DNA from: an uncultured Calditrichota bacterium
GTDB lineage: Bacteria > Calditrichota > Calditrichia > Calditrichales > CAYPHA01
Reading direction: 5' to 3'
Length of the DNA stretch: 64,000 nucleotides
Assembly: GCA_964410215.1 (NCBI GenBank)
Contig: CAYPHA010000012.1
Span: 6,308 to 70,307, forward strand
Part shown: piece after piece, positions 1 through 64,000 of the stretch
Layout: the number at the start of each line of letters is the position of its first letter
Position numbering within the stretch: position 1 is the stretch's first letter
Notes under the pieces: generated by a model
Told to the model about the DNA's origin: nothing
Seen by the model: the letters and a program-made list of their open reading frames with translations, nothing else
Database searches by the model: none
Position numbers and translations under genes: made by a program

Positions 1-67
1 AACACGATTCCATGAAAGCCAGCAAATCAGCCTTTTCCTGATTAGTTAAGATATTTGCTTCTTTCAT
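1..67 (-). CDS. 5' end of an unidentified CDS that runs off the left edge
   Basis: Minus-strand ATG at 67-65 is preceded by GGAG with a 5-nt spacer. The frame MKEANILTNQEKADLLAFMESC stays open to position 1. Only 22 codons are visible, so no family call is possible. Confidence 0.3.
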   Translation of the reverse strand, partial: MKEANILTNQEKADLLAFMESC

Positions 68-254
68 ATCATCTCCGGAGTTCTGTCTTATGTATATTAC
101 TAAAAATCGATTCCAATTACCAAAAATTAAGAAAATAGTGGCGAAATCGCCGGGAAACGGTTAACGTTTAGCCTTCAAAGCTATTTAACTGTAATGATTT
201 GCTTATCAGGCAGAACGACATTAATTTAAATTTTTTTTATAAGATGTACAGGAT

Positions 255-1538
255 ATGCCAACTGTTTCTCTACATACACTGGGCTGCCGTTTAAACCAGG
301 CCGAGACCGCCATTATTGCCAAAAAACTGCAGGTGGCGGGTTATGAGGTTGTTGAATACGGCCGGCCTTCCGATCTTACGGTCATTAATACCTGCACGGT
401 AACGGGCGAAGCGGATGCCAAATGCCGGCAGGCGGTCCGTAAAAGTATCCGTAAAAATCCGGATACCTTTGTCGCTGTTATCGGATGTTACGCACAGATG
501 GATGCCGAAACGATCAGCCGCATACATGGCGTCGATCTGATTATCGGTAACCAGTATAAATTTCAGATTCTTGATTACCTGGATCACCTGGAGAAACAGC
601 GTGAACCGCGTATTATTCATTCCCGGATTTCAAGAGATTCGTTCACGATCGATGAACAGGGACTCTTCGGGCAGAACACCCGGGCCAATTTAAAGATTCA
701 GGACGGTTGCAGCTTTGTCTGTTCCTTTTGCATTATCGCGAAAGCCAGAGGGCCGGCCCGAAGCAGGGAATTCGATGATATCCTCCGGGAAGCCCGGCAG
801 CTTGCCGCTTCCGGTCACCGGGAATTGATCCTGACCGGTGTCAATATCGGAACCTATAATAACGCAGGAAGAACATTTCTTGATCTGATTCGTGAACTGG
901 AAACGATTCCTGCATTAGAACGGGTGCGTATCAGTTCGATTGAACCAACGACGGTGGATTTTGATCTCATTGATTATATGGCCGGTTCGGAGAAAATGTG
1001 CCGGTACCTGCATATACCGTTGCAGAGCGGCGATGACCGGATCCTGGAATCGATGCGGCGGAAACATACGGCCCGTGAATTCGCGGATATTATTGAATAC
1101 GCGGTGAAGCGCATTCCGGATGTCGGGATCGGTACCGATATCATGGTAGGCTATCCCGGTGAAGGCGATGCCGCGTTCCGCAATACGAAAAAGTTGCTGG
1201 CAGACCTTCCGGTCGCCTATTTCCATGTATTTAACTATTCTGACCGTAAGGGCACGGCGTCGTGGAAAATGGAACCTAAAGTGGACCATCATATCCGCAA
1301 AGAACGCGCGCGCATCATGATCGAAATGGGAAACCGGAAAAAACACGCCTTTTACAACCGGTTTCTTGACACGCGTGTGAAAACCTTGTTTGAAGACCGA
1401 AAAAACGGTCAGTGGAGTGGCTTGACGGATAATTATATACGCGTACATGTCCATGCTGAAAGGGATCTGTACAATACGATCAGATCGGTGAAACTGGTCG
1501 ATGTGGAAGGCGACCATATACGTGGAGAATGTGATTGA
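255..1538 (+). CDS. mtaB: radical-SAM methylthiotransferase, MtaB-like (tRNA ms2t6A37)
   Basis: N-terminal MTTase domain (SLHTLGCRLNQAETA). Radical-SAM CxxxCxxC motif (QDGCSFVCSFC). TRAM-like C-terminus. 427 aa. Confidence 0.8.
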   Translation: MPTVSLHTLGCRLNQAETAIIAKKLQVAGYEVVEYGRPSDLTVINTCTVTGEADAKCRQAVRKSIRKNPDTFVAVIGCYAQMDAETISRIHGVDLIIGNQYKFQILDYLDHLEKQREPRIIHSRISRDSFTIDEQGLFGQNTRANLKIQDGCSFVCSFCIIAKARGPARSREFDDILREARQLAASGHRELILTGVNIGTYNNAGRTFLDLIRELETIPALERVRISSIEPTTVDFDLIDYMAGSEKMCRYLHIPLQSGDDRILESMRRKHTAREFADIIEYAVKRIPDVGIGTDIMVGYPGEGDAAFRNTKKLLADLPVAYFHVFNYSDRKGTASWKMEPKVDHHIRKERARIMIEMGNRKKHAFYNRFLDTRVKTLFEDRKNGQWSGLTDNYIRVHVHAERDLYNTIRSVKLVDVEGDHIRGECD

Positions 1539-2836
1539 AAAAAGTATATATAGAAACATATGGCTGCCAGATGAATGAGTACGATACGGAGATTGTAAAA
1601 ACGATTTTGTCTGAGCACCATTATACATTTACTCCCGACCCTGAAGAAGCCGGTGTTATTTTTCTGAATACCTGTTCCGTGCGCGAAAATGCACATCAGA
1701 AAGTGCAACAGCGGATCAATAACCTGAAGCAGTTGAAGCGGTCAAATAACGAGCTTGTTCTTGGTGTGCTGGGATGCATGGCCCAGAGCCTGCGCAGGGA
1801 ATTGCTGAAAGAAAACGTAGGGGTGGATATTGTGGCTGGTCCGGACAGCTATAAAAAATTACCGGGTATGCTGGCCAGGATAGAAGAAACAGGGGAAAAA
1901 GACGCCTATCTGAAACTTTCTGAATATGAAACGTATAGCGACATATTTCCAAGGCCCGAAGGCACCATAAATGCCTGGATTGCCGTTATGCGCGGGTGTG
2001 ATAATTTCTGTACCTTCTGCGTTGTGCCTTACACACGGGGGAGGGAACGCAGCCGGGATCCGTTCAATGTTAAAGAAGAAGTAGACAGACTCGCTTCACA
2101 GGGATTTCAACAGATCACCCTGCTGGGGCAGAATGTGAATTCTTACCGTTATCAGGACCATGATTTTGCAGACCTGGTCGACATTGTCAGCGAAGTGGAG
2201 GGTATCCGCCGGATCCGTTTTACGTCGCCACATCCCAAAGATTTCCCGATAAGGTTGCTGGAAACCGTTGCCCGTAATCCCAAAGCCTGTGAACATATCC
2301 ATCTGCCCCTTCAGTCCGGCAGCAACCGTATCCTGGATATGATGAACCGAACCTATACGCGTGAAAATTTTCTGAAACTTGTGGATACCATGCGGAACAT
2401 GATTCCAGGCCTGGTATTGACAACGGACGTAATTGTTGGATTCCCCACGGAAACGGAGGCTGAATTCCTGGAGACCATGGATGTGATGGAAACCGTCGGT
2501 TTCGATTCCGCTTTTATGTTTAAATACTCCGAACGAAATCATACACTGGCTAAACGACGCTTTAAAGATGATGTGAATGAAGCCGAAAAGACGTCCCGGA
2601 TCACCCGGCTGGTGGAATTGCAAAGACAGATGTCCCTGAAACGCAATGTGGAAAGCGTCGGCAATACCTACGAAGTGCTCGTAGAAGGGAACAGCCGGAA
2701 GCCAAACCAGTTGATGGGCAGGAACCGCGGCAACAAGATCATCGTGTTTCCGGAAAACGGGGCCGGACCGGGCGATGTCGCCCATATCCGCGTACTGGAA
2801 GCGACGACGAATACACTCATTGGTGAACCCGTTTAA
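1535..2836 (+). CDS. miaB: tRNA-2-methylthio-N6-dimethylallyladenosine synthase MiaB
   Basis: Canonical MiaB N-terminus KKVYIETYGCQMNEYD. Radical-SAM motif RGCDNFCTFCVVPYTRG. TRAM C-terminus. TTG start overlaps the mtaB stop. Confidence 0.9.
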   Translation: MKKVYIETYGCQMNEYDTEIVKTILSEHHYTFTPDPEEAGVIFLNTCSVRENAHQKVQQRINNLKQLKRSNNELVLGVLGCMAQSLRRELLKENVGVDIVAGPDSYKKLPGMLARIEETGEKDAYLKLSEYETYSDIFPRPEGTINAWIAVMRGCDNFCTFCVVPYTRGRERSRDPFNVKEEVDRLASQGFQQITLLGQNVNSYRYQDHDFADLVDIVSEVEGIRRIRFTSPHPKDFPIRLLETVARNPKACEHIHLPLQSGSNRILDMMNRTYTRENFLKLVDTMRNMIPGLVLTTDVIVGFPTETEAEFLETMDVMETVGFDSAFMFKYSERNHTLAKRRFKDDVNEAEKTSRITRLVELQRQMSLKRNVESVGNTYEVLVEGNSRKPNQLMGRNRGNKIIVFPENGAGPGDVAHIRVLEATTNTLIGEPV

Positions 2837-2848
2837 CACGGAAAAAAT

Positions 2849-3805
2849 GTGTTCAGTTTCGATAAAGACATACGGATCGATGACATTCGTCTCTGGCTGG
2901 ATTCCAGACGGAAACGCGATGCCGGTTTTATTTCCCATGCCCATGCCGATCATTTCGCCAACCACAAACGAATAATCTGTACGCCGGCCACGGGACGCTT
3001 CCTGGAAAAACGCCTGCGAAACCCCCGTTACGAATCACTGCCGTATCATCATAGACTGGAGATGGACGATTATACACTTGAAACCTATCCGGCAGGCCAT
3101 ATTCTCGGCTCTGCGCAGATAAAAATTTCCAATTCATCCATGTCCCTCTTATACACCGGCGATTTTAAACTGGAACCGTCACGTACCGTTGAGCCGTTTG
3201 AGTATGCGAAGGCAGATATCGTTATTATGGAAACGACCTTCGGGAAACCACACTACCGCACTCCGCCAAGGCAGGAAGTCGAGGATCAACTGATAACAAC
3301 CTGCACTGATTTGCTCAGACAGAACCGGGTGCCGGTCGTGTTCGCCTACAGCCTGGGAAAAGGGCAGGAGGCATTGAAAATTCTGTCCGGGGCCGGTTTA
3401 CGCGTGGCCGTCGACTACAGTATCCTGAAATTCGTACCCATTTACCAGGCATTCGGTGTGACCTTCCCCGTATTTGAAAAATTCAAAAAGAGTGAATTCC
3501 GTGACAGGGTGCTGCTCCTTCCGCCCTCGTTCCGCCACCACCGTTACATAAAATCTCTTCCGGGGGTGTACAGTATCTTTTTATCGGGCTGGGGTCTGGA
3601 CGAACGCTCCCGCTCGCGTTTCGGCGTGGACCGGGTGATACCCCTGAGTGATCATGCGGATTTCAGTCAGCTCATGCAATTCGTTGAAAATGTAAAACCT
3701 GAATGCATCTATTGTACACACGGGATGAAAACTTTTATTGATATTCTGAATGCCGCGGGCTTCCGTGCGTTCGAACTGCTAAACAATACAGGTACCTGCG
3801 TATGA
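2849..3805 (+). CDS. metallo-beta-lactamase-fold hydrolase, beta-CASP/COG1236-like (putative nuclease)
   Basis: HxHxDH motif (SHAHADHF) and later LSDHAD motif. Length and layout resemble small MBL/beta-CASP exonucleases. Substrate unknown. Confidence 0.6.
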   Translation: MFSFDKDIRIDDIRLWLDSRRKRDAGFISHAHADHFANHKRIICTPATGRFLEKRLRNPRYESLPYHHRLEMDDYTLETYPAGHILGSAQIKISNSSMSLLYTGDFKLEPSRTVEPFEYAKADIVIMETTFGKPHYRTPPRQEVEDQLITTCTDLLRQNRVPVVFAYSLGKGQEALKILSGAGLRVAVDYSILKFVPIYQAFGVTFPVFEKFKKSEFRDRVLLLPPSFRHHRYIKSLPGVYSIFLSGWGLDERSRSRFGVDRVIPLSDHADFSQLMQFVENVKPECIYCTHGMKTFIDILNAAGFRAFELLNNTGTCV

Positions 3806-5211
3806 AACTATCAAAGATTAAACTTCCCAATACGATCGTTCTAATTTTTTTCATAACTATCATTGTGGCGGTGTTAACCTGGATCATTCCCGGCGGGCAG
3901 TATGAACGGGTTGAAGCAGACGGCAGGGAATTCCTGGATCCGGATTCGTATACACAGGTGGAAAATGTCCCCCAGGGACCGGGTGACCTTTTAATGGCCC
4001 CGTTGCGCGGTTTTATCAGTGCCGCGAACATCATCGGTTTTGTTTTGCTCATCGGTGGCGCCTTTTTTGTCATTCAGAAAACCGGTGCGGTCGATGCCTT
4101 CATTTTCAAAGTCGCGGCGCTTCATAAAATACATCCCTGGATGCAGCGGGTAACGATTCCACTGATGGTGATTCTGTTCTCCTTTTTCGGATCGACATTC
4201 GGTATGAGCGAAGAAATTATCCCCTTTATCCTGATCCTGGTGCCTATGGCCATTTCACTGGGTTACGATTCCATCATCGGTGTGGCGGTGCCGTTCGTCG
4301 GTGCCGGTGTCGGCTTTGCCGGAGCTTTCCTCAATCCGTTCACGATCGGGATCGCTCAGGGGATTGCCGAATTGCCCCCCTTCTCCGGCATGATGTACCG
4401 CATCTTCTGCTGGGTTGTCATTACGACTGTCACGATTACCGTATTGATGATGTATGCGGCACGTCTGCGCAGGAATCCGCGAAAGAGCCCTGTTTATGAT
4501 ATTGATCAATACTGGCGCGATCATGTCGAAGAGGTAAAAAAATCAGGAACGGTAAATCACCTGACACGTCAGCACATTGCCGTTCTTATCATATTTGCTT
4601 TGGCGATTCTGATGCTGATTGCCGGGGTAACTGTTTATGGATGGTATATAACAGAACTTTCCGCCCTGTTCATCGGCCTGGCGCTGGTGGCCGGAATGAT
4701 CGGCAGATTGTCTGTCAATACAATCGCCGAGACGTTTATCGAAGGCGCACGTGAGCTGGTCATGGTCGCTTTCATCATCGCCCTGGCCAAATCAATTCTG
4801 GTGCTCGCCTCGGACGGACAGATTATCGACAGCATTCTGCACGGATTGTCTTCTCTTGTCAGCGGCACGCATCCCGTTTTTGCAGCGCAGTTGATGTTTA
4901 TGGTTCAGAGTGTGATTAATATCTTTATACCCTCCGGGAGCGGACAGGCCGCCCTTATCATGCCCATCATGGCTCCGTTGTCCGATCTTTTGAATGTGAC
5001 CCGGCAGACGGCTGTGCTGGCCTTCCAGTTCGGTGACGGTTTTACCAATCTCATTATACCTACTTCCGGTGTAACGATGGGAGTCCTGGGAATAGCCCGC
5101 ATTCCCTATGAAAAATGGTTCCTGTGGATGCTGCCTTTTCAGATTGTCCTTTTCGTGGTCGGCCTCCTGTTGCTGATCCCACCCGTTCTGATGGAATGGG
5201 GACCGTTCTGA
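3802..5211 (+). CDS. YfcC/DcuC-type anaerobic carrier family membrane transporter
   Basis: N-terminus KLPNTIVLIFFITIIVAVLTWIIPGGQYER is typical of the YfcC family. About 11-12 hydrophobic segments. ATGA overlap with the preceding gene. Confidence 0.65.
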   Translation: MKLSKIKLPNTIVLIFFITIIVAVLTWIIPGGQYERVEADGREFLDPDSYTQVENVPQGPGDLLMAPLRGFISAANIIGFVLLIGGAFFVIQKTGAVDAFIFKVAALHKIHPWMQRVTIPLMVILFSFFGSTFGMSEEIIPFILILVPMAISLGYDSIIGVAVPFVGAGVGFAGAFLNPFTIGIAQGIAELPPFSGMMYRIFCWVVITTVTITVLMMYAARLRRNPRKSPVYDIDQYWRDHVEEVKKSGTVNHLTRQHIAVLIIFALAILMLIAGVTVYGWYITELSALFIGLALVAGMIGRLSVNTIAETFIEGARELVMVAFIIALAKSILVLASDGQIIDSILHGLSSLVSGTHPVFAAQLMFMVQSVINIFIPSGSGQAALIMPIMAPLSDLLNVTRQTAVLAFQFGDGFTNLIIPTSGVTMGVLGIARIPYEKWFLWMLPFQIVLFVVGLLLLIPPVLMEWGPF

Positions 5212-5299
5212 GGGAGACGTTTCCATATTTTCGTTGCCTCTTGCTCAATTTCATCATATCTTTCAATTTGTATATTTCAAACGATCCGGTTCTTCGCCC

Positions 5300-7885
5300 A
5301 TGATACAACGACTGACGCGTATTCCTCACAGATATACCTTTTCCGCTATTCTTTTTATGATTCTGACGGTCCTGTCATTCACCGGCTTCCGGTGGAATAA
5401 ATCGATAAGGGAGCAGGAGAGCGACATGCATTTTCGTCTCCGTGGCAGCCGGCCGGTCAGCGAAAGCCTGTTCCTTGTTTATGTCGGATCGGAAGATATT
5501 GCCGAGCTGGGCGGGTGGCCGCTCACCCGGGACTACTACGGCTATCTTCTGCATGTGTTAAAGGACCTGAAATCCCGTACGGTCGGACTGGATATCATGT
5601 TCAGTTCCCCCGATCGTCATCATCCCGAATATGATCAGCTTCTGAGCGATTTCATAGCCGCTCATGGAAATATCTGCCTGCCCATGACCTTTGCTGAAAT
5701 GGATGGGGAAGACAAGCGGGAACCGGAAGGCAGCGAGCCCGCTTTTCCTCTTAAACAACTGGAAGAATCCGCGGCAGGTCTTGGTTTCAGTAATATCGGT
5801 GATGAACTTGTCGTCAGGCGACCACCGGTTGTGGCTCGTTATAACGAGAAAGCGGTTTTGTCATTCGGAGCCGAGCTGGCCCGTCTTCATCTGGGATCCG
5901 GTAAAGACATTTTCACGGACGGCAGGGAACTGCGTATGCCCGATTCAAGCGGAAACTGGCGTCGCTTTTCTCTGGATGCGGGCGGAGAACTGCTGTTGAA
6001 TCATTTCGGGGACATAGAAGAAATTCCTTCGATCAGCCTGGTCAATCTGTTCAAACAGTACCGGCAGCATCCCGATACACTGTTGTTGAAGGATAAACTC
6101 GTTCTGGTCGCTGTTACAGCACCGGGTACGGCCGCGCTGGTATCGACGCCACTCAATTCATTGTTTCCCGCGTCCCTCATCCATGCGACCGTTGCAGAAA
6201 ACATCTTGTCAGAAAACAGTATCCGTCAGCCGGGTCAGCTTGTCAATGTTATGATCCTTCTGATTTTTGCGGCAATTCCCGTCTTCCTTGCAGGCAGGCT
6301 TCAGGGCAGGCAATTACTCGTGGTGATTTCCGGTATTATCTTGCTGAGCTGGTTCGGGGCGCATGCCGTATTCATATGGCTGAACGGATCCGTCACGCTG
6401 TTTTATCCGGTGCTCGGACTCTTATTGAACACAGCTATACAGTCTGGTTATGTGATAAAACAACGGCGAAATGAAGATGCTGCGCTGCGTTCTCTTCTCA
6501 ATGAGCAGGTTTCATTTAAGACATCGCAGCTCCAGGCCGCCCGTGAAGAGCTGAACCTTCTGAAATCCCAATTGACGGAAGAAGAACAGCTATCGCGTCA
6601 GGTCAGGGAACGTACAGAAGCGCAAAACGCGGCAATCAGGAAACTGGAAAAGGAAGTGCGTGATCTTAAACAGTATGATCTCAGCCAGGAGAAAGCAGCG
6701 AAACTTCCGGACTTCAAAGAAATCGTACACGCGCCGGACAGTAAGCTCAGGGATGTGCTGCAAATGGTTATGAAGGTCAGTGATGACGATATTCCGGTAC
6801 TGATCACAGGTGAAACCGGAACGGGAAAAGAGATGATCGCTCATACCATACACCGGACAGGATTGAGAAAAACGGCTCCCTTTATCGCAGTTAATTGTGG
6901 TGCCTTATCGGAGACCCTCCTGGAAAGTGAATTATTCGGTCATGAAAAGGGCAGTTTCACCGGTGCGGTTTCCCGGCGGAAGGGGCGTTTTGAACGGGCC
7001 GACGGCGGCACTATCTTTCTGGACGAAATCTCGGAAACATCCGCGTCTTTTCAGGCGAAGTTGTTACGTGTTTTACAGGAAGGTACGTTTGAGCGACTGG
7101 GTGCCGAACAGACCCTGCGGGCCGATGTACGCATCATTGCCGCGACAAACAAGGATCTTCAGGCGGAACAGGCGGAGAACCGTTTCCGTTCCGACCTTTT
7201 TTACCGGCTGAACGGCTTCCCGATACAGCTTCCGCCGCTGCGGGGGCGTCAGTCCGATATACCGCTGCTTTGCGCGCATTTTTTAAAGAAGTATGGTTTT
7301 GAACGTATCACCGGTATTTCCGACAGGGCCATGGATCTGATGAGGGGTTATGCCTGGCCGGGCAATGTGCGTGAACTGGAAAACACGGTCCGGCGCGCGG
7401 CCATTCTGGCGCAAAGCGCCGGACGTGAACAGATCAGGGAAGCTGATCTGCCTGAAGAGATGCGGCACATGGACCGCGGGGACGTATTGGCAGAGGTGCA
7501 CGTTCCCCTGGAAGATCAGATTCTGCAATCACTCCGTCGTCTGGCATTTTCCCGTTCCGCCATCAAAGAAACAGCCCGGGCCCTGGGCAACCGCGACCGG
7601 GGCACCATCACGGAATATTTCCGCGGCATCTGTTTTGAGCACCTGGTTCAATGCGGATTCGACTGTGAAGCCGCCTGCAAATCGATTGCCGGGCAGGATG
7701 AAGGTGCTCAAGCGGAGACCGTTGCAAACGTGAAACGGAAGCTGAACGCATATATGGATAATCTCAACAATATACGTGAAAAATCATCCACCGAAGACCT
7801 TTCATCCGCCTATAAGGGCCTGCCGAAAAAGTACCATGCGTATCTTGATCAGGTTATTGCAAACCTGGATACGCTGACCGGATAG
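5300..7885 (+). CDS. membrane-bound sigma-54-dependent transcriptional activator (bEBP) with an N-terminal periplasmic CHASE2 sensor domain
   Basis: Layout: N-terminal TM, CHASE2-like block (GGWPLTRDYYGYLL, VGLDIMF), three TM helices, coiled coil, then an AAA+ sigma-54 interaction domain. AAA+ motifs seen: GETGTGKE, ESELFGHEKGSFTGA, GGTIFLDEI, RIIAATN, FRSDLFYRL. Weak Fis-like HTH at the C-terminus. ATG at 5300 is preferred over the TTG at 5234 used in the track. Confidence 0.8.
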   Translation: MIQRLTRIPHRYTFSAILFMILTVLSFTGFRWNKSIREQESDMHFRLRGSRPVSESLFLVYVGSEDIAELGGWPLTRDYYGYLLHVLKDLKSRTVGLDIMFSSPDRHHPEYDQLLSDFIAAHGNICLPMTFAEMDGEDKREPEGSEPAFPLKQLEESAAGLGFSNIGDELVVRRPPVVARYNEKAVLSFGAELARLHLGSGKDIFTDGRELRMPDSSGNWRRFSLDAGGELLLNHFGDIEEIPSISLVNLFKQYRQHPDTLLLKDKLVLVAVTAPGTAALVSTPLNSLFPASLIHATVAENILSENSIRQPGQLVNVMILLIFAAIPVFLAGRLQGRQLLVVISGIILLSWFGAHAVFIWLNGSVTLFYPVLGLLLNTAIQSGYVIKQRRNEDAALRSLLNEQVSFKTSQLQAAREELNLLKSQLTEEEQLSRQVRERTEAQNAAIRKLEKEVRDLKQYDLSQEKAAKLPDFKEIVHAPDSKLRDVLQMVMKVSDDDIPVLITGETGTGKEMIAHTIHRTGLRKTAPFIAVNCGALSETLLESELFGHEKGSFTGAVSRRKGRFERADGGTIFLDEISETSASFQAKLLRVLQEGTFERLGAEQTLRADVRIIAATNKDLQAEQAENRFRSDLFYRLNGFPIQLPPLRGRQSDIPLLCAHFLKKYGFERITGISDRAMDLMRGYAWPGNVRELENTVRRAAILAQSAGREQIREADLPEEMRHMDRGDVLAEVHVPLEDQILQSLRRLAFSRSAIKETARALGNRDRGTITEYFRGICFEHLVQCGFDCEAACKSIAGQDEGAQAETVANVKRKLNAYMDNLNNIREKSSTEDLSSAYKGLPKKYHAYLDQVIANLDTLTG

Positions 7886-7968
7886 TTCATCAAACGCATT
7901 CCGGACAGACAAAAATCAGTTGCTCATTCAGATGTTAAAAGGAATGCAGTACGCCGGCCAATAAAACT

Positions 7969-8000
7969 TTATGCGGAAAAATTCCGCATAAGATTTTTTT
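7969..8000 (+). terminator. intrinsic terminator after the bEBP gene (the same sequence could also be an activator-binding palindrome)
   Basis: Perfect 10-bp stem TTATGCGGAA/TTCCGCATAA with a 3-nt loop, followed by GA and T7. Confidence 0.6.
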
Positions 8001-8063
8001 CCCTCATAATTTCACGAATCTGCAAGCATTTTTAAACCATTAAATAACAAGTGTTTATATGTA

Positions 8064-8080
8064 TTGGCACGCCTCTTGAT
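8064..8080 (+). promoter_or_regulatory. candidate sigma-54 (-24/-12) promoter
   Basis: TTGGCACGCCTCTTGAT compared with the consensus YTGGCACG-N4-TTGCW; the -12 C is A. It lies about 50 nt upstream of the ATG at 8131. Confidence 0.5.
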
Positions 8081-8130
8081 ATAAATTATTGCAGAACGCA
8101 ACATCAATCATTTAATTTCAGGAGGTACGT

Positions 8131-8781
8131 ATGAAACGTATAACACATTTGATCGTATACATGATCATCGTATTGGTAACAGTGTCCACAGTGAAAGCAA
8201 AGGCTGAGGAAAAACTGTATGCCACGGGAATCGGACTGCGAGGCTCTTTCTATAATATGTCCGGCCAGACATCCACGATCTATGTCAGGGATCATTGTTG
8301 TGATTCCGACGTGCATGTCGGTGGATTCGGCGGGGCCCTTTTTCTGAATTCCCGAATAAACAGACAACTGGTTTTCGAAATCACGATCGGAGCCATCGGA
8401 CGTGTTGAGAATGAGTCGGTGTATTTTGATGAGGAAGAGGTGGATGTTTCAGCCGTAAGCCCGCTGCTGTTCGGCGTTCGCTTCGAGCCTACCCAGTTTT
8501 ATCAGGTTAACAATGTGACACCTTATGTATCGGCAGGACTGGGTCCATACTGGACATCCGATATTCATGTCCGGGAAACGACCTTTGATGAAGAAGTTAA
8601 TATTAAAACAACGGTGCATCCCGGAGGATTCTTTGGCGGCGGATTTAATTTTGCAATAACCGATGGATTTGCAGTGAATTTCGATTTAAAATACCATATG
8701 ATCAAAATGGACCCGAATCATGAATTCAGCGGACTGGAATACGGAATAGGTTTCCAGGTTTCCTGGGGCGATTTTAACTAA
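8131..8781 (+). CDS. small outer-membrane beta-barrel protein (OmpW/OmpA-barrel-like)
   Basis: Signal peptide. Alternating amphipathic beta-strands with GG/aromatic girdles. C-terminal GIGFQVSWGDFN. GGAGG RBS. Confidence 0.6.
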   Translation: MKRITHLIVYMIIVLVTVSTVKAKAEEKLYATGIGLRGSFYNMSGQTSTIYVRDHCCDSDVHVGGFGGALFLNSRINRQLVFEITIGAIGRVENESVYFDEEEVDVSAVSPLLFGVRFEPTQFYQVNNVTPYVSAGLGPYWTSDIHVRETTFDEEVNIKTTVHPGGFFGGGFNFAITDGFAVNFDLKYHMIKMDPNHEFSGLEYGIGFQVSWGDFN

Positions 8782-8797
8782 GCGATCAGGAGAGGTA

Positions 8798-10390
8798 TTG
8801 ATGCGCGCAGGTATGGGAATAGTAATAATGATGATACTGGCAACAGGTAACCAGGCATGGGCTGATGGAATCACCCGGTCGACCGGACTTGGTTTTAAAC
8901 TGAGTTTCTGGAATGTTGCGGACCAGAAGACGCGCATCAGTACGAGCAATTACGGTGAAGATGCAAATATCAGTATCGGCGGGGTCGGTGTGTGGATTAA
9001 TTATCATTCCAGGCTCCGCCGGAACTGGTTTATGGAGTTTAAACTGGGTGCCATCGGCGGGCTGACGGCAAAACAGGAAAATTATGTCGTCAATACACAG
9101 GAGGTGTCCTCTGTGATACCTGTTTTGCTGGGACTCCGTTATGACATATTGTCGGAACGGATGCCTACTAAAATTGAACCGTATATCAATGTGGGCGCCG
9201 GGTTTTATGCCATGACCCGGGTCCATACAACAGGAAATCTGAATGAAGAGCAATCCATCGATACGGACCGGGAATTCGGTGGCTACATCGGTGGCGGGGC
9301 CTTCCTGGTGATGACCGACTGGCTGGCCCTGAACGCCGGACTGCGTTATCATTTTGTTGATTTCACCGTTGACAACCGGTTCAGTGGCGTGGAAGTGGGG
9401 ATCGGTACCACCTTCATGTGGGGAAGTACGGAAGAAATTTTCCGGATTGAGTCGATCGATGTGATGACACCGCATATCTATCCGGCCTATTACCAGTTCT
9501 ATAACCTGTTCCCGATTGTCATGGTCACGGTCCGGAATACGGCGAATTACCCGATTGAGCTTAATATCCGGTCAAATATCCGCGGCTACTCGGAACGGGC
9601 CCACCAGACCGGGTTCACACGGATTCCTAAAGGACAGGAGGAACGCATACCGGTACACGCCATATTCGGCACAAAACTGTTGAGCGCTTCGTTCCGCGAA
9701 CCGGCCGTCGTCGATCTGCACATCGAAGCCCGCTCAGGATCAATGCACAATAAAATGATGAGTGTCCAGGTGATGGTGCATGGTAAAAATGCCTGGGATG
9801 GTGACAGTAATAAACTGCAGTTTTTTGTCACACCCGATGATCCGGAAATTCTGGCAAAAGCACGCGGAATGGTTAAACAGCTTACGGATAGTACATCAAA
9901 AGATCACGATAATATGATTCTGGCCCGGCACCTGTTCAATGCGCTCAGGGATCAGGGCCTTCGGTATCTGAATGATCCCAATGTGCCTTATTACAAAGAT
10001 GACCGGGTGCAATTTGCATCGGAAACATTAGCGCAGGGTACCGGGGATTGCGATGACCTCGTTGTTCTTTACGCATCACTGCTGGAAAGTCTTGGTATTC
10101 GAACGGCTTTCGTTGACGAGCAGGATCCGGAAGAGCCGATTGCACACCTCTACCTGATGTTTGATTCCGGCCTTCCGGCTGAGGAAGCCGCCTCTATTTC
10201 AGGCAATGAAAAAAAATATGTCATCCGGGAAACCGGGAGCAGTCGGAATGTATGGATTCCGGTAGAAACGACGCTTGTTGCAGAAGGCTTCGAACAGGCC
10301 TGGCAATCAGGGGCATTACGTTATCTGAAAAATGGAATTCTTCGTGAAGGCCTGGTTTCCGGATGGGTCCATATTATCGATTTGGACTGA
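8798..10390 (+). CDS. outer-membrane beta-barrel domain fused to a beta-sandwich and a C-terminal transglutaminase-like (Cys protease fold) domain
   Basis: Residues 1-210 are paralogous to the preceding ORF. The C-terminus carries a transglutaminase-core-like Cys (QGTGDCDDLVVLYASLLESLGIRTAFV), His (IAHLYLMF) and an acidic residue (WIPVETT). Confidence 0.55.
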   Translation: MMRAGMGIVIMMILATGNQAWADGITRSTGLGFKLSFWNVADQKTRISTSNYGEDANISIGGVGVWINYHSRLRRNWFMEFKLGAIGGLTAKQENYVVNTQEVSSVIPVLLGLRYDILSERMPTKIEPYINVGAGFYAMTRVHTTGNLNEEQSIDTDREFGGYIGGGAFLVMTDWLALNAGLRYHFVDFTVDNRFSGVEVGIGTTFMWGSTEEIFRIESIDVMTPHIYPAYYQFYNLFPIVMVTVRNTANYPIELNIRSNIRGYSERAHQTGFTRIPKGQEERIPVHAIFGTKLLSASFREPAVVDLHIEARSGSMHNKMMSVQVMVHGKNAWDGDSNKLQFFVTPDDPEILAKARGMVKQLTDSTSKDHDNMILARHLFNALRDQGLRYLNDPNVPYYKDDRVQFASETLAQGTGDCDDLVVLYASLLESLGIRTAFVDEQDPEEPIAHLYLMFDSGLPAEEAASISGNEKKYVIRETGSSRNVWIPVETTLVAEGFEQAWQSGALRYLKNGILREGLVSGWVHIIDLD

Positions 10391-10416
10391 ATTAATGACA
10401 CAAAAGGGGTAACACC

Positions 10417-11124
10417 ATGAAAAAATTAATGCATATTTTCATAATTATACTAAGCAGTATTTCGTTTTCATTGGCGGCCACAGTTGAAATTTCCGCAATG
10501 GAAGGAGATGTTAAGATCCGAAAAGGGCTCGATGAGCACTGGCAAACGGCCGTGACCGGCATGCTACTCGAAGAAATTGATACAATACTTACGGGAAAAT
10601 CTGGAAATGCAACACTAATCCTGGCTGATGGCAGAAAATTCCGTCTTGGTCCGGAAGCGGTTTTAGATATCGGCGATTTGCGTAAGATGAAGGAAAAGGA
10701 TTTGTTTCTGTACCTGATGTCAAAAAAGGTGGATAATCTGGCTCCGGTGAAGAGCAAAGCTAAAATAAAGATCGGTAATGTAAGTGTCGTGCACGGCTCA
10801 AAGACAGTGCTCGACAGCATCGAAGTAACGGCAGACACCAATGACTGGTATCAACGGGAGAAAAACGGGGCCGAGGCGATTTACGGCAATGCCCTGTATC
10901 CCAATGCCGTCATGAAAATGCATAAGATATTGAACAAGTATGATGATCTACCGGACCAGGGTGAACTGTATTATCTTATGGCAAAGTCGTTTGAATCCAT
11001 GGAAGAACAAGGCCAGGCGATTGACCATTATGAGCAAGCGATCGAACACGCTCAGGAAAACGATGTCAGTGATCCGTGGATAGGGCAGGCACGGGATGCT
11101 CTCAAAAGGTTGAATAAAGAGTAA
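10417..11124 (+). CDS. secreted FecR-domain-like protein with TPR-like C-terminus
   Basis: Signal peptide. FecR-like block GDVKIRKG..WQTAVTGMLLEEIDTILTGKSGNATLILADGRKFRLGPEAVLDI. Helical repeat tail. Confidence 0.5.
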   Translation: MKKLMHIFIIILSSISFSLAATVEISAMEGDVKIRKGLDEHWQTAVTGMLLEEIDTILTGKSGNATLILADGRKFRLGPEAVLDIGDLRKMKEKDLFLYLMSKKVDNLAPVKSKAKIKIGNVSVVHGSKTVLDSIEVTADTNDWYQREKNGAEAIYGNALYPNAVMKMHKILNKYDDLPDQGELYYLMAKSFESMEEQGQAIDHYEQAIEHAQENDVSDPWIGQARDALKRLNKE

Positions 11125-11250
11125 GGAACGTTCACCCAGGTAACACCTGTACGCAATACGTTATGTGTCATAACTCATCAGGTTTAAAGCCTAACAGGAA
11201 ATCTACGTTCTTTATACCGGCATGATGACTTAATAACAGGAGAAAGAAAA

Positions 11251-12051
11251 ATGTATAACCTTATAAAATTCAGTATGATAAGCACGATTATCATTACCTT
11301 TGTAACAGGATGTACGATCTATACACCGTTAGATGATGATGAAGTGGATAATAACCATCATTCCGTAAGCAGTACATTTGCTTACAACATCCAACCCGAC
11401 GGACAGAAGAAGCTGTCACTGGAAGGCATTAACGGATCCGTTCATATTGTTGGAACCGATGATACGATGATCCGTATTGAGGGAGAACGGATTGTTGGTT
11501 CTGATTCAGAAGAAGATGCGGACCGCCATCTCGATTATCTGAGGGTTGAAATTCACGAATACCGGGATGTTATAGAGGTTCAGACCATTCAGCCCGCATC
11601 GTCGGAAGGACGGGATTACAGGGTAAATTATGAAATACATATTCCGCATGACTGGAATGTCTGTTTTGTGCTTGCGAATGGTAACGCGACCCTCGATTCT
11701 CTCAGCGGAGACATATGCGGGGAGATCGTGAACGGTGAATTTATACTGCATGAAGATAGGGGTAACATTGCCGTCGGAGCGACAAATGGAAATATTCTGG
11801 CAGATATTCAGATCCCTTTTGAAGGATACTGCGAGATGGCCGTAGTTAACGGTAATATAAATCTCACCATACCGAAGGAAACGGATGCGGAACTGCACGC
11901 ATCCGTTGTAAACGGCATTATTTCGGTGGGCAATCTTACGATGAACTACCTTAGTCAGTCGCGTTCTGAGGTACGGGGTACGATGGGCACTGGAGATGCC
12001 TCCATTGATTTGGTGACGGTAAACGGCACGATTATGGTAAGGGGAAAATGA
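11251..12051 (+). CDS. lipoprotein with DUF4097-like (putative adhesin/YvlB-like) beta-helical repeats
   Basis: Lipobox (FVTGC). Repeated NG-I/V motifs (INGSVHIVG, VNGEFIL, TNGNILADI, VNGNINLTIP, VNGIISVG, VNGTIMVRG). Confidence 0.6.
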   Translation: MYNLIKFSMISTIIITFVTGCTIYTPLDDDEVDNNHHSVSSTFAYNIQPDGQKKLSLEGINGSVHIVGTDDTMIRIEGERIVGSDSEEDADRHLDYLRVEIHEYRDVIEVQTIQPASSEGRDYRVNYEIHIPHDWNVCFVLANGNATLDSLSGDICGEIVNGEFILHEDRGNIAVGATNGNILADIQIPFEGYCEMAVVNGNINLTIPKETDAELHASVVNGIISVGNLTMNYLSQSRSEVRGTMGTGDASIDLVTVNGTIMVRGK

Positions 12052-12413
12052 TGGTACATGGAAATAAGAATGCGGGATTACAGATATTTATTCTGATTAC
12101 ACGGATTAGTTTACTGGTATGCATCCTGGGATTTTTTAAAAGTCTTGCAGCAGGTGATGTCAATGATGCGACGATAAGCGGATTTGTTCTGGATGAAACC
12201 AACGGTGAAGCCTTAATCGGGGTCAATATTTTTCTGGAAGAGACCCTGATCGGGGGTAGCACGAACCTGAGCGGCTATTATGTGGTCCCGGAGATACCTG
12301 CCGGAACGTATACTATCGTCTTCAGCCACGTCGGTTACAAGCCCGTCAGAAAAACGGTCAGCCTGGTACCCCGGCAGCGGACACATCGATCTTCGTCTGT
12401 CGCTTTTCTATAG
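12048..12413 (+). CDS. stand-alone CarboxypepD_reg-like domain protein, probably frameshifted near its 3' end
   Basis: ISGFVLDETNGEALIGVNIFL..GYYVVPEIPAGTYTIVFSHVGYKPVRKTVSL matches the domain that normally heads TonB-dependent receptors. No plug or barrel follows. The +1 frame after the CCCC run (12369-12372) reads GSGHIDLRLS. Confidence 0.5.
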   Translation: MMVHGNKNAGLQIFILITRISLLVCILGFFKSLAAGDVNDATISGFVLDETNGEALIGVNIFLEETLIGGSTNLSGYYVVPEIPAGTYTIVFSHVGYKPVRKTVSLVPRQRTHRSSSVAFL

Positions 12414-12479
12414 GGATCCTGAAACAAAGGATCAGCTTTTTCGTTTATACGATTAACTCAATACAGGGCCTATTGTCAC

Positions 12480-13289
12480 ATGCGTGAAAAAGCTCGTGAT
12501 CTGACATTCATATTAAGCCTGGTTTCTATTATTCTAATCGGCGTATATTTAACATATAAGCAATTCCAATCGGGTGAGGCCGGTCGATATTTATTAACGT
12601 TAGGTGAAAAAGTACTGGCAATGGTACCAGAAAGTTCGCAACAGGATGAACTCGAAAAGCTATACCAGAGTTTTTTGCAAAAGTATGAGGCCCGTGAAAT
12701 AAAACCGGAACAGGTTGAAAAAATTGCAGCAAATGTCATTAATTTAAAAAATTCGGATACTGTTGTGACCCCAGAACAGTTTAAAGCTGCCTTAACGATT
12801 GAAGTGGAATCCCGGGAACGCCGAAGTCTGTCTTCAGCTAACGAATTATCAATCTTACCGGAAGCACCACCCCTTGTTTCTCAGGTAGAAATGCCTTCAA
12901 TGCCCCTGGAAAATCCTCCGAAGCCTGAGGAATGGGAGGCACTTAAAACGCGTATCAGTGCAATTATGGAATTTGAGAGGGAAATTCAAAACGAGAAATT
13001 AACCGGTAAATCTGGGCAGAGCGTATTCAATTTCAGGCTAAACAATGAATTGAAAGTTATTATGGATGAAGAAAAATTGAAAAAATTAGAACAAATTCAT
13101 AAGAAACGTCTGGAAAAATCGCTAAAAAATCTGGAACAGCTTGAATTGCTGATATGGGATCAGGAGACAGAAGACCCTGGAATTAAATTTGAACTAGAAG
13201 AATTAAATGAGCAGATGAATATACAGATTGAAGGTCTCGATTCGTTGAAAGCACTGGAGCGGGAAGTTCAGAAAATGATTGAAAATTGA
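12480..13289 (+). CDS. hypothetical membrane-anchored coiled-coil protein
   Basis: One N-terminal TM segment. Lys/Glu-rich helical remainder. AT-rich. No recognisable family and no obvious SD. Confidence 0.45.
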   Translation: MREKARDLTFILSLVSIILIGVYLTYKQFQSGEAGRYLLTLGEKVLAMVPESSQQDELEKLYQSFLQKYEAREIKPEQVEKIAANVINLKNSDTVVTPEQFKAALTIEVESRERRSLSSANELSILPEAPPLVSQVEMPSMPLENPPKPEEWEALKTRISAIMEFEREIQNEKLTGKSGQSVFNFRLNNELKVIMDEEKLKKLEQIHKKRLEKSLKNLEQLELLIWDQETEDPGIKFELEELNEQMNIQIEGLDSLKALEREVQKMIEN

Positions 13290-13331
13290 AATGCGACAGA
13301 GCTTGTTATCTTAAATGCTTCTTGTTATCCT

Positions 13332-14660
13332 CTAATCAGTGATGAATTCTTTTATTTTTTTATTTGACTGACTCCGAGTAATAGCCCGTTCAAAAGCTTC
13401 CAGCGACTTCGTAAATTTCTTCAGTTCCTCTGATTTTTCCTGGACCGGATCATTCAGCCCGTTTTTCTCGAGGGCTGTTATGATTTTTGCCAGGGTCAGG
13501 TCCGAAGGATCCCTGGCGGGTTGATAGGCCATTTCTTCATCCTGTTCACTTTTAATCTCCGCGATGATACCGGAAGATTGCAGATCATAGATTAGTTGCT
13601 GAAGCAGGCGCAGTGGAATTTCCAGTTTCTGTGATATGTCTGACATCGTCAGCGGTGGCCGGCCTTTCAGGAACGCCTGCACAATATGTGTGACGATTTG
13701 TAGGGAAATGATTTTCTTGGCGGAAAAACTGAGATGGGAAGAATCATATTCATGTTCATAGGAGTCAAAATTCTGATGAAAGAAATTGATCTCAGCGCCC
13801 AGCAGTACGATAAGCCAGCTGATCTGCATCCAGATAATAAAAAGGGGAATGGCAGCGAAACTGCCGTAAATAGCATTGTATTTGGCAACACCGACCTGAA
13901 GGCTGATATAGGACCACTGGACAATCTGGTACAACGTGCCAATTAAAATACCGGCCCAGATTCCTGATCGGTAACGCACCCTGGTATTGGGCAGAAACAC
14001 ATACATAAATGAAAACAGGATCCAGGTGATAATATAGGGGATCATCTTTAAAAGGAAGAAAACCACAAATTCGCCAAATCCCGCGAATACCTCGGCATCG
14101 GCCAGGGCGCTGATTTGTGATTTGATATAAACGGTACTGCTGCTGGAGAGCAGAATCAGGATCGGGAGGATAACCATCAGGGAAAGGTAATCACTGAATT
14201 TGCGTCCGATCGAACGCGCTTTCTTGATACCCCAGATATCGTTAAATGATTTTTCGATATTGCCGAGGACGTTGATGACACTCCAGAAAAGGACAATTAC
14301 ACCGATTCCGGCAATCAATCCGCCCTGCGTGCTTTCCAGGAGCGACTGGGCGAAATAAATGACCTGTGTGAGTATGGTCTCCTGTTCCGGGATCTGCTCG
14401 ATTAATTGCTGTTCAAGCAGTTTCTCATAACCGAATCCTTTGGCCATGCCGAATGCCAGGGCCAGCACGGGCACGATAGAGAGGAGGGTATATAAAGTCA
14501 TTGCGTATGCGCGAAGAGGGCAGTTATCTTCGAAAAAGCCGCGCCATGCCAGCATGAATACCTTGACCTGTTTGATAATAAACGCTTTCCAGGCCGGCAG
14601 ATCCCGGATATAGATCCGCCAGATATCTTTTTTAAAAAACGTTCGGATCTGTGTATACAT
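13332..14660 (-). CDS. YihY/BrkB family inner-membrane protein with C-terminal soluble extension
   Basis: Typical YihY N-terminus (FFEDNCPLRAYAMTLYTLLSIVP) and six TM segments (AIYGSFAAIPLFIIWMQISWLIVLLGAEI), plus about 120 aa of helical tail. Confidence 0.75.
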   Translation of the reverse strand: MYTQIRTFFKKDIWRIYIRDLPAWKAFIIKQVKVFMLAWRGFFEDNCPLRAYAMTLYTLLSIVPVLALAFGMAKGFGYEKLLEQQLIEQIPEQETILTQVIYFAQSLLESTQGGLIAGIGVIVLFWSVINVLGNIEKSFNDIWGIKKARSIGRKFSDYLSLMVILPILILLSSSSTVYIKSQISALADAEVFAGFGEFVVFFLLKMIPYIITWILFSFMYVFLPNTRVRYRSGIWAGILIGTLYQIVQWSYISLQVGVAKYNAIYGSFAAIPLFIIWMQISWLIVLLGAEINFFHQNFDSYEHEYDSSHLSFSAKKIISLQIVTHIVQAFLKGRPPLTMSDISQKLEIPLRLLQQLIYDLQSSGIIAEIKSEQDEEMAYQPARDPSDLTLAKIITALEKNGLNDPVQEKSEELKKFTKSLEAFERAITRSQSNKKIKEFITD

Positions 14661-14674
14661 CGTTTCCTGCCCGG

Positions 14675-15457
14675 TTAAATGTACGGTATGCTGCCCTTAC
14701 GGGCCTTTGAAATTTCGACCATTACTTCGGAAAGTGCTTCGGTCAGGCCTTCCACATAACGTTTTCCCTTCTCATAGGTAGCCTTCTCCGGATTACCGGA
14801 GCCCGTATCGGGATGGGAATGACGCCATGGACGTGGCGTCCAGACGCCGGGCCGGCTGAATGAAGTAAGTTTAAAAGGAACGCGATTACCACTGCCGGCT
14901 TCCGACAGATCGATTTTATTCCCGCTCAGGTACATCATCATGCTGGTTTCCAGTTCTCCGGCATGATCACCCGGTTCTTCGAACAGTTCGTTTACCAGTT
15001 CCGGAATCATTTCATACAGGTTGACAAGGGTGATCAGTACCGGAAAGGAACTCTGCATATCCCGAATCAGGGGTTTGAAGTTATTACCTCCATGCGCATT
15101 TACCAGGATCAGCCTGTCCAGGTTTTGTTTAACAAGTGAATGAACCACATCGGAAAGTATCATCATTGCCGTACTCGTTGACAAATGGATGGTGGTTACC
15201 TGGTCCAGTTGCTGGGCGTTGTTTCCGAACGGTACCGGAGGTAAAACGATCACCCGGGCACCCTGCCGCCAGGCTTTTTCGGCGGCCCGTTTGGAAATAT
15301 CACGGGCCTGTATAACGTCCGATGTATGCGGAAGATGATAATTATGGGCTTCCGTAGCTCCCCAGGGAAGTATGGCGACATCCGGTTTAGCTTCTGTTAA
15401 GTGTTTGAGCGTCGCATGATCCAGATCATAGGGTTTGTCTGTCACCTTAACCTCCAT
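14675..15457 (-). CDS. creatininase-family amidohydrolase
   Basis: ILPWGATEAHNYHLPHTSD and VNAHGGN motifs of the creatinine amidohydrolase family. Confidence 0.7.
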   Translation of the reverse strand: MEVKVTDKPYDLDHATLKHLTEAKPDVAILPWGATEAHNYHLPHTSDVIQARDISKRAAEKAWRQGARVIVLPPVPFGNNAQQLDQVTTIHLSTSTAMMILSDVVHSLVKQNLDRLILVNAHGGNNFKPLIRDMQSSFPVLITLVNLYEMIPELVNELFEEPGDHAGELETSMMMYLSGNKIDLSEAGSGNRVPFKLTSFSRPGVWTPRPWRHSHPDTGSGNPEKATYEKGKRYVEGLTEALSEVMVEISKARKGSIPYI

Positions 15458-15521
15458 GTAACTGTTTAGGGTGTTTACGAGCTATGGGTAAACTACGCAT
15501 TTTCTATGAAAAATAGCAAGT

Positions 15522-17021
15522 TCAGGAAATGGAATCATTTGATAATCTTGCGGCAGCCTCGTTCAATGCCATCCAGGCCTTTTCAACGTGGACTCTCCGG
15601 GTATTTGTCTGTCCGATACTCATTCGGAGCGTAAACATGTCATCCAGAACAGTATGGGACAAAAAGAGTTTGCCCTCCCGGTTGACGGTATCCATGAGCA
15701 CTTTATTAAAGTCATTTCCGTTTTTATGCCGGAAGCAGACCAGGTTCAGCGGGACCGGTGCCGCCAGCTCAAATATTTCTGATCCTTCCACCCAGTGTGT
15801 AAATTCCCGGGCGAGTTCCACATGGTGACGAATAGCGGTCTGTAAACCTTCGATGCCATAATAACGAATGACAAACCACAGCTTTAAGGAACGAAACCGC
15901 CGGCCCAGGGGGATATGCCAGTCCCTGTAATCAAAAACAGCGCCCGATTCCGTAGCCTTGTTTTTTAAATAATCAGGCAGGATACTCAGCGTTCTGATCA
16001 GGACTTCCCGGTCGGCCACATAGAAACAATCACAGTCAAAATTGGTAAACATCCATTTATGAGGATTGAAACAGTAGCTGTCGGCATATTCCAGTCCTTC
16101 CAGGAATCCCCTGAATTCCGGACACAACGCGGCCGTACCGGACATGGCACCGTCAACATGAAACCATACATGTTCCTCGAGACACACTTTCCCGATGTCC
16201 GCCAGTGGATCCATGGCATTGGAAGATGTCGTTCCGACGGTTGCGCAGACGAAAAATGGTTCCAGTCCCCTTTTACGGTCATCCCGGATACGCTTCCGGA
16301 GTTCAGTGGGTTTCATTGCATAATGGTGATCAACAGGAACCTTCCGTAAATTAGAAGCGCCGATTCCGGCAATCTTTATGGCCTTTTCAAGTGAAGAATG
16401 GGCTTGATCGGAAACATAAGCAACAAAATTCTGTTTTGCACCCAGACGGTTCGATTCAAAACCGGTATATTTTTCGCGGGCTGCCAGGATGGCTGTTAAT
16501 GCCGCACTGGAGGCCGTATCCTGGATAACACCACCGCCGGTGGAAGTGGACTTAAATCGTTCCGGCAGGGCCATCATATCGACCAGCCAGTCCATGACGT
16601 GGGTTTCCAGTTCGGTACAGGCGGGACTGGTGGCCCAGAGCATACCCTGGACACCGAGTCCGGAAGAGAGGAGGTCCCCCAGAATAGACGGTCCCGAGGT
16701 ATTGGAGGGAAAATAGGCAAAAAAACCGGGTGACTGCCAGTGGGTGATTCCGGGAAGAAGGACATTGTCAACATCCTTCATGATATCCGCGATGCTTTCC
16801 CCTTCAAGCGGCGGTGAATCCGGAAGTCCTTTCCGCACTTCGCCCGGCTTCGAACGGGATAATACAGGAAATGATTCGATCTGTTCATAATAATCGGCAA
16901 TCCAGTCGATTATTTCTTTTCCGTATTTGCGGAATTCATCCGGTGACATATGGGGTGTGTGCATGATATCCCTCTGTAGTTGTTTCATCTTCAGTGCTGT
17001 TAAATATACTGTTTTTAACAT
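15522..17021 (-). CDS. group II PLP-dependent aromatic-L-amino-acid/tyrosine decarboxylase-like enzyme
   Basis: DDC-family motifs HSPGFFAYFP-like (WQSPGFFAYFP) and the PLP-lysine motif SYCFNPHKWMFTNFDC. The likely true start is the ATG at 16964 (MHTPHMSPDEF, AGGGA RBS). Confidence 0.8.
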   Translation of the reverse strand: MLKTVYLTALKMKQLQRDIMHTPHMSPDEFRKYGKEIIDWIADYYEQIESFPVLSRSKPGEVRKGLPDSPPLEGESIADIMKDVDNVLLPGITHWQSPGFFAYFPSNTSGPSILGDLLSSGLGVQGMLWATSPACTELETHVMDWLVDMMALPERFKSTSTGGGVIQDTASSAALTAILAAREKYTGFESNRLGAKQNFVAYVSDQAHSSLEKAIKIAGIGASNLRKVPVDHHYAMKPTELRKRIRDDRKRGLEPFFVCATVGTTSSNAMDPLADIGKVCLEEHVWFHVDGAMSGTAALCPEFRGFLEGLEYADSYCFNPHKWMFTNFDCDCFYVADREVLIRTLSILPDYLKNKATESGAVFDYRDWHIPLGRRFRSLKLWFVIRYYGIEGLQTAIRHHVELAREFTHWVEGSEIFELAAPVPLNLVCFRHKNGNDFNKVLMDTVNREGKLFLSHTVLDDMFTLRMSIGQTNTRRVHVEKAWMALNEAAARLSNDSIS

Positions 17022-17048
17022 TTTTTAAAAATTAATTTAAGATATACG

Positions 17049-18176
17049 TTGTTCCGTCCGTTATTTATATTAATAATTTTTCTGAATCAGGGAATAACCG
17101 GAATGAATAAAGAGATCCGATTGATCATAACGGAAGCCGAAGATTTTCCGTCATTGCCCAGTATCACCCTGAAGGTGTTTCAAATGGCAAGTGATCCGGA
17201 TGTTTCCATTCAGGCGATTTCGAAAGTCATTTCCAGCGATGCATCGATTGTCACGCGAATCATGAAGGTGGTCAATTCGGCCTTCTACGGATTTCAGAAG
17301 AAGATTACAAACATACAGCATGCCGTTTCCATTCTCGGGATAAACGCTATCAGGAATGTAGCCCTGACACTGTCATTAATCGACATTTTTCCTCAGAAAC
17401 AATCCGCTCATTTTACAGACCTTTTCCGGTGGTCGCTCTGTTCCGGTGTTACGGCAGACCTCATATCGGCCTTTGTCGGTATCAGCAACCGTTCTGAAGC
17501 ATTCCTTGCCGCTCTCCTTCAGAACCTGGGACAGTATATTTTCATGCGATACCTGGGGGAGCGCTATGTACGAATCATCCATGAAGCGCGCTCTCGGGGC
17601 ATGCGTCTTTCCATAATCGAGAAGGAAGTAATGGGTATTGACCATATGGAAGCCGGGAAACTGGTGGCTGAACGCTGGAACCTGCCCGAACCGGTAATGC
17701 TCGCCCTGAAATATAGTGAAAACCTGTCTGATGTGTATGAACAGAATTTTGACAAGAAAGTCGTCACATTGATCGAGACAGCCTATCTTTCAGGTCTGGT
17801 GGCGGAAGTGTATAACAACTGGAACAAAGCCGTTAATATTGAAACCTTCAAGCATAATTTCTCTAAAATATATCATATCGACCGATCTACGGCAGAAGAT
17901 ATTCTATCATCCATACCGCACCTTATCGAAGACCTGGGGACCAACTATAACATTGAAATCGGAAACATCCCGGGTTATGAACAACTCCTCCAGGAATCGT
18001 CGCAGGAATTGATTCAGAGTCTTGACAAATATGAAAAGACCTATACGGAATACCGTTTGATGCGTAAAGAGGTTCTGAAAAAGAATCAGAAAATTAATGA
18101 AGTAAATCTGGAGTTGTTGAAAGCGAAAAAACTTATTCAGAAAATAACACAAAAACCATCGCCAATATCCCGGTAA
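17049..18176 (+). CDS. HDOD-domain signalling protein with C-terminal coiled coil
   Basis: LPSLPSITLKVFQMASDPDVSIQAISKVISSDASIVTRIMKVVNSAFYG is a typical HDOD N-terminus. ATG at 17103 is a plausible alternative start. Confidence 0.7.
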   Translation: MFRPLFILIIFLNQGITGMNKEIRLIITEAEDFPSLPSITLKVFQMASDPDVSIQAISKVISSDASIVTRIMKVVNSAFYGFQKKITNIQHAVSILGINAIRNVALTLSLIDIFPQKQSAHFTDLFRWSLCSGVTADLISAFVGISNRSEAFLAALLQNLGQYIFMRYLGERYVRIIHEARSRGMRLSIIEKEVMGIDHMEAGKLVAERWNLPEPVMLALKYSENLSDVYEQNFDKKVVTLIETAYLSGLVAEVYNNWNKAVNIETFKHNFSKIYHIDRSTAEDILSSIPHLIEDLGTNYNIEIGNIPGYEQLLQESSQELIQSLDKYEKTYTEYRLMRKEVLKKNQKINEVNLELLKAKKLIQKITQKPSPISR

Positions 18177-18219
18177 ATGTGCTGTTTTCTATCGTTAAAT
18201 CATCCATAAGACGTAATTA

Positions 18220-19119
18220 TTATATTGCCACCCCTTTAGATTGCAGGCGTTCCAGAAACCCGTCACCCATAATTTTATGGTATTTCAGGCCTACCTCGCG
18301 GATGCTGGCTCCCATGGCAAGTGCGAGCAACTGAAAATAATATATTACCGGTATTTCAAATGTAGTGTTACATTTCCGTGACACCCGCAACTGACCGAGG
18401 TCAAACGAATCGAAGCAGGTCGGACATATGAGTCCGAGGCAATCGGCCCCGGAATCCTTAACTGACTGGAATACCGTATGACTCATATCGATTGTCAGTT
18501 TACTGTCCTGACAGGCTTTACCACAACACATCAGATATTCTTTATGATTGACAGGGGTCGCGCCTGCAGCCTGAAATAAATCCGCCAGAATGGACGGGAC
18601 AACAGGATCCTCAACCTGCATAATTTCGCTGGGTTTGAGCAGGTGACAGCCATAGTGAATGGCAACCCTCAGATCCTCAAACGGGCAGATTATGCTGTTT
18701 TTTATTGCTTCGAGACCGATTTCATTTTTAAGTAATGTTACCAGATGACGTACCGTTACAGTGCCCTTGAATTCATGACCAACAGACTGCAGCCGCCTGT
18801 TTACTTTTGTCCGCAAGCTTTCATCGTGTTTGAGATGGTGGTTAACCTCGCACAGGGTCGAAGTGCATCCGCTGCAGACCGTTATGATATCCAGTTCCTG
18901 TTCTTCTGCCAGGGCGATATTCCGTGCGGCCAGGGTATACCAGTCAAGACGATTACCTGCTTTAAAATAAATGGGATCCGGACAGCAACTGAAACGGGGT
19001 TCATCGACCAGTTCTATCCCGAGCTTTTCAAGAGAAAAACGTACAGCACTTTCCATCTGCGGATATTTAAGGGGAATCATGCATCCCCAAAACGGTATTA
19101 CTTTCATTTTGCAGCCCAT
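18220..19119 (-). CDS. hdrB: heterodisulfide reductase subunit B-like (two CCG cysteine-rich domains)
   Basis: FWGCMIP..FSCCPDP and CGKAC/ICPTC CCG-type motifs. 299 aa. 6 nt after hdrC. Confidence 0.85.
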   Translation of the reverse strand: MGCKMKVIPFWGCMIPLKYPQMESAVRFSLEKLGIELVDEPRFSCCPDPIYFKAGNRLDWYTLAARNIALAEEQELDIITVCSGCTSTLCEVNHHLKHDESLRTKVNRRLQSVGHEFKGTVTVRHLVTLLKNEIGLEAIKNSIICPFEDLRVAIHYGCHLLKPSEIMQVEDPVVPSILADLFQAAGATPVNHKEYLMCCGKACQDSKLTIDMSHTVFQSVKDSGADCLGLICPTCFDSFDLGQLRVSRKCNTTFEIPVIYYFQLLALAMGASIREVGLKYHKIMGDGFLERLQSKGVAI

Positions 19120-19125
19120 ATTGAT

Positions 19126-19590
19126 TTAGTGATGTTTGAGGAGGATTTTCATATCCTCCAGGCAATCCGCTTTAAATTCAGGTAAATTTAATTCCCGACG
19201 ACGTTTCCTGATATGATCCGTTGGTGTCACGGTCAATCCCGTTGTCAGAACCCGTTCCCTGATGTTATTAATCACCGCCGGGCTGGTTTTCCCGGACCGG
19301 GACATATTTTTCAGGGTTATGATCACCTCGATCGGATTTACCGCCTGTGGACATCTCTCATAACAGTTATAACAGTTTGTACAATTCCAGATAAGGGAAT
19401 CAGCACCAATCAGGTCTTCTTCCAATCCATACAGGGCCTTCAGGATTATGGTTCGGGGATTAAATTCGGGTAAAAAACGATGGGCCGGGCAATCGGCTAC
19501 ACAGGCACCACACTGGTAACAATAATTATGTGAAAATCCGCCGAGCATTTTATTGAGCCGGTGTCGAAATTCAAAATTTACACTTTTCAT
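19126..19590 (-). CDS. hdrC: heterodisulfide reductase subunit C-like (2x[4Fe-4S])
   Basis: CYQCGACVADCP and CTNCYNCYERCP motifs. 154 aa. Confidence 0.85.
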   Translation of the reverse strand: MKSVNFEFRHRLNKMLGGFSHNYCYQCGACVADCPAHRFLPEFNPRTIILKALYGLEEDLIGADSLIWNCTNCYNCYERCPQAVNPIEVIITLKNMSRSGKTSPAVINNIRERVLTTGLTVTPTDHIRKRRRELNLPEFKADCLEDMKILLKHH

Positions 19591-19619
19591 ACTATTCCGC
19601 CTATTCGTGAATACGTAAA

Positions 19620-19769
19620 TCAGGCATCCGCTTTCTTTTTTATCTCTGTTCTTCTGACGCTGTTACTTCCGCATTTCGGGCATGCGCGCTCCTGTACTGT
19701 CCCGGGTGTGAAGGTGTCATCATATTCATGCCCGCACCGCAAACATTTGAAATGCCCCGTTTCTTTCAT
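19620..19769 (-). CDS. 49-aa zinc-ribbon protein (FmdB/CxxC_CxxC-like); not in the supplied ORF track
   Basis: My translation is MKETGHFKCLRCGHEYDDTFTPGTVQERACPKCGSNSVRRTEIKKKADA. GGAG sits 7 nt upstream of the ATG. The ORF fills the hdrA-hdrC spacer on the operon strand. Confidence 0.6.
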   Translation of the reverse strand: MKETGHFKCLRCGHEYDDTFTPGTVQERACPKCGSNSVRRTEIKKKADA

Positions 19770-19795
19770 GATAGCGCTCCGGATTAAATGTCTTA

Positions 19796-22270
19796 TTATG
19801 CTGTTGCAACCGCTTGTGCCCCGCTGTGCACTCCCTTTTGCTTTTTTGCCAGCTTTGCCAATTTTTTATCTTCTTCCTTTTCCAGGATAGCGATCGTCTG
19901 TTCAACCTCTTCTTCTGTAACCTGTTGACGCAATTCTTCCAGTTCGTACATCACCCGTGCAAATTTCTGCCCTTCTGCGGCGGATATCCATTCAAGCTGC
20001 AACCGCTCGGGGCGAATACCCCAGCGCTCCAGCTTATTCCATAGTTTTTCGATACGTTTTTGAGTCCACTGCACAGCGCTTATATAGTGACAATCGGAGA
20101 AATGACATCCGGAAACGAGCACCAGCGGTGCCCCTTTGCGAAGCGCATGCAATACAAATTTCTCATCAACCCTTCCGCTGCACATGGTTCGAATAAGTCT
20201 CACGTTCGGCGGGTATTGAAGACGGGAGGTGCCCGCCAGATCACCGCCTGCATAGGAGCACCAGTTACACGCGAATGCGACGATTTTTTCCATGGGATTC
20301 GTATCCAGTATCGCGTCAATCTGTGATATAATCTGTTCATCGGTAAAATGGCGCATCGTGATGGCGTCCGTGGGGCACTCGGCACCGCAGGTTCCGCATC
20401 CCGCGCAGGCAGCCTGAATCACTTCCGGATACATACCTGCTTTCTTGTCCGGTGCAATGATGGCATGATAGGGGCAGACTTTGGCACACATGCCGCAATA
20501 ATTGCAGACGCCTGTATCGATAACCGCCGTAATCGCTTCAATATCAACCTTACCGGCATTTAGAACGATACTTGCCCTTGCCGCGGCTGCGCTTGCCTGT
20601 GTGACACTATCTTTTATATCTTTCGGTGATTCAACGCAACCGGCGTAATAGATTCCTCTCGTGGGTGCATCGACGGGTTTCAATTTCGGGTGCGATTCGA
20701 GCAGAAAACCATCTGTACTGTTTGACAATGTGAGCATGTGCTGGAGGGATTTCATGTCCTTCCGCGGTTCGACTCCGACGGATAGTACCACCATGTCTGC
20801 TTCATGAACTTCCACTTTTCCACGGGTTGTATCTTCTACACTGAGAAACAGGCCCTTCGTTTCCGGATTTTCCCATACATCGCCCGGTATTCCCCTGATA
20901 TACTGCACACCGGCTTCTTTGCTTCTCATAAAAAGATCTTCAAATCCTTTTCCGAATGCACGAATGTCAATGTAAAAGACGGTGCTCTGGATTTCGGGAT
21001 AGTGGTCATGCAGGAGCAGTGTATCTTTAATTGTATTCATGCAACAGATGTTACTGCAGTAAGGATTACCCCTGTTTTCAGAACGGGATCCCACACATTG
21101 AATGAAAGCGATACGTTTTGGACGCGTCGTGTCGGTGGGACGCACGAAATGGCCCTCGGTCGGACCTCCGGCACATATCAGACGTTCAAATTCCATGCTG
21201 GTTATCACATTCTCGAAACTGCGGTAGCCGAATTCATCGAGCTCAGTGGGATCGTAGACGTCCATCCCTGTGGCAACAATGATTGTTCCGACTTCCAGGT
21301 TGATCATTTCATCCTGCATATCGAAATTAATGCAATTCTTCTGACAGGCATCCAGACATTTTCCGCAGGCAATGGGATTATTGCCGAGGCAGTGCTCCAT
21401 ATCGATCAGATAGGCGGAAGGAACGGCCTGCGGCAACTGAATATAGATTGCCTTGCGGGAAGAGAGACCCTGCTGGTATTCATCGGGTAGCGTTACCGGG
21501 CAATCCGCAACACAATCCCCGCATGCCGTGCAGGCCTCTTCATCAACATAACGCGCCTTTTTTCGTATTTTTACATGGAAGTTACCTATAAAACCCGAGA
21601 CATGTTCGACCTCACTATAGGCATAGAGACTGATATTTCGATGTCGACCGACATCCATCATCTTAGGACCGAGAATTCATATGGAACAGTCCATTGTCGG
21701 ATAGGTCTTATCGAGTGCGGCCATGACACCGCCGATGCTGGGTTCTTTTTCCACCAGATGAACCTGGTGCCCGGCATCAGCAAGATCCAGGGCGGCCTGG
21801 ATACCTGCAACACCACCACCTATGACAAGGGCCTGCTTTGTTACCGGTACTTCAGCCTCTCTCTGCGGTTGTAACACCCGCGTCCTGGCAACGGCACTTT
21901 TAACCAGATCCTTGGCTTTTTCGGTGGCACGCTCCTTGTCGCCCTGATGAACCCAACTGCAGTGTTCGCGTAAATTGGCCATTTCATAGAGGTAGGGATT
22001 CAATCCGGCTTCCGCCACGCATTGCCGGAATGTCGGTTCATGAATCTTGGGTGTGCAAGAGGCTACAACGACCCTGTTGAGCTTATGCTCAACAATAGCT
22101 TTCTTAATTTCGTTCTGTCCCGGATCTGCACAGGTATATTTGTTCCGGACAACGGCAACAACATCATCCAGTGTTTCCGCATACTTCGAAACGTCCTCCG
22201 TGTTGACCGTCCCTGCAATATTCAAACCGCAGTCGCAGACAAAAACACCAATTCTTAATTTTTCAGCCAT
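19796..22270 (-). CDS. hdrA: HdrA-like electron-bifurcating flavoprotein with C-terminal MvhD fusion; selenoprotein (UGA at 21677-21679 read as Sec)
   Basis: Track ORFs 21677-22270 and 19796-21661 are in one frame across a single TGA and read [17 protein letters not shown]. Domains seen: N-terminal Cys domain (IGVFVCDCG), FAD motif ([16 protein letters not shown]), inserted and C-terminal ferredoxins, and an MvhD-like tail ([12 protein letters not shown]). Confidence 0.8.
21632..21676 (-). promoter_or_regulatory. candidate bacterial SECIS element downstream of the hdrA UGA
   Basis: mRNA hairpin GAUGUC-GGUC-GACAUC (21655-21640) starts 21 nt after the UGA. A 39-nt stretch is identical to the second Sec site at 26854-26892. 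Confidence 0.55.
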
Positions 22271-22329
22271 ACATTATCTCCCATTAAGGTTGATAATTCA
22301 AGTATTTGCTACTTCTTACTTCTTACTTC

Positions 22330-23478
22330 TCACTGTAAACACTCCGCAACAACCTGTGTAAGGTCTTTTATCAGGAAACCACGCTCTTCGCTGAAAATGT
22401 CACTGTTACGCATTGCACAGGATAAATGAATCTGACACTTCGGGCAGGCGGTAACCAACACATCCGCGCCCGTATTCAGTGCTTCCCGAAGCCGTTGTTC
22501 CTGTATCTGTTTCGAAACCTGTGAACAGTTCATCCATGCCGAAACACCGCAGCAGGTCGCCCGTTTGTGGTGATGGGCCATTTCACTGAATGCGCCCCCT
22601 TTGATTTGGGTCAGGGCAGTACGCGGCGGTTCATAAATACCCAGATGCCTGCCGAGGCGGCAGGGATCCTGGTAAGTGAAATGTTGTTTACCGGATGGCA
22701 GGCTTAGTTTTTTATCCTTCAGCTTTTCCTCTAAAAACTCGCTGATATGATGCACTTCATAGGAAACCGAACCGAGATACTTCGGATACTCCACTTTCAA
22801 TGTACGGTAGCATTCCGGGCAGGATGTGATGATTTTTTTAATTCCCTGTTTAGTAAACTGATCGATATTTGATTCCGCAAGTTTCCGGAAACGTGTAAGG
22901 TCTCCGTTCCAGAAAAAATCGTGTCCGCAACATTTTTCATTCGGTAAAAGTTGTGGGTTTATGCCAAAGTAATTCAATATTCGCAGGGTGCTGACTGCAA
23001 TTTCAATGGGTTCGGCGCCGGTATCCAGGAAAATCGGATCATAGTAGGGCACACATCCGACAAAATAAAGATACTCACTGTCACGACTCGTTTTTAAATC
23101 CGATGAAAGCCAGTCCAGGCGGTTTTGCTGTAGTGTTTCATTTGTCATAATACGTGAGATGGTTTGAATGATCCCACCATGGGAACAGCTGGATTCATCA
23201 AAATGTCCTCCCGCAGACTCCCTGAGAAGTTGCATTAATTCTATATATTTAATATCAGACGGACAGATTGTGTCGCACTGCTGACAGGTCAGACAGCTCC
23301 AGAGATCCGGGGAATGCAGTGTTTGTTCGGTGCTGTTCCTCAGAGATCTGATCAGTATGGCACGTGGGGAAAAGGACGCGGCATAACGGGCAACGGGGCA
23401 TGTTCCTGTGCATTTCCCGCATTCAAGACAGGAATAAGCCCGGGTTTCGCGGATTTTATTCAGTACGGGATCCATCAT
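22330..23478 (-). CDS. HdrD-like soluble Fe-S protein (HdrC-type 2x[4Fe-4S] plus two CCG domains)
   Basis: CLECGKCTGTCP and CLTCQQCDTICP, then the CCG motifs FVGCVPYY..KCCGHDF and DPCRLGRH..TCCGVSAW..CPKC. Confidence 0.8.
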   Translation of the reverse strand: MMDPVLNKIRETRAYSCLECGKCTGTCPVARYAASFSPRAILIRSLRNSTEQTLHSPDLWSCLTCQQCDTICPSDIKYIELMQLLRESAGGHFDESSCSHGGIIQTISRIMTNETLQQNRLDWLSSDLKTSRDSEYLYFVGCVPYYDPIFLDTGAEPIEIAVSTLRILNYFGINPQLLPNEKCCGHDFFWNGDLTRFRKLAESNIDQFTKQGIKKIITSCPECYRTLKVEYPKYLGSVSYEVHHISEFLEEKLKDKKLSLPSGKQHFTYQDPCRLGRHLGIYEPPRTALTQIKGGAFSEMAHHHKRATCCGVSAWMNCSQVSKQIQEQRLREALNTGADVLVTACPKCQIHLSCAMRNSDIFSEERGFLIKDLTQVVAECLQ

Positions 23479-23496
23479 TCGTTCTCACTTGTTAAA

Positions 23497-24000
23497 TTAG
23501 TTGTCCTTGCTTTGCTGCCAGACAGTGTCTTTTTTCTGCGGCGTAATCTGAAATGGGGTAACCGGGTTCGGACCCAGAGTGCGGATCTGTTCCACCATTT
23601 CCCGGACAACAGCTGCAAATTTCGGAAATTCCGCCGCCGATATGAATTCCTGGCGTATCCGCTCTTTTTCGAATCCAAGCATGTATACAATCTGTGCCAG
23701 TTTTTTATACTGCTCGGCCGCTTTACGGGCACCGAAACTGTAGTGACAATCCTCGAAATGACATCCGGACACCAGTACACCATCTGCTCCCATTTCCAGG
23801 GCTTTCAGGACATGGGAGGGATCGACACGTCCCATGCACATGGTGCGAATGATGCGGATATTTGCCGGATACTGAAGCCGGTTTATGCCGGCCGAATCAG
23901 CAGCGGGGTAGCTGCACCAGTTACAGGCGAAAACCACAATCCTGGGTTCGAAGCCGGATTTTTTTTGTCTAACTGCCATAATTATTCCTTTTACAGACAC
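23497..24000 (-). CDS. mvhD: MvhD-like (methyl-viologen-reducing hydrogenase delta subunit family) Fe-S protein
   Basis: [42 protein letters not shown] is the MvhD signature. 3-nt gap after the tandem hdrA gene. Confidence 0.85.
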   Translation of the reverse strand: MSVKGIIMAVRQKKSGFEPRIVVFACNWCSYPAADSAGINRLQYPANIRIIRTMCMGRVDPSHVLKALEMGADGVLVSGCHFEDCHYSFGARKAAEQYKKLAQIVYMLGFEKERIRQEFISAAEFPKFAAVVREMVEQIRTLGPNPVTPFQITPQKKDTVWQQSKDN

Positions 24001-24003
24001 CTG

Positions 24004-27000
24004 TTACACGGTTGTTTCCGTATCCAGCAGAAAGGCCCTGAGCATAGATTCAATCTGCTGATTTTTAAAATGATGAATATCTATAGCTCCCGTCGGGCAG
24101 AAAGTGGCGCATGTCCCGCAGCCTTTACAGAGGGCCTCATTTACGGTCGCGTACCGGGTTCCGTTTTTGTCCGTGACTGAAATTGCGCCATACTCGCAGA
24201 CATCAACACAGGTGCCGCATGCCCTGCACAAACTCTGGTTGATAAAGGAGGTAATCGGTTCCATAAGGATGGTGGACCGGGCCAGTAAGGCATCTACTTT
24301 AGCCGCGACCGCATTGGCCTGGGCGATGGAGTCAGAAATGTCTTTAGGGCTTTGTGCACAACCGCAAATGAAAACACCCTGAATGTTGGTTTCCACCGGA
24401 CCGAATTTTGGATGTTTTTCAAGCAGAAAACCATCCATTCCCACGGGGATCTTAATAAACTGCTGAATTTCCTTATAGCTGTTGGAGGAAGGACGCATGC
24501 CCAGTGAAAGAACCAGCAGGTCAACCGGTAATTCAATCTCTGTTTGCAATCCGATATCTTTAAAACGGATTGCTTCGAGTCTTTTTTGTCCGATCAATTC
24601 GGGTAAACGGTCCGGATGATATTTAATAAAAGTGACGCCAAGACCGCGGGCTTCCCGGTACATCATTTCCGCCTCATGATGGTATACCCGGATATCCCTG
24701 TAAAAAACGGTGACCGCTATGCCGTGTTTTTGAAGAGCAATGGCCTGCTTAATGGCAGCCTGGCAACAGTATCTGGAGCATTCAGGCAGGCCGTCAGGAC
24801 CCCGCGATCCCACACATTGCAAGAAGGCGACACTTTTTACATGGGTATCGATGAATGATACATCTTTATCTTCCGCGAGTAATAATTCCAGGTCCATGTT
24901 GGTAATTACATTGTGATATTTTTTATAGCCGAATTCATTTTTGGATGGCTGGTACAAATCAAAACCTGTGGCAAGCACAATGGCACCTACTTCCAGCGGG
25001 GCGGGACTCTCCAGACCGTCATGCGTTTCCAGACTGACCTTGAAATTACCAACGTAACCCTGTATGTCCGTTATGGAAGCACCCGTATAAAAGGTTATTT
25101 TATTCTGTTCCAGTTCGTTCAGTTTTGCCTGGATTAAATCGTGTCCGGTCATGCCGCTGGGATAAAGTGTCTGTAATTTTGCCACCCAGCCACCCGGCGT
25201 GTTTTCACGCTCCACGATGTAAACGCGGTAATTCCGTCTGGATAATTGAATTGCCGTTTCGATTCCGGCAATACCCCCGCCAATGACGAGGACATTGTGG
25301 CCGATTTCCAGTTCCTGCGCTTCCAGCGGTTCCAGATTGCGAACTTTAGCAACCGCCATCCGGACAAGGTCTTTTGCTTTCCTCGTGCCCCCTTCATGGT
25401 CATCATGATGCACCCACGAGCACTGATCCCGGATATTGGCCATTTCGAGCAGGTACGGATTCAGTCCGGCCTTACCAAGTGTTTCACGAAAAATCGGTTC
25501 GTGGGTTCTGGGCGTACATGCGGCGATGACCACCCGATTCAGTCGGTTTTCCAGTATGTTATCCTGCAAAAAACGCTGGGTACTTTCGGAACAGGCAAAC
25601 ATCAAATCTTCCGCGTAGATCACGTCAGGGAGGCTCAGAGCGTATTTTTTAACGGATTCGACATCGATTGTACCCGCTATATTCGAGCCGCAGTGACAAA
25701 CAAATACCCCGATTCGCGGCGGCCCTGAAAAATCATAATCCGGGATTTCTTCTTTTGATTCCGGTAATTTATATGCGTTCATATACTGGGCTGCACGTAT
25801 AGCTGCCCCGGAAGCTTCTGCGATGGAATCGGTGATATCCTTGGGACCGGTTGCACAGCCACATAAAAACACACCGTCTTTCGTGGAAGAAAGCGGGTCA
25901 CCACAACTGTCGCGTTCCCTGAAAAATCCCCGGGAATCCGCTTCAATACCGAGCTGTCTGGCGAGATCGAGGGAACCTGAAGAGGGAACCAGTGCTTCGG
26001 AAAGAATCACCATCCCCGTTCGGTGACGTTCCGTTTCTCCGGTCTCTATATTTTCACTCAGTATGATGAGGTCTCCGGTTCCGGGATCTTCTTCAATCCG
26101 GGAAGGCTTACCCTTTATCAGGTTAATCTGTCCCTCTTTCAGAACCCGTTGATAGAATTGTTCGAAACCTTTACCGAAGGCACGAATGTCAATGTAAAAG
26201 ATATCAATCTGCACATCCGGGTACATTTCGCGGATTAAAAGGGAACTTTTAAGTGCATTCATGCAACAAATGCGGCTGCAATAGGGGATATCACGATTCA
26301 TGCATCGGGATCCGACGCATTGTATAAAGGATACCCGTCCTGGTGGTTTCTGATCTGTAAAACGTAATAATTTTCCTGCAGAAGGCCCGCTTGAGCTGAG
26401 TAGACGCTCCATTTCGATACTGTTGACAACATTCTGAAAACGCGTATAACCATACTCACTGGCTTCCCTGGGATCAAAATAGTCAATACCGGTGGCCACG
26501 ATTATGGCGGCAATGTCGAGCTCAATTATTTCATCATGCATATCCAAATCAATACAGTTCTTCTGACAAACATCGGCACATTTTCCGCAGGCTATGGGAT
26601 TTGTACCCAGACAGTCCAGGTCATTCCTGATATAGGCCGCCGGAACGGCCTGTGAAAAAGGGGAGTAGATGGCATGCCGGAGAGATAAACCTTCATCAAA
26701 TTCATTCGGCTGAAATACCGGGCAGATTTCCGCACAATCTCCGCAGGCTGTACATTCCGCCTGATTTACAAAGCGGGCTATATTCCTGATTTTCACCTTA
26801 AAATTCCCCGCGCTGCCTTTCACTTCTTCAAGGATGCTGTTGGTATAAAGTCGGATATTTCGATGTCGACCGACATCCATCATCTTAGGACCAAGAATTC
26901 ATATGGCACAATCCATACTGGGAAACGTTTTATCCAATTTTGCCATTGTGCCGCCGATACTGGGATTGCGCTCGACCAGATAGACCTGGAACTGCGCATC

Positions 27001-27105
27001 AGCAAGGTCCAGGGCAGCCTGAATACCGGCAATGCCGGCACCGATTACCAGGGCCCCTTTTTCTTTGTTGGATTTGGAAACCATTGAAATGCATCCCCTT
27101 GTCAT
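24004..27105 (-). CDS. hdrA: tandem (double-module) HdrA-like flavoprotein, about 1033 aa; selenoprotein (UGA at 26899-26901 read as Sec)
   Basis: Track ORFs 26899-27105 and 24004-26883 are in one frame across a single TGA and read [17 protein letters not shown]. Two dinucleotide-binding motifs are present ([16 protein letters not shown] and [15 protein letters not shown]). The start overlaps the OFOR gamma stop (ATGA); the alternative ATG is at 27084. Confidence 0.8.
26854..26898 (-). promoter_or_regulatory. candidate bacterial SECIS element downstream of the second hdrA UGA
   Basis: The same GAUGUC-GGUC-GACAUC hairpin (26877-26862) occurs at the same distance from the UGA as in the first locus. 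Confidence 0.55.
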
Positions 27106-27707
27106 TTCGAAATTTTTCGGGTTGAAGCGGCTTTTTCCCGTGTAGGTTTCAATAAATTTTTACCATACTCAAATCCTGTATCAAACGCTTTAAGATTTAA
27201 TTCTTCCGTCCCCGGCGGGACGGATGTTTCAACCGCCTTGCGGGTGGCTTCATATGTGGTGACACCGGTGATTGCCGAAAAGAAACCCACGGTGATGATA
27301 TTCATAATGATTTTTCTGCCCATCTCTTCCGCCAGACGGGTCGCGGGAATGGCATAGCATTTAATACCTTTGGGAAGGGAATCGGGCTGAACCAGATCCT
27401 TTTCTGTCAGCATAATCCCCCCTTTTTTTATTTCTTTACTGAACTTGTCATAAGCGTCTACAGACAGAATAATGGCGATGTCAGGTACGATCAGGTAAGG
27501 ATATAGGATAGGAGTAGATGAAATGAGTACCTGTGCGGAGCAGGCACTCCCTCGTGCTTCCGGACCAAAACTCTGGATCAGGGTAGAATATTTATTATCA
27601 TAAATAGCTGCGGCTTTGCCGATGATATATCCGGATAGAATAATGCCCTGACCGCCAAAGCCGGCGATACGGATTTCCGTTTTATCACTCATGATTTTCA
27701 ACCCCAT
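27102..27707 (-). CDS. 2-oxoacid:ferredoxin oxidoreductase gamma subunit (set 1)
   Basis: [15 protein letters not shown] motif. Overlaps the beta-subunit stop. Probable start MSDKTEIR at 27692. Confidence 0.85.
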
Positions 27708-28608
27708 ACGGTTTAAATTTTTCTCCGAGTTTGTTTTTCATGTGTTCATTATATTTTTCCAGATAAGAGGGTTTTTCGATATCGATGAATTTTCCGACTT
27801 TTATCTCGGTCTGGAATTGTATGTCAACATCACGCGGGTCGGCCCCGTTTACAATAACAGAATTATCGTGATAAAATTTCATAAGGTCCAGGCCGGTGCC
27901 AAGCTTATTTCTGCGGGCGTAAAGTGTCGTGCACGGACAGATTACTTCGACGAAGGAAAAGCCTTTTTTGTGTAAGGCTTCCGTAATGGAATTGGTGAGT
28001 CGGCGAACGTGTAATGCCGTCCATCGTGCGACATAAACCGCACCGCATGAAGCGGTGAGCGCAGGAAGGTTAAAGGGGGATTCGTAATTGCCATAGGGCG
28101 TTGTTGTCGCTATGGCCGTGGGGGGCGTCGTAGGGGCAACCTGGCCGCCTGTCATGGCATAAATAAAATTGTTGATGCAAATAACTGTCAGATCAATATT
28201 ACGCCTCGCCGTATGAATCAGGTGATTGCCTCCAATGGCCGATAGGTCGCCATCCCCGCTGATAACAACCACTTTCAGCTTCGGATTAGCGAGTTTAAGA
28301 CCAACGGCGAAAGGAATGGCTCTCCCGTGTGTAGTATGAAACGAGTCCTGTTTAATATAACCGGCAACTCTGCCGCTGCATCCGATTCCGGAAACGACAC
28401 AGATATCTTTCCGCTCCAGGGAAGATTTTTTAACGGCTTCGATGAAGCAGGTGACCACCGTACCTATACCGCATGTGGAGCACCATATGTGTGGAATTCG
28501 GTCCATGCGCAACCAGGGTTCAAGGGGGTGTTCGACTGTCCCGGGAGACGGGGACCGTTTGACGGTGCGCGTGGAATGTTTTATTTCATCCAGCCCGGCT
28601 GTTTTCAT
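27685..28608 (-). CDS. 2-oxoacid:ferredoxin oxidoreductase beta subunit, TPP-binding (set 1)
   Basis: WCSTCGIG, GIGCSGR and GDGDLSAIGGNHLIHTARRN TPP motifs. N- and C-terminal extensions relative to set 2. Confidence 0.85.
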   Translation of the reverse strand: MKTAGLDEIKHSTRTVKRSPSPGTVEHPLEPWLRMDRIPHIWCSTCGIGTVVTCFIEAVKKSSLERKDICVVSGIGCSGRVAGYIKQDSFHTTHGRAIPFAVGLKLANPKLKVVVISGDGDLSAIGGNHLIHTARRNIDLTVICINNFIYAMTGGQVAPTTPPTAIATTTPYGNYESPFNLPALTASCGAVYVARWTALHVRRLTNSITEALHKKGFSFVEVICPCTTLYARRNKLGTGLDLMKFYHDNSVIVNGADPRDVDIQFQTEIKVGKFIDIEKPSYLEKYNEHMKNKLGEKFKPYGVENHE

Positions 28609-29765
28609 TGAAATACCTCCTGAATCGCTTTAAAAATATCTTCCGGATTGTGAACCGTACCACCCCCGTGTGGTACCAGAATGGTTTTACATTTACCTGC
28701 CGCGCACCGTTCTACTTCAAGCGCGATTTGACCATAGTTCATTTCAGGTACGACAAAGGCTTTCACTTTTTCTGCTAATGTTCTGATTTGTTCTTCAGGA
28801 AATGGCCATACGGACAGCAATCGGATCCTCCCGATTTTCTTTATCCCTGCTTCATGGGCCAGCTGAATACCGCGAAGAGCCACCCGGGAGGTAATGCCGT
28901 AGGAAATGACCACAACATCAGCATCCGCGATATTGTCCTCTTCCAGCAGGTATATGTTATCGGAATTTTTTCGTATTTTATCCACGATCCGTCTGACAAG
29001 TTTTTCCTGTGCGACCCAGTTCATCACCGGGTATCCTTTTTCATCATGTGTCAGTCCTGTAACATGAAAGAAATAACCGTCACCTGCTTTAACCATGTCA
29101 GGTACCAGGTTTTCCCCGGTCTCATACGGGAGATAGTCATCCGGTTCCTTCTCAGTAAATGTACGTACGACGATATCGATATCTTCAGCAGGAGGGATAA
29201 TTACTTTTTCCGTCATATGCCCGACACACTCGTCCATCATTACAAAAACAGGCACACGATACTGTTCGGAAAGGTTAAATGCCTTGATAGTCAGGTCAAA
29301 ACACTCCTGGGGAGAATTCGGGCAGAGAGCGATGATTTCATAGTCTCCGTGTGACCCCCACCTGGCCTGCATGATATCAGCCTGGCCCGGGAGCGTTGGC
29401 AGACCGGTAGATGGTCCTCCTCTCTGTACATTAACCACGACACAGGGCGTTTCGAGCATGGCAGCCAGACCAATGTTTTCCATCATAAGTGAAAAGCCGG
29501 GCCCGGACGTTACGGTCATGGATTTTACGCCTGTCCAGGAACCACCAACCACAGCCGCCATCGATGCCAGTTCATCCTCCATTTGTATAAACATACCGCC
29601 GATAGATGGAAACCGTTCGGCAACGCGTTCGGCCACTTCTGTGGATGGTGTGATCGGATATCCGGCAAAAAAACGGCACCCGGCCGCAAGTGCGCCCTCT
29701 GCGCATGCCTTATCCCCGTCGAGATAATGCATCCCCGTAAGTACACCGGCAGGATCAGTTTTCAT
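28605..29765 (-). CDS. 2-oxoacid:ferredoxin oxidoreductase alpha subunit (set 1)
   Basis: FFAGYPITPSTE, TSGPGFSLMMEN and RGGPSTGLPT motifs. ATGA overlap with beta. Confidence 0.85.
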   Translation of the reverse strand: MKTDPAGVLTGMHYLDGDKACAEGALAAGCRFFAGYPITPSTEVAERVAERFPSIGGMFIQMEDELASMAAVVGGSWTGVKSMTVTSGPGFSLMMENIGLAAMLETPCVVVNVQRGGPSTGLPTLPGQADIMQARWGSHGDYEIIALCPNSPQECFDLTIKAFNLSEQYRVPVFVMMDECVGHMTEKVIIPPAEDIDIVVRTFTEKEPDDYLPYETGENLVPDMVKAGDGYFFHVTGLTHDEKGYPVMNWVAQEKLVRRIVDKIRKNSDNIYLLEEDNIADADVVVISYGITSRVALRGIQLAHEAGIKKIGRIRLLSVWPFPEEQIRTLAEKVKAFVVPEMNYGQIALEVERCAAGKCKTILVPHGGGTVHNPEDIFKAIQEVFQ

Positions 29766-30054
29766 GGACCTCCTCCTCTTTTAAAACACAAAAAATGGCG
29801 AATTCAGGACACAGCATTTCGCATAACTGGCAGTGAACGCAGGCTTGAGCATCGGTGACGACAGGTGGGTGATATCCTTTTGTATTAAACTCCTGAGAGA
29901 GCTCCAGGATATCTTTTGGGCAATACGCAACGCAGAATCCACATCCTTTACAGCGCTCGCGTAGTATATGCACTTCACCCTGAGGAACCTTGACGCGGTT
30001 AATATCCAAAGGTGTACGCCAATATCTCATGAGATACCTCGATATTTGGTACAA
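29755..30054 (-). CDS. 2-oxoacid:ferredoxin oxidoreductase delta subunit (2x[4Fe-4S] ferredoxin, set 1)
   Basis: CKGCGFCVAYCP and CVHCQLCEMLCP motifs. The ATG at 30030 (MRYWRTPL) has a GAGG RBS and may be the true start. Confidence 0.8.
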   Translation of the reverse strand: MYQISRYLMRYWRTPLDINRVKVPQGEVHILRERCKGCGFCVAYCPKDILELSQEFNTKGYHPPVVTDAQACVHCQLCEMLCPEFAIFCVLKEEEVHEN

Positions 30055-30405
30055 CAGAATAGCCAGAACAATGTTCTAATGAACGATCGTCGGATTAAAA
30101 TTCTGATTCTGATTGAGAATGCTTGGTCAAAATAAAAGGTGCAGGTGGTTCTGTGATAGTTGGTATTATAATACGATTCAATGAAATAATTAGAGTGGGA
30201 ACAGGTTTAATCGTTTTTTCCGAACGTATAACCATCATAATTACGGATCGCAATCTAATAGTTTTATCGGACAAAAAGAGAAGTCACTGATAAAAATTTA
30301 TGACACTTACCAATTATTGTCAATAAAATTCTCGGTTTGTGACTTCGCGCCCGGAATGTCTTTCACTAAAATAAGGAATTAACTGTATCCTCCATTGATG
30401 GTAAA

Positions 30406-30421
30406 GTCAAGAACTGTGCCA
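30406..30421 (-). promoter_or_regulatory. weak candidate sigma-54 (-24/-12) element facing the OFOR-Hdr operon
   Basis: Minus strand reads TGGCACAGTTCTTGAC (TGGCAC-N5-TTGA). It lies about 350-390 nt upstream of the delta-subunit start. Confidence 0.25.
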
Positions 30422-30567
30422 GCGGCGTGTGTTTTGAATAAAAATTCTTAACATGCTGTTATTGTGCAAGTTAACTTTTAAATATCCGGGGAAATCCATA
30501 TCATCCATGATGATATATTCTTAATTCTAAAAGAATACCGGGTTCAGGTCTCAATTATTGGAATTCA

Positions 30568-30589
30568 ACAGCCGGGGCTGTTTTTTTTA
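30568..30589 (+). terminator. orphan intrinsic terminator inside the 0.7-kb spacer
   Basis: ACAGC-CGGG-GCTGT stem-loop followed by T8. No annotated plus-strand ORF lies upstream of it. Confidence 0.45.
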
Positions 30590-30608
30590 CGATAGTGGTT
30601 GTAATTGC

Positions 30609-30638
30609 TTGAACATCGGTGATGATTTAGTGTATATT
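30609..30638 (+). promoter_or_regulatory. candidate sigma-70-type promoter for the GNAT gene
   Basis: TTGAAC-18 nt-TATATT, about 130 nt upstream of the ATG at 30771. Confidence 0.3.
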
Positions 30639-30761
30639 ACCGGTAGATTTTCTCCTGTTTACCTGGAATCTAAAACACTTACCTTCCCGCATCGTGCTGA
30701 ACTATGAATAAAACCGGTATCCGAATGACCTTTAAAGATTACACGTATTATCTAATCGGAG

Positions 30762-31361
30762 GTGTTCGACATGCCCGAAACTTTTCCAAAAGAAGCAAAA
30801 CTCAAAAATGATGAAAAGGTTGTCTTAAAGTTGCTGGAAACGCAAGACCTCAAGCTTCTGGTCGATTTTTTTCAACATATACCCTTAGAGGACCGGATGT
30901 ATTTGAGGAATGATGTCGTTCGGCCGGATTATGTGATGCGCCGGTTCGGAGAAATCAATTATGATCTGAAATACCCGGTTCTGGCTTTAAAAAAGGATAA
31001 GATTATCGGTATAGGTACGCTATTCAGGGCTGAATTCGGCTGGGAGCGTCATCTCGGCGAGTTAAGATGTGTCGTCAGAAAGGAGTACCAGCGAATAGGT
31101 TTATGTACCATCCTGGTGCGTGAATTGTTTTTAAGGGCATTGAAAACAGACCTGTACAAAATACAGGCTGAAATTATGGAAGAACAGAAGTCGGCCCTTG
31201 CCGCCTTTAAACGAATGGGATTTCATCAGGAAGCCGTTCTCGATAAACATGTTACGGATATAAATGGCATTCGCCGCAATCTTGTTATAATGAGCCTGGA
31301 TATTCAGGAGCTCTGGTCGATTATGGAGGATTATGTTCCGGACAGTATTTTTGTTACCTGA
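30762..31361 (+). CDS. GNAT-family N-acetyltransferase
   Basis: Acetyl-CoA motif A region LRCVVRKEYQRIGLCTILVRELF and GNAT fold length. The likely start is the ATG at 30771, 8 nt after GGAGG. Confidence 0.7.
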   Translation: MFDMPETFPKEAKLKNDEKVVLKLLETQDLKLLVDFFQHIPLEDRMYLRNDVVRPDYVMRRFGEINYDLKYPVLALKKDKIIGIGTLFRAEFGWERHLGELRCVVRKEYQRIGLCTILVRELFLRALKTDLYKIQAEIMEEQKSALAAFKRMGFHQEAVLDKHVTDINGIRRNLVIMSLDIQELWSIMEDYVPDSIFVT

Positions 31362-31407
31362 AGGCATGCTTTAAAGCCATTGCGGCGTATCGTGCCGGAG
31401 GAAAATC

Positions 31408-32181
31408 ATGTTTACCGAAATCCGAAAGCCAAAATTATTAAAACATATGCCCATGCTGATTATCCGTTCATTGCCGGCGGTGTATTATTATTATCGCTAT
31501 ATAAACAGACAGGGACCGGAACAGCGGGCAAGGAAACTTCAACAAACAAACCTCCTGTATCTCAATGCACTTTTAAAGAAAATCGGTCAGGATTTGGTTA
31601 ATGCTGATTTTCTGAACCTGTCAGATGAAATGAAACCGTTCATTGGGCCACATTCCAGGACCGAAGCTGCAGATTTTACACACTACGTTGAGCGGCTTTC
31701 TCTGTATTGTGAAAAGAACGCAGCGAATCTCCGGAAATATACCAGGGAAAACAGGGACGTTCTGCGTGATTTATATCGCGGGATGGTAAAAATTCTATCT
31801 ATACTGATTCTTGACAATAGCGGTGAACCGAAGCATGCCGGTATTATTGCGAATAATTTACAGCATTTTTGTCATTATAACTGCGAAACACTTTCCACAG
31901 ATTCACCACAAATGGTAGACCGGGTTTCTGCCAGTGATTTTGTTTTATTGGGCTCTACCATTTCGACACGTATTCATGAGGATGTAAAAATACTGCAATC
32001 ATATAAAAAACCCGGATTGGCCATCACCCATTTAGATAAAAAAAGTGACAAAAATACACAGGCCGTCCGCCACGGATCACAACTGCATAAAACCGGATTC
32101 CCGGTTTTATTTAAACTTTTTTCGCCATTACGCCTGTTTACATCGATAGACAAGGAATATATGCGTTTTCATCTTTGCTGA
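31408..32181 (+). CDS. hypothetical protein (no recognisable family)
   Basis: Strong GGAGG RBS 6 nt upstream of the ATG. 257 aa. No motifs I can place. Confidence 0.55.
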   Translation: MFTEIRKPKLLKHMPMLIIRSLPAVYYYYRYINRQGPEQRARKLQQTNLLYLNALLKKIGQDLVNADFLNLSDEMKPFIGPHSRTEAADFTHYVERLSLYCEKNAANLRKYTRENRDVLRDLYRGMVKILSILILDNSGEPKHAGIIANNLQHFCHYNCETLSTDSPQMVDRVSASDFVLLGSTISTRIHEDVKILQSYKKPGLAITHLDKKSDKNTQAVRHGSQLHKTGFPVLFKLFSPLRLFTSIDKEYMRFHLC

Positions 32182-32268
32182 TTATTCCTGCGTTTTTGAC
32201 TGTATCCGCCTTCACTTTTACCTGAATGACATACCCTTTTTCTCTGTTTTTCATACACATACTAATCG

Positions 32269-32297
32269 TTGCAAAGTAATGAAGTATTTGCTAAATT
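32269..32297 (+). promoter_or_regulatory. candidate promoter of the second OFOR operon
   Basis: TTGCAA-17 nt-TAAATT(TG). Shares the 13-mer ATTTGCTAAATTT with the site at 62483-62495. Confidence 0.35.
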
Positions 32298-32322
32298 TGA
32301 CGAATACCATTATTGAACTAAT

Positions 32323-32562
32323 ATGATCAGAGGAAAAAATATGAGTAATCTGACACAAATTGAAATAAATGAATCCTGGTGCAAGGGATGTGAAATATGC
32401 GTTGAAGTTTGTCCGAAAGATGTTCTTAAAATGGAAAATTTTGTGGCAAAAGTTGACAATCTGGACAACTGCATTGAGTGCATGCTCTGCGAAGTATTAT
32501 GTCCTGATTTCGCCATTGTCGTCCACACATCCAAAGAAAAGAAAAAAAATATTTCCCGATAA
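32323..32562 (+). CDS. 2-oxoacid:ferredoxin oxidoreductase delta subunit (set 2)
   Basis: CKGCEICVEVCP and CIECMLCEVLCP motifs. The probable start is the ATG at 32341 (MSNLTQ) after GAGGAAAAAAT. Confidence 0.8.
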   Translation: MIRGKNMSNLTQIEINESWCKGCEICVEVCPKDVLKMENFVAKVDNLDNCIECMLCEVLCPDFAIVVHTSKEKKKNISR

Positions 32563-32573
32563 GGAGTAATGCA

Positions 32574-33707
32574 TTGGAACCAAGAACCTTGATGATGCAG
32601 GGCAATGTTGCGGTCGCGGAAGGTGCTATCGACGCCGGATGCCGGTTTTACGCCGGTTACCCGATCACACCATCCTCTGAAATTGCAGAACACCTCAGTA
32701 AACGACTGCCGCGGATTGGTGGCAAATTTATCCAGATGGAAGATGAAATATCAGCGATGGGTGCTGTCATCGGCGCTTCACTTGGTGGCGTAAAATCACT
32801 GACGGCCACCAGCGGACCGGGGTTTTCCCTGAAACAGGAAAATATCGGCTATGCCTGTATTACGGAAGTTCCGGTTGTCATAATTAATGTGATGCGGGGC
32901 GGTCCGAGTACCGGGTTGCCGACACTGCCTTCACAGGGCGATGTGATGCAGGCCCGCTGGGGTACGCATGGAGATCATCCCATTATCGCTTTGACGCCCT
33001 CCGGCGTTCGTGAAACGTATGATATGACGGTTAAAGCCTTCAATATGTCGGAAAAGTACCGTGTTCCGGTAATCATTTTGCTGGATGAAATTATCGGGCA
33101 TGTTCATGAAAAAGTAACCTTGCCGGATCCTTCGGAACTGGAAATTTTTAACCGAAAAAAACCCAGCGTACCTCCAGAAGAATACCTGCCATACCGCATC
33201 GATGAATCGATGATTCCGGAAATGGCCAATTTTGGCGAAGGGTACCGCTATCATGTTACGGGTTTGGTACATGATGAAACCGGATTTCCGACAAACGAAA
33301 CCGTCAAAATAGAAGGGATGCTGGAACGCCTGAACAGTAAGCTGGACAAATATAAAGACGAAATACTCGATGTGGAAGAAGTTAACACGGAGGATGCGGA
33401 AGTGGGTATTGTCGCGTATGGATCCAGTGCCCGTTCTGCCAAGCAGGCCTTGTCAAAGGCCCGGGAAGAGGGCATACCTGCAGGTATGATTCGCATTAAG
33501 ACCCTCTGGCCTTTTCCGACGGAAATGATTTATGAGTTTGCACGGAAGGTACGCCATATCGTTGTGCCGGAATTAAATCTCGGGCAGATCGCCCATGAAG
33601 TGGAACACGCGGTCAGGGGGCAGACTACAATATGCCGTGTCAATAAAATTTCGGGAGATCCCATTCATCCTGATGAAATTCTGAACAAACTGAAGGAGTG
33701 TCGTTAA
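32574..33707 (+). CDS. 2-oxoacid:ferredoxin oxidoreductase alpha subunit (set 2)
   Basis: FYAGYPITPSSE, TSGPGFSLKQEN and RGGPSTGLPT motifs. By eye roughly 60 percent identical to set 1 alpha over the N-terminal half. Confidence 0.85.
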   Translation: MEPRTLMMQGNVAVAEGAIDAGCRFYAGYPITPSSEIAEHLSKRLPRIGGKFIQMEDEISAMGAVIGASLGGVKSLTATSGPGFSLKQENIGYACITEVPVVIINVMRGGPSTGLPTLPSQGDVMQARWGTHGDHPIIALTPSGVRETYDMTVKAFNMSEKYRVPVIILLDEIIGHVHEKVTLPDPSELEIFNRKKPSVPPEEYLPYRIDESMIPEMANFGEGYRYHVTGLVHDETGFPTNETVKIEGMLERLNSKLDKYKDEILDVEEVNTEDAEVGIVAYGSSARSAKQALSKAREEGIPAGMIRIKTLWPFPTEMIYEFARKVRHIVVPELNLGQIAHEVEHAVRGQTTICRVNKISGDPIHPDEILNKLKECR

Positions 33708-33710
33708 ATC

Positions 33711-34520
33711 ATGGATTATATGTACTATCTTAGAAAAGATAAATTTCCGCATATCTGGTGCGCGGGATGCGGCGATGGGATTGTATTGAAGGCGATATTG
33801 AGAGCGATTAATGACCTCGGATGGGAAAAGGATAATATTGCCATGGTTTCCGGCATCGGGTGCTCGAGCAGAACACCGGGATATGTCGATTTTAATACAC
33901 TCCATACGACACACGGGCGGGCTATTCCCTTTGCTACAGGTCTGAAAATGGCCCGGCCCGATCTGAACGTCATCGTTGTCACCGGCGACGGGGATGCGAC
34001 GGCTATCGGTGGAAATCACCTGATTCATGCCGCCAGAAGAAATATCAACCTGAATGTCGTTCTGTATAATAATAATATCTACGGCATGACCGGAGGGCAG
34101 GTGTCGCCCACCACACCCATCGGTGATTTTGCCACGACCGCTCCATTCGGGGGGATAGAAAACACGTTTAATATCTCTGAATTAACCATAGCAGCAGGGG
34201 CTTCCTATGTTGCGCGCTGTACGGCGTATCATGCCAATATTTTAATGAAACTGCTTGAAAAAGGCTTCAGGAAAAACGGCTTTTCTCTTGTTGAAGTCAT
34301 GTCACCCTGTCCCACCGCGTATGGAAAAATTAATAAAAAGGGCAGCCCGATGGATATGATAATAAATCAGAAACATCAGGCTGTGCGTATTGAACAGGCA
34401 AAAAAAATGTCTCCGGAAGAGTTGCAGAACAGAGTCGTGATCGGTACGCTGATGGATCGCGAGCTTCCGGAATATGTGAACACCTACGAGAAAGTTATTT
34501 CACAGGCACAACGAAGTTAA
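33711..34520 (+). CDS. 2-oxoacid:ferredoxin oxidoreductase beta subunit (set 2)
   Basis: WCAGCGDG, GIGCSSR and GDGDATAIGGNHLIHAARRN motifs. Confidence 0.85.
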   Translation: MDYMYYLRKDKFPHIWCAGCGDGIVLKAILRAINDLGWEKDNIAMVSGIGCSSRTPGYVDFNTLHTTHGRAIPFATGLKMARPDLNVIVVTGDGDATAIGGNHLIHAARRNINLNVVLYNNNIYGMTGGQVSPTTPIGDFATTAPFGGIENTFNISELTIAAGASYVARCTAYHANILMKLLEKGFRKNGFSLVEVMSPCPTAYGKINKKGSPMDMIINQKHQAVRIEQAKKMSPEELQNRVVIGTLMDRELPEYVNTYEKVISQAQRS

Positions 34521-34534
34521 GAAGGAATTGAAAA

Positions 34535-35071
34535 ATGAGCTTTCGCTATGAAATCCGACTCAGTGGCGCAGGGGGACAGGGATTAATCCTTGTCGGCAAA
34601 ATCCTGGCAGAAGCAGCCGCTATATACGATGGAAATAATGCAACCCAGAGTCAATCTTACGGACCTGAAGCCCGGGGTGGCGCGAGTCGCTCAGAAGTCA
34701 TCATCAGTGACGGGGATATCGATTATCCAAAAGCATCTCATATTAACCTGCTTCTTGCCATGACCCAGGAAGCCGTGGATAAATATGCCGGCGATGTTAT
34801 TCAGGATGGTATCATTGTGGCAGATTCCAATTACGTGAAGGATGCCCCGGAAGGGGATTTTAAATTTTACAGTTATCCCATTACCGAAGTAGCTGAAAAA
34901 AAAGTGGGGAAAAAAATCGTGGCCAATATAGTTGCATTGGGTATTATTGAACGGCTTTCAAATATTGTTTCGGAACCGGCTTTGATCAATGCCATACGTG
35001 CCCGGATTCCCAAAGGAACCGAGGAAATGAATATCAGCGCTTTTAAAATCGGTCAGGAACTGGTGAAATAA
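34535..35071 (+). CDS. 2-oxoacid:ferredoxin oxidoreductase gamma subunit (set 2)
   Basis: IRLSGAGGQGLILVG and YGPEARGG motifs. Confidence 0.85.
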   Translation: MSFRYEIRLSGAGGQGLILVGKILAEAAAIYDGNNATQSQSYGPEARGGASRSEVIISDGDIDYPKASHINLLLAMTQEAVDKYAGDVIQDGIIVADSNYVKDAPEGDFKFYSYPITEVAEKKVGKKIVANIVALGIIERLSNIVSEPALINAIRARIPKGTEEMNISAFKIGQELVK

Positions 35072-35131
35072 ACCTGTCAGCCAGTTCCAGATCTTCCTCA
35101 TTCATGACACAATATCCGGAGCCCCGGTTGT

Positions 35132-38104
35132 ATGGGACCTTTTGAAACCCTGGAGAAACGGGTTTCCGCGCTTGGAAACCACTATGAAAAGTATATTATT
35201 ACAATCAAAAGGTTTAAAGATCCGCTCATTCAGGCTCTCAAGGAATCCGGACTCTTAATGCAGATTCATCTCGTGCGGTCAAGCTTCTCTGCTGGCGAAG
35301 AGATGAAAATGATCTCCAAACTTTCGGACAACAAGAAAACAAAAGTCGAATTCCTCAGCTGTTATTACGCTCTGCAGTTTCTTCACATGAACCTGCGCAA
35401 TCTGGACATCCTCCAACTCGGCATTGCTTCGGGAGATATACATACGGAAATATACCACCGTTTCATGATGCAGATTGGTAAAGATTTCCGCGAACTCACT
35501 TCAGCCTATCTGAAAAACCTGATCGATATCTATATGCCTCCCGGCAAGAAACCCCGGTTCTTTATCTGTTCCGTCGGAACACGGGCGGATCAGGATGATA
35601 TCGACCTGGGTATCATTACCAAGGATGATGAAGATGTTACCGGTTTGAACAAGGCTTTTCAAAGAATCACACAGGATATGCTGGTCTATGCAACCCCGCT
35701 GCACCTCTACCTTTCCGAGCATGTTGGCAGAGAGTTTTATACAACAACAATATCAGAATATGTCGAACTGCTGGAAAAGCAGATTCAGGATGTAGTGATT
35801 ATATCCGAGCTATTGAATGCGCGGTTGATTGCAGGTGATGAAAAACTATTTGAAACCTTCAAGGAAAAGGTCGTCTCCCGATATTATTATAGTAACATCA
35901 AGAAAAATATACGCTTTCATGAAGGTTTCCTGCGCGGCATCCTGGGCGAGGTACGGGCCCTCTTAATTACACCCCTGAAGACCGATGCCATCTCTCCCAA
36001 AGATGATGCCATTCGCATGCTTAAATCAGTATTATATGCCAAGAAAAGCATTTATGGTCTGGAACAGGTCAATGCCTGGGACCTGATCGAGGCACTTTCG
36101 GACAGGGAACCCCACCTGCGCTCGGAGTATCAACTGCTTTTTAAGGCAACATCGTTCCTGGAAATTTTTAAATTTCTCCTTCATATGTATGTTGTACAGG
36201 AGGAAACCTTCCGTTTAAGCGAAGTGGATAAACGTCAATTCTCCCTGATCGCGGCTAAAATGGGTTATGAGCCGATCGGTGCGGTGAGTTCGTGGGATCA
36301 GTTGCTCATCGATTATTACCGTTATGTACGGGAAGTAAGGAAACTCTGTGATTTCATGATTGAGGATATTAAAAAGCATCTCAGTTCCATATCCCTTTCC
36401 ATGAAATTATTGCGTTCTTCCCGGATTACAGACGAGGAGGGCGGCTATGCCGGTATCTTACCCGTCGATTTTATCAGAACGGCTGAGTTCTTTACCGGAA
36501 CCAAGTTCTGGGAAGATGTTCTCGAATTACTGCGGAATGATGATAAACTGATCGAACGATTCATCGAGGGGTTTGAGCGGTTGACCGAAACCGAGAGGGA
36601 TGAGCTGATTGATAAATACATCCAGTGGACACACTACTCGGTCATCTCCGTAATCCGCCTGCTTTCGATTCTTGGCAGGAAACAGGAAACAACACTCGGT
36701 GAGACCATCTTTGTCCGCATGAACAATGCCTTTCTGGCCTTTATCGAAGAAACACCTTACATAACGGAGCGCATCTGCAGGGTATTCAGCCACTATCCGC
36801 AATACATTCACGAGTACCTGCAGTATTTACCCGATTCCTCCTGTCATTATCTGGATCGTATCCTGGCGCGCCCCGTTTTCATGGACGAACTGACAGAATA
36901 TCATAATCAACTGTTTGAGCTGTGTAAAATACATAAATTTTCCAGCCGGTATTTTCATCGGTATTTCCACCGCGTTATATCCAATCACCCGGAATACCTC
37001 CGGTCTCTGACAAATGTTTCGCAGTTGTTCAAAATTGCATCGGGACTGCTGGCTACGGTCGATATCTACCCCGAACATAACCGGAAAAAACAGGTACTCG
37101 GAGATTATTACGATTTGGAGTTTCTCAGAGTGGGGATAGGTACGATTCGCGGCGTGGATCTTAATATTACCAATAAGGAATTTACGGAATTTTGTGATAA
37201 TTACATGCGCAAGTTATTTGATATCTGCACCGAAGAGGTTGAGCCGACTGCCACCAGCGTCATCCCCGGTACCGATACCTTTGCCATTCTTGCCGCAGGC
37301 GGACATGCCCGCAGTCAGGCTTATGATGACGACTATGATCTCATCGCCATTGTTGATACAGATAACGAAGAGGTGATCAGTCATGCGACCCGTGTGATTA
37401 CAAAAATGAATCGTGAAATATTAAAACGCGGCGTGCTGCCGCATTATCGCCTCGGTGAAATACTGGAAGGCTTTGTCACACCCATTTCTAAAATTATTGA
37501 ATATCTGTCTTCCGGTGATGAAGAAAGTTTTATTGATTTATCACAACTTCTTGGCGCCCGCATGCTGGTCGGAAGTGATGTCATGAAATCGGTATTACGG
37601 AATAAAATTCTGAGTCCCTTCGTATTTGAGCGGCGCTCCTCCTACATACAAAAAATGATTATGGAAATGCGTAACCGCCATGAACTTATCAGCGATTGTA
37701 AATCCGGAACCTGCAATATAAAGGAAACGAAGGGCGGTCTGCGCGATATGGAAGCCATGGCCCTGATGCTGAAAGCCTATCTCAAATCTAATAAACCACT
37801 TACGCAAAACTTCTTCCAGATGGTGAAATCAAAATTTCCCGCTGTTGCCGGTGATCTCGATAATGCCTCTTCAGCGGTTTACATGTTACGCACCATAAGA
37901 AACCTCTATCGCATTACCATTGCGGCGGAAGACAACATATCCTCTGAGGATCTTACCATACTCTCTTCTGTATTTTTGCAAGCCAGCCACCCGGAATGGG
38001 GCAATGCCGATCACTTTTTTGAGGAGATCCGGTTGACGCTCGAGAAAGCGGCGTATGCCTGTGACAATATTATCGGCTTCCTCGACTCAAAAACACGTGG
38101 TTGA
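35132..38104 (+). CDS. large GlnE/GlnD-like protein with two nucleotidyltransferase modules
   Basis: Two NTase signatures (SVGTRADQDDIDLGII and AAGGHARSQAYDDDYDLIAIV). GlnD/GlnE-type motif KETKGGLRDMEAMALMLKA after the second. 990 aa. Divergent. Confidence 0.5.
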   Translation: MGPFETLEKRVSALGNHYEKYIITIKRFKDPLIQALKESGLLMQIHLVRSSFSAGEEMKMISKLSDNKKTKVEFLSCYYALQFLHMNLRNLDILQLGIASGDIHTEIYHRFMMQIGKDFRELTSAYLKNLIDIYMPPGKKPRFFICSVGTRADQDDIDLGIITKDDEDVTGLNKAFQRITQDMLVYATPLHLYLSEHVGREFYTTTISEYVELLEKQIQDVVIISELLNARLIAGDEKLFETFKEKVVSRYYYSNIKKNIRFHEGFLRGILGEVRALLITPLKTDAISPKDDAIRMLKSVLYAKKSIYGLEQVNAWDLIEALSDREPHLRSEYQLLFKATSFLEIFKFLLHMYVVQEETFRLSEVDKRQFSLIAAKMGYEPIGAVSSWDQLLIDYYRYVREVRKLCDFMIEDIKKHLSSISLSMKLLRSSRITDEEGGYAGILPVDFIRTAEFFTGTKFWEDVLELLRNDDKLIERFIEGFERLTETERDELIDKYIQWTHYSVISVIRLLSILGRKQETTLGETIFVRMNNAFLAFIEETPYITERICRVFSHYPQYIHEYLQYLPDSSCHYLDRILARPVFMDELTEYHNQLFELCKIHKFSSRYFHRYFHRVISNHPEYLRSLTNVSQLFKIASGLLATVDIYPEHNRKKQVLGDYYDLEFLRVGIGTIRGVDLNITNKEFTEFCDNYMRKLFDICTEEVEPTATSVIPGTDTFAILAAGGHARSQAYDDDYDLIAIVDTDNEEVISHATRVITKMNREILKRGVLPHYRLGEILEGFVTPISKIIEYLSSGDEESFIDLSQLLGARMLVGSDVMKSVLRNKILSPFVFERRSSYIQKMIMEMRNRHELISDCKSGTCNIKETKGGLRDMEAMALMLKAYLKSNKPLTQNFFQMVKSKFPAVAGDLDNASSAVYMLRTIRNLYRITIAAEDNISSEDLTILSSVFLQASHPEWGNADHFFEEIRLTLEKAAYACDNIIGFLDSKTRG

Positions 38105-38204
38105 TACTTCAGCGGAAAATTATTGATATTTTCTGAGTTTTAAATAAACATTTCAGTCATACGCCCGAAAATAACTATTTGAATGGAAATCAAGACAGGT
38201 ATAT

Positions 38205-39194
38205 ATGCAGGAACTTATAGATATTAACACGGATGTCTATCGACCTAAGATCCTCATAGTTGATGACTCTGTTGAAAATGTAGAAATACTTGAACGCATC
38301 CTTGCGGATTCCGATTACCGGATCCATAAGGCCTATGACGGGCTCCAGGCAATAGAAAAGGTCAATCAGATGATTCCGGACCTGATATTGCTTGATGTGG
38401 TTATGCCCGGCTTGAGCGGATTTGAGGTAGCGGTACAGATTAAGGAAAATCCGGTGACCCGGCTTATACCGATTATCATGATAACCGCTCTTGACGGCAG
38501 GGAAGAACGACTTAAAGGCCTCGATTCCGGTGTGGATGATTTCGTTACCAAACCGGTTAATATTTTTGAACTGCGTGCACGGGTACGAAACCTTCTCAGA
38601 CTTCGCGAATATGTTAATGAGCTGGAACATGCCGAACAGGTGATTTTCAGCCTGGCCCGCGCGGTTGAAGCAAAGGATGAATACACGGAAGGGCATTGTG
38701 AGCGGCTCTCCTATCTGGCTGACCGTCTGGGCCGTCATCTTGACCTGAGTGAAAATGATCTTTTAATTCTGCGCCGGGGAGGTATCCTTCATGATATTGG
38801 TAAAATTGCCATTGATGATGCCATTCTCTCCAAACCGGGAAAACTGACAGATGAAGAATTCGAAAAGATCAAAAAACATCCCGAGATCGGTGAACGTATC
38901 TGTGCGCCCCTGAAAACACTGCAACCGGTTTTACCGACAATCCGTTCACACCAGGAACGATATGATGGAAGCGGATACCCGGACGGACTGAAGGGAGAGG
39001 AAATATCCATACATGCACGTATAATCGGTATTGTTGATTGTTATGATGCTTTGACGACCAAACGTCCTTACCGGCCGGCACTGGAAAAATCTGTTGCTAT
39101 GGAAATTATGCAGGCGGAAACAGAACGCGGCCTGTGGGATCCCCTTCTTATCAACGAATTTATTAAAATTCTTGAAGAGGAAGAATATTTTTAA
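38205..39194 (+). CDS. response regulator with HD-GYP output domain (cyclic-di-GMP phosphodiesterase type, RpfG-like)
   Basis: Canonical REC (ILIVDDS, LLDVVMPG, ITALD). HD (ILHDIGK) and GYP (HQERYDGSGYPDGL) motifs. Confidence 0.85.
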   Translation: MQELIDINTDVYRPKILIVDDSVENVEILERILADSDYRIHKAYDGLQAIEKVNQMIPDLILLDVVMPGLSGFEVAVQIKENPVTRLIPIIMITALDGREERLKGLDSGVDDFVTKPVNIFELRARVRNLLRLREYVNELEHAEQVIFSLARAVEAKDEYTEGHCERLSYLADRLGRHLDLSENDLLILRRGGILHDIGKIAIDDAILSKPGKLTDEEFEKIKKHPEIGERICAPLKTLQPVLPTIRSHQERYDGSGYPDGLKGEEISIHARIIGIVDCYDALTTKRPYRPALEKSVAMEIMQAETERGLWDPLLINEFIKILEEEEYF

Positions 39195-39314
39195 TCAGCG
39201 TTCTCCAGATAATTTCAGACCAGCGATTCCGGCGTTTTAATTATTGTAATTTTATATAAAAATGTTTAATTTGCTCATGAATCATTTATCATAAACCACC
39301 ATCGGGACCTTTAT

Positions 39315-39635
39315 ATGCGCATTGTGTCTGTATTTTTATGGATTGTATTTGCTGCCATTATATTATGGTTTTTTGCTATAAATCTCGATCAGTATGTCAC
39401 GATTAAATTATTTACCCGCGTTTATGAAGATGTTAATCTCGTCACCATTGTCTTCATCTCCATTTTTATCGGAGTCATCATCGGTGCATTGCTCCTCTCG
39501 GTCCAGGTGCTGAAAACGAAAAGCAGACTATCAGCTGCTCAAAAAGAAAACAAAAAGCTTCTTACTGAGTTGGACAATATCCGAAGTATCAAACTAAACG
39601 ACATACAAGCTTCAGGAGAAATACCTGAGGAATAA
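39315..39635 (+). CDS. LapA-like (DUF1049-type) small inner-membrane protein
   Basis: Two TM helices followed by a short coiled coil (KENKKLLTELDNIRS). 106 aa. Confidence 0.5.
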   Translation: MRIVSVFLWIVFAAIILWFFAINLDQYVTIKLFTRVYEDVNLVTIVFISIFIGVIIGALLLSVQVLKTKSRLSAAQKENKKLLTELDNIRSIKLNDIQASGEIPEE

Positions 39636-39661
39636 CCGGCTCCGGCAGGTTAACGGATCAT

Positions 39662-40333
39662 TTGAACAGGATAACTGATATGGGACGTTACTTTATACCT
39701 GTTATTTATATTATCAGCTTATTCCATTTTACAGTTACAGCGCAATCGTTTGATGGGCTGATTAAATTATATACAGATCAGAAGCATGAGCAGCTGAAAA
39801 AGGAGATCGATAAATTACCCGATGATCCTGAACTGTCGAATCCGGAAATTGCCTTTTTAAAAGCCCTTATCTCTCCAAACGCAGAGGAGGCAAAACGAAT
39901 ATACGAACGTTTATTTGACGCCGGCTCACCAAAGGTCAGATACCTGGCAGCGCAGAAACTGATGCAGTATCATTATGCCCGGGGTTATTATATCACATCC
40001 GAAGACTATCAAAAATACCTGCTCAAGAATGAGAAAGATCTACGGCCCGGGGATGATCGCAACCTGTTAAGCAATACGTACCAGGTGGAAGATGATCCCG
40101 CTCCAGCGTTTTATATTCAGGTCGGTGCTTTCGGGCATCAGGACAATGCGGAGCAATTACAATCCATGCTGGAAACTCAAAATATAAAATGTTCCATTGT
40201 TCCCCGTAACATCGGAGGAAATAAACTGTTTTGTGTCTGGATAAAGGGAAAAACGTCATTGGATGAAACGATTTCATTCGCCAATGATATAAAAGAGCGA
40301 TACGATCTAAATTACCGTATTATTAAAGAGTAA
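39662..40333 (+). CDS. SPOR-domain (septal peptidoglycan-binding) protein with helical-repeat N-terminus
   Basis: C-terminal SPOR signature FYIQVGAFGHQDNAEQLQSMLE...CVWIKG. Signal peptide if the start is the ATG at 39680. Confidence 0.65.
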   Translation: MNRITDMGRYFIPVIYIISLFHFTVTAQSFDGLIKLYTDQKHEQLKKEIDKLPDDPELSNPEIAFLKALISPNAEEAKRIYERLFDAGSPKVRYLAAQKLMQYHYARGYYITSEDYQKYLLKNEKDLRPGDDRNLLSNTYQVEDDPAPAFYIQVGAFGHQDNAEQLQSMLETQNIKCSIVPRNIGGNKLFCVWIKGKTSLDETISFANDIKERYDLNYRIIKE

Positions 40334-40346
40334 AGGTCCCACTGCA

Positions 40347-41024
40347 ATGGATACGCATGCATTAAGAACCATACCCCTCTTTTCTGAATTGAGCGACGAG
40401 GAAATCAAGGCCATATCTGACGTTGCCGTTAAACAGTTTTATAAAAAGGATAATATGGTGCTGATCGAAGAAGAAGTCGGTTCCACCATGTTTGTGATAC
40501 TGGACGGACGTGTAAAAATTTCCAGAATCAGCGATGAAGGACGGGAAGTCATTTTATCCATTCTGTGTGATGGTGATTTCTTCGGTGAAATGTCCATTCT
40601 TGACGGACAAACCCGCAGTGCCAATGCCGTGACCCTCGAAGATACAAATCTGCTTATTTTCCGGCGTGAGAATTTTCTGCAGATGTTATATGATTATCCG
40701 CAAATTGCCATTAACCTGTTAAAAGAGCTTGCCCAACGCCTGCGTCGAAGTGATTCGCAGATCAAAAGTTTGTCTTTGCAGAATGCACTGGGGAAAGTTG
40801 CCTCAACATTACTGCGGATAGCTGATGATTCCGGTACCATAAAACAGGGGAAAGTGGAAATTTCCCAACTGCCGCCTCAACAGGATCTGGCAAATATGGC
40901 AGGTACCAGCAGGGAAACGATCTCGCGCGTTATCAAATCACTGAGCCATCTTGGTTATGTAACGAAGCAGGGCGGTAAACTGATTATCCTCGATTACGAA
41001 CGCTTCCGGCATGATTTTTCCTAA
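40347..41024 (+). CDS. Crp/Fnr-family transcriptional regulator
   Basis: cNMP-binding domain (GDFFGEMSILDGQTRSANAV) plus C-terminal HTH (LANMAGTSRETISRVIKSL). No Fnr-type Cys cluster. Confidence 0.85.
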   Translation: MDTHALRTIPLFSELSDEEIKAISDVAVKQFYKKDNMVLIEEEVGSTMFVILDGRVKISRISDEGREVILSILCDGDFFGEMSILDGQTRSANAVTLEDTNLLIFRRENFLQMLYDYPQIAINLLKELAQRLRRSDSQIKSLSLQNALGKVASTLLRIADDSGTIKQGKVEISQLPPQQDLANMAGTSRETISRVIKSLSHLGYVTKQGGKLIILDYERFRHDFS

Positions 41025-41039
41025 CAACGAATTAATATT

Positions 41040-43127
41040 ATGAAAATAAAGCCTGTTCAGCGAAAAATTGCCTTTGTCTCCGAAAATAACGGGCGCTTTG
41101 AGATTTTTTCCCAATACCTGGCCGATCCCACCAACAAGATCACATCCTGTACATTGAACCAGGCTGTTAACAAAATACTTATTGAGGAACCGTTCGACCT
41201 GGTCGTGATTGATGCCGTCTCTATTACAGATTTGGATTACCGGGTACTTGAGCCGATACGGTCTCATTCCAAACTGGCCAGAATAACGATTATTTTCATC
41301 CTCAACCCGGAACAAAATACCCTGAAAAGGCAGGTCTACAAGAATCCATACAATTACATCGTTATTGAGCCGGTCGACAAATATTCCTTCCTGTCATTGA
41401 TCTCAACATCGATGCATCTCGGACAGTTAGAGAAACGCGTTTCCCTTTATGAAGACATCATAGAAGGTGAAAAACGGCTTATTTCGTATATGGATGAGTT
41501 GCTGGAATTAAGCCGTATCCAGAAATACTCAAGAGAAAAACCCCTTTACCATCATTTGCAGAAAGAATTTGTAAAACGGCTCGAACTGGCGATGGCTGTT
41601 GAATTCGCGATTGTTTCCTTCTATGATCCGGTTAATAAAACACTTCATTTTCAACTGTTGGATGAATCCTCAAAAAAACCGGTTAAAAAGCATGTCATTA
41701 CATTGCGAAAATCCGCTGTCGGCAGGCTGTTGAAAGAAAATATGCCCAAAATTTTTGAGCACCACCTGCTGCTGGATCCCTTTGTTCAGGAACTGGAAGA
41801 ATCGCTGGGTTTTAAAATCTCCGGAATGCTGTTTGTACCTCTGGTCGTTTTTCATAAACCCCAGGGGGCGCTGATACTGGTCAATAAAGTCTACCGGACC
41901 GAATTTTCGGAAAATGACCTGGCCTTTGTACTGATTGCAGCTCAGCGTATTATCCATCATCTGGAAACATTGAACCTGAAGCATTTTAATCATGCTGATG
42001 CCCATCCGGCCGCCCTTACCATGAGAGTATCCGGAAAATATCAGCTCTTCGATGATTTGCTCGAATCAGTAAATTTTGGCGTGATCGTGTTTGATGACCA
42101 GGAAAAGATCAGTTTTTTAAATAAGGCCGCACGGGAATTGCTCCACATAAAAGGAGAACCGGAAAAACTGGATAAAATTCTTGACGAAAAGGCCTATAGC
42201 CAGTTTAAAATGTCCCTTGAACAGAAAGATTTACCTGTTAAAAGAGAAGAAATACAGATCCGGGTTAAAGACAGCGGCGATCATTATCTTGGGTATTCGG
42301 TTTATCCCCTGCGCGATTCGCACGAAAGCGGGGAACGTGTGCTTATTTTTTCGGAAATCTCGCAAACCAAACGTATTCAGGCGGAAATCATCCGTATGGA
42401 TCGCATGGCATCCCTGGGTATATTGAGCTCGGGTATTGCCCACGAGATACGAAATCCGCTTGCCGGTATCAAGGCCATGGCCCAGACACTGGAAGAAGAA
42501 CTCGAGGCTGAATCACACCTCGTGGAATATGTGGAACGCATTCTGCGCCAGGTAAACCGGCTGGAGGGCCTGCTCAAAACATTTTTTTCCTATGCCAAAC
42601 CGCAACGACCCAACCCAAAACCGTGTCAAATCGAAAACATCATCCGCGAAGTACTCCCTCTGTTCGAACGAAAAATGAAAGAAGAAAATATCACAGTGAA
42701 TCAGGAGTATACTCAGGACCTGTATGGAATTTTCGTAGATTCCAGTCAGATTGAACAGGTTATTTTTAACCTCGTTATTAATTCCATCCAGGCCATTAAG
42801 GACGGCGGTGCCATCAATATCGTCGCCCGGAATGCGGATGACCGTTTGCCTACAATTGACCGGAGGCTGCGTTCTCCCGGCCTGCTGTCCGACAAATATA
42901 TTGAAATCAGCATTTATGATAACGGACCGGGTATTCCGCCGGATATACGGGATAATATTTTTAATCCTTTTTTCACGACAAAAGCAAACGGGACCGGCCT
43001 CGGGCTTTCCATTGTATACCAGATTGTGAAAGAGCATGGTGGTCAGATCGATGTGGAAAGCGGGTCCGAAACCGGTACTGAATTCAGCATACTCCTGCCG
43101 GCGGTTGTAGAACACCCGGCATCATAA
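41040..43127 (+). CDS. cytoplasmic sensor histidine kinase (receiver-like N-terminus, GAF, PAS, HisKA, HATPase_c)
   Basis: H-box SSGIAHEIRNPLAGI. N/G boxes (NLVINSIQA, DNGPGIP, GTGLGLSIV). No TM segments. Confidence 0.8.
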   Translation: MKIKPVQRKIAFVSENNGRFEIFSQYLADPTNKITSCTLNQAVNKILIEEPFDLVVIDAVSITDLDYRVLEPIRSHSKLARITIIFILNPEQNTLKRQVYKNPYNYIVIEPVDKYSFLSLISTSMHLGQLEKRVSLYEDIIEGEKRLISYMDELLELSRIQKYSREKPLYHHLQKEFVKRLELAMAVEFAIVSFYDPVNKTLHFQLLDESSKKPVKKHVITLRKSAVGRLLKENMPKIFEHHLLLDPFVQELEESLGFKISGMLFVPLVVFHKPQGALILVNKVYRTEFSENDLAFVLIAAQRIIHHLETLNLKHFNHADAHPAALTMRVSGKYQLFDDLLESVNFGVIVFDDQEKISFLNKAARELLHIKGEPEKLDKILDEKAYSQFKMSLEQKDLPVKREEIQIRVKDSGDHYLGYSVYPLRDSHESGERVLIFSEISQTKRIQAEIIRMDRMASLGILSSGIAHEIRNPLAGIKAMAQTLEEELEAESHLVEYVERILRQVNRLEGLLKTFFSYAKPQRPNPKPCQIENIIREVLPLFERKMKEENITVNQEYTQDLYGIFVDSSQIEQVIFNLVINSIQAIKDGGAINIVARNADDRLPTIDRRLRSPGLLSDKYIEISIYDNGPGIPPDIRDNIFNPFFTTKANGTGLGLSIVYQIVKEHGGQIDVESGSETGTEFSILLPAVVEHPAS

Positions 43128-43131
43128 GATC

Positions 43132-43932
43132 ATGGGACGCATTATCTTTTCGGAACTTTTTTACATTCTGGCTGGAATGGCAGCGGGTCTGCTGAGTTCC
43201 GTTCTCGGTATCGGTGGCGGCATTGTCATGATTCCCGTATTAACCCTCATTTTCAATCTTACGCACCAGGAAGCGATTGCCACAAGTCTGCTTACAATCT
43301 TTTTCATTACCGGCCTCAATGTCTTTCGCTTTCAGGCAAAGAAGGCGATTAACTGGCGACTCATCCTGACGGTTGTTCTTTTCTCAGCCACTTTTTCCAT
43401 GATTGCCGCCTATATCGCTATACGCATCCCTGAAAAATGGTTACTGGCCTTTTTTGTCGCTTTTATCTTGTATCTGAGTGCGAAAACCTTCCGGCTTGGA
43501 GCGCTTCATGAGACCGGCACATCCCCTGAGAACAAGTACCTTCTTCCCGGTATCATCGGCTCTCTCAGCGGTTTTATCGCCGGTTTCGCGGGTGTAGGAG
43601 GTGGGGCTATCACAACGCCCTTACTGTTGTCATATCGCCTCTCAACGAATGAAAGGGTCGTACCGGATTCCAATGCGATCATGATGATCACATCCGCATT
43701 CGGATGCCTACTCTTTGCTTTTTCGGAAACTGACATCACCGGTGATCCCTGGCAAATCGGCTATATCCATGTCAATATGGCCCTGGCACTGTTTCTTGGG
43801 GCCGTACCCTTCGCATTGACAGGCAGCCATTTTCAGCACCGTTTCCCCTTAATCTGGCGAAAAACACTGCTGGCAGCTTTCCTCATAATCATTGGTATAC
43901 GAATGGCCGTGAAGCTTTTTATACTGCTTTGA
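43132..43932 (+). CDS. TauE/SafE (TSUP) family anion exporter
   Basis: Eight hydrophobic segments with duplicated GIGGG/GVGGG motifs. Confidence 0.75.
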   Translation: MGRIIFSELFYILAGMAAGLLSSVLGIGGGIVMIPVLTLIFNLTHQEAIATSLLTIFFITGLNVFRFQAKKAINWRLILTVVLFSATFSMIAAYIAIRIPEKWLLAFFVAFILYLSAKTFRLGALHETGTSPENKYLLPGIIGSLSGFIAGFAGVGGGAITTPLLLSYRLSTNERVVPDSNAIMMITSAFGCLLFAFSETDITGDPWQIGYIHVNMALALFLGAVPFALTGSHFQHRFPLIWRKTLLAAFLIIIGIRMAVKLFILL

Positions 43933-44044
43933 AGACATCAAAAACAACTTTACTTGTTTTACTCAATTAAGTATCTTTATACTTTATTCTCTTGCAATTG
44001 CACACGATTTACCAACGTAACAATCATATAAAACGGGAGTTGAT

Positions 44045-46078
44045 ATGGAAATTCAATCAGGCGGGAAAGGTTTACCTGAAAATGCATACCGCCCCTTGAA
44101 AGATGGGGAAGTGTACAAACCGGTTGTGCCGGATGATGCACCCTTACCGGAATTAACGGGTTATTCACTCTTCTGGGGACTGTTCTATGCCGTCGTCTTT
44201 TCTGCAGCCGCGGCCTATCTGGGATTAAAAATCGGTCAGGTTTTCGAGGCAGCCATTCCAATTGCCATACTTGCCGTCGGTCTTTCTTCCCTGATTAAAC
44301 GTAAAAATGCACTTTCGGAGAATGTTATCATACAATCCATAGGTGCCAGTTCGGGAGTCATTGTTGCCGGTGCCATTTTTACTATTCCCGGTTTATATAT
44401 CCTGGGATTGGATGCTTCCTTCTTTCAGGTTTTCCTGGCCTCACTGTTCGGCGGTATCCTGGGTATTGTTTTCCTGATTCCGTTCCGGCGCTATTTTGTT
44501 AAAGAAATGCATGGTGAATTTCCATTTCCGGAAGCGACTGCCACAACCGAAGTGCTGGTTGCCGGTGAATCGGGTGGGAAACAGGCTAAAATCCTGTTAA
44601 AGGCCCTTTTTGTCGGCGGTCTCTATGATTTTATGGTTTCCGGGCTCGGGTTTTGGAAAGAAGTTGTTTCCACCAATGTTTTCGGCTGGGGACGCCAGCT
44701 TATCGAAGCGACACGCCTGGAATTCCGGCTGAATATCGGTGCCGCAGTGATGGGACTGGGGTATATTGTCGGACTCAAATATGCATTGATCATTGCAAGC
44801 GGTTCCTTCCTGGCCTGGTGGGTTATACTTCCGGCGATCTATTATATCGGGCAGTTCAACCCGGAACCCATCCTGGGCGCCGTTAAGCCCATCATTGATA
44901 TGAGTCCCTCTGAAATATTCAGCAATTATGTTCGCCATGTCGGTATCGGAGGTATTGCCGCAGCCGGGCTGATCGGTATTATTAAATCACATAAAATTAT
45001 CTTCGGGGCATTCAAGCTGGCCCTGAAAGAACTGGGCGGTAAGCAGCTTTCCGAAGAAAATGGTACCAGCCAGCAGCGGACGCAAACAGATATGAAGATG
45101 AAATGGGTCGTTGTTCTTATCGTCAGCGCGCTGCTTGGTATCTTTGCATTTTTTCTGCTGCTGGTCGTAAACGGGAATGTCCTTTACGCGTTTACCGGCC
45201 TGGCCATTGTTACCATCATTTCCTTTTTGTTTACAACCGTTGCGGCAAGAGCCATAGCCATCGTGGGCACGAATCCCGTCTCCGGAATGACCCTCATGAC
45301 ACTGATCATCTCATCGGTTATCCTGGTCTCTATCGGCTTGCGTGGCGATGAAGGTATGCTGGCGGCACTATTGATCGGCGGTGTTGTCTGTACCGCTCTT
45401 TCCATGGCCGGCGGTTTTATCACGGACCTGAAAATCGGTTACTGGCTCGGTACAACGCCCCAAACCCAGCAGCGCTGGAAGTTCCTGGGTACGCTCTTTG
45501 CCGCGGCCTCAGTAGGAATCGTCATTTTTATGCTGAATGAAACGTACGGGTTTGGCGCGGAGGCCGGACCCAATGCCCTGGAGGCGCCCCAGGCTTCGGC
45601 CATGGCAGCAGTACTCGAGCCACTGATGACCGGACAACCGGCACCATGGCTGATGTACCTGGCCGGTATTATTCTGGCGATTGTACTGGAATTCATCGGA
45701 ATACCACCGCTTGCCTTTGCCCTGGGCATGTATCTTCCCATTCACCTGAATACGCCGATTCTTGCCGGCGGTATCATTGCTCATTTCGTTTCAAAAAGCT
45801 CAACTGATGCCAAACTGGTCACGGCAAGAAAGGAGAGGGGAACGCTGATTGCTTCCGGATTCATTGCCGGAGGTGCCATCATGGGCGTACTGGCCGCGGC
45901 TATTGTCTATGCCGGGCAGTTGATAACAGGAGACGCGAAATGGAACATGATGGTGGCCCTGGGCACGGAACACTGGGCGGAACACATGGCTGGCGGCGAG
46001 ATACTCGGTTTCGTGATGTTTGTTTTGTTGTTAATTTATATGTATCATGACTCAAAAAAAGCGGAAATTGAACGATAG
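44045..46078 (+). CDS. OPT-family oligopeptide transporter
   Basis: 677 aa polytopic protein. FPFPEATATTEVL motif typical of bacterial OPT proteins. Confidence 0.8.
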   Translation: MEIQSGGKGLPENAYRPLKDGEVYKPVVPDDAPLPELTGYSLFWGLFYAVVFSAAAAYLGLKIGQVFEAAIPIAILAVGLSSLIKRKNALSENVIIQSIGASSGVIVAGAIFTIPGLYILGLDASFFQVFLASLFGGILGIVFLIPFRRYFVKEMHGEFPFPEATATTEVLVAGESGGKQAKILLKALFVGGLYDFMVSGLGFWKEVVSTNVFGWGRQLIEATRLEFRLNIGAAVMGLGYIVGLKYALIIASGSFLAWWVILPAIYYIGQFNPEPILGAVKPIIDMSPSEIFSNYVRHVGIGGIAAAGLIGIIKSHKIIFGAFKLALKELGGKQLSEENGTSQQRTQTDMKMKWVVVLIVSALLGIFAFFLLLVVNGNVLYAFTGLAIVTIISFLFTTVAARAIAIVGTNPVSGMTLMTLIISSVILVSIGLRGDEGMLAALLIGGVVCTALSMAGGFITDLKIGYWLGTTPQTQQRWKFLGTLFAAASVGIVIFMLNETYGFGAEAGPNALEAPQASAMAAVLEPLMTGQPAPWLMYLAGIILAIVLEFIGIPPLAFALGMYLPIHLNTPILAGGIIAHFVSKSSTDAKLVTARKERGTLIASGFIAGGAIMGVLAAAIVYAGQLITGDAKWNMMVALGTEHWAEHMAGGEILGFVMFVLLLIYMYHDSKKAEIER

Positions 46079-46091
46079 TAAATAACAGGTA

Positions 46092-46118
46092 CAGGCTGGC
46101 TGGCTGTCGGCCAGCCTG
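46092..46118 (+). terminator. GC-rich hairpin after the OPT gene (possible terminator, poor U-tract)
   Basis: CAGGCTGGC / GCCAGCCTG 9-bp stem with a 9-nt loop. The following sequence AATTATT is only weakly T-rich. Confidence 0.35.
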
Positions 46119-46182
46119 AATTATTGACTAGAGTGCGGCGATTCCCTAAATTCATTACATATTCAAGCCGCAATGATTCTCA

Positions 46183-46383
46183 TTGGGAGGCAGGTTGTTA
46201 CTTCCGCAAAAGAAACACCGGACCTTCAATTTGTCTGGAAAAACGGGCCATAATCTGAGTTATAACCGGGATCACCGGATTAAAATTGAACGTCTGCCGC
46301 AAAGAAAGGTAAAACCCGTCTGGTGGACACTGGGCCTGTTCCTTCTGGTACTTTTAATTTATTATTATCTTGGAAAATTTTAG
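46183..46383 (+). CDS. possible small tail-anchored basic membrane protein
   Basis: The in-frame TTG at 46195 is preceded by GGGAGG. Basic N-terminal half and one C-terminal TM (WWTLGLFLLVLLIYYYLG). No family. Could be non-coding. Confidence 0.25.
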   Translation: MGGRLLLPQKKHRTFNLSGKTGHNLSYNRDHRIKIERLPQRKVKPVWWTLGLFLLVLLIYYYLGKF

Positions 46384-46410
46384 ATCCTGCTTTTCAGGAG
46401 GCACTCACGA

Positions 46411-47493
46411 ATGATACAAATCGGACAGATTATTAAACAGGTTCCCATATTCAGGATGCTGGGTAAAGAAAGCATCGATTTTATTGTTGAACGTTTCAAA
46501 TTCAAAACTTTTGATTCAAAAGATACCGTCTGCAAAATGGGAGATCCCGGAGATGAAATGTATGTGATTATCAGCGGAGAGGTAAATATCTGTGTTTCCG
46601 CTGATGAGGGTGCTACTGAACAGGTAGTGGCTACACTTGGTCCGGGCGACTATTTCGGAGAGATGGCGCTGCTGACAGGGGAACCGCGGTCTGCTTCGGT
46701 CATTACAACCAAACCGAGTGAGATGTTTGTCCTCTATAAAAATGATTTTGATGTCATCCTCGAGAAATATCCTTCCATATCACTCAGTATGGGGAAAATT
46801 GTCAGCCGGCGCCTGCGTGAAACGCTGAAAAAAGCTTCCAGCCTTCCAAAAATTGAAAAAATAGAATCCATGCAGGGGGGGCCATCCGGAAATTTAAAAG
46901 ATGTTCCCCTGGTCGACCTTATCAGTTTCTGTGAGAGTAATTCCCTTTCCGGAACAATGACAATTGAATCACCGTCGGGACAAGGATCATTTGAGTTTCA
47001 AAGCGGCGAGATTGTCGGTGTCCTTATGGGCAATATGAAAGATGATCAGGCACTCGATGAGATGCTCAACTGGCAGGAAGGGCGTTTTGAGATCAAAGTA
47101 CGGCCGCTCACACTTCAGCAGAAGAAGACCGGAACGAGCGATGTTAAAAATATGCTTATCGTTAATAATTCTCTTGTGGTGAGGAAAGTCATTGAACGGG
47201 CCTTTAAGGGGCTGGGATATGGCGTTAAAACAGCAAAAAATATTGATGAAGCGTCAAAAGAGATTGACCGTTCCATTCCGCACATCATCATATCCGATGT
47301 CAAACTCGCCGACGGGAGCGGACTCGATTTTCTGCAGAAGGTCCGGCAAAAAGATGAAATACCCTTTATTTTTATTACCGATGATTCTGTGAAGGAAGAG
47401 TTTGAGAACCGGATCAAAGCGTTCGGTAAAGCTGAACTGACCAAGACCCATGAAGTCAGTGAAATTGTTAAATTAGTGGAAAATACACTTTAA
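46411..47493 (+). CDS. cNMP-binding / DUF4388 / atypical receiver three-domain protein
   Basis: cNMP motif GDYFGEMALLTGEPRSASV. DUF4388-like block LVDLISFCESNSLSGTMTIES..FEFQSGEIVGV..ALDEMLNWQEGRFEI. The REC-like C-terminus has NN instead of the acidic DD pair (MLIVNNS). Confidence 0.7.
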   Translation: MIQIGQIIKQVPIFRMLGKESIDFIVERFKFKTFDSKDTVCKMGDPGDEMYVIISGEVNICVSADEGATEQVVATLGPGDYFGEMALLTGEPRSASVITTKPSEMFVLYKNDFDVILEKYPSISLSMGKIVSRRLRETLKKASSLPKIEKIESMQGGPSGNLKDVPLVDLISFCESNSLSGTMTIESPSGQGSFEFQSGEIVGVLMGNMKDDQALDEMLNWQEGRFEIKVRPLTLQQKKTGTSDVKNMLIVNNSLVVRKVIERAFKGLGYGVKTAKNIDEASKEIDRSIPHIIISDVKLADGSGLDFLQKVRQKDEIPFIFITDDSVKEEFENRIKAFGKAELTKTHEVSEIVKLVENTL

Positions 47494-48711
47494 ATGCCAA
47501 AAGATTTTATTCAGGATAATCATATACCGCTTTTCCAATCATTGTCTGAGGATGAACTGACTCTCCTCGTTGAAAAGCTGGATGAACTCCATTTTCAGGC
47601 CGGAGAGACTATTATCCGTGAAGGTGAACAGGGTGATTGTATGTTTCTCCTGAGAAATGGTGTCGTGAGAGTTTTTGCCCAAATTCCCGAAGGCGGTGAT
47701 GAAATTACCCTCTCGCGACTTGAAGCGGGAGATTATTTCGGAGAAATGGCCCTGATTACCGGTGACACGAGGTCGGCTTCCGTCCAGGCCGTCACTGATG
47801 TTAAACTGTGGAAATTATCCAAAACAGATTTCGATGAACTGATTAAAAACTATCCCGATATCACGCTCTCGCTGACACATATGCTGAGCCAGCGCCTCAA
47901 ACATACCAATAAAGCACTGGAATTGTCGGAGAAGCAAATCAGGGAACGGTTCATCCCGCAGGGAACTCTCGATGCGGTGGATGTCATCTCCCTGCTTAAA
48001 TTCGCGGAAGAAAATTCACTAACCGGTTACCTGGAAATCAGGAATGAAGAGGATAAGGCCTTGTTTACTTTTGAAAAAGGTCAGCTTAAAAATCTCGATT
48101 ACAATGGTAAGGAAGAAACGGAGGCAATGGACGAAATTCTGCTCTGGAAAGCGGGCAGGTTTACCATCGAGCCTGAAATGTTCAATTTAAATGCTGTCGA
48201 TGCGGTGCCGGAGCAGGGAAAAGAGGATTCATTGCAGAAAAATGATGTGGATAAGCCAGAACAGCCGGTGGAGAATGAAGGCGATGGAACAGTGATCCGG
48301 GAAGATTATAGCAACGACTCTGAATGGGATGTGTTGACACCCGTGGAATTATTTAATCGCTATCTCAGTGAAAAAGTGGGAGAATTTAACCGCTTTGCCG
48401 GACTGCAGGTTACCAAAAATGCTCTGAGACAAAGTTATATTAAATTCAGGGATTATTTCGATGTGATTAACGATATCGAAATTGAGTCTTCACCGGAGGT
48501 GAGAATTGAGATCCGGACGGATAACTGGTCTGAAAAGCATACGCTTTTTGCAGCCATTCTCCTGCGAAGTCTGGTAAATATTATCGAGCGCGATGTTATT
48601 GGTATTGCATTCTGGAATCCGGAATCGGCCCACTCGGCTATTAATGAACAATTGAAAATTATTTCTTATTTTGAATATTTTGAACAGGCAACGGATTTTG
48701 TACGTGTCTGA
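47494..48711 (+). CDS. cNMP-binding / DUF4388 protein with unknown C-terminal domain
   Basis: cNMP motif GDYFGEMALITGDTRSASV. DUF4388-like block VDVISLLKFAEENSLTGYLEI..FTFEKGQLKN..AMDEILLWKAGRFTI. The start abuts the previous stop (TAAATG). Confidence 0.7.
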   Translation: MPKDFIQDNHIPLFQSLSEDELTLLVEKLDELHFQAGETIIREGEQGDCMFLLRNGVVRVFAQIPEGGDEITLSRLEAGDYFGEMALITGDTRSASVQAVTDVKLWKLSKTDFDELIKNYPDITLSLTHMLSQRLKHTNKALELSEKQIRERFIPQGTLDAVDVISLLKFAEENSLTGYLEIRNEEDKALFTFEKGQLKNLDYNGKEETEAMDEILLWKAGRFTIEPEMFNLNAVDAVPEQGKEDSLQKNDVDKPEQPVENEGDGTVIREDYSNDSEWDVLTPVELFNRYLSEKVGEFNRFAGLQVTKNALRQSYIKFRDYFDVINDIEIESSPEVRIEIRTDNWSEKHTLFAAILLRSLVNIIERDVIGIAFWNPESAHSAINEQLKIISYFEYFEQATDFVRV

Positions 48712-48712
48712 C

Positions 48713-49516
48713 CTAAAGCTGGTCCTGAAGGAGTTCAAAAGCCTCTTTCGCCGAATTGACATATCTGAATAAATCCAGGTCTTCCCGTGATATGGTTCCC
48801 CAGCGTGCCATCGCATCAAAATCAATAATATCCCTCCAGTAATCCTGGCCAAAAATAATTATTGGCATTTTCTTTCGTACTTTTTTTGTCTGGATTAAGG
48901 TGAGAACTTCCATTAGTTCATCGAGGGTTCCATAACCGCCCGGAAAAATAACCAGTGCTTTTGCAAGGTAAACAAACCAGTATTTCCTCATGAAGAAATA
49001 GTGGAATTCAAACATGAATTCTTTCGGGATATAGGGATTGGGATACTGTTCCATTGGAAGTGATATGTTCAAGCCGATTGACCGGCCGCCGCCAATTTGG
49101 GCCCCCTTGTTTGCCGCTTCCATGATGCCGGGACCGCCGCCGGAACATACATAATGACTCTGTTGACCGGAGTTACCATCCTTTGACCAGACCGTGAGGA
49201 GGCGTGACAATTCAACGGCGTCTTCGTAATATTTGGAAAGCCGAAGCTGCAGCCTGGCCGAGGCGAGTTGCTGCTCCAGTTCGGCAGAAGGGCTTTTTTC
49301 AGCATTCTCGGCAATTTTTTTCAACTCACCCTTCGCTTCTTCTTTCGATTTAATGCGGGCAGAGCCGAAAAAAACGATTGTCGATTCAACCTCATGATTG
49401 ATAAAACGGTAATGGGGTTCATAAAATTCGGAAAGAATTCGCAGGGGACGGGCCTGTGAACTGTTTAAAAAATCCAGGTTGTTATATGCTTTTTGTGCTT
49501 TTTTCGTCTTGGCCAT
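48713..49516 (-). CDS. LOG-family (TIGR00730-type) nucleotide phosphoribohydrolase-like protein
   Basis: GGGPGIMEAAN and PGGYGTLDELMEVLTLIQ motifs. Confidence 0.75.
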   Translation of the reverse strand: MAKTKKAQKAYNNLDFLNSSQARPLRILSEFYEPHYRFINHEVESTIVFFGSARIKSKEEAKGELKKIAENAEKSPSAELEQQLASARLQLRLSKYYEDAVELSRLLTVWSKDGNSGQQSHYVCSGGGPGIMEAANKGAQIGGGRSIGLNISLPMEQYPNPYIPKEFMFEFHYFFMRKYWFVYLAKALVIFPGGYGTLDELMEVLTLIQTKKVRKKMPIIIFGQDYWRDIIDFDAMARWGTISREDLDLFRYVNSAKEAFELLQDQL

Positions 49517-49581
49517 TTTCTATCCGTTTTTAGTAAGAGTATTGTCTTTCAAAACCTGTAATTTCATATAGTTTATATACA

Positions 49582-51762
49582 TTATCCAGTTTTATTTACA
49601 GTTTCCAGAATATTTTTAACACGACTCGCTGTTTGAACCACTTCGTTTTCCATCTCGGAGATAAATGGATTTTCCGTAAGAGCGCCCAGGACAGCATTCA
49701 TTTCTTCCTGATTACGGTAAATAATTTTCCTGAAATCGCTGGTATAGTCCTTTTTTCTGGATTCCTTTGTCCACTCGAGAACCGTGCTGTCTATCGTGAG
49801 AAATCGATCCGCGATGCGCGAGAGCAATGCCGCATCCAGATCCCTTATCGAAAGACTTTCCACCATAAATAAGCAATAGAGGGCGTGATCCTTTCGCTGT
49901 GATGGATAGGACTGCCAGAGACGGTCATAGGTTGCATGCAGATCATCCCAGGAAGGAATAACACCATTTTTTACATTATCTATAAGGCTGCGGACATCCG
50001 ACAACGGTGCGAGCTGTCCTCCCAGATTATACCACTCGTGTTCGGGCTCAGAATAACCATCACGGATTTCCTTAAGCACATCGATATCCGGTTTCTGTGT
50101 TATCAATTCATCTGCCAGCTTAAAAAGCTCCCGTGCGCCATAATAGACCAGCATCATCTGGTAGAGATGATAACCCTGTGCCGGTTTTATCAGCAGAGTC
50201 TTTCCTTTATTAATCTGGCCTTCCAGAAATACCTGTACCTTTTTATCGATATCTCTGTTTTCAATGAGCTCTTCCGGACTGATTTTCTTCCCGGCAGCCT
50301 TTGAAATGGCATCTTTGAGTTGCTGCATACCCCTGAGCATCTGCTCGGCACTGTCGGGTGCCAGATAATTCATTTCAATATGCTGATCTTTGACTTTGCG
50401 TTTATCGCGATTCATGAATTTCCATGAATTCCTGGCCAGCGCATACATATTGTAGCGGAACCAGAATCCGGGCATGATTTGGATGTGGTTTGTCTTTTCA
50501 CCCGGACTGACGAGGGAAAAGGGAAGCGTGATATTCAGCTCGGAATGATAGCTCCCTTTTGCAACCAGAGTAAAACAGGAAAAGTAGGAATTATGCTTGA
50601 AGTTACTTTCCAGTCCGGGCCAGAATCCACGTTCAGCCACAATTTCACCATCTGCTGCTCTGGAATTGTGGTTGGAACCGATCGTGGCGCCCGCGGCAAT
50701 GTTGGACTGCCCGAGTACCGTTGCTGCTATGAGGAATGAATTATTATGGTGCTGTTCATGAAAGGGGAAAATCAGGTTATTCAGTATCTCACAACAGGAT
50801 ACGGTTGAATTCGGTCCGATCAATGAATTAATCAACCGGGCACCGTATTTGACCTGCACATTTCTTCCTGTTACGAATCGAACGGCTTTTACACCATAAA
50901 AAATGCGGTTGCGGTAGCCAACGATACCGTTTACGAGTTCAACGCCTTCTCCGATCTGAGTACGTTCCTGATCAGTCGATAATATCGTTAGATTTTTTAA
51001 TTTGTTGGCTCCTTTTATATAGGCGCAGGAACCGACCTTGACATCTTTAATGATGCGGCTGTTTTTGATAACAGTATCCGGACCAATCGTGCCGTAATAA
51101 CCACGACGCGTGTCGGCCTGTTCATCCGTCATTAATTTAAACCGTTTCATCAATTCCTTGTCTTCACGGAAACGCGACCATAAATAGGCGTCTGAAGGAA
51201 GAATCCCTTCAAAAGGCAGGATGCTTCTCCCTCCGTTCTCATTGCTGACTTCCAGCCATATTCGAAGGTCTTCGGTTTCACCATCCTTTACAATTCCATT
51301 CCCGAATTTAGCATTGTCAACCGTATGCATTTCATCGATATTAAAAAGGATGCAATGGTCGCCGATAATGTAATGGGATAGATAGCGGACATTTCTCAGA
51401 GCCACCTGATCACCCAGATCACAGGAAATAATTGTGCAATTGTGCAGGCCAACGGGCATCCTTAGTTTATGGTGCTCCAGGTATCGAGGGGAAAGATCAC
51501 CGATACGCACCATCCCGCGGAATTCACAATTTCGCACCAGTGACGGATTAAAATTGTCCGAAACCAGGATTTTGTCCCAATCCTCGGCCGTATTATTGTT
51601 CTTGACAAGCACCTCGATTTCCATTGATTCCAGTGATCGGTATTTATGTTTATCCGATTGCCTGTTGCGAAAATAATAACGATCCGTGTGATCTACCATA
51701 TGTTCAGGCGGAACAAAATCGCTGGTAATATCTTCAAGGTTACCGATTTTTATCTGGGACAT
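49582..51762 (-). CDS. large left-handed beta-helix protein, DUF4954-like
   Basis: Hexapeptide-like repeats (VKVGSCAYIKGANKLKNLTI, IGEGVELVNGIVGYRNRIF, GARLINSLIGPNSTV). The N-terminus resembles Bacteroidetes DUF4954 proteins from memory. Function unknown. Confidence 0.45.
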   Translation of the reverse strand: MSQIKIGNLEDITSDFVPPEHMVDHTDRYYFRNRQSDKHKYRSLESMEIEVLVKNNNTAEDWDKILVSDNFNPSLVRNCEFRGMVRIGDLSPRYLEHHKLRMPVGLHNCTIISCDLGDQVALRNVRYLSHYIIGDHCILFNIDEMHTVDNAKFGNGIVKDGETEDLRIWLEVSNENGGRSILPFEGILPSDAYLWSRFREDKELMKRFKLMTDEQADTRRGYYGTIGPDTVIKNSRIIKDVKVGSCAYIKGANKLKNLTILSTDQERTQIGEGVELVNGIVGYRNRIFYGVKAVRFVTGRNVQVKYGARLINSLIGPNSTVSCCEILNNLIFPFHEQHHNNSFLIAATVLGQSNIAAGATIGSNHNSRAADGEIVAERGFWPGLESNFKHNSYFSCFTLVAKGSYHSELNITLPFSLVSPGEKTNHIQIMPGFWFRYNMYALARNSWKFMNRDKRKVKDQHIEMNYLAPDSAEQMLRGMQQLKDAISKAAGKKISPEELIENRDIDKKVQVFLEGQINKGKTLLIKPAQGYHLYQMMLVYYGARELFKLADELITQKPDIDVLKEIRDGYSEPEHEWYNLGGQLAPLSDVRSLIDNVKNGVIPSWDDLHATYDRLWQSYPSQRKDHALYCLFMVESLSIRDLDAALLSRIADRFLTIDSTVLEWTKESRKKDYTSDFRKIIYRNQEEMNAVLGALTENPFISEMENEVVQTASRVKNILETVNKTG

Positions 51763-51936
51763 AAGGCCTCCGTTAAACCAAAATTAATAATTATCTTAGA
51801 TTATTCGGCATTGATGTGAAAAAAATATGAAAAAGTAACTATTTTTTTTTATTTTATGCACTGACAGGGGTGTATCCAATAGTCATACCATTTTCTTCTG
51901 TTATGCGATAGAACGATTATTATCAAAGGATTTAAA

Positions 51937-53211
51937 ATGATTCGAGATGCCGGCTACGGACCAAAGTTAGTTAGGGAGTTTAACGAACTTAACATTCTAC
52001 GTTTAATAAAAAACGAAGGACCCATGTCCCGGGCGGAATTGGCAAAGCGCTATAAAATTTCCAAAGCGACCGTTTCAGAGATTATCACCTATTTATTGCA
52101 CCAAAACTTTATATCGGAAGTAGGAATGGGAGATTCTACGAGTCTGGGTGGACGTAAACCAATACTTCTCGAGTTTAACCAGAAAGCCGGTTATGCGATC
52201 GGTATAGAGATAAAGCGCGATCACGCACGCATCGCCCTTTCCGATTTGAATGCAAAAATATATGGTGCCGTCAATATCGAATTCACCCGGGGTGCGCCTC
52301 TCAGATCGGTATTGAATGATATTTTCCGGGTAATTGACACATATCTGCTGAAACGCTGGGTTAAGAAGGCCTGTCCTGTCGGGATCGGTGTGGCCATACC
52401 CGGTTTGATCGATTACAAAAACGGCTGTATTCATGAATCCGATACGCTCAAAGGCTGGCAGGATTTTCCCATACGCGAGACGTTTGAAAATCGTTATGGT
52501 ATTGAAACCGTGATTGAGAATGACGTGAAAGCCATCACTGTTGGTGAATTTCGTTTTGGTAACGGACAAAATGTAGATGACATAATCTACCTGTGGATAG
52601 GAGACGGTATCGGTGCCGGAATTATTATTAATGGTGAACTGTACCGGGGTGTATCTGCAAGCGCGGGAGAAGTCGGTTACTATGAGGTAGGATGTTATAT
52701 TCGCAATACCGACGATTTTCAGCTGCTTTACAATAATCATAAAAATTTTGGTGATATCCTTTCGGCAGAAACCCTTGTGAACGGTGCTGTCAAAGGGTTA
52801 CGGGAAGGATATAAAACAGCGCTTAACGGCAAATGTCTCGATGTGAGAACGATCTTTGAAAATGCCGAAAAACAGGATCCGCTTGCACTCGAACTTGTCA
52901 GGGAATACGGATTACTGGTCGGTATTCTATGCATTAACCTCATCAATACGCTTAATCCGGAATTGATACTGATCGGTGGACATCCCCTTTCCCATCAGAA
53001 GCTTCTTATTCAGTTTATCCGTGAAAAAATTAAAAATGACGTGCTTCATACACCCATTAATGCCGTTAGAGTCCGTGATTCCAAGTTGCGTGAAAACGCC
53101 GGTGTCCTGGGTGCCATTGGTCTTCTTCTGGATGACCTGTTTTATACCGACCGGCTGAATGTGGAACGCTACCGCCGGATATTCCGACAGAGACACGCGC
53201 TAGCCAGCTGA
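51937..53211 (+). CDS. ROK-family transcriptional regulator (NagC/XylR-like)
   Basis: N-terminal wHTH (NILRLIKNEGPMSRAELAKRYKISKATVSEII) plus ROK sugar-kinase fold (GIGVAIPGLID, GAGIIINGELYRG). Confidence 0.8.
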   Translation: MIRDAGYGPKLVREFNELNILRLIKNEGPMSRAELAKRYKISKATVSEIITYLLHQNFISEVGMGDSTSLGGRKPILLEFNQKAGYAIGIEIKRDHARIALSDLNAKIYGAVNIEFTRGAPLRSVLNDIFRVIDTYLLKRWVKKACPVGIGVAIPGLIDYKNGCIHESDTLKGWQDFPIRETFENRYGIETVIENDVKAITVGEFRFGNGQNVDDIIYLWIGDGIGAGIIINGELYRGVSASAGEVGYYEVGCYIRNTDDFQLLYNNHKNFGDILSAETLVNGAVKGLREGYKTALNGKCLDVRTIFENAEKQDPLALELVREYGLLVGILCINLINTLNPELILIGGHPLSHQKLLIQFIREKIKNDVLHTPINAVRVRDSKLRENAGVLGAIGLLLDDLFYTDRLNVERYRRIFRQRHALAS

Positions 53212-53270
53212 TTCAATCCGGTTTCATTGCAATACATACCTTTGTTCTTTATATTCTCGCTTTATTAAAA

Positions 53271-54428
53271 ATGTCCGGGAATGTATTGGAATTTGAGCTA
53301 ATTCATACAGATAACGATACGAAAGCAAGGGCCGGAATTCTCCGAACAGATCATGGTCCTGTAGAAACACCTGTATTTATGCCTGTAGGGACACAGGCTA
53401 CCGTAAAAACCCTGACTCCAAGGGATCTCGAAGAAAACCGTGCGCAGATTATCCTGGCCAATACGTATCACCTGTTTTTACGTCCGGGAGGTCAACGGAT
53501 TGCGGATTTCGGCGGGTTACACCGCTTCATGAGCTGGAGCGGTCCTATCCTGACAGACAGCGGTGGATATCAGGTATACAGCTTGAAAGAACTCAGGAAA
53601 ATCGATCCGGAAGGGGTTTCTTTTCAGTCGCATCTCGACGGTTCACATCACCGATTCACGCCTGAGAATGTGATCGACATTCAACGGCAGCTCGGTAGTG
53701 ATATCATGATGGTACTCGACGAATGCCCGGCCTATCCATCGGATACACTGAACATTACAAAATCAGCCGAACTGTCACTTGATTGGGCGCGAAGGGCCAG
53801 GGTCTATTATGATCAGACAATACCACAACACGGTTATGATCAGTGGCTCTTTGGAATTGTCCAGGGCGGTGTATATGAGTCCGTACGTCGGGAAAACGCG
53901 AACGCTCTCGTGACATTGGATTTTCCCGGATATGCCATCGGCGGGCTGGCTGTAGGTGAACCGGAAGAAGACCGGTTATCCATGACTGCTGTATGTACCG
54001 GTATCCTGCCGGAAAATAAACCACGGTACCTCATGGGAGTGGGTAAACCGTCAGACTTGCTGAAATCCATCGAATTAGGGGTGGACATGTTTGATTGTGT
54101 TATTCCAACCCGCAACGCCCGCAACGGTACTGTTTTTACCTGGAAGGGAAAAGTGGTCATCAAGGCAGGACGATACAGCGATGATAACGGTCCCATAGAT
54201 GCGGATTGTACCTGTTATGCCTGTCAGACGTTTACGCGGGGATATATACGTCATCTGTTCAATACCAATGAAATTCTGGGAATGCATCTGGCGACACTGC
54301 ACAATGTACATTTTTATATACAACTCATGGAAGAAGCCAGAAGACAGATCATGAATGATACCTATGCCCAATGGAAGGCACATATTCTTCCGTTCATTTC
54401 ATCGTCTCAAAATGAAGAATCAAAATAA
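53271..54428 (+). CDS. tgt: queuine tRNA-ribosyltransferase (tRNA-guanine transglycosylase)
   Basis: TPVFMPVGT, LTDSGGYQV, DCVIPTRNARNG and Zn-site CxCxxC (CTCYAC) motifs. Confidence 0.92.
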   Translation: MSGNVLEFELIHTDNDTKARAGILRTDHGPVETPVFMPVGTQATVKTLTPRDLEENRAQIILANTYHLFLRPGGQRIADFGGLHRFMSWSGPILTDSGGYQVYSLKELRKIDPEGVSFQSHLDGSHHRFTPENVIDIQRQLGSDIMMVLDECPAYPSDTLNITKSAELSLDWARRARVYYDQTIPQHGYDQWLFGIVQGGVYESVRRENANALVTLDFPGYAIGGLAVGEPEEDRLSMTAVCTGILPENKPRYLMGVGKPSDLLKSIELGVDMFDCVIPTRNARNGTVFTWKGKVVIKAGRYSDDNGPIDADCTCYACQTFTRGYIRHLFNTNEILGMHLATLHNVHFYIQLMEEARRQIMNDTYAQWKAHILPFISSSQNEESK

Positions 54429-54442
54429 CCAGAGGAGTTTCT

Positions 54443-54766
54443 ATGGTCGAATTTATTTTATTATCACCACCGGCGGGCGGAGGAGCCAATCCACTCCTGC
54501 AGTTTTTACCGTTTATCCTGATTTTTGTTATTATTTATTTCCTGATGATGCGCCCGCAAATAAAAAAGCAGAAGGAAAAACAGAAGATGCTGGAAGCGAT
54601 TAAAAAAGGCGATAATGTCATAACGATGGGGGGCATTCACGGTAAAGTGATGGGATTTAAGGATGAGGATAAAACGGTCATCGTAAAAGTTGACGAGAAC
54701 GTAAAGCTGAATATCGAAAAATCGGCTATAAATGTTGTAAATCCGGTGGGTAAGACACAGCCATGA
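54443..54766 (+). CDS. yajC: preprotein translocase subunit YajC
   Basis: Single TM then MMRPQIKKQKEKQKMLEAIKKGDNVITMGGIHGKV, the YajC signature. Confidence 0.88.
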   Translation: MVEFILLSPPAGGGANPLLQFLPFILIFVIIYFLMMRPQIKKQKEKQKMLEAIKKGDNVITMGGIHGKVMGFKDEDKTVIVKVDENVKLNIEKSAINVVNPVGKTQP

Positions 54767-55695
54767 GGCTGATTTTTATGGGAACACCGGAATTTGCAGT
54801 GGTTTCCCTGGAAAAACTGTTGCAATCCGGTCATGACGTCGCCGCCGTTGTCACTGCTCCGGATAAACCCATGGGACGCGGACAGAAAACAGGCATCTCT
54901 GCCGTAAAAAAGTTTGCACTGGATAACCGTTTGCCACTGGTTCAAACGGAATCCCTCAGGGATCCCGCCTTTATCACGCAATTAAGAGAGTACCAGGCGG
55001 ATGTCTTTGTCGTGGTTGCCTTCCGGATTCTGCCCCGGGAAGTTTTTACGATACCGGAACATGGGACAATTAATCTGCATGCCTCACTCCTTCCAAAATA
55101 CCGCGGAGCTGCGCCGATAAACTGGGCGATCATTCATGGCGAGAAGGAATCAGGTGTCACGACAATTGGTATTGACGATAAAGTGGATACCGGTGATATT
55201 CTCCTTCAGGCCACAACACCCTTACCGGCAGATATGACGGCCGGGGAATTGCATGATCGTTTGGCCGTCCTCGGTGCAGAGTTGCTTGTTGAAACGCTCA
55301 AGGGACTTGAAGAAGGGCAGATGCAACCGTTACAACAGCAGGATGCGCAGGCTTCCAAAGCACCTAAATTGACAAGGGAGCTGTGCCGGCTTGATTTTAA
55401 TCGTCCTGCTATGGAAGTTCATAACAAGATCCGCGGACTGAGCCCTTATCCGGGTGCCTACAGTGTCTTCAGGGGACAACAAATAAAAATACTGCGAACA
55501 AGCTGTCCTGATTCCGGATCTGCTGCGGAGAACCTCCCCGGGGCGGTAAGGGCGGTTAGAAAAGATTCTTTCGATATTAATTGTTCCGAAGGAATGATAA
55601 CCGTTCACGAGGTACAGCCTGAAGGAAAACGAAAAATGACGGCAGCGTCCTTCATCAACGGCAGTCATCTGGAAAAAGGCGAGCACTTTGAATGA
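54763..55695 (+). CDS. fmt: methionyl-tRNA formyltransferase
   Basis: IFMGTPEFAV and NLHASLLPKYRGAAPINWAI motifs. ATGA-type overlap with yajC. Confidence 0.92.
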   Translation: MRLIFMGTPEFAVVSLEKLLQSGHDVAAVVTAPDKPMGRGQKTGISAVKKFALDNRLPLVQTESLRDPAFITQLREYQADVFVVVAFRILPREVFTIPEHGTINLHASLLPKYRGAAPINWAIIHGEKESGVTTIGIDDKVDTGDILLQATTPLPADMTAGELHDRLAVLGAELLVETLKGLEEGQMQPLQQQDAQASKAPKLTRELCRLDFNRPAMEVHNKIRGLSPYPGAYSVFRGQQIKILRTSCPDSGSAAENLPGAVRAVRKDSFDINCSEGMITVHEVQPEGKRKMTAASFINGSHLEKGEHFE

Positions 55696-55733
55696 AAGAT
55701 TAATGTATAACCCTAATTAAAAAGGAGTTATTT

Positions 55734-55940
55734 ATGAGTTCAACGTACAAGATTATTGAAATCGTCGGAACTTCTGAATCCGGCTTCGATCAGGCCGTTC
55801 AGAATGCCGTCGAAAAAGCATCTGAAACAGTTAAAGCCATTTCGTGGTTTCAGGTACTGGAGCAGAGAGGGGCGGTTAAAGACGGCCTTGTAACAGAATA
55901 CCAGGTGATTCTCAAAGTTGGTTTTAAGCTGGTCGACTGA
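55734..55940 (+). CDS. dodecin-family flavin-binding protein
   Basis: The 68-aa sequence YKIIEIVGTSESGFDQAVQNAV...WFQVLEQRGAV.DG.V.EYQVILKVGFKL matches the dodecin pattern. Confidence 0.8.
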   Translation: MSSTYKIIEIVGTSESGFDQAVQNAVEKASETVKAISWFQVLEQRGAVKDGLVTEYQVILKVGFKLVD

Positions 55941-55955
55941 TATATTACCTTCGTT

Positions 55956-55989
55956 ACAGGCAGGTCTGTCAGGCCTGCCTGTTTTTATT
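55956..55989 (+). terminator. intrinsic terminator after the dodecin gene
   Basis: ACAGGCAGG / CCTGCCTGT 9-bp stem followed by TTTTATT. Confidence 0.75.
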
Positions 55990-56120
55990 CATGGAATTTA
56001 ACCGTTTGGTAATCGGTTGATAAAATATCGTAAAAGTTGTAACTTTAATGACTTAGGTAAAAATTTACGACCGAAGTTAATTATAAGGGATAAAAAAACT
56101 AATTAGTCATTGGAATTAAA

Positions 56121-57695
56121 ATGATGGAAATAGTCGTACCTGTGATCGTCTTTTTACTTGGGCTCGGCTTCGGAATAACAGGTTATTACCTTGTTCTGCG
56201 AAATTCTAAAAAGACGGCTAAAATAATCCGGGAAAATGCACAACGCGAAGTCGAAAAGATTAATAAAGATCGGCTTTACAAATTCAAGCTTGAATTGCAA
56301 AACCGCCGCAATCAGTTTCAAAATGAATTACGGCAAAAAGAAGAGAAGGTGACGCGCATTGAATCGCAGTTGCTTTCCAAAGAAAAAGACCTGCGTAAAG
56401 GCGAAAACAACATACGGATCCTCGAGAATCGCATTAAAAACAAGGAAAAGAAGATAAACGAACTTGAGGAGGTTTTGTATGAAAAACACAGGAAATTGGA
56501 TCAACTTATCGATCAGCAGAATCAGAAACTGGAAAAAGTTGCCAATTTTTCGATAGAAGATGCGAAGCAACAATTGTTCAAGAATCTGGAAAGCAAGGTC
56601 AAGCTCGAGGCTGTGCAGATGGCAAATGATATAAAGTCTGAAGCAAAAGAGCGGGCGCAGCGGGAAGCTAAGGAAATTATTGCCGGTGCCATTGAAAATC
56701 TGGCCTACGAGTTTACGATGGAATCCACTCTGGCCACGGTCGAACTGCCGAATGAACGCTTCAAAGGGATGATTATCGGCAGGGAAGGACGAAATATTAA
56801 AGCTTTCGAGGAAGCGACCGGTGTTAAAGTAATTGTAGATGACACGCCCGAACTCGTCGTTCTTTCCGGCTTCGATCCCGTCGCCAGGGAAATTGCTAGA
56901 AACGCGATGCAGAGCATGATCAAAAATAAAACCATAAACGTTAATGCCATTCAGCAAGCTGTGCAAAAGGCGACAAGCGAAGTCAAGCGGTCCATCCAGA
57001 AAGCGGCCGATGAAACACTGAGGGAACTGAAATTAAATGATATCCATCCTGTTATGAAAGAGAACCTGGGGCGGCTTAAATACCGTTACAGCTATGGCCA
57101 GAATATGCTGCAGCACTCGAAGGAAGTCGCTTACCTGTCAGGGGCTATGGCCGCGGATCTGGGCTTTAATGTGAAACTGGCCCGTCGTGCCGGTCTCTTT
57201 CACGATATCGGTAAAGCGGTCAGTAATAATTCAGAAGGCAGCCATGTGACACTCGGCGTTGAACTCGCTGAAAAATGCAAGGAACACGAAGTCGTCATTA
57301 ACGCGATCCTGGCGCATCATGAGGAAGCGGAACCAATTTCTCCAATCTCGGTACTTGTTACCGCAGCCGACCGTATCAGCGGAAGCCGTCCCGGTGCCCG
57401 TCGTGATACGCTGGAAGCCTATACAAAACGGATTTCGCAGCTTGAAGATATTGCCAATTCATTTGAAGGTGTGTCAAAAACATACGCTATCTCAGCCGGC
57501 CGGGAAATACGCGTGATCGTCGAACCCGATAAAATCGATGATGCACAGGCCCAGTTACTGTCCTCGGAAATTGCTTCAAAAATCCGGGAATCCATGGAGT
57601 TTCCCGGGCAGATCAAAGTTTGCGTCGTCCGGCAGACCGTTTCGTCGAAATATACGGATGACTACGAAGAGACAATGAATCTCGATGACCGATAA
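56121..57695 (+). CDS. rny: ribonuclease Y
   Basis: N-terminal TM, long coiled coil, KH domain (IIGREGRNIKAFE) and HD domain (LFHDIGKA). Confidence 0.92.
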   Translation: MMEIVVPVIVFLLGLGFGITGYYLVLRNSKKTAKIIRENAQREVEKINKDRLYKFKLELQNRRNQFQNELRQKEEKVTRIESQLLSKEKDLRKGENNIRILENRIKNKEKKINELEEVLYEKHRKLDQLIDQQNQKLEKVANFSIEDAKQQLFKNLESKVKLEAVQMANDIKSEAKERAQREAKEIIAGAIENLAYEFTMESTLATVELPNERFKGMIIGREGRNIKAFEEATGVKVIVDDTPELVVLSGFDPVAREIARNAMQSMIKNKTINVNAIQQAVQKATSEVKRSIQKAADETLRELKLNDIHPVMKENLGRLKYRYSYGQNMLQHSKEVAYLSGAMAADLGFNVKLARRAGLFHDIGKAVSNNSEGSHVTLGVELAEKCKEHEVVINAILAHHEEAEPISPISVLVTAADRISGSRPGARRDTLEAYTKRISQLEDIANSFEGVSKTYAISAGREIRVIVEPDKIDDAQAQLLSSEIASKIRESMEFPGQIKVCVVRQTVSSKYTDDYEETMNLDDR

Positions 57696-57717
57696 CGAAC
57701 GATCCAATGGTGTGAAT

Positions 57718-57749
57718 GCCGGGAGTTTTACTTCCGGCATTTTTTTTTG
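57718..57749 (+). terminator. intrinsic terminator after rny
   Basis: GCCGGGAG-TTTTA-CTTCCGGC hairpin followed by A and T9. Confidence 0.8.
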
Positions 57750-57816
57750 AAAAAATGGAAATGTATTGGACAAAATTTTAGTTATGATACCAGTAAATTC
57801 CAGGAGGTCTTTTATA

Positions 57817-58140
57817 ATGTTAAATGTAAGCACTACAGCTGTAGGAAAAATAAAACAGATTCTCACAGAAGAGAAAAAAGAAGGATGGGCCCTTCGCATC
57901 GGCATTAAAGGCGGCGGCTGCTCAGGATTTACCTATGCGCTGAACCTGGCTGATAAACCCGCTGATACAGACCAGATTTTTGATTTCGAGGGTGTAAAAG
58001 TGGTTGTCGATTCAAAAAGCATCGTTTATCTGGCGGGAACGGAACTGGATTATACCGATGGTTTAAACGGATCCGGCTTTGTTTTTAATAATCCTAATGC
58101 CACGCGTACGTGCGGTTGTGGCAGTTCCTTCAGCGCTTAG
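57817..58140 (+). CDS. HesB/IscA-family iron-sulfur cluster insertion protein
   Basis: GCSGF and C-terminal CGCGSSF motifs. ATG at 57817 follows AGGAGG with a 9-nt spacer; the track start at 57766 is less likely. Confidence 0.85.
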   Translation: MLNVSTTAVGKIKQILTEEKKEGWALRIGIKGGGCSGFTYALNLADKPADTDQIFDFEGVKVVVDSKSIVYLAGTELDYTDGLNGSGFVFNNPNATRTCGCGSSFSA

Positions 58141-58178
58141 AATACATTTTGCAGAAGGCCGGGGGGCCTTTTCGCGGA

Positions 58179-58217
58179 GGAAAACCTCTTTTTACATACT
58201 GAGGTTTTCCTTTTTTT
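58179..58217 (+). terminator. intrinsic terminator after the iscA-like gene
   Basis: GGAAAACCTC / GAGGTTTTCC 10-bp stem with a 12-nt loop, followed by T7. Confidence 0.7.
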
Positions 58218-58329
58218 GTATATATGACAGAAGCGATAAGAAAACGGTGTCAGGCGCTCTGAAATATTTGCATAATATTTTATTATTATTATATCTTTGT
58301 ATGGTAAACAATAGCATAAAGAAGGTGCA

Positions 58330-58827
58330 ATGCACAGAATTCGTTATATCGGGGATCCCATTCTGAGAGTAAAAGGGGAGGCCATTGAACAGTTTAACGG
58401 AGATTTGCACAACCTCGTCAGTGAAATGATCGATGTCATGCACCGCGAAGATGGTATCGGTCTGGCAGCTCCCCAGGTAGGATTAAGTAAACAGCTTCTC
58501 GTACTGGATATTTCCAGTATCGAAAAAGAAGAAAAACCGCGGGTTTTTATCAATCCGGACATCGTATCCTATTCGGGTGAATCGGTTGTGGAAGAAGGCT
58601 GCCTGTCCATACCGGGAGTCAGGGAAGAAGTCACGAGACCGGAAACCATAAAACTGTCCTATATGAATGAAAATGGTGATTCCTTCGAAGAAGAATATGA
58701 CGGCTGGCTGGCCCGTGTCCTGCAACATGAAATCGACCATTTAAATGGAATTTTATTTGTGGATCACATCAGCCCGCTAAAGCGACAGATGCTTATTCAA
58801 CAGAATGCTATCCCTGAACAATACTGA
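58330..58827 (+). CDS. def: peptide deformylase
   Basis: GIGLAAPQVG, EGCLSIPG and QHEIDHLNG motifs. Confidence 0.93.
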   Translation: MHRIRYIGDPILRVKGEAIEQFNGDLHNLVSEMIDVMHREDGIGLAAPQVGLSKQLLVLDISSIEKEEKPRVFINPDIVSYSGESVVEEGCLSIPGVREEVTRPETIKLSYMNENGDSFEEEYDGWLARVLQHEIDHLNGILFVDHISPLKRQMLIQQNAIPEQY

Positions 58828-58844
58828 AATAATCAGGCACATAC

Positions 58845-60350
58845 ATGTTCCAGATTGCCACTCTTTCTCCTGAACAACCGCTTAAAACAGATCTTCTGGT
58901 CATATTTCTGGATGAAGCCTACTGTAAAAAACCGGATAAGAATCCTGCCGTTCTCGCTGAACCTTTTAGTAATCTGATATCCAGATACCTGAAGTTTAAA
59001 GATTTCAGTGGATCCCTGAAAGAAACCCTGGTCATATATCCGGAAAGCCTATCAGATGTGCGCCGTATTGCACTGATCGGTACCGGAAATAAATCTGAAT
59101 ATGATCCTGACATCCTGCTTGGCCTTGGTTTTACGGCTGCAAAAATTCAAGAGCAGGTCAAAGCCCGAAAAGTGCATATTCTGCCGGGCAGTCTGCACGT
59201 TTTTTCCGAAGTGACGGTCCGAAATATCCTTGAAGGCATCCGCTATCAACGCTACCGGTTTGAGAAATACAAGAGCAAACCTGAAAACCCGGCCACAGAA
59301 ACCCGCTTTATTTTACTTTGTGATAATGCAGTCCCGGTATCCCGGCTACGAAAGACAATTAAGAAAACGGGGCAGACCATGGACAGCGTCGATCTGGCCC
59401 GGAATCTCGCTGATTTGCCTTCGAATGACTGTACACCGGAGATTATCCGCAAAATGGCCGTGAAACACTTTTCCGGACGCAAGAATATAAACGTTTCCTG
59501 CCTGGATGCGGAAAAACTGAAAAAGTTGAAAATGAATGCCATACGCGCTGTCGCTAAAGGAAGCCGGGAACATCCATTACTTCTGTTGATGCATTATAAG
59601 CCGGATAAACCGGTTAATAAACGTCTAGCCGTCATCGGCAAAGGTGTTACGTTCGATTCCGGCGGAATCAGTATTAAACCATCATCTGGTATGGATGAGA
59701 TGAAATATGATATGTCGGGCGGTGCTGCGACGATTGGTATTCTGGATGCCGTGTCCTTCCTCAAACCCGGATTTGAAGTAATTGGCGTGGTACCTCTGGT
59801 TGAAAATATGCCCGGTTCATGCGCCCTTAAACCCGGCGATGTGATCCGCACGTACAGTGGTAAAACCGTTGAAATTATCAATACTGATGCGGAAGGCCGA
59901 CTGATACTCGCTGATGCGATAGCTTATACCGAAAAGATATTCAAACCGGGAATTATACTTGATCTGGCCACGCTTACGGGATCGATAATGGCCGCCCTCG
60001 GTGATAAAGCCGCCGGCGTGTTCTCGAACGATGAGGAGCTGACCCGCTGCCTCGTCGACAGTGGTGAACGATGCGGGGATCGCTTGTGGCCCATGCCCAC
60101 CTGGGATATTTATAAAGAAGAACTTAAAAGTCACATTGCCGATATCAAAAACCTGGGCGGAAAGTGGGGGGGTGCCATAAGTGCTGCAAAGTTCCTGGAG
60201 TTTTTTGTTACGCAAACCAAATGGGCGCACATTGATATGGCAGGCACTGCAAATGATGTCAAGGATAGAGATTATCTTGATAAAGGCGCAACCGGTTATG
60301 GTATCCGGCTGGTGCTTAACGCACTTGATGATTTTGCCAGGCTGCTGTAA
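58845..60350 (+). CDS. pepA: leucyl aminopeptidase (M17 family)
   Basis: GKGVTFDSGGISIKP and NTDAEGRLILADA motifs. Confidence 0.9.
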   Translation: MFQIATLSPEQPLKTDLLVIFLDEAYCKKPDKNPAVLAEPFSNLISRYLKFKDFSGSLKETLVIYPESLSDVRRIALIGTGNKSEYDPDILLGLGFTAAKIQEQVKARKVHILPGSLHVFSEVTVRNILEGIRYQRYRFEKYKSKPENPATETRFILLCDNAVPVSRLRKTIKKTGQTMDSVDLARNLADLPSNDCTPEIIRKMAVKHFSGRKNINVSCLDAEKLKKLKMNAIRAVAKGSREHPLLLLMHYKPDKPVNKRLAVIGKGVTFDSGGISIKPSSGMDEMKYDMSGGAATIGILDAVSFLKPGFEVIGVVPLVENMPGSCALKPGDVIRTYSGKTVEIINTDAEGRLILADAIAYTEKIFKPGIILDLATLTGSIMAALGDKAAGVFSNDEELTRCLVDSGERCGDRLWPMPTWDIYKEELKSHIADIKNLGGKWGGAISAAKFLEFFVTQTKWAHIDMAGTANDVKDRDYLDKGATGYGIRLVLNALDDFARLL

Positions 60351-60396
60351 ACCGTATCTTACATTTCTTCTTATTTAACTATTACCGAGGTGTTCT

Positions 60397-62403
60397 ATGT
60401 TGACACTCCCTGAACAGATCGGATTTTTCGTCTTGCTGACTGTCTCCATTAGTTTAAGTATCCGTTCTTTTTCCATGATGATTCGTATAATAAAACGTGG
60501 ACAGGGTGTACTGCATCCCGACAATTTTTTAAGCGGAATCAGGGAAGCGCTTTCTGTTCTTATAACACAGAAAACAGTTCTGAAAAAAAGACCTGTAGTC
60601 AGTGTACTTCATGCCTTTATTGCATGGGCTTTTATTCTCTATTTTCTTGTCAATATCGGGGACGTATTGATGGGATTTATACCCGGTTTTCATTTCCTTG
60701 GAAGGGGGGCCGTAGGTAACATTTACCGGTTTTTTGTTGATATTTTCAGTGTTCTGGCTATCATTTCCATGATTTATTTTTTACTGCGCAGGTTTGTTTT
60801 CGGGTCTGGCCAGCTTCGAATTGCTGATAAGGTGCTTGTCCTTCCCGAAGCCCGCTTCGGAATGCGCCGCGATTCGCTGATAGTCGGTTTTTTTATACTA
60901 TTTCATATCGGTTTCCGTTTTCTCGGTGAAACAATTCATATCTCCCTCACGCAACCTGATCCCTGGCAACCCATGGCATCAGTACTATCACACCTGTGGG
61001 GTTCTGTGGACAGCCAGCTGGCCATTGTGTCCTACCATGTATCCTGGTGGCTTGCCGTCGGTTTAATACTTGTATTTATTCCGTATTTTCCATTCAGCAA
61101 ACACGCGCACCTATTTATGGGACCCGTTAATTATCTATTCAGACCGCGACGGCCGGTTTACGGTACAATGGGCCGCCTGAATCTGGAGGATGAAGACGCC
61201 GAACAGTTCGGCGTGGCTACTCTGGAACATCTCGATAAAAAACATATACTGGACGCCTATGCCTGCATTATGTGTAACCGCTGTCAGGATGCCTGCCCGG
61301 CTTATGTGACGGGTAAGGAATTAAGCCCGTCGGCTCTGGAAATAAATAAACGGTACTTCATTAACAGAAACCAAAAACAGATCGTATCGGAAGAGGGCAG
61401 CGGTCAACCCCTGGTCGGTTTTGCCATCAGCACATCTGCCTTATGGGCCTGTACCAGCTGTGCTGCCTGCATCGAAGTCTGCCCGGTTGGAAATGAACCA
61501 ATGCAGGATATTCTAAATATGAGGCGGGACCGGGTTCTGATGGAATCCGACTTCCCGAAACAGCTGCAGGGTGCCTTTAACGGCATGGAACGGAATTCGA
61601 ATCCCTGGAATATGAACGAAGACCGTCTCATTTGGGCGAAAGAAGAGGCGGCTTTGAATGTAAAAACCGTGGAAGAGAATCCGGATTTCGATATCCTCTA
61701 CTGGGTAGGTTGTGCCGGAGCATTTGAAGCCCGTGCGCAGAACATTGCCCGGGCATTTGTGAAAATTCTCCATGCCGCCGATGTAAATTTCTCCGTTCTG
61801 GGAAATCTGGAAAAGTGCACCGGGGACAGCGCCCGGCGCGCCGGCAATGAATACCTTTTCAGTATGATGGCAGAGGAAAATGTCGCCATACTGAACAATA
61901 AAAATGTAAAGAAAATTGTGACGACCTGTCCCCATTGCCTGCATACCCTGAAAAATGAATACCCGCAATTCGGCGGGCACTATGAGGTTGTGCACCATTC
62001 CCAGTTTATTGAACAGCTTGTCAGGGAAAAGAAAATTGCATTCGCCAGTACGATGCCTGAACGGATTACCTATCATGATCCCTGTTACCTGGGGAGGCAT
62101 AACCGAATATTTGATGCACCGCGCGCTGATTTAAGATCCGCAGGTCTGGATATTGTTGAGATGAACCGCTCCGGTGTCGACAGCTTCTGTTGTGGCGCGG
62201 GAGGTGCCCAGATGTGGAAAGAGGAAGAACCGGGAGATGAAGATGTGCGAAAAAACCGCTACATAGAGGCCGGTGAAACCGGCGCGTCGGTCCTGGCAAC
62301 GGGTTGTCCCTTTTGTATGACCATGCTGGGTGATGCCGGGAAGGAAATGGACTCAGAACTCCCGGTTCGGGATATTGCGGAAATCCTGGCAGACAGGCTG
62401 TGA
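60397..62403 (+). CDS. membrane-anchored Fe-S oxidoreductase (N-terminal polytopic domain plus 2x[4Fe-4S] plus two CCG domains; HdrD/GlpC/DsrK-like)
   Basis: About 6 TM helices. CIMCNRCQDACP and CTSCAACIEVCP motifs. CCG motifs WVGCAGAF..KCTGD..CPHC and DPCYLGRH..FCCGAGG..GCPFC. Confidence 0.75.
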   Translation: MLTLPEQIGFFVLLTVSISLSIRSFSMMIRIIKRGQGVLHPDNFLSGIREALSVLITQKTVLKKRPVVSVLHAFIAWAFILYFLVNIGDVLMGFIPGFHFLGRGAVGNIYRFFVDIFSVLAIISMIYFLLRRFVFGSGQLRIADKVLVLPEARFGMRRDSLIVGFFILFHIGFRFLGETIHISLTQPDPWQPMASVLSHLWGSVDSQLAIVSYHVSWWLAVGLILVFIPYFPFSKHAHLFMGPVNYLFRPRRPVYGTMGRLNLEDEDAEQFGVATLEHLDKKHILDAYACIMCNRCQDACPAYVTGKELSPSALEINKRYFINRNQKQIVSEEGSGQPLVGFAISTSALWACTSCAACIEVCPVGNEPMQDILNMRRDRVLMESDFPKQLQGAFNGMERNSNPWNMNEDRLIWAKEEAALNVKTVEENPDFDILYWVGCAGAFEARAQNIARAFVKILHAADVNFSVLGNLEKCTGDSARRAGNEYLFSMMAEENVAILNNKNVKKIVTTCPHCLHTLKNEYPQFGGHYEVVHHSQFIEQLVREKKIAFASTMPERITYHDPCYLGRHNRIFDAPRADLRSAGLDIVEMNRSGVDSFCCGAGGAQMWKEEEPGDEDVRKNRYIEAGETGASVLATGCPFCMTMLGDAGKEMDSELPVRDIAEILADRL

Positions 62404-62466
62404 CCAGGCGACCCGGGTGCGCTCACATTGACTCATATCTTATACAATTTTACTGAATATCATCTT

Positions 62467-62495
62467 TTGACATTCCGTACGTAATTTGCTAAATT
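62467..62495 (+). promoter_or_regulatory. candidate promoter of the right-edge gene
   Basis: TTGACA-17 nt-TAAATT, about 95 nt upstream of the ATG at 62590. Confidence 0.35.
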
Positions 62496-62589
62496 TTAAA
62501 GCTTTACTAAAAGTTGCAGGTGGAACATCCGTTTGTTGAAAGCGTATTAATTTTACATGAATGTTACGGAAAAGCTTTAAACGGTATTT

Positions 62590-64000
62590 ATGCGCAAGAC
62601 AATTTTAATCCTGGCAATACTGATATCCGGTTTTGGGCTCTTAATTACACTCTCGCCCTATCTCCTGGAAATGACCGGTTTGGATCTTCCGGTTAAAAAA
62701 TATATTATTAAAAAAGTTGTCAAGAGCGATTATAAACAGTTCAATGCCTATAACCTGCATATTGGTTTAAACAGTCTCGAGATCGACGATATCCGCTATG
62801 CAGCTGCAGACCAGGATTTTGAGCTGAATATCAGTAAGATCAGACTGCATTTTAATTTCTGGCAATTGTGGACAAATCCCAAGCAACCGCAGCGGGCTCT
62901 GAAAACCATTTATTTACTTAAACCATCTATTGTAATCAATGAAAGAGGTGAGAGCCGTCGGTCCGGTGGGGTTGCGGAGGATGAAACACCTGTACTTCCT
63001 GAGGAAATATTTTCCAAGATTGAAAATATTGAATCTATTGGCAACATTCAGATTCGTGATGGTGCAGTTTTATGGAAGGAAAGCGACGGTAATCTGGTTA
63101 AAATCGCGCAGGGAATCAGTGGCTGGATTAGTACCCAGGATTATACGAATATTCATCTGAATGCTTCCGGAAGAATCTTTTCCGAAGATAAGAATAATCT
63201 GCAGATATCGTCACAGATCAATGTTACGGATAAACAACTAACAACCACTATTACTCTGGACGATTATATCGTCTCAACACCATCGATGCGGGCGATTTTC
63301 GAGGAAATACCGGTCACTTCCGGTAAATTGAGTGGATCCATCATCCTGGAAAATCATGGTTTCCGTATGGACAGCACCCGTGTAAACGGGATTGTTAAAG
63401 TTGAGCGGTTAGGGATGGATATTCCATCTGCAGAAATCAGTGATCTTAATTTCGAACTGAATATAAGGGATAATTCTCTTGTCATCACAGATGCTCGCGG
63501 TGTTCTGCTGGAACAGGCTCCTTTTTCGCTGGATATGACGATTGCTGATATCTTCAGACCCGAAATACATGCTGAAATGTCAGCGACAGGCTTCCCTTTG
63601 AACTATTTCAACCGATATGTGAAACAGATTCCATTTAACGGTTCACTGGCCGATTTGGACCTTGAATTTGATTTCAAAAAGGACCGGGCTGCCCTGGCAG
63701 GAGAGCTGAATTCACAAGCAATAACCGTTTTCGGGGATGTCTTCAAAAATTTCAGGATGTATTTCAACTGGAATCCGGAAACATTTGGCATTGATTATTT
63801 TAATGCGATCTGGAAAGGTCTGGCCGTAAACGGCAATGCGCAATATGATACCACCCGGAAGCATCTGGGTGTTAAAATTCACGGATTCAAGCAGCTCGGT
63901 GAGCATGTTGTTTTTGACAGAATTTCCAATAAGATCCAGAAATTCGACATAAATTTTGATTACTTTTCCAACACACAGGCCATTGCAGGTGAATGGTCCT
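62590..64000 (+). CDS. 5' part of a large exported protein, AsmA/TamB-like; open to the window edge and absent from the ORF track
   Basis: I translated the frame by hand: ATG at 62590, no stop through 64000 (470 codons). N-terminal signal anchor MRKTILILAILISGFGLLITL, then beta-rich sequence. The family call is tentative. Confidence 0.6.
   Translation, partial: MRKTILILAILISGFGLLITLSPYLLEMTGLDLPVKKYIIKKVVKSDYKQFNAYNLHIGLNSLEIDDIRYAAADQDFELNISKIRLHFNFWQLWTNPKQPQRALKTIYLLKPSIVINERGESRRSGGVAEDETPVLPEEIFSKIENIESIGNIQIRDGAVLWKESDGNLVKIAQGISGWISTQDYTNIHLNASGRIFSEDKNNLQISSQINVTDKQLTTTITLDDYIVSTPSMRAIFEEIPVTSGKLSGSIILENHGFRMDSTRVNGIVKVERLGMDIPSAEISDLNFELNIRDNSLVITDARGVLLEQAPFSLDMTIADIFRPEIHAEMSATGFPLNYFNRYVKQIPFNGSLADLDLEFDFKKDRAALAGELNSQAITVFGDVFKNFRMYFNWNPETFGIDYFNAIWKGLAVNGNAQYDTTRKHLGVKIHGFKQLGEHVVFDRISNKIQKFDINFDYFSNTQAIAGEWS

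Follow-up and report, generated by a model that had tools for sequence, protein, structure and literature searches.

The window analysed here, a 64,000-nt stretch of genomic DNA from an uncultured Calditrichota bacterium, carries the genes of a four-subunit 2-oxoacid:ferredoxin oxidoreductase (OFOR) directly followed by Hdr and Mvh-type genes, and raises the question of whether these proteins belong to one machine and, if so, on which side of the bifurcating flavin the oxidoreductase would be placed. Gene adjacency alone does not establish a physical complex, and the putative complex is known here from its genes; the conserved linkage points to an uncharacterised complex in which a reaction at a carbon-carbon bond would directly receive, or give up, electrons of very low potential.

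Organisation of the gene cluster

The cluster consists of eleven genes, all on the minus strand from 30030 to 18220 (Table 1), in the order OFOR delta-alpha-beta-gamma, fused tandem HdrA (HdrAA), MvhD, HdrD-like, HdrA-MvhD fusion, zinc ribbon, HdrC and HdrB, and the gaps between neighbours never exceed 59 nt. Gene set, strand, order and spacing had been proposed in a first-pass annotation and are borne out by domain searches and a check of the junctions; the ATGA overlaps reported at 28605-28608 and 27102-27105, the latter joining the gamma stop to the HdrAA start, are real, and the eight remaining junctions measure -11, -23, +3, +18, +59, +26, +29 and +6 nt. The delta gene, previously started at TTG 30054, most likely begins at ATG 30030, with GAGG upstream of this codon. 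Terminator-like matches on the minus strand (21, against 14.5 +/- 4.1 in shuffles) are near the shuffle count and every one lies within coding sequence, so the claim that the cluster has no internal terminator stands. The best promoter-like match of the cluster (TTGACA-17-TAAATT, 30323-30295, minus strand) is in the upstream intergenic region, and a weak one (TTGAAT-17-GATAAT, 22301-22273) is in the 59-nt gap.

Table 1. Features of the OFOR-Hdr cluster and of its upstream region.
Feature	Length	Position	Strand	Evidence or remark
Upstream intergenic region	~700 nt	30055..30760	.	AT-rich, ~40% GC; common to cluster and divergent GNAT gene
OFOR delta	91 aa	29755..30030	-	two CxxCxxCxxxCP [4Fe-4S] motifs; Pfam Fer4_7/Fer4
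OFOR alpha	386 aa	28605..29765	-	POR_N 3.8e-74 + PFOR_II
OFOR beta, TPP-binding	307 aa	27685..28608	-	TPP_enzyme_C 1.4e-32; ATGA overlap with alpha
OFOR gamma	201 aa (196 aa if second ATG used)	27102..27707	-	POR 5.8e-29
Fused tandem HdrA (HdrAA), predicted selenoprotein	1033 aa (1034 codons)	24004..27105	-	Pfam, translation with TGA read-through
In-frame TGA of tandem HdrA, predicted Sec codon		26899..26901	-	SECIS-like hairpin 21-38 nt downstream, ~26861-26878
MvhD-type [2Fe-2S] adaptor	167 aa from GTG start	23497..24000	-	FlpD 1.2e-50
HdrD-like protein (HdrC+HdrB fusion)	382 aa	22330..23478	-	CCG 1.2e-29 + Fer4_8
Complete HdrA fused to MvhD (HdrA2-type)	824 aa (825 codons)	19796..22270	-	Pfam FlpD 1.9e-45 + Fer4 + FAD domains
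In-frame TGA of HdrA-MvhD fusion, predicted Sec codon		21677-21679	-	hairpin downstream
CxxC...CxxC zinc-ribbon protein	49 aa	19620..19769	-	Zn_ribbon_8 / FmdB-family matches, under cutoff
HdrC-like 2x[4Fe-4S] protein	154 aa	19126..19590	-	Fer4_8/9; TIGR03290 93 bits, under its cutoff
HdrB-like protein, two CCG-type Cys motifs	299 aa	18220..19119	-	CCG 1.9e-23; TIGR03288 292 bits, cutoff 345

The delta subunit, 71-81% identical in relatives, is likely the electron port of the OFOR, and its top NCBIfam match is OGOR_delta, under the cutoff of that model. The alpha subunit, whose nearest solved relative is 1yd7, matches the NCBIfam model PRK08659 (2-oxoacid:acceptor oxidoreductase alpha) with 577 bits (cutoff 411) and the OGOR-specific model with 369 (cutoff 579), while gamma has a C-terminal extension of ~18 aa. 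The genome also encodes a standalone OFOR paralogue, at a distance of 2.3 kb, and compared with this paralogue beta has an N-terminal extension of ~26 aa. The Hdr-linked alpha subunits are closer to one another than to the standalone paralogue of their own genomes (59% vs 50% identity), from which they are separate in an NJ tree, and the existence of this separate paralogue suggests a specialised role for the Hdr-linked copy. Among the Hdr-side proteins, MvhD likely starts at ATG 23979, matches VhuD with 128 bits, under the cutoff, and has cysteines at positions 26, 29, 55, 80 and 85. The HdrD-like protein contains two [4Fe-4S] motifs and two complete CCG motifs (C142..C183C184G..C220xxC223 and C273..C309C310G..C345xxC348), and both CCG motifs are likewise intact in HdrB. 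The HdrA-MvhD fusion is 72-87% identical in relatives, and the zinc ribbon is kept in the same position in three loci (L061, L063 and L065; 63-75% identity).

Tandem HdrA and the predicted selenocysteines

The first-pass annotation had described the tandem HdrA (27105-24004) and the HdrA-MvhD fusion (22270-19796) as single genes, which is correct only if a TGA is read through in each; the selenocysteine had been missed, and a mechanical ORF list cuts both genes in two. Both TGAs are inside the motif MDC(A/S)I-U-ILGPK, and the nucleotides after them, nearly the same in the two genes, contain the hairpin GAUGUC-GGUC-GACAUC. The TGA of the tandem HdrA is kept in 32 homologous gene copies; pairing in its SECIS-like hairpin reaches 97%, and one of the pairs covaries (UA 18, CG 4, UG 4). 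Because the in-frame TGA stands at the position of Cys197 of M. wolfeii HdrA (5odc_A) and a conserved SECIS-like hairpin follows it, both HdrA proteins are predicted from their sequences to be selenoproteins.

In the alignment with 5odc_A, residues 16-357, 462-619 and 857-1029 of HdrAA correspond to 144-480, 3-160 and 482-653, respectively, with Sec69 at Cys197 and K286 at Lys409. Half 1 of the protein contains a TrxR/FAD domain, an inserted ferredoxin domain and Sec69; half 2 is formed by an N-terminal cluster domain, a TrxR/FAD domain and a C-terminal ferredoxin domain, without the inserted ferredoxin domain and without a Cys197 equivalent, and the whole chain has each of the inserted, N-terminal and C-terminal domains once. 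By analogy with solved HdrA systems, HdrAA may be described as an asymmetric 'dimer in one chain', in which a single bifurcating FAD would be located in half 1. The recently solved class II benzoyl-CoA reductase contains the same trio of fused HdrA, MvhD and HdrD-like protein (bioRxiv 10.64898/2026.04.10.717634). Its fused HdrA, BamE, feeds a low-potential enzyme through the inserted ferredoxin domain, a design matched by HdrAA, and its HdrD-like subunit, BamD, serves as the high-potential exit. However, the second FAD site of BamE is non-bifurcating, whereas that of HdrAA differs in keeping a lysine, K786 (self-alignment of the halves), so a model with one bifurcating flavin may oversimplify.

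Conservation of the linkage in related loci

Of 28 informative related loci, 27 have a Hdr gene immediately after OFOR gamma, as do 14 of 15 informative loci in a scan seeded with OFOR gamma alone and therefore unbiased as to Hdr. The 27 loci include seven Calditrichota MAG loci (70-82% identity) and 11 metagenome loci; the linkage is also seen in a Zixibacteria-like lineage, where HdrAA is 52% identical, and with the permuted order OFORabg-HdrC-HdrB-HdrAA-MvhD-HdrDl-HdrA_MvhD (L074-L076), and the gamma/HdrA overlap, either ATGA or 14-nt, recurs across lineages. One member of the clade (L073) has the OFOR and no Hdr gene within 4.7 kb downstream. The linkage is not due to chance: the synteny search suggested by the first-pass annotation found it kept, despite permuted order, in lineages with only 50-60% protein identity, which is strong support for a functional association between OFOR and Hdr genes. 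The conserved core comprises OFOR, tandem HdrA, MvhD and HdrD-like, and at least six relatives have the HdrA-MvhD/Zn/HdrC/HdrB part either non-adjacent or set off by acyl-CoA genes spanning ~6 kb; the eleven genes are one set in the layout of the window, but among relatives they behave as two modules, the second often being elsewhere.

More distant architectures bear on the partners of each protein. In sister loci (L078, L080-L082) the order is SucCD, OFOR-gamma, HdrA, MvhD, MvhG, MvhA, maturation protease, HdrC, HdrB, FeS protein, TfrA-like flavoprotein, OFOR-delta/alpha/beta and fumarase, so that Hdr/Mvh/Frd genes stand between those of the OFOR and the MvhGA hydrogenase coexists with the OFOR. 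Judging from these genes, hydrogenase would be the natural partner of MvhD, and with hydrogenase as donor and fumarate reductase as high-potential acceptor only the low-potential place remains for the OFOR. In Theionarchaea (L008) the same double-Hdr set has MvhD-MvhG-MvhA in place of the OFOR; therefore, the free MvhD there pairs with hydrogenase, not with OFOR.

Possible position of the OFOR in the electron path

OFOR and Hdr proteins might be co-regulated, physically separate enzymes, a reading that we consider unlikely but not negligible: the OFOR would exchange electrons with free ferredoxin, the ferredoxin pool and a thiol/disulfide couple would be used by one or two soluble Hdr complexes, and the genes would be clustered solely through shared ferredoxin dependence. 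The tandem-HdrA/MvhD/FeS module is found without OFOR in ANME-2, Theionarchaea, Planctomycetota, Acidobacteriota and others, and clearly the Hdr part works with free carriers elsewhere; moreover, the OFOR retains its own delta ferredoxin-like subunit, like free-standing OFORs, and the genome paper on Zixibacteria RBG-1, which reported that Mvh/Hdr, POR and OGOR are among the ferredoxin-dependent enzymes encoded in one large cluster, did not propose a complex (PMC3903129). This explanation is opposed, however, by the gamma/HdrA translational coupling preserved across lineages, by the interleaved sister loci and by the specialisation suggested by the nearby standalone paralogue.

Two further readings place both enzymes in one electron path. 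It is rather improbable that the OFOR is the electron input docked via MvhD, the first of two options in the first-pass annotation; the pair from 2-oxoacid oxidation (~-500 mV) would then be split by the HdrA flavin between a disulfide-type acceptor and one below ordinary ferredoxin potential. The coexistence of MvhD-MvhG-MvhA and OFOR in sister loci indicates that the OFOR need not use the MvhD port, no enzyme needing sub-ferredoxin potentials is encoded nearby and, by standard-potential reasoning, half of the low-potential electrons normally delivered to ferredoxin would be wasted; yet the OFOR is the sole non-Hdr redox enzyme of the cluster within the window, the Theionarchaea locus is open to the reading that one module has replaced another at the MvhD port, and ferredoxin-level input to a fused HdrA has a precedent in class II benzoyl-CoA reductase. 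Still more doubtful is a non-bifurcating 2-oxoacid:disulfide (or fumarate/ETF) oxidoreductase, with HdrAA/MvhD as wire and one- to two-electron converter from OFOR to the CCG reductases. The top NCBIfam match of the HdrD-like protein is indeed TfrB, the thiol:fumarate reductase subunit (149 bits, under its cutoff), both CCG sites are intact and fused HdrA proteins hold a second FAD, structural in BamE; nevertheless, the hallmarks of the bifurcating site (Lys409 equivalent, Cys197 equivalent as Sec, inserted ferredoxin domain, MvhD adaptor) are kept, an uncoupled drop from ~-500 mV to disulfide or fumarate would lose most of the free energy, and there would be no need for a double Hdr set or for the MvhD proteins.

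We tentatively favour, with a little less than even confidence, an OFOR wired to the ferredoxin-side branch of a HdrA-type bifurcating flavin, in analogy with BamBC of class II benzoyl-CoA reductase and Fmd of methanogen Hdr supercomplexes. This corresponds to the second option of the first-pass annotation, which is better supported than the first by the joint presence of MvhGA hydrogenase and OFOR in sister loci; the parallel drawn there with supercomplexes feeding a low-potential enzyme directly is apt, given the trio shared with the benzoyl-CoA enzyme. The OFOR would be a ferredoxin-level 2-oxoacid:acceptor oxidoreductase dedicated to a flavin-based bifurcation/confurcation machine whose low-potential exit is the inserted ferredoxin domain, where it may dock via its 2x[4Fe-4S] delta subunit in place of free ferredoxin, and the CCG proteins (HdrD-like, plus HdrCB when present) would form the high-potential branch. 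We infer from these comparisons a physical complex, its docking site, its substrate and direction, and the identity of the CCG substrate; the docking site, in particular, is carried over by analogy from distant relatives with gamma at ~50% identity and a single rather than tandem HdrA.

Within the window no hydrogenase, formate dehydrogenase or NuoEF-type module was found, in agreement with the earlier reading, and in this lineage the neighbouring genes offer MvhD neither a donor nor an acceptor, so the model has an open port. The OFOR is accordingly the only candidate partner locally, but the comparators suggest that MvhD is served by a module encoded elsewhere, for which a group 3c [NiFe] hydrogenase, or else some different module, is the probable identity. 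In the forward direction, mid-potential electrons would be split, one reducing a high-potential acceptor, disulfide-type or other, and the second driving reductive carboxylation of an acyl-CoA; in reverse, 2-oxoacid oxidation would lift thiol-level (or ETF-level) electrons to a mid-potential carrier. The OFOR substrate is uncertain, because the scores stay under the cutoffs of the OGOR-specific NCBIfam models and acyl-CoA (beta-oxidation-like) rather than TCA genes follow the cluster in two relatives; SucCD in the sister loci points to succinyl-CoA/2-oxoglutarate, and 2-oxoglutarate/succinyl-CoA would be the most likely couple.

Organisation of the cluster and conservation of its gene order

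A mechanical ORF list, together with Pfam and NCBIfam scans, confirmed the series of eleven minus-strand genes, from about 30054 to 18220, that the first-pass annotation had described. The junctions, in gene order, measure –11, –4 (ATGA), –23, –4 (ATGA), +3, +18, +59, +26, +29 and +6 nt and include the two ATGA overlaps claimed earlier; the statement that no internal terminator is present also stands, all of the terminator-like matches on the minus strand being intragenic and near the shuffle expectation in number. As for the delta gene, its identification is sound, and its start is more likely the ATG at 30030 than the TTG at 30054. Upstream of the cluster extends a roughly 700-nt AT-rich region containing a TTGACA-17-TAAATT match.

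Coordinates and main characters of the features discussed (OFOR, 2-oxoacid:ferredoxin oxidoreductase; CCG, cysteine-rich domain of HdrB/HdrD)
Feature	Position	Strand	Characters
OFOR delta		–	2x[4Fe-4S]; motifs CKGCGFCVAYCP and CVHCQLCEMLCP
OFOR alpha		–	POR_N 3.8e-74 and PFOR_II 6.9e-17; NCBIfam PRK08659 577 bits (cutoff 411)
OFOR beta		–	TPP_enzyme_C
OFOR gamma		–	POR domain
HdrAA (fused tandem HdrA)	24004-27105	–	HdrA-like frame, 1034 codons, 1033 aa
In-frame TGA of HdrAA	26899-26901	–	
MvhD (free)	23497-24000	–	FlpD, E = 1e-50
HdrD-like	22330-23478	–	382 aa; Fer4 and 2xCCG; top NCBIfam match TfrB, under cutoff
HdrA-MvhD fusion	19796-22270	–	825 codons, 824 aa; HdrA with C-terminal FlpD domain
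In-frame TGA of HdrA-MvhD	21677-21679	–	
Zinc ribbon		–	49 aa
HdrC, then HdrB		–	last two genes of the cluster
Standalone OFOR	32323-35071	+	delta2-alpha2-beta2-gamma2
Protein after standalone OFOR	35132-38104	+	990 aa
Signalling run	40347-48711	+	
Protein with two CCG domains	60397-62403	+	668 aa
Sister cluster L078	6763-19457		
Sister cluster L080	7287-21959		
Sister cluster L081			
Sister cluster L082			GCA_025060415.1
Theionarchaea MAG locus L008	5724-15758		
L057, between HdrAA and MvhD	15785-16421		HicB/HicB/HicA
L074, between HdrD-like gene and HdrA-MvhD	17706-19332		Peptidase_M78 and DUF4411
L003 (Caldithrix-type), after the core	14811-20902		same-strand genes
L004 (Caldithrix-type), after the core	10936-17811		same-strand genes

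Like the four-subunit Kor/Oor-type OFORs (PDB 1yd7, 8ys5, 6n2n), the OFOR of the cluster is of the delta-alpha-beta-gamma type, every subunit having the expected domains according to Pfam, NCBIfam and sequence, and its alpha subunit passes an NCBIfam cutoff; unlike them, it falls under the OGOR equivalog cutoffs (alpha 369, cutoff 579; beta 257, cutoff 364; delta 72, cutoff 125) and its genes are welded to Hdr genes. The standalone OFOR, 2.3 kb away in divergent orientation, shares 38–50% identity with it subunit by subunit and scores higher on the OGOR/Oor models, and the Hdr-linked beta, gamma and delta carry short extensions in comparison with these paralogues. Judged from its sequence, the cluster OFOR is a genuine four-subunit OFOR, yet a diverged paralogue of the standalone set. 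Its substrate is most likely 2-oxoglutarate/succinyl-CoA, as suggested by the succinyl-CoA synthetase (SucCD) encoded in the sister clusters described below and by the nearest models of the family, though the OGOR equivalog cutoffs are not reached. The nearest relative of its alpha subunit is 98% identical (Logan), and the named relatives belong to Calditrichia, Calditrichota, KSB1 and Zixibacteria, an exact look-up of the HdrD-like protein having given no record; structure searches found no solved structure closer than the classical HdrA and Pyrococcus/OGOR-type OFORs. A similar second OFOR adjoins the cluster in two related loci (L019 and L068), and in the Caldithrix abyssi genome two KOR loci are listed far apart, which makes C. 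abyssi an unlikely source of the window. The protein encoded directly after the standalone OFOR has weak GlnD-type nucleotidyltransferase similarity only, far under all curated cutoffs.

The linkage between OFOR and Hdr genes was followed in two collections of loci. In the tandem-HdrA scan, which took one genome per species and gave 53 loci onto which the window proteins were mapped, the order delta-alpha-beta-gamma, HdrAA, MvhD, HdrD-like is found in all seven informative Calditrichota/Caldithrix-type MAG loci (70–82% protein identity), and no OFOR lies within 10 kb in the other tandem-HdrA loci, which belong to ANME-2, Theionarchaea, Planctomycetota, Acidobacteriota, Chloroflexota and 'Deltaproteobacteria'. 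A second, independent scan, of metagenomes and with OFOR gamma as its sole seed, gave 21 loci, 15 of which reach far enough downstream to be informative; in 14 of these an Hdr gene directly follows gamma, the OFOR standing alone only in L073. The linkage, for which the first-pass annotation had proposed a synteny search with OFOR gamma just upstream of HdrA, is conserved in relatives. Gamma is followed by HdrAA in 11 loci, four of which (L061, L063, L065, L068) match the window order as far as the fetched sequence goes, and in L057/L058, whose alpha groups with a protein named Zixibacteria, the order is kept despite insertions (a HicAB pair and a PNPOx-like gene). Three further loci (L074-L076; gamma 60%, HdrAA 52% identical) have the permuted order OFORabg-HdrC-HdrB-HdrAA-MvhD-HdrDl-HdrA_MvhD. 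The contexts of the KSB1 (P0022) and Zixibacteria (P0118) database matches stop short of the gamma gene. Most of the related loci come from MAG or metagenome contigs and have flanks of at most 10 kb, although CP070707.1, a complete or near-complete genome, also carries the cluster. Their counts are not those of phylogenetically independent events; three or four different gene orders can be told apart, and these are independent rearrangements that kept the linkage. Small, mobile-looking gene pairs are also inserted within the clusters of L057 and L074 (see table), which they leave unbroken.

The HdrA-MvhD/zinc ribbon/HdrC/HdrB half is absent from the 1.7–9 kb downstream in L001, L002, L004, L007, L019 and L066, and in L003 it comes after about 6 kb encoding 3-hydroxyacyl-CoA dehydrogenase, thiolase-like, HMG-CoA-synthase-like and DUF35-type proteins. 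Because this half is less fixed among relatives, we regard the cluster as a conserved seven-gene core with a frequently associated HdrA2BC-type module; of the single eleven-gene unit originally proposed, the OFOR-HdrAA-MvhD-HdrD-like linkage holds and the fixed attachment of the second half, which is elsewhere or distant in relatives, does not. The genes after the core in L003 and L004 encode 3-hydroxyacyl-CoA dehydrogenase, two thiolase-like proteins, HMG-CoA-synthase-like and DUF35/OB-fold proteins, and in L004 also a carboxyltransferase, which hints at a possible connection of the high-potential side with acyl-CoA metabolism. In OFOR-less bacterial tandem-HdrA loci (L020-L043, 24 of the 27 listed; Planctomycetota, Acidobacteriota, Chloroflexota and 'Deltaproteobacteria' MAGs), the trio of MvhD, HdrAA and FeS protein has among its 135 neighbouring ORFs DsrE/DsrF-like (17), DrsE_2 (14), TusA (4) and ArsR-type regulators (7), which suggests that this Hdr module is used there in connection with a sulfur relay.

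Domains of the Hdr proteins and their in-frame TGA codons

By its domain content, HdrAA is a fused, asymmetric HdrA pair: it aligns with HdrA of Methanothermococcus wolfeii (5odc_A) over all four domains (E = 2e-208) in three stretches spanning HdrA residues 3-653, and GxGxxG is present in both halves. The first half (residues about 16-440) holds a thioredoxin-reductase-like FAD domain with an inserted 2x[4Fe-4S] ferredoxin domain (residues about 115-190), Sec69 (Sec, selenocysteine) and K286, which aligns with Lys409 of the solved HdrA, the conserved lysine near the flavin N5. The second half comprises an N-terminal cluster domain (462-600), a second FAD domain, from which the inserted ferredoxin domain and the Cys197 equivalent are gone and in which the lysine is kept (K786), and a C-terminal ferredoxin domain (about 955-1010). 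The lysine near the flavin N5 is Lys280 in BamE (bioRxiv 10.64898/2026.04.10.717634). HdrA-MvhD joins MvhD to an HdrA that is complete, with its N-terminal domain, predicted Sec (residue 198) and both ferredoxin domains, the inserted and the C-terminal one. Two complete CCG motifs are present in the HdrD-like protein, and HdrB has CX31CCX35CXXC and CX39CCGX32CXXC; since these motifs are complete, each of the two proteins could house a genuine disulfide-reducing site with its two non-cubane clusters.

Both HdrA genes had been correctly described in the first-pass annotation, where the in-frame TGA and Sec of the two were not reported. Each frame contains one TGA, within the motif MDC(A/S)I-U-ILGPK, and that of HdrAA aligns with Cys197 of M. 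wolfeii HdrA, a residue (Sec in some organisms) that ligates the cluster of the partner's N-terminal domain (PMC9012536). Of the homologous copies compared, 32 have TGA at this position, and five from more distant loci (L011, L078, L080-L082) have TGC. A hairpin, GGAUGYC-GGUC-GRCAUCC, recurs 21–38 nt 3' of the TGA in the related copies with 97% of cells paired; its single variable pair is UA in 18, CG in 4 and UG in 4 sequences and unpaired in none, and at this covarying pair the U-to-C change swaps Val to Ala and the matching A-to-G is silent. Single sequences downstream of the TGA fold no better than shuffles (z = –0.3 to –0.5), Rfam at gathering thresholds gave zero matches across the window, hence no SECIS family match, and the window holds no Sec machinery. 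We consider HdrAA and HdrA-MvhD both to be predicted selenoproteins because of the comparative evidence, namely conservation and one covarying pair, single-sequence folding and Rfam having given nothing.

Hydrogenase-bearing relatives and known HdrA complexes

A second type of cluster was met in L078 (gamma 50% identical) and, through homologues of its HdrA, in three further contigs (L080-L082); the named homologues of this sister HdrA at 60–70% identity are mostly Bipolaricaulota/Acetothermia. The sister order is succinyl-CoA synthetase beta and alpha (SucCD, over the curated cutoff), OFOR gamma, a single Cys-type HdrA overlapped by gamma by 14 nt, MvhD, MvhG, MvhA (best match VhuA), a hydrogenase maturation protease, HdrC, HdrB, an FeS protein, a flavoprotein with TfrA as best match, OFOR delta, alpha and beta, and class I fumarase. 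Judged from its genes, the operon combines the reductive TCA branch that leads from malate/fumarate to 2-oxoglutarate with a predicted bifurcating Mvh-Hdr that depends on H2. The potentials are about –414 mV for H2, about +30 mV for fumarate and about –500 mV for the OFOR; with H2 as donor and fumarate as high-potential acceptor, only the role of low-potential acceptor would therefore be left for the sister OFOR. The searched literature did not describe the sister operon as a unit. In a small neighbour-joining tree, the sampling of which is biased by the locus collection, the Hdr-linked alphas of both architectures form one group, from which the standalone paralogues encoded in those genomes are separate. 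The Theionarchaea locus L008, with the order HdrC-HdrB-HdrA_MvhD-HdrAA-MvhD-MvhG-MvhA, corresponds to the double Hdr set of the window with a [NiFe] hydrogenase in place of the OFOR and without the HdrD-like gene.

In Methanothermobacter, the thiol:fumarate reductase TfrAB, Mvh-Hdr and 2-oxoglutarate synthase cooperate. The sister clusters follow the same logic, combining TfrA-like protein, HdrBC, MvhDGA, HdrA, succinyl-CoA synthetase, OFOR and fumarase in one operon; the HdrD-like protein of the window cluster has TfrB as its best match, but TfrA, SucCD, fumarase and hydrogenase are missing from that cluster, and every TfrA/TfrB score is under the curated cutoffs.

In Bam[(BC)2DEFGHI]2 of Geobacter metallireducens, a class II benzoyl-CoA reductase (Bam) with a BamDEF module studied by cryo-EM, the first TrxR-domain flavin of BamE bifurcates, its inserted ferredoxin domain leads to the FeS subunit of a hard-wired tungsten enzyme, and high-potential electrons leave through the HdrD-like BamD to ETF (bioRxiv 10.64898/2026.04.10.717634). 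The window likewise has a fused HdrA dimer, an MvhD adaptor, an HdrD-like CCG protein and Sec in the module, the likeness to BamE being judged on design, and the inserted ferredoxin domain may similarly feed a hard-wired low-potential enzyme through an FeS subunit, with the HdrD-like protein as high-potential exit. That enzyme would, however, be a TPP-dependent OFOR instead of the tungsten AOR-type BamBC; moreover, the BamGHI (HydBC-like) input module is missing from the window, Sec is in HdrA at the Cys197 position and not in MvhD, which is of ordinary length, and the second FAD site of HdrAA keeps its lysine. Membership in the class II benzoyl-CoA reductases was rejected, there being no BamBC or BamGHI and only a D-E-F-like trio in common.

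With the methanogen supercomplexes of MvhADG-HdrABC and formylmethanofuran dehydrogenase (PDB 5odc, 7bkb, 8rvu, 9sw2-6; PMC13518236, PMC13580544), the window shares the HdrA sequence features, Sec/Cys197, MvhD, HdrB and HdrC and, as proposed here, the direct handing of bifurcated low-potential electrons to a CO2-fixing enzyme. It differs from them in the tandem-fused, asymmetric HdrA, the additional HdrD-like protein, an OFOR instead of Fmd/Fwd as partner, and a bacterial host with no known CoM/CoB pathway; the cluster also lacks a hydrogenase, and a local Mvh-Hdr hydrogenase complex was rejected for want of MvhAG. The ANME-2 clusters described by Chadwick et al. 2022 (PMC9012536), in which fused HdrA occurs with HdrD-like, HdrBC and MvhD, have the same gene set HdrD-like-HdrC-HdrB-tandem HdrA-MvhD (38–41% identity to HdrAA) but are archaeal and without OFOR. 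The second module of the window (HdrA-MvhD with HdrC and HdrB) has the fusion architecture of Methanosarcina acetivorans HdrA2B2C2 (PMC5296606), differing by Sec in place of Cys197 and by the extra zinc-ribbon gene; F420 is not expected for it because the host is a bacterium. The NCBIfam HdrA2 model was matched by the free MvhD only, over the C-terminal MvhD region of the model, in a scan that left out the fusion. In keeping with the first-pass annotation, which knew of no characterised OFOR-Hdr complex, the searched literature gave no description of an OFOR-Hdr unit, such clusters being annotated piecemeal (KOR, Hdr, Mvh); the nearest mention concerns a large gene cluster of Zixibacteria RBG-1 that includes Mvh/Hdr, POR and OGOR (PMC3903129).

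Possible modes of electron transfer and candidate partners

The gene linkage is robust and gives a concrete, testable prediction; the OFOR-Hdr complex and all of its chemistry we infer. In the arrangement that we favour, with slightly less than even confidence, the delta subunit would dock the OFOR onto the low-potential (ferredoxin) arm of the HdrAA flavin, the CCG proteins would form the high-potential arm and MvhD the mid-potential port. The reaction could run towards reductive carboxylation if a mid-potential donor is plentiful, or as confurcation while peptides or acyl-CoA are fermented, a direction with which the beta-oxidation-like neighbours in L003/L004 would agree. That the OFOR and Hdr proteins are instead separate ferredoxin-linked enzymes under common regulation is rather unlikely: in the sister clusters the OFOR genes are split around the Hdr/Mvh/Frd genes, an arrangement that co-regulation alone hardly explains.

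Another alternative, that of an OFOR acting as donor through MvhD, we judge distinctly improbable. As for the mid-potential port of the favoured arrangement, the module behind MvhD is found neither in the cluster nor anywhere in the 64 kb: MvhG/MvhA have no match in the window or in any Calditrichota-type locus and are present in L078, L080-L082 and L008, and domain scans for AFOR and NuoEF/HydBC-like domains found none in cluster or window, which bears out, and extends to the whole window, the earlier remark that the cluster has no hydrogenase or NuoEF-like donor. The free MvhD of L008 is, as in the sister clusters, paired with hydrogenase, and since C. abyssi has a group 3c hydrogenase with Hdr genes elsewhere in its genome (PMC5317091), a hydrogenase encoded in trans is a plausible partner of the window MvhD. 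A non-bifurcating 2-oxoacid:disulfide/fumarate reductase, for its part, has very little likelihood; HdrAA has the HdrA hallmarks (TrxR-like FAD domain, full-domain alignment, Sec/Cys197, lysine), bifurcation itself being only predicted. The window holds no candidate for a CCG substrate among ETF, DsrC/TusE, lipoyl-carrier or thioredoxin-like genes.

Extended to both the sister and the Calditrichota versions, the favoured docking of the OFOR on the HdrAA flavin becomes a ferredoxin-free 'OFOR-Hdr supercomplex', a TPP-dependent 2-oxoacid synthase/oxidase plugged straight into the low-potential arm of the HdrA flavin, which we put forward tentatively and somewhat short of an even chance. If true, the sister lineages would possess one operon-encoded machine of hydrogenase, Hdr, Tfr-like fumarate reductase, succinyl-CoA synthetase, OFOR and fumarase that uses H2 for the reductive TCA branch from fumarate to 2-oxoglutarate, fumarate reduction paying for the reductive carboxylation; the Calditrichota cluster would be its selenium-dependent, tandem-HdrA derivative, and the function of the enigmatic tandem-HdrA clusters of ANME-2 would become approachable for the first time. 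Two kinds of difficult enzyme are known to be driven by HdrA-type bifurcation through hard-wiring to the low-potential arm, one that reduces CO2 to formylmethanofuran and, known only very recently, one that reduces aromatic rings; the OFOR would be a third. In anaerobes, both the reductive TCA cycle and the assimilation of acetate have their thermodynamic bottleneck in the reductive carboxylation of acyl-CoA, which such wiring would help organisms that have no obvious supply of sufficiently reduced ferredoxin to overcome; in the opposite direction, it would allow peptide fermenters, Calditrichota among them, to get rid of high-potential electrons. The linkage occurs in abundant sediment lineages, namely Calditrichota and Zixibacteria-like organisms, and in its other form in relatives whose nearest named HdrA homologues are Bipolaricaulota/Acetothermia, and the Hdr half is common to ANME-2 methane oxidisers as well.

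Elsewhere in the window, the protein encoded at 60397-62403, which is not followed by ETF genes, has a hydrophobic, apparently multi-helix N-terminal part of roughly 270 aa, 2x[4Fe-4S] and two CCG domains. It resembles an HdrD-like protein with a membrane anchor (HdrF/DsrMK/ETF:quinone-oxidoreductase-like) and could connect the quinone pool with the thiol/disulfide or ETF-type carrier that the cluster would use. The signalling run encodes a Crp-type regulator, a histidine kinase with a PAS domain and two cNMP-binding/DUF4388 proteins, of which one has a receiver domain, and the same stretch also holds a TauE/SafE exporter and an OPT oligopeptide transporter.
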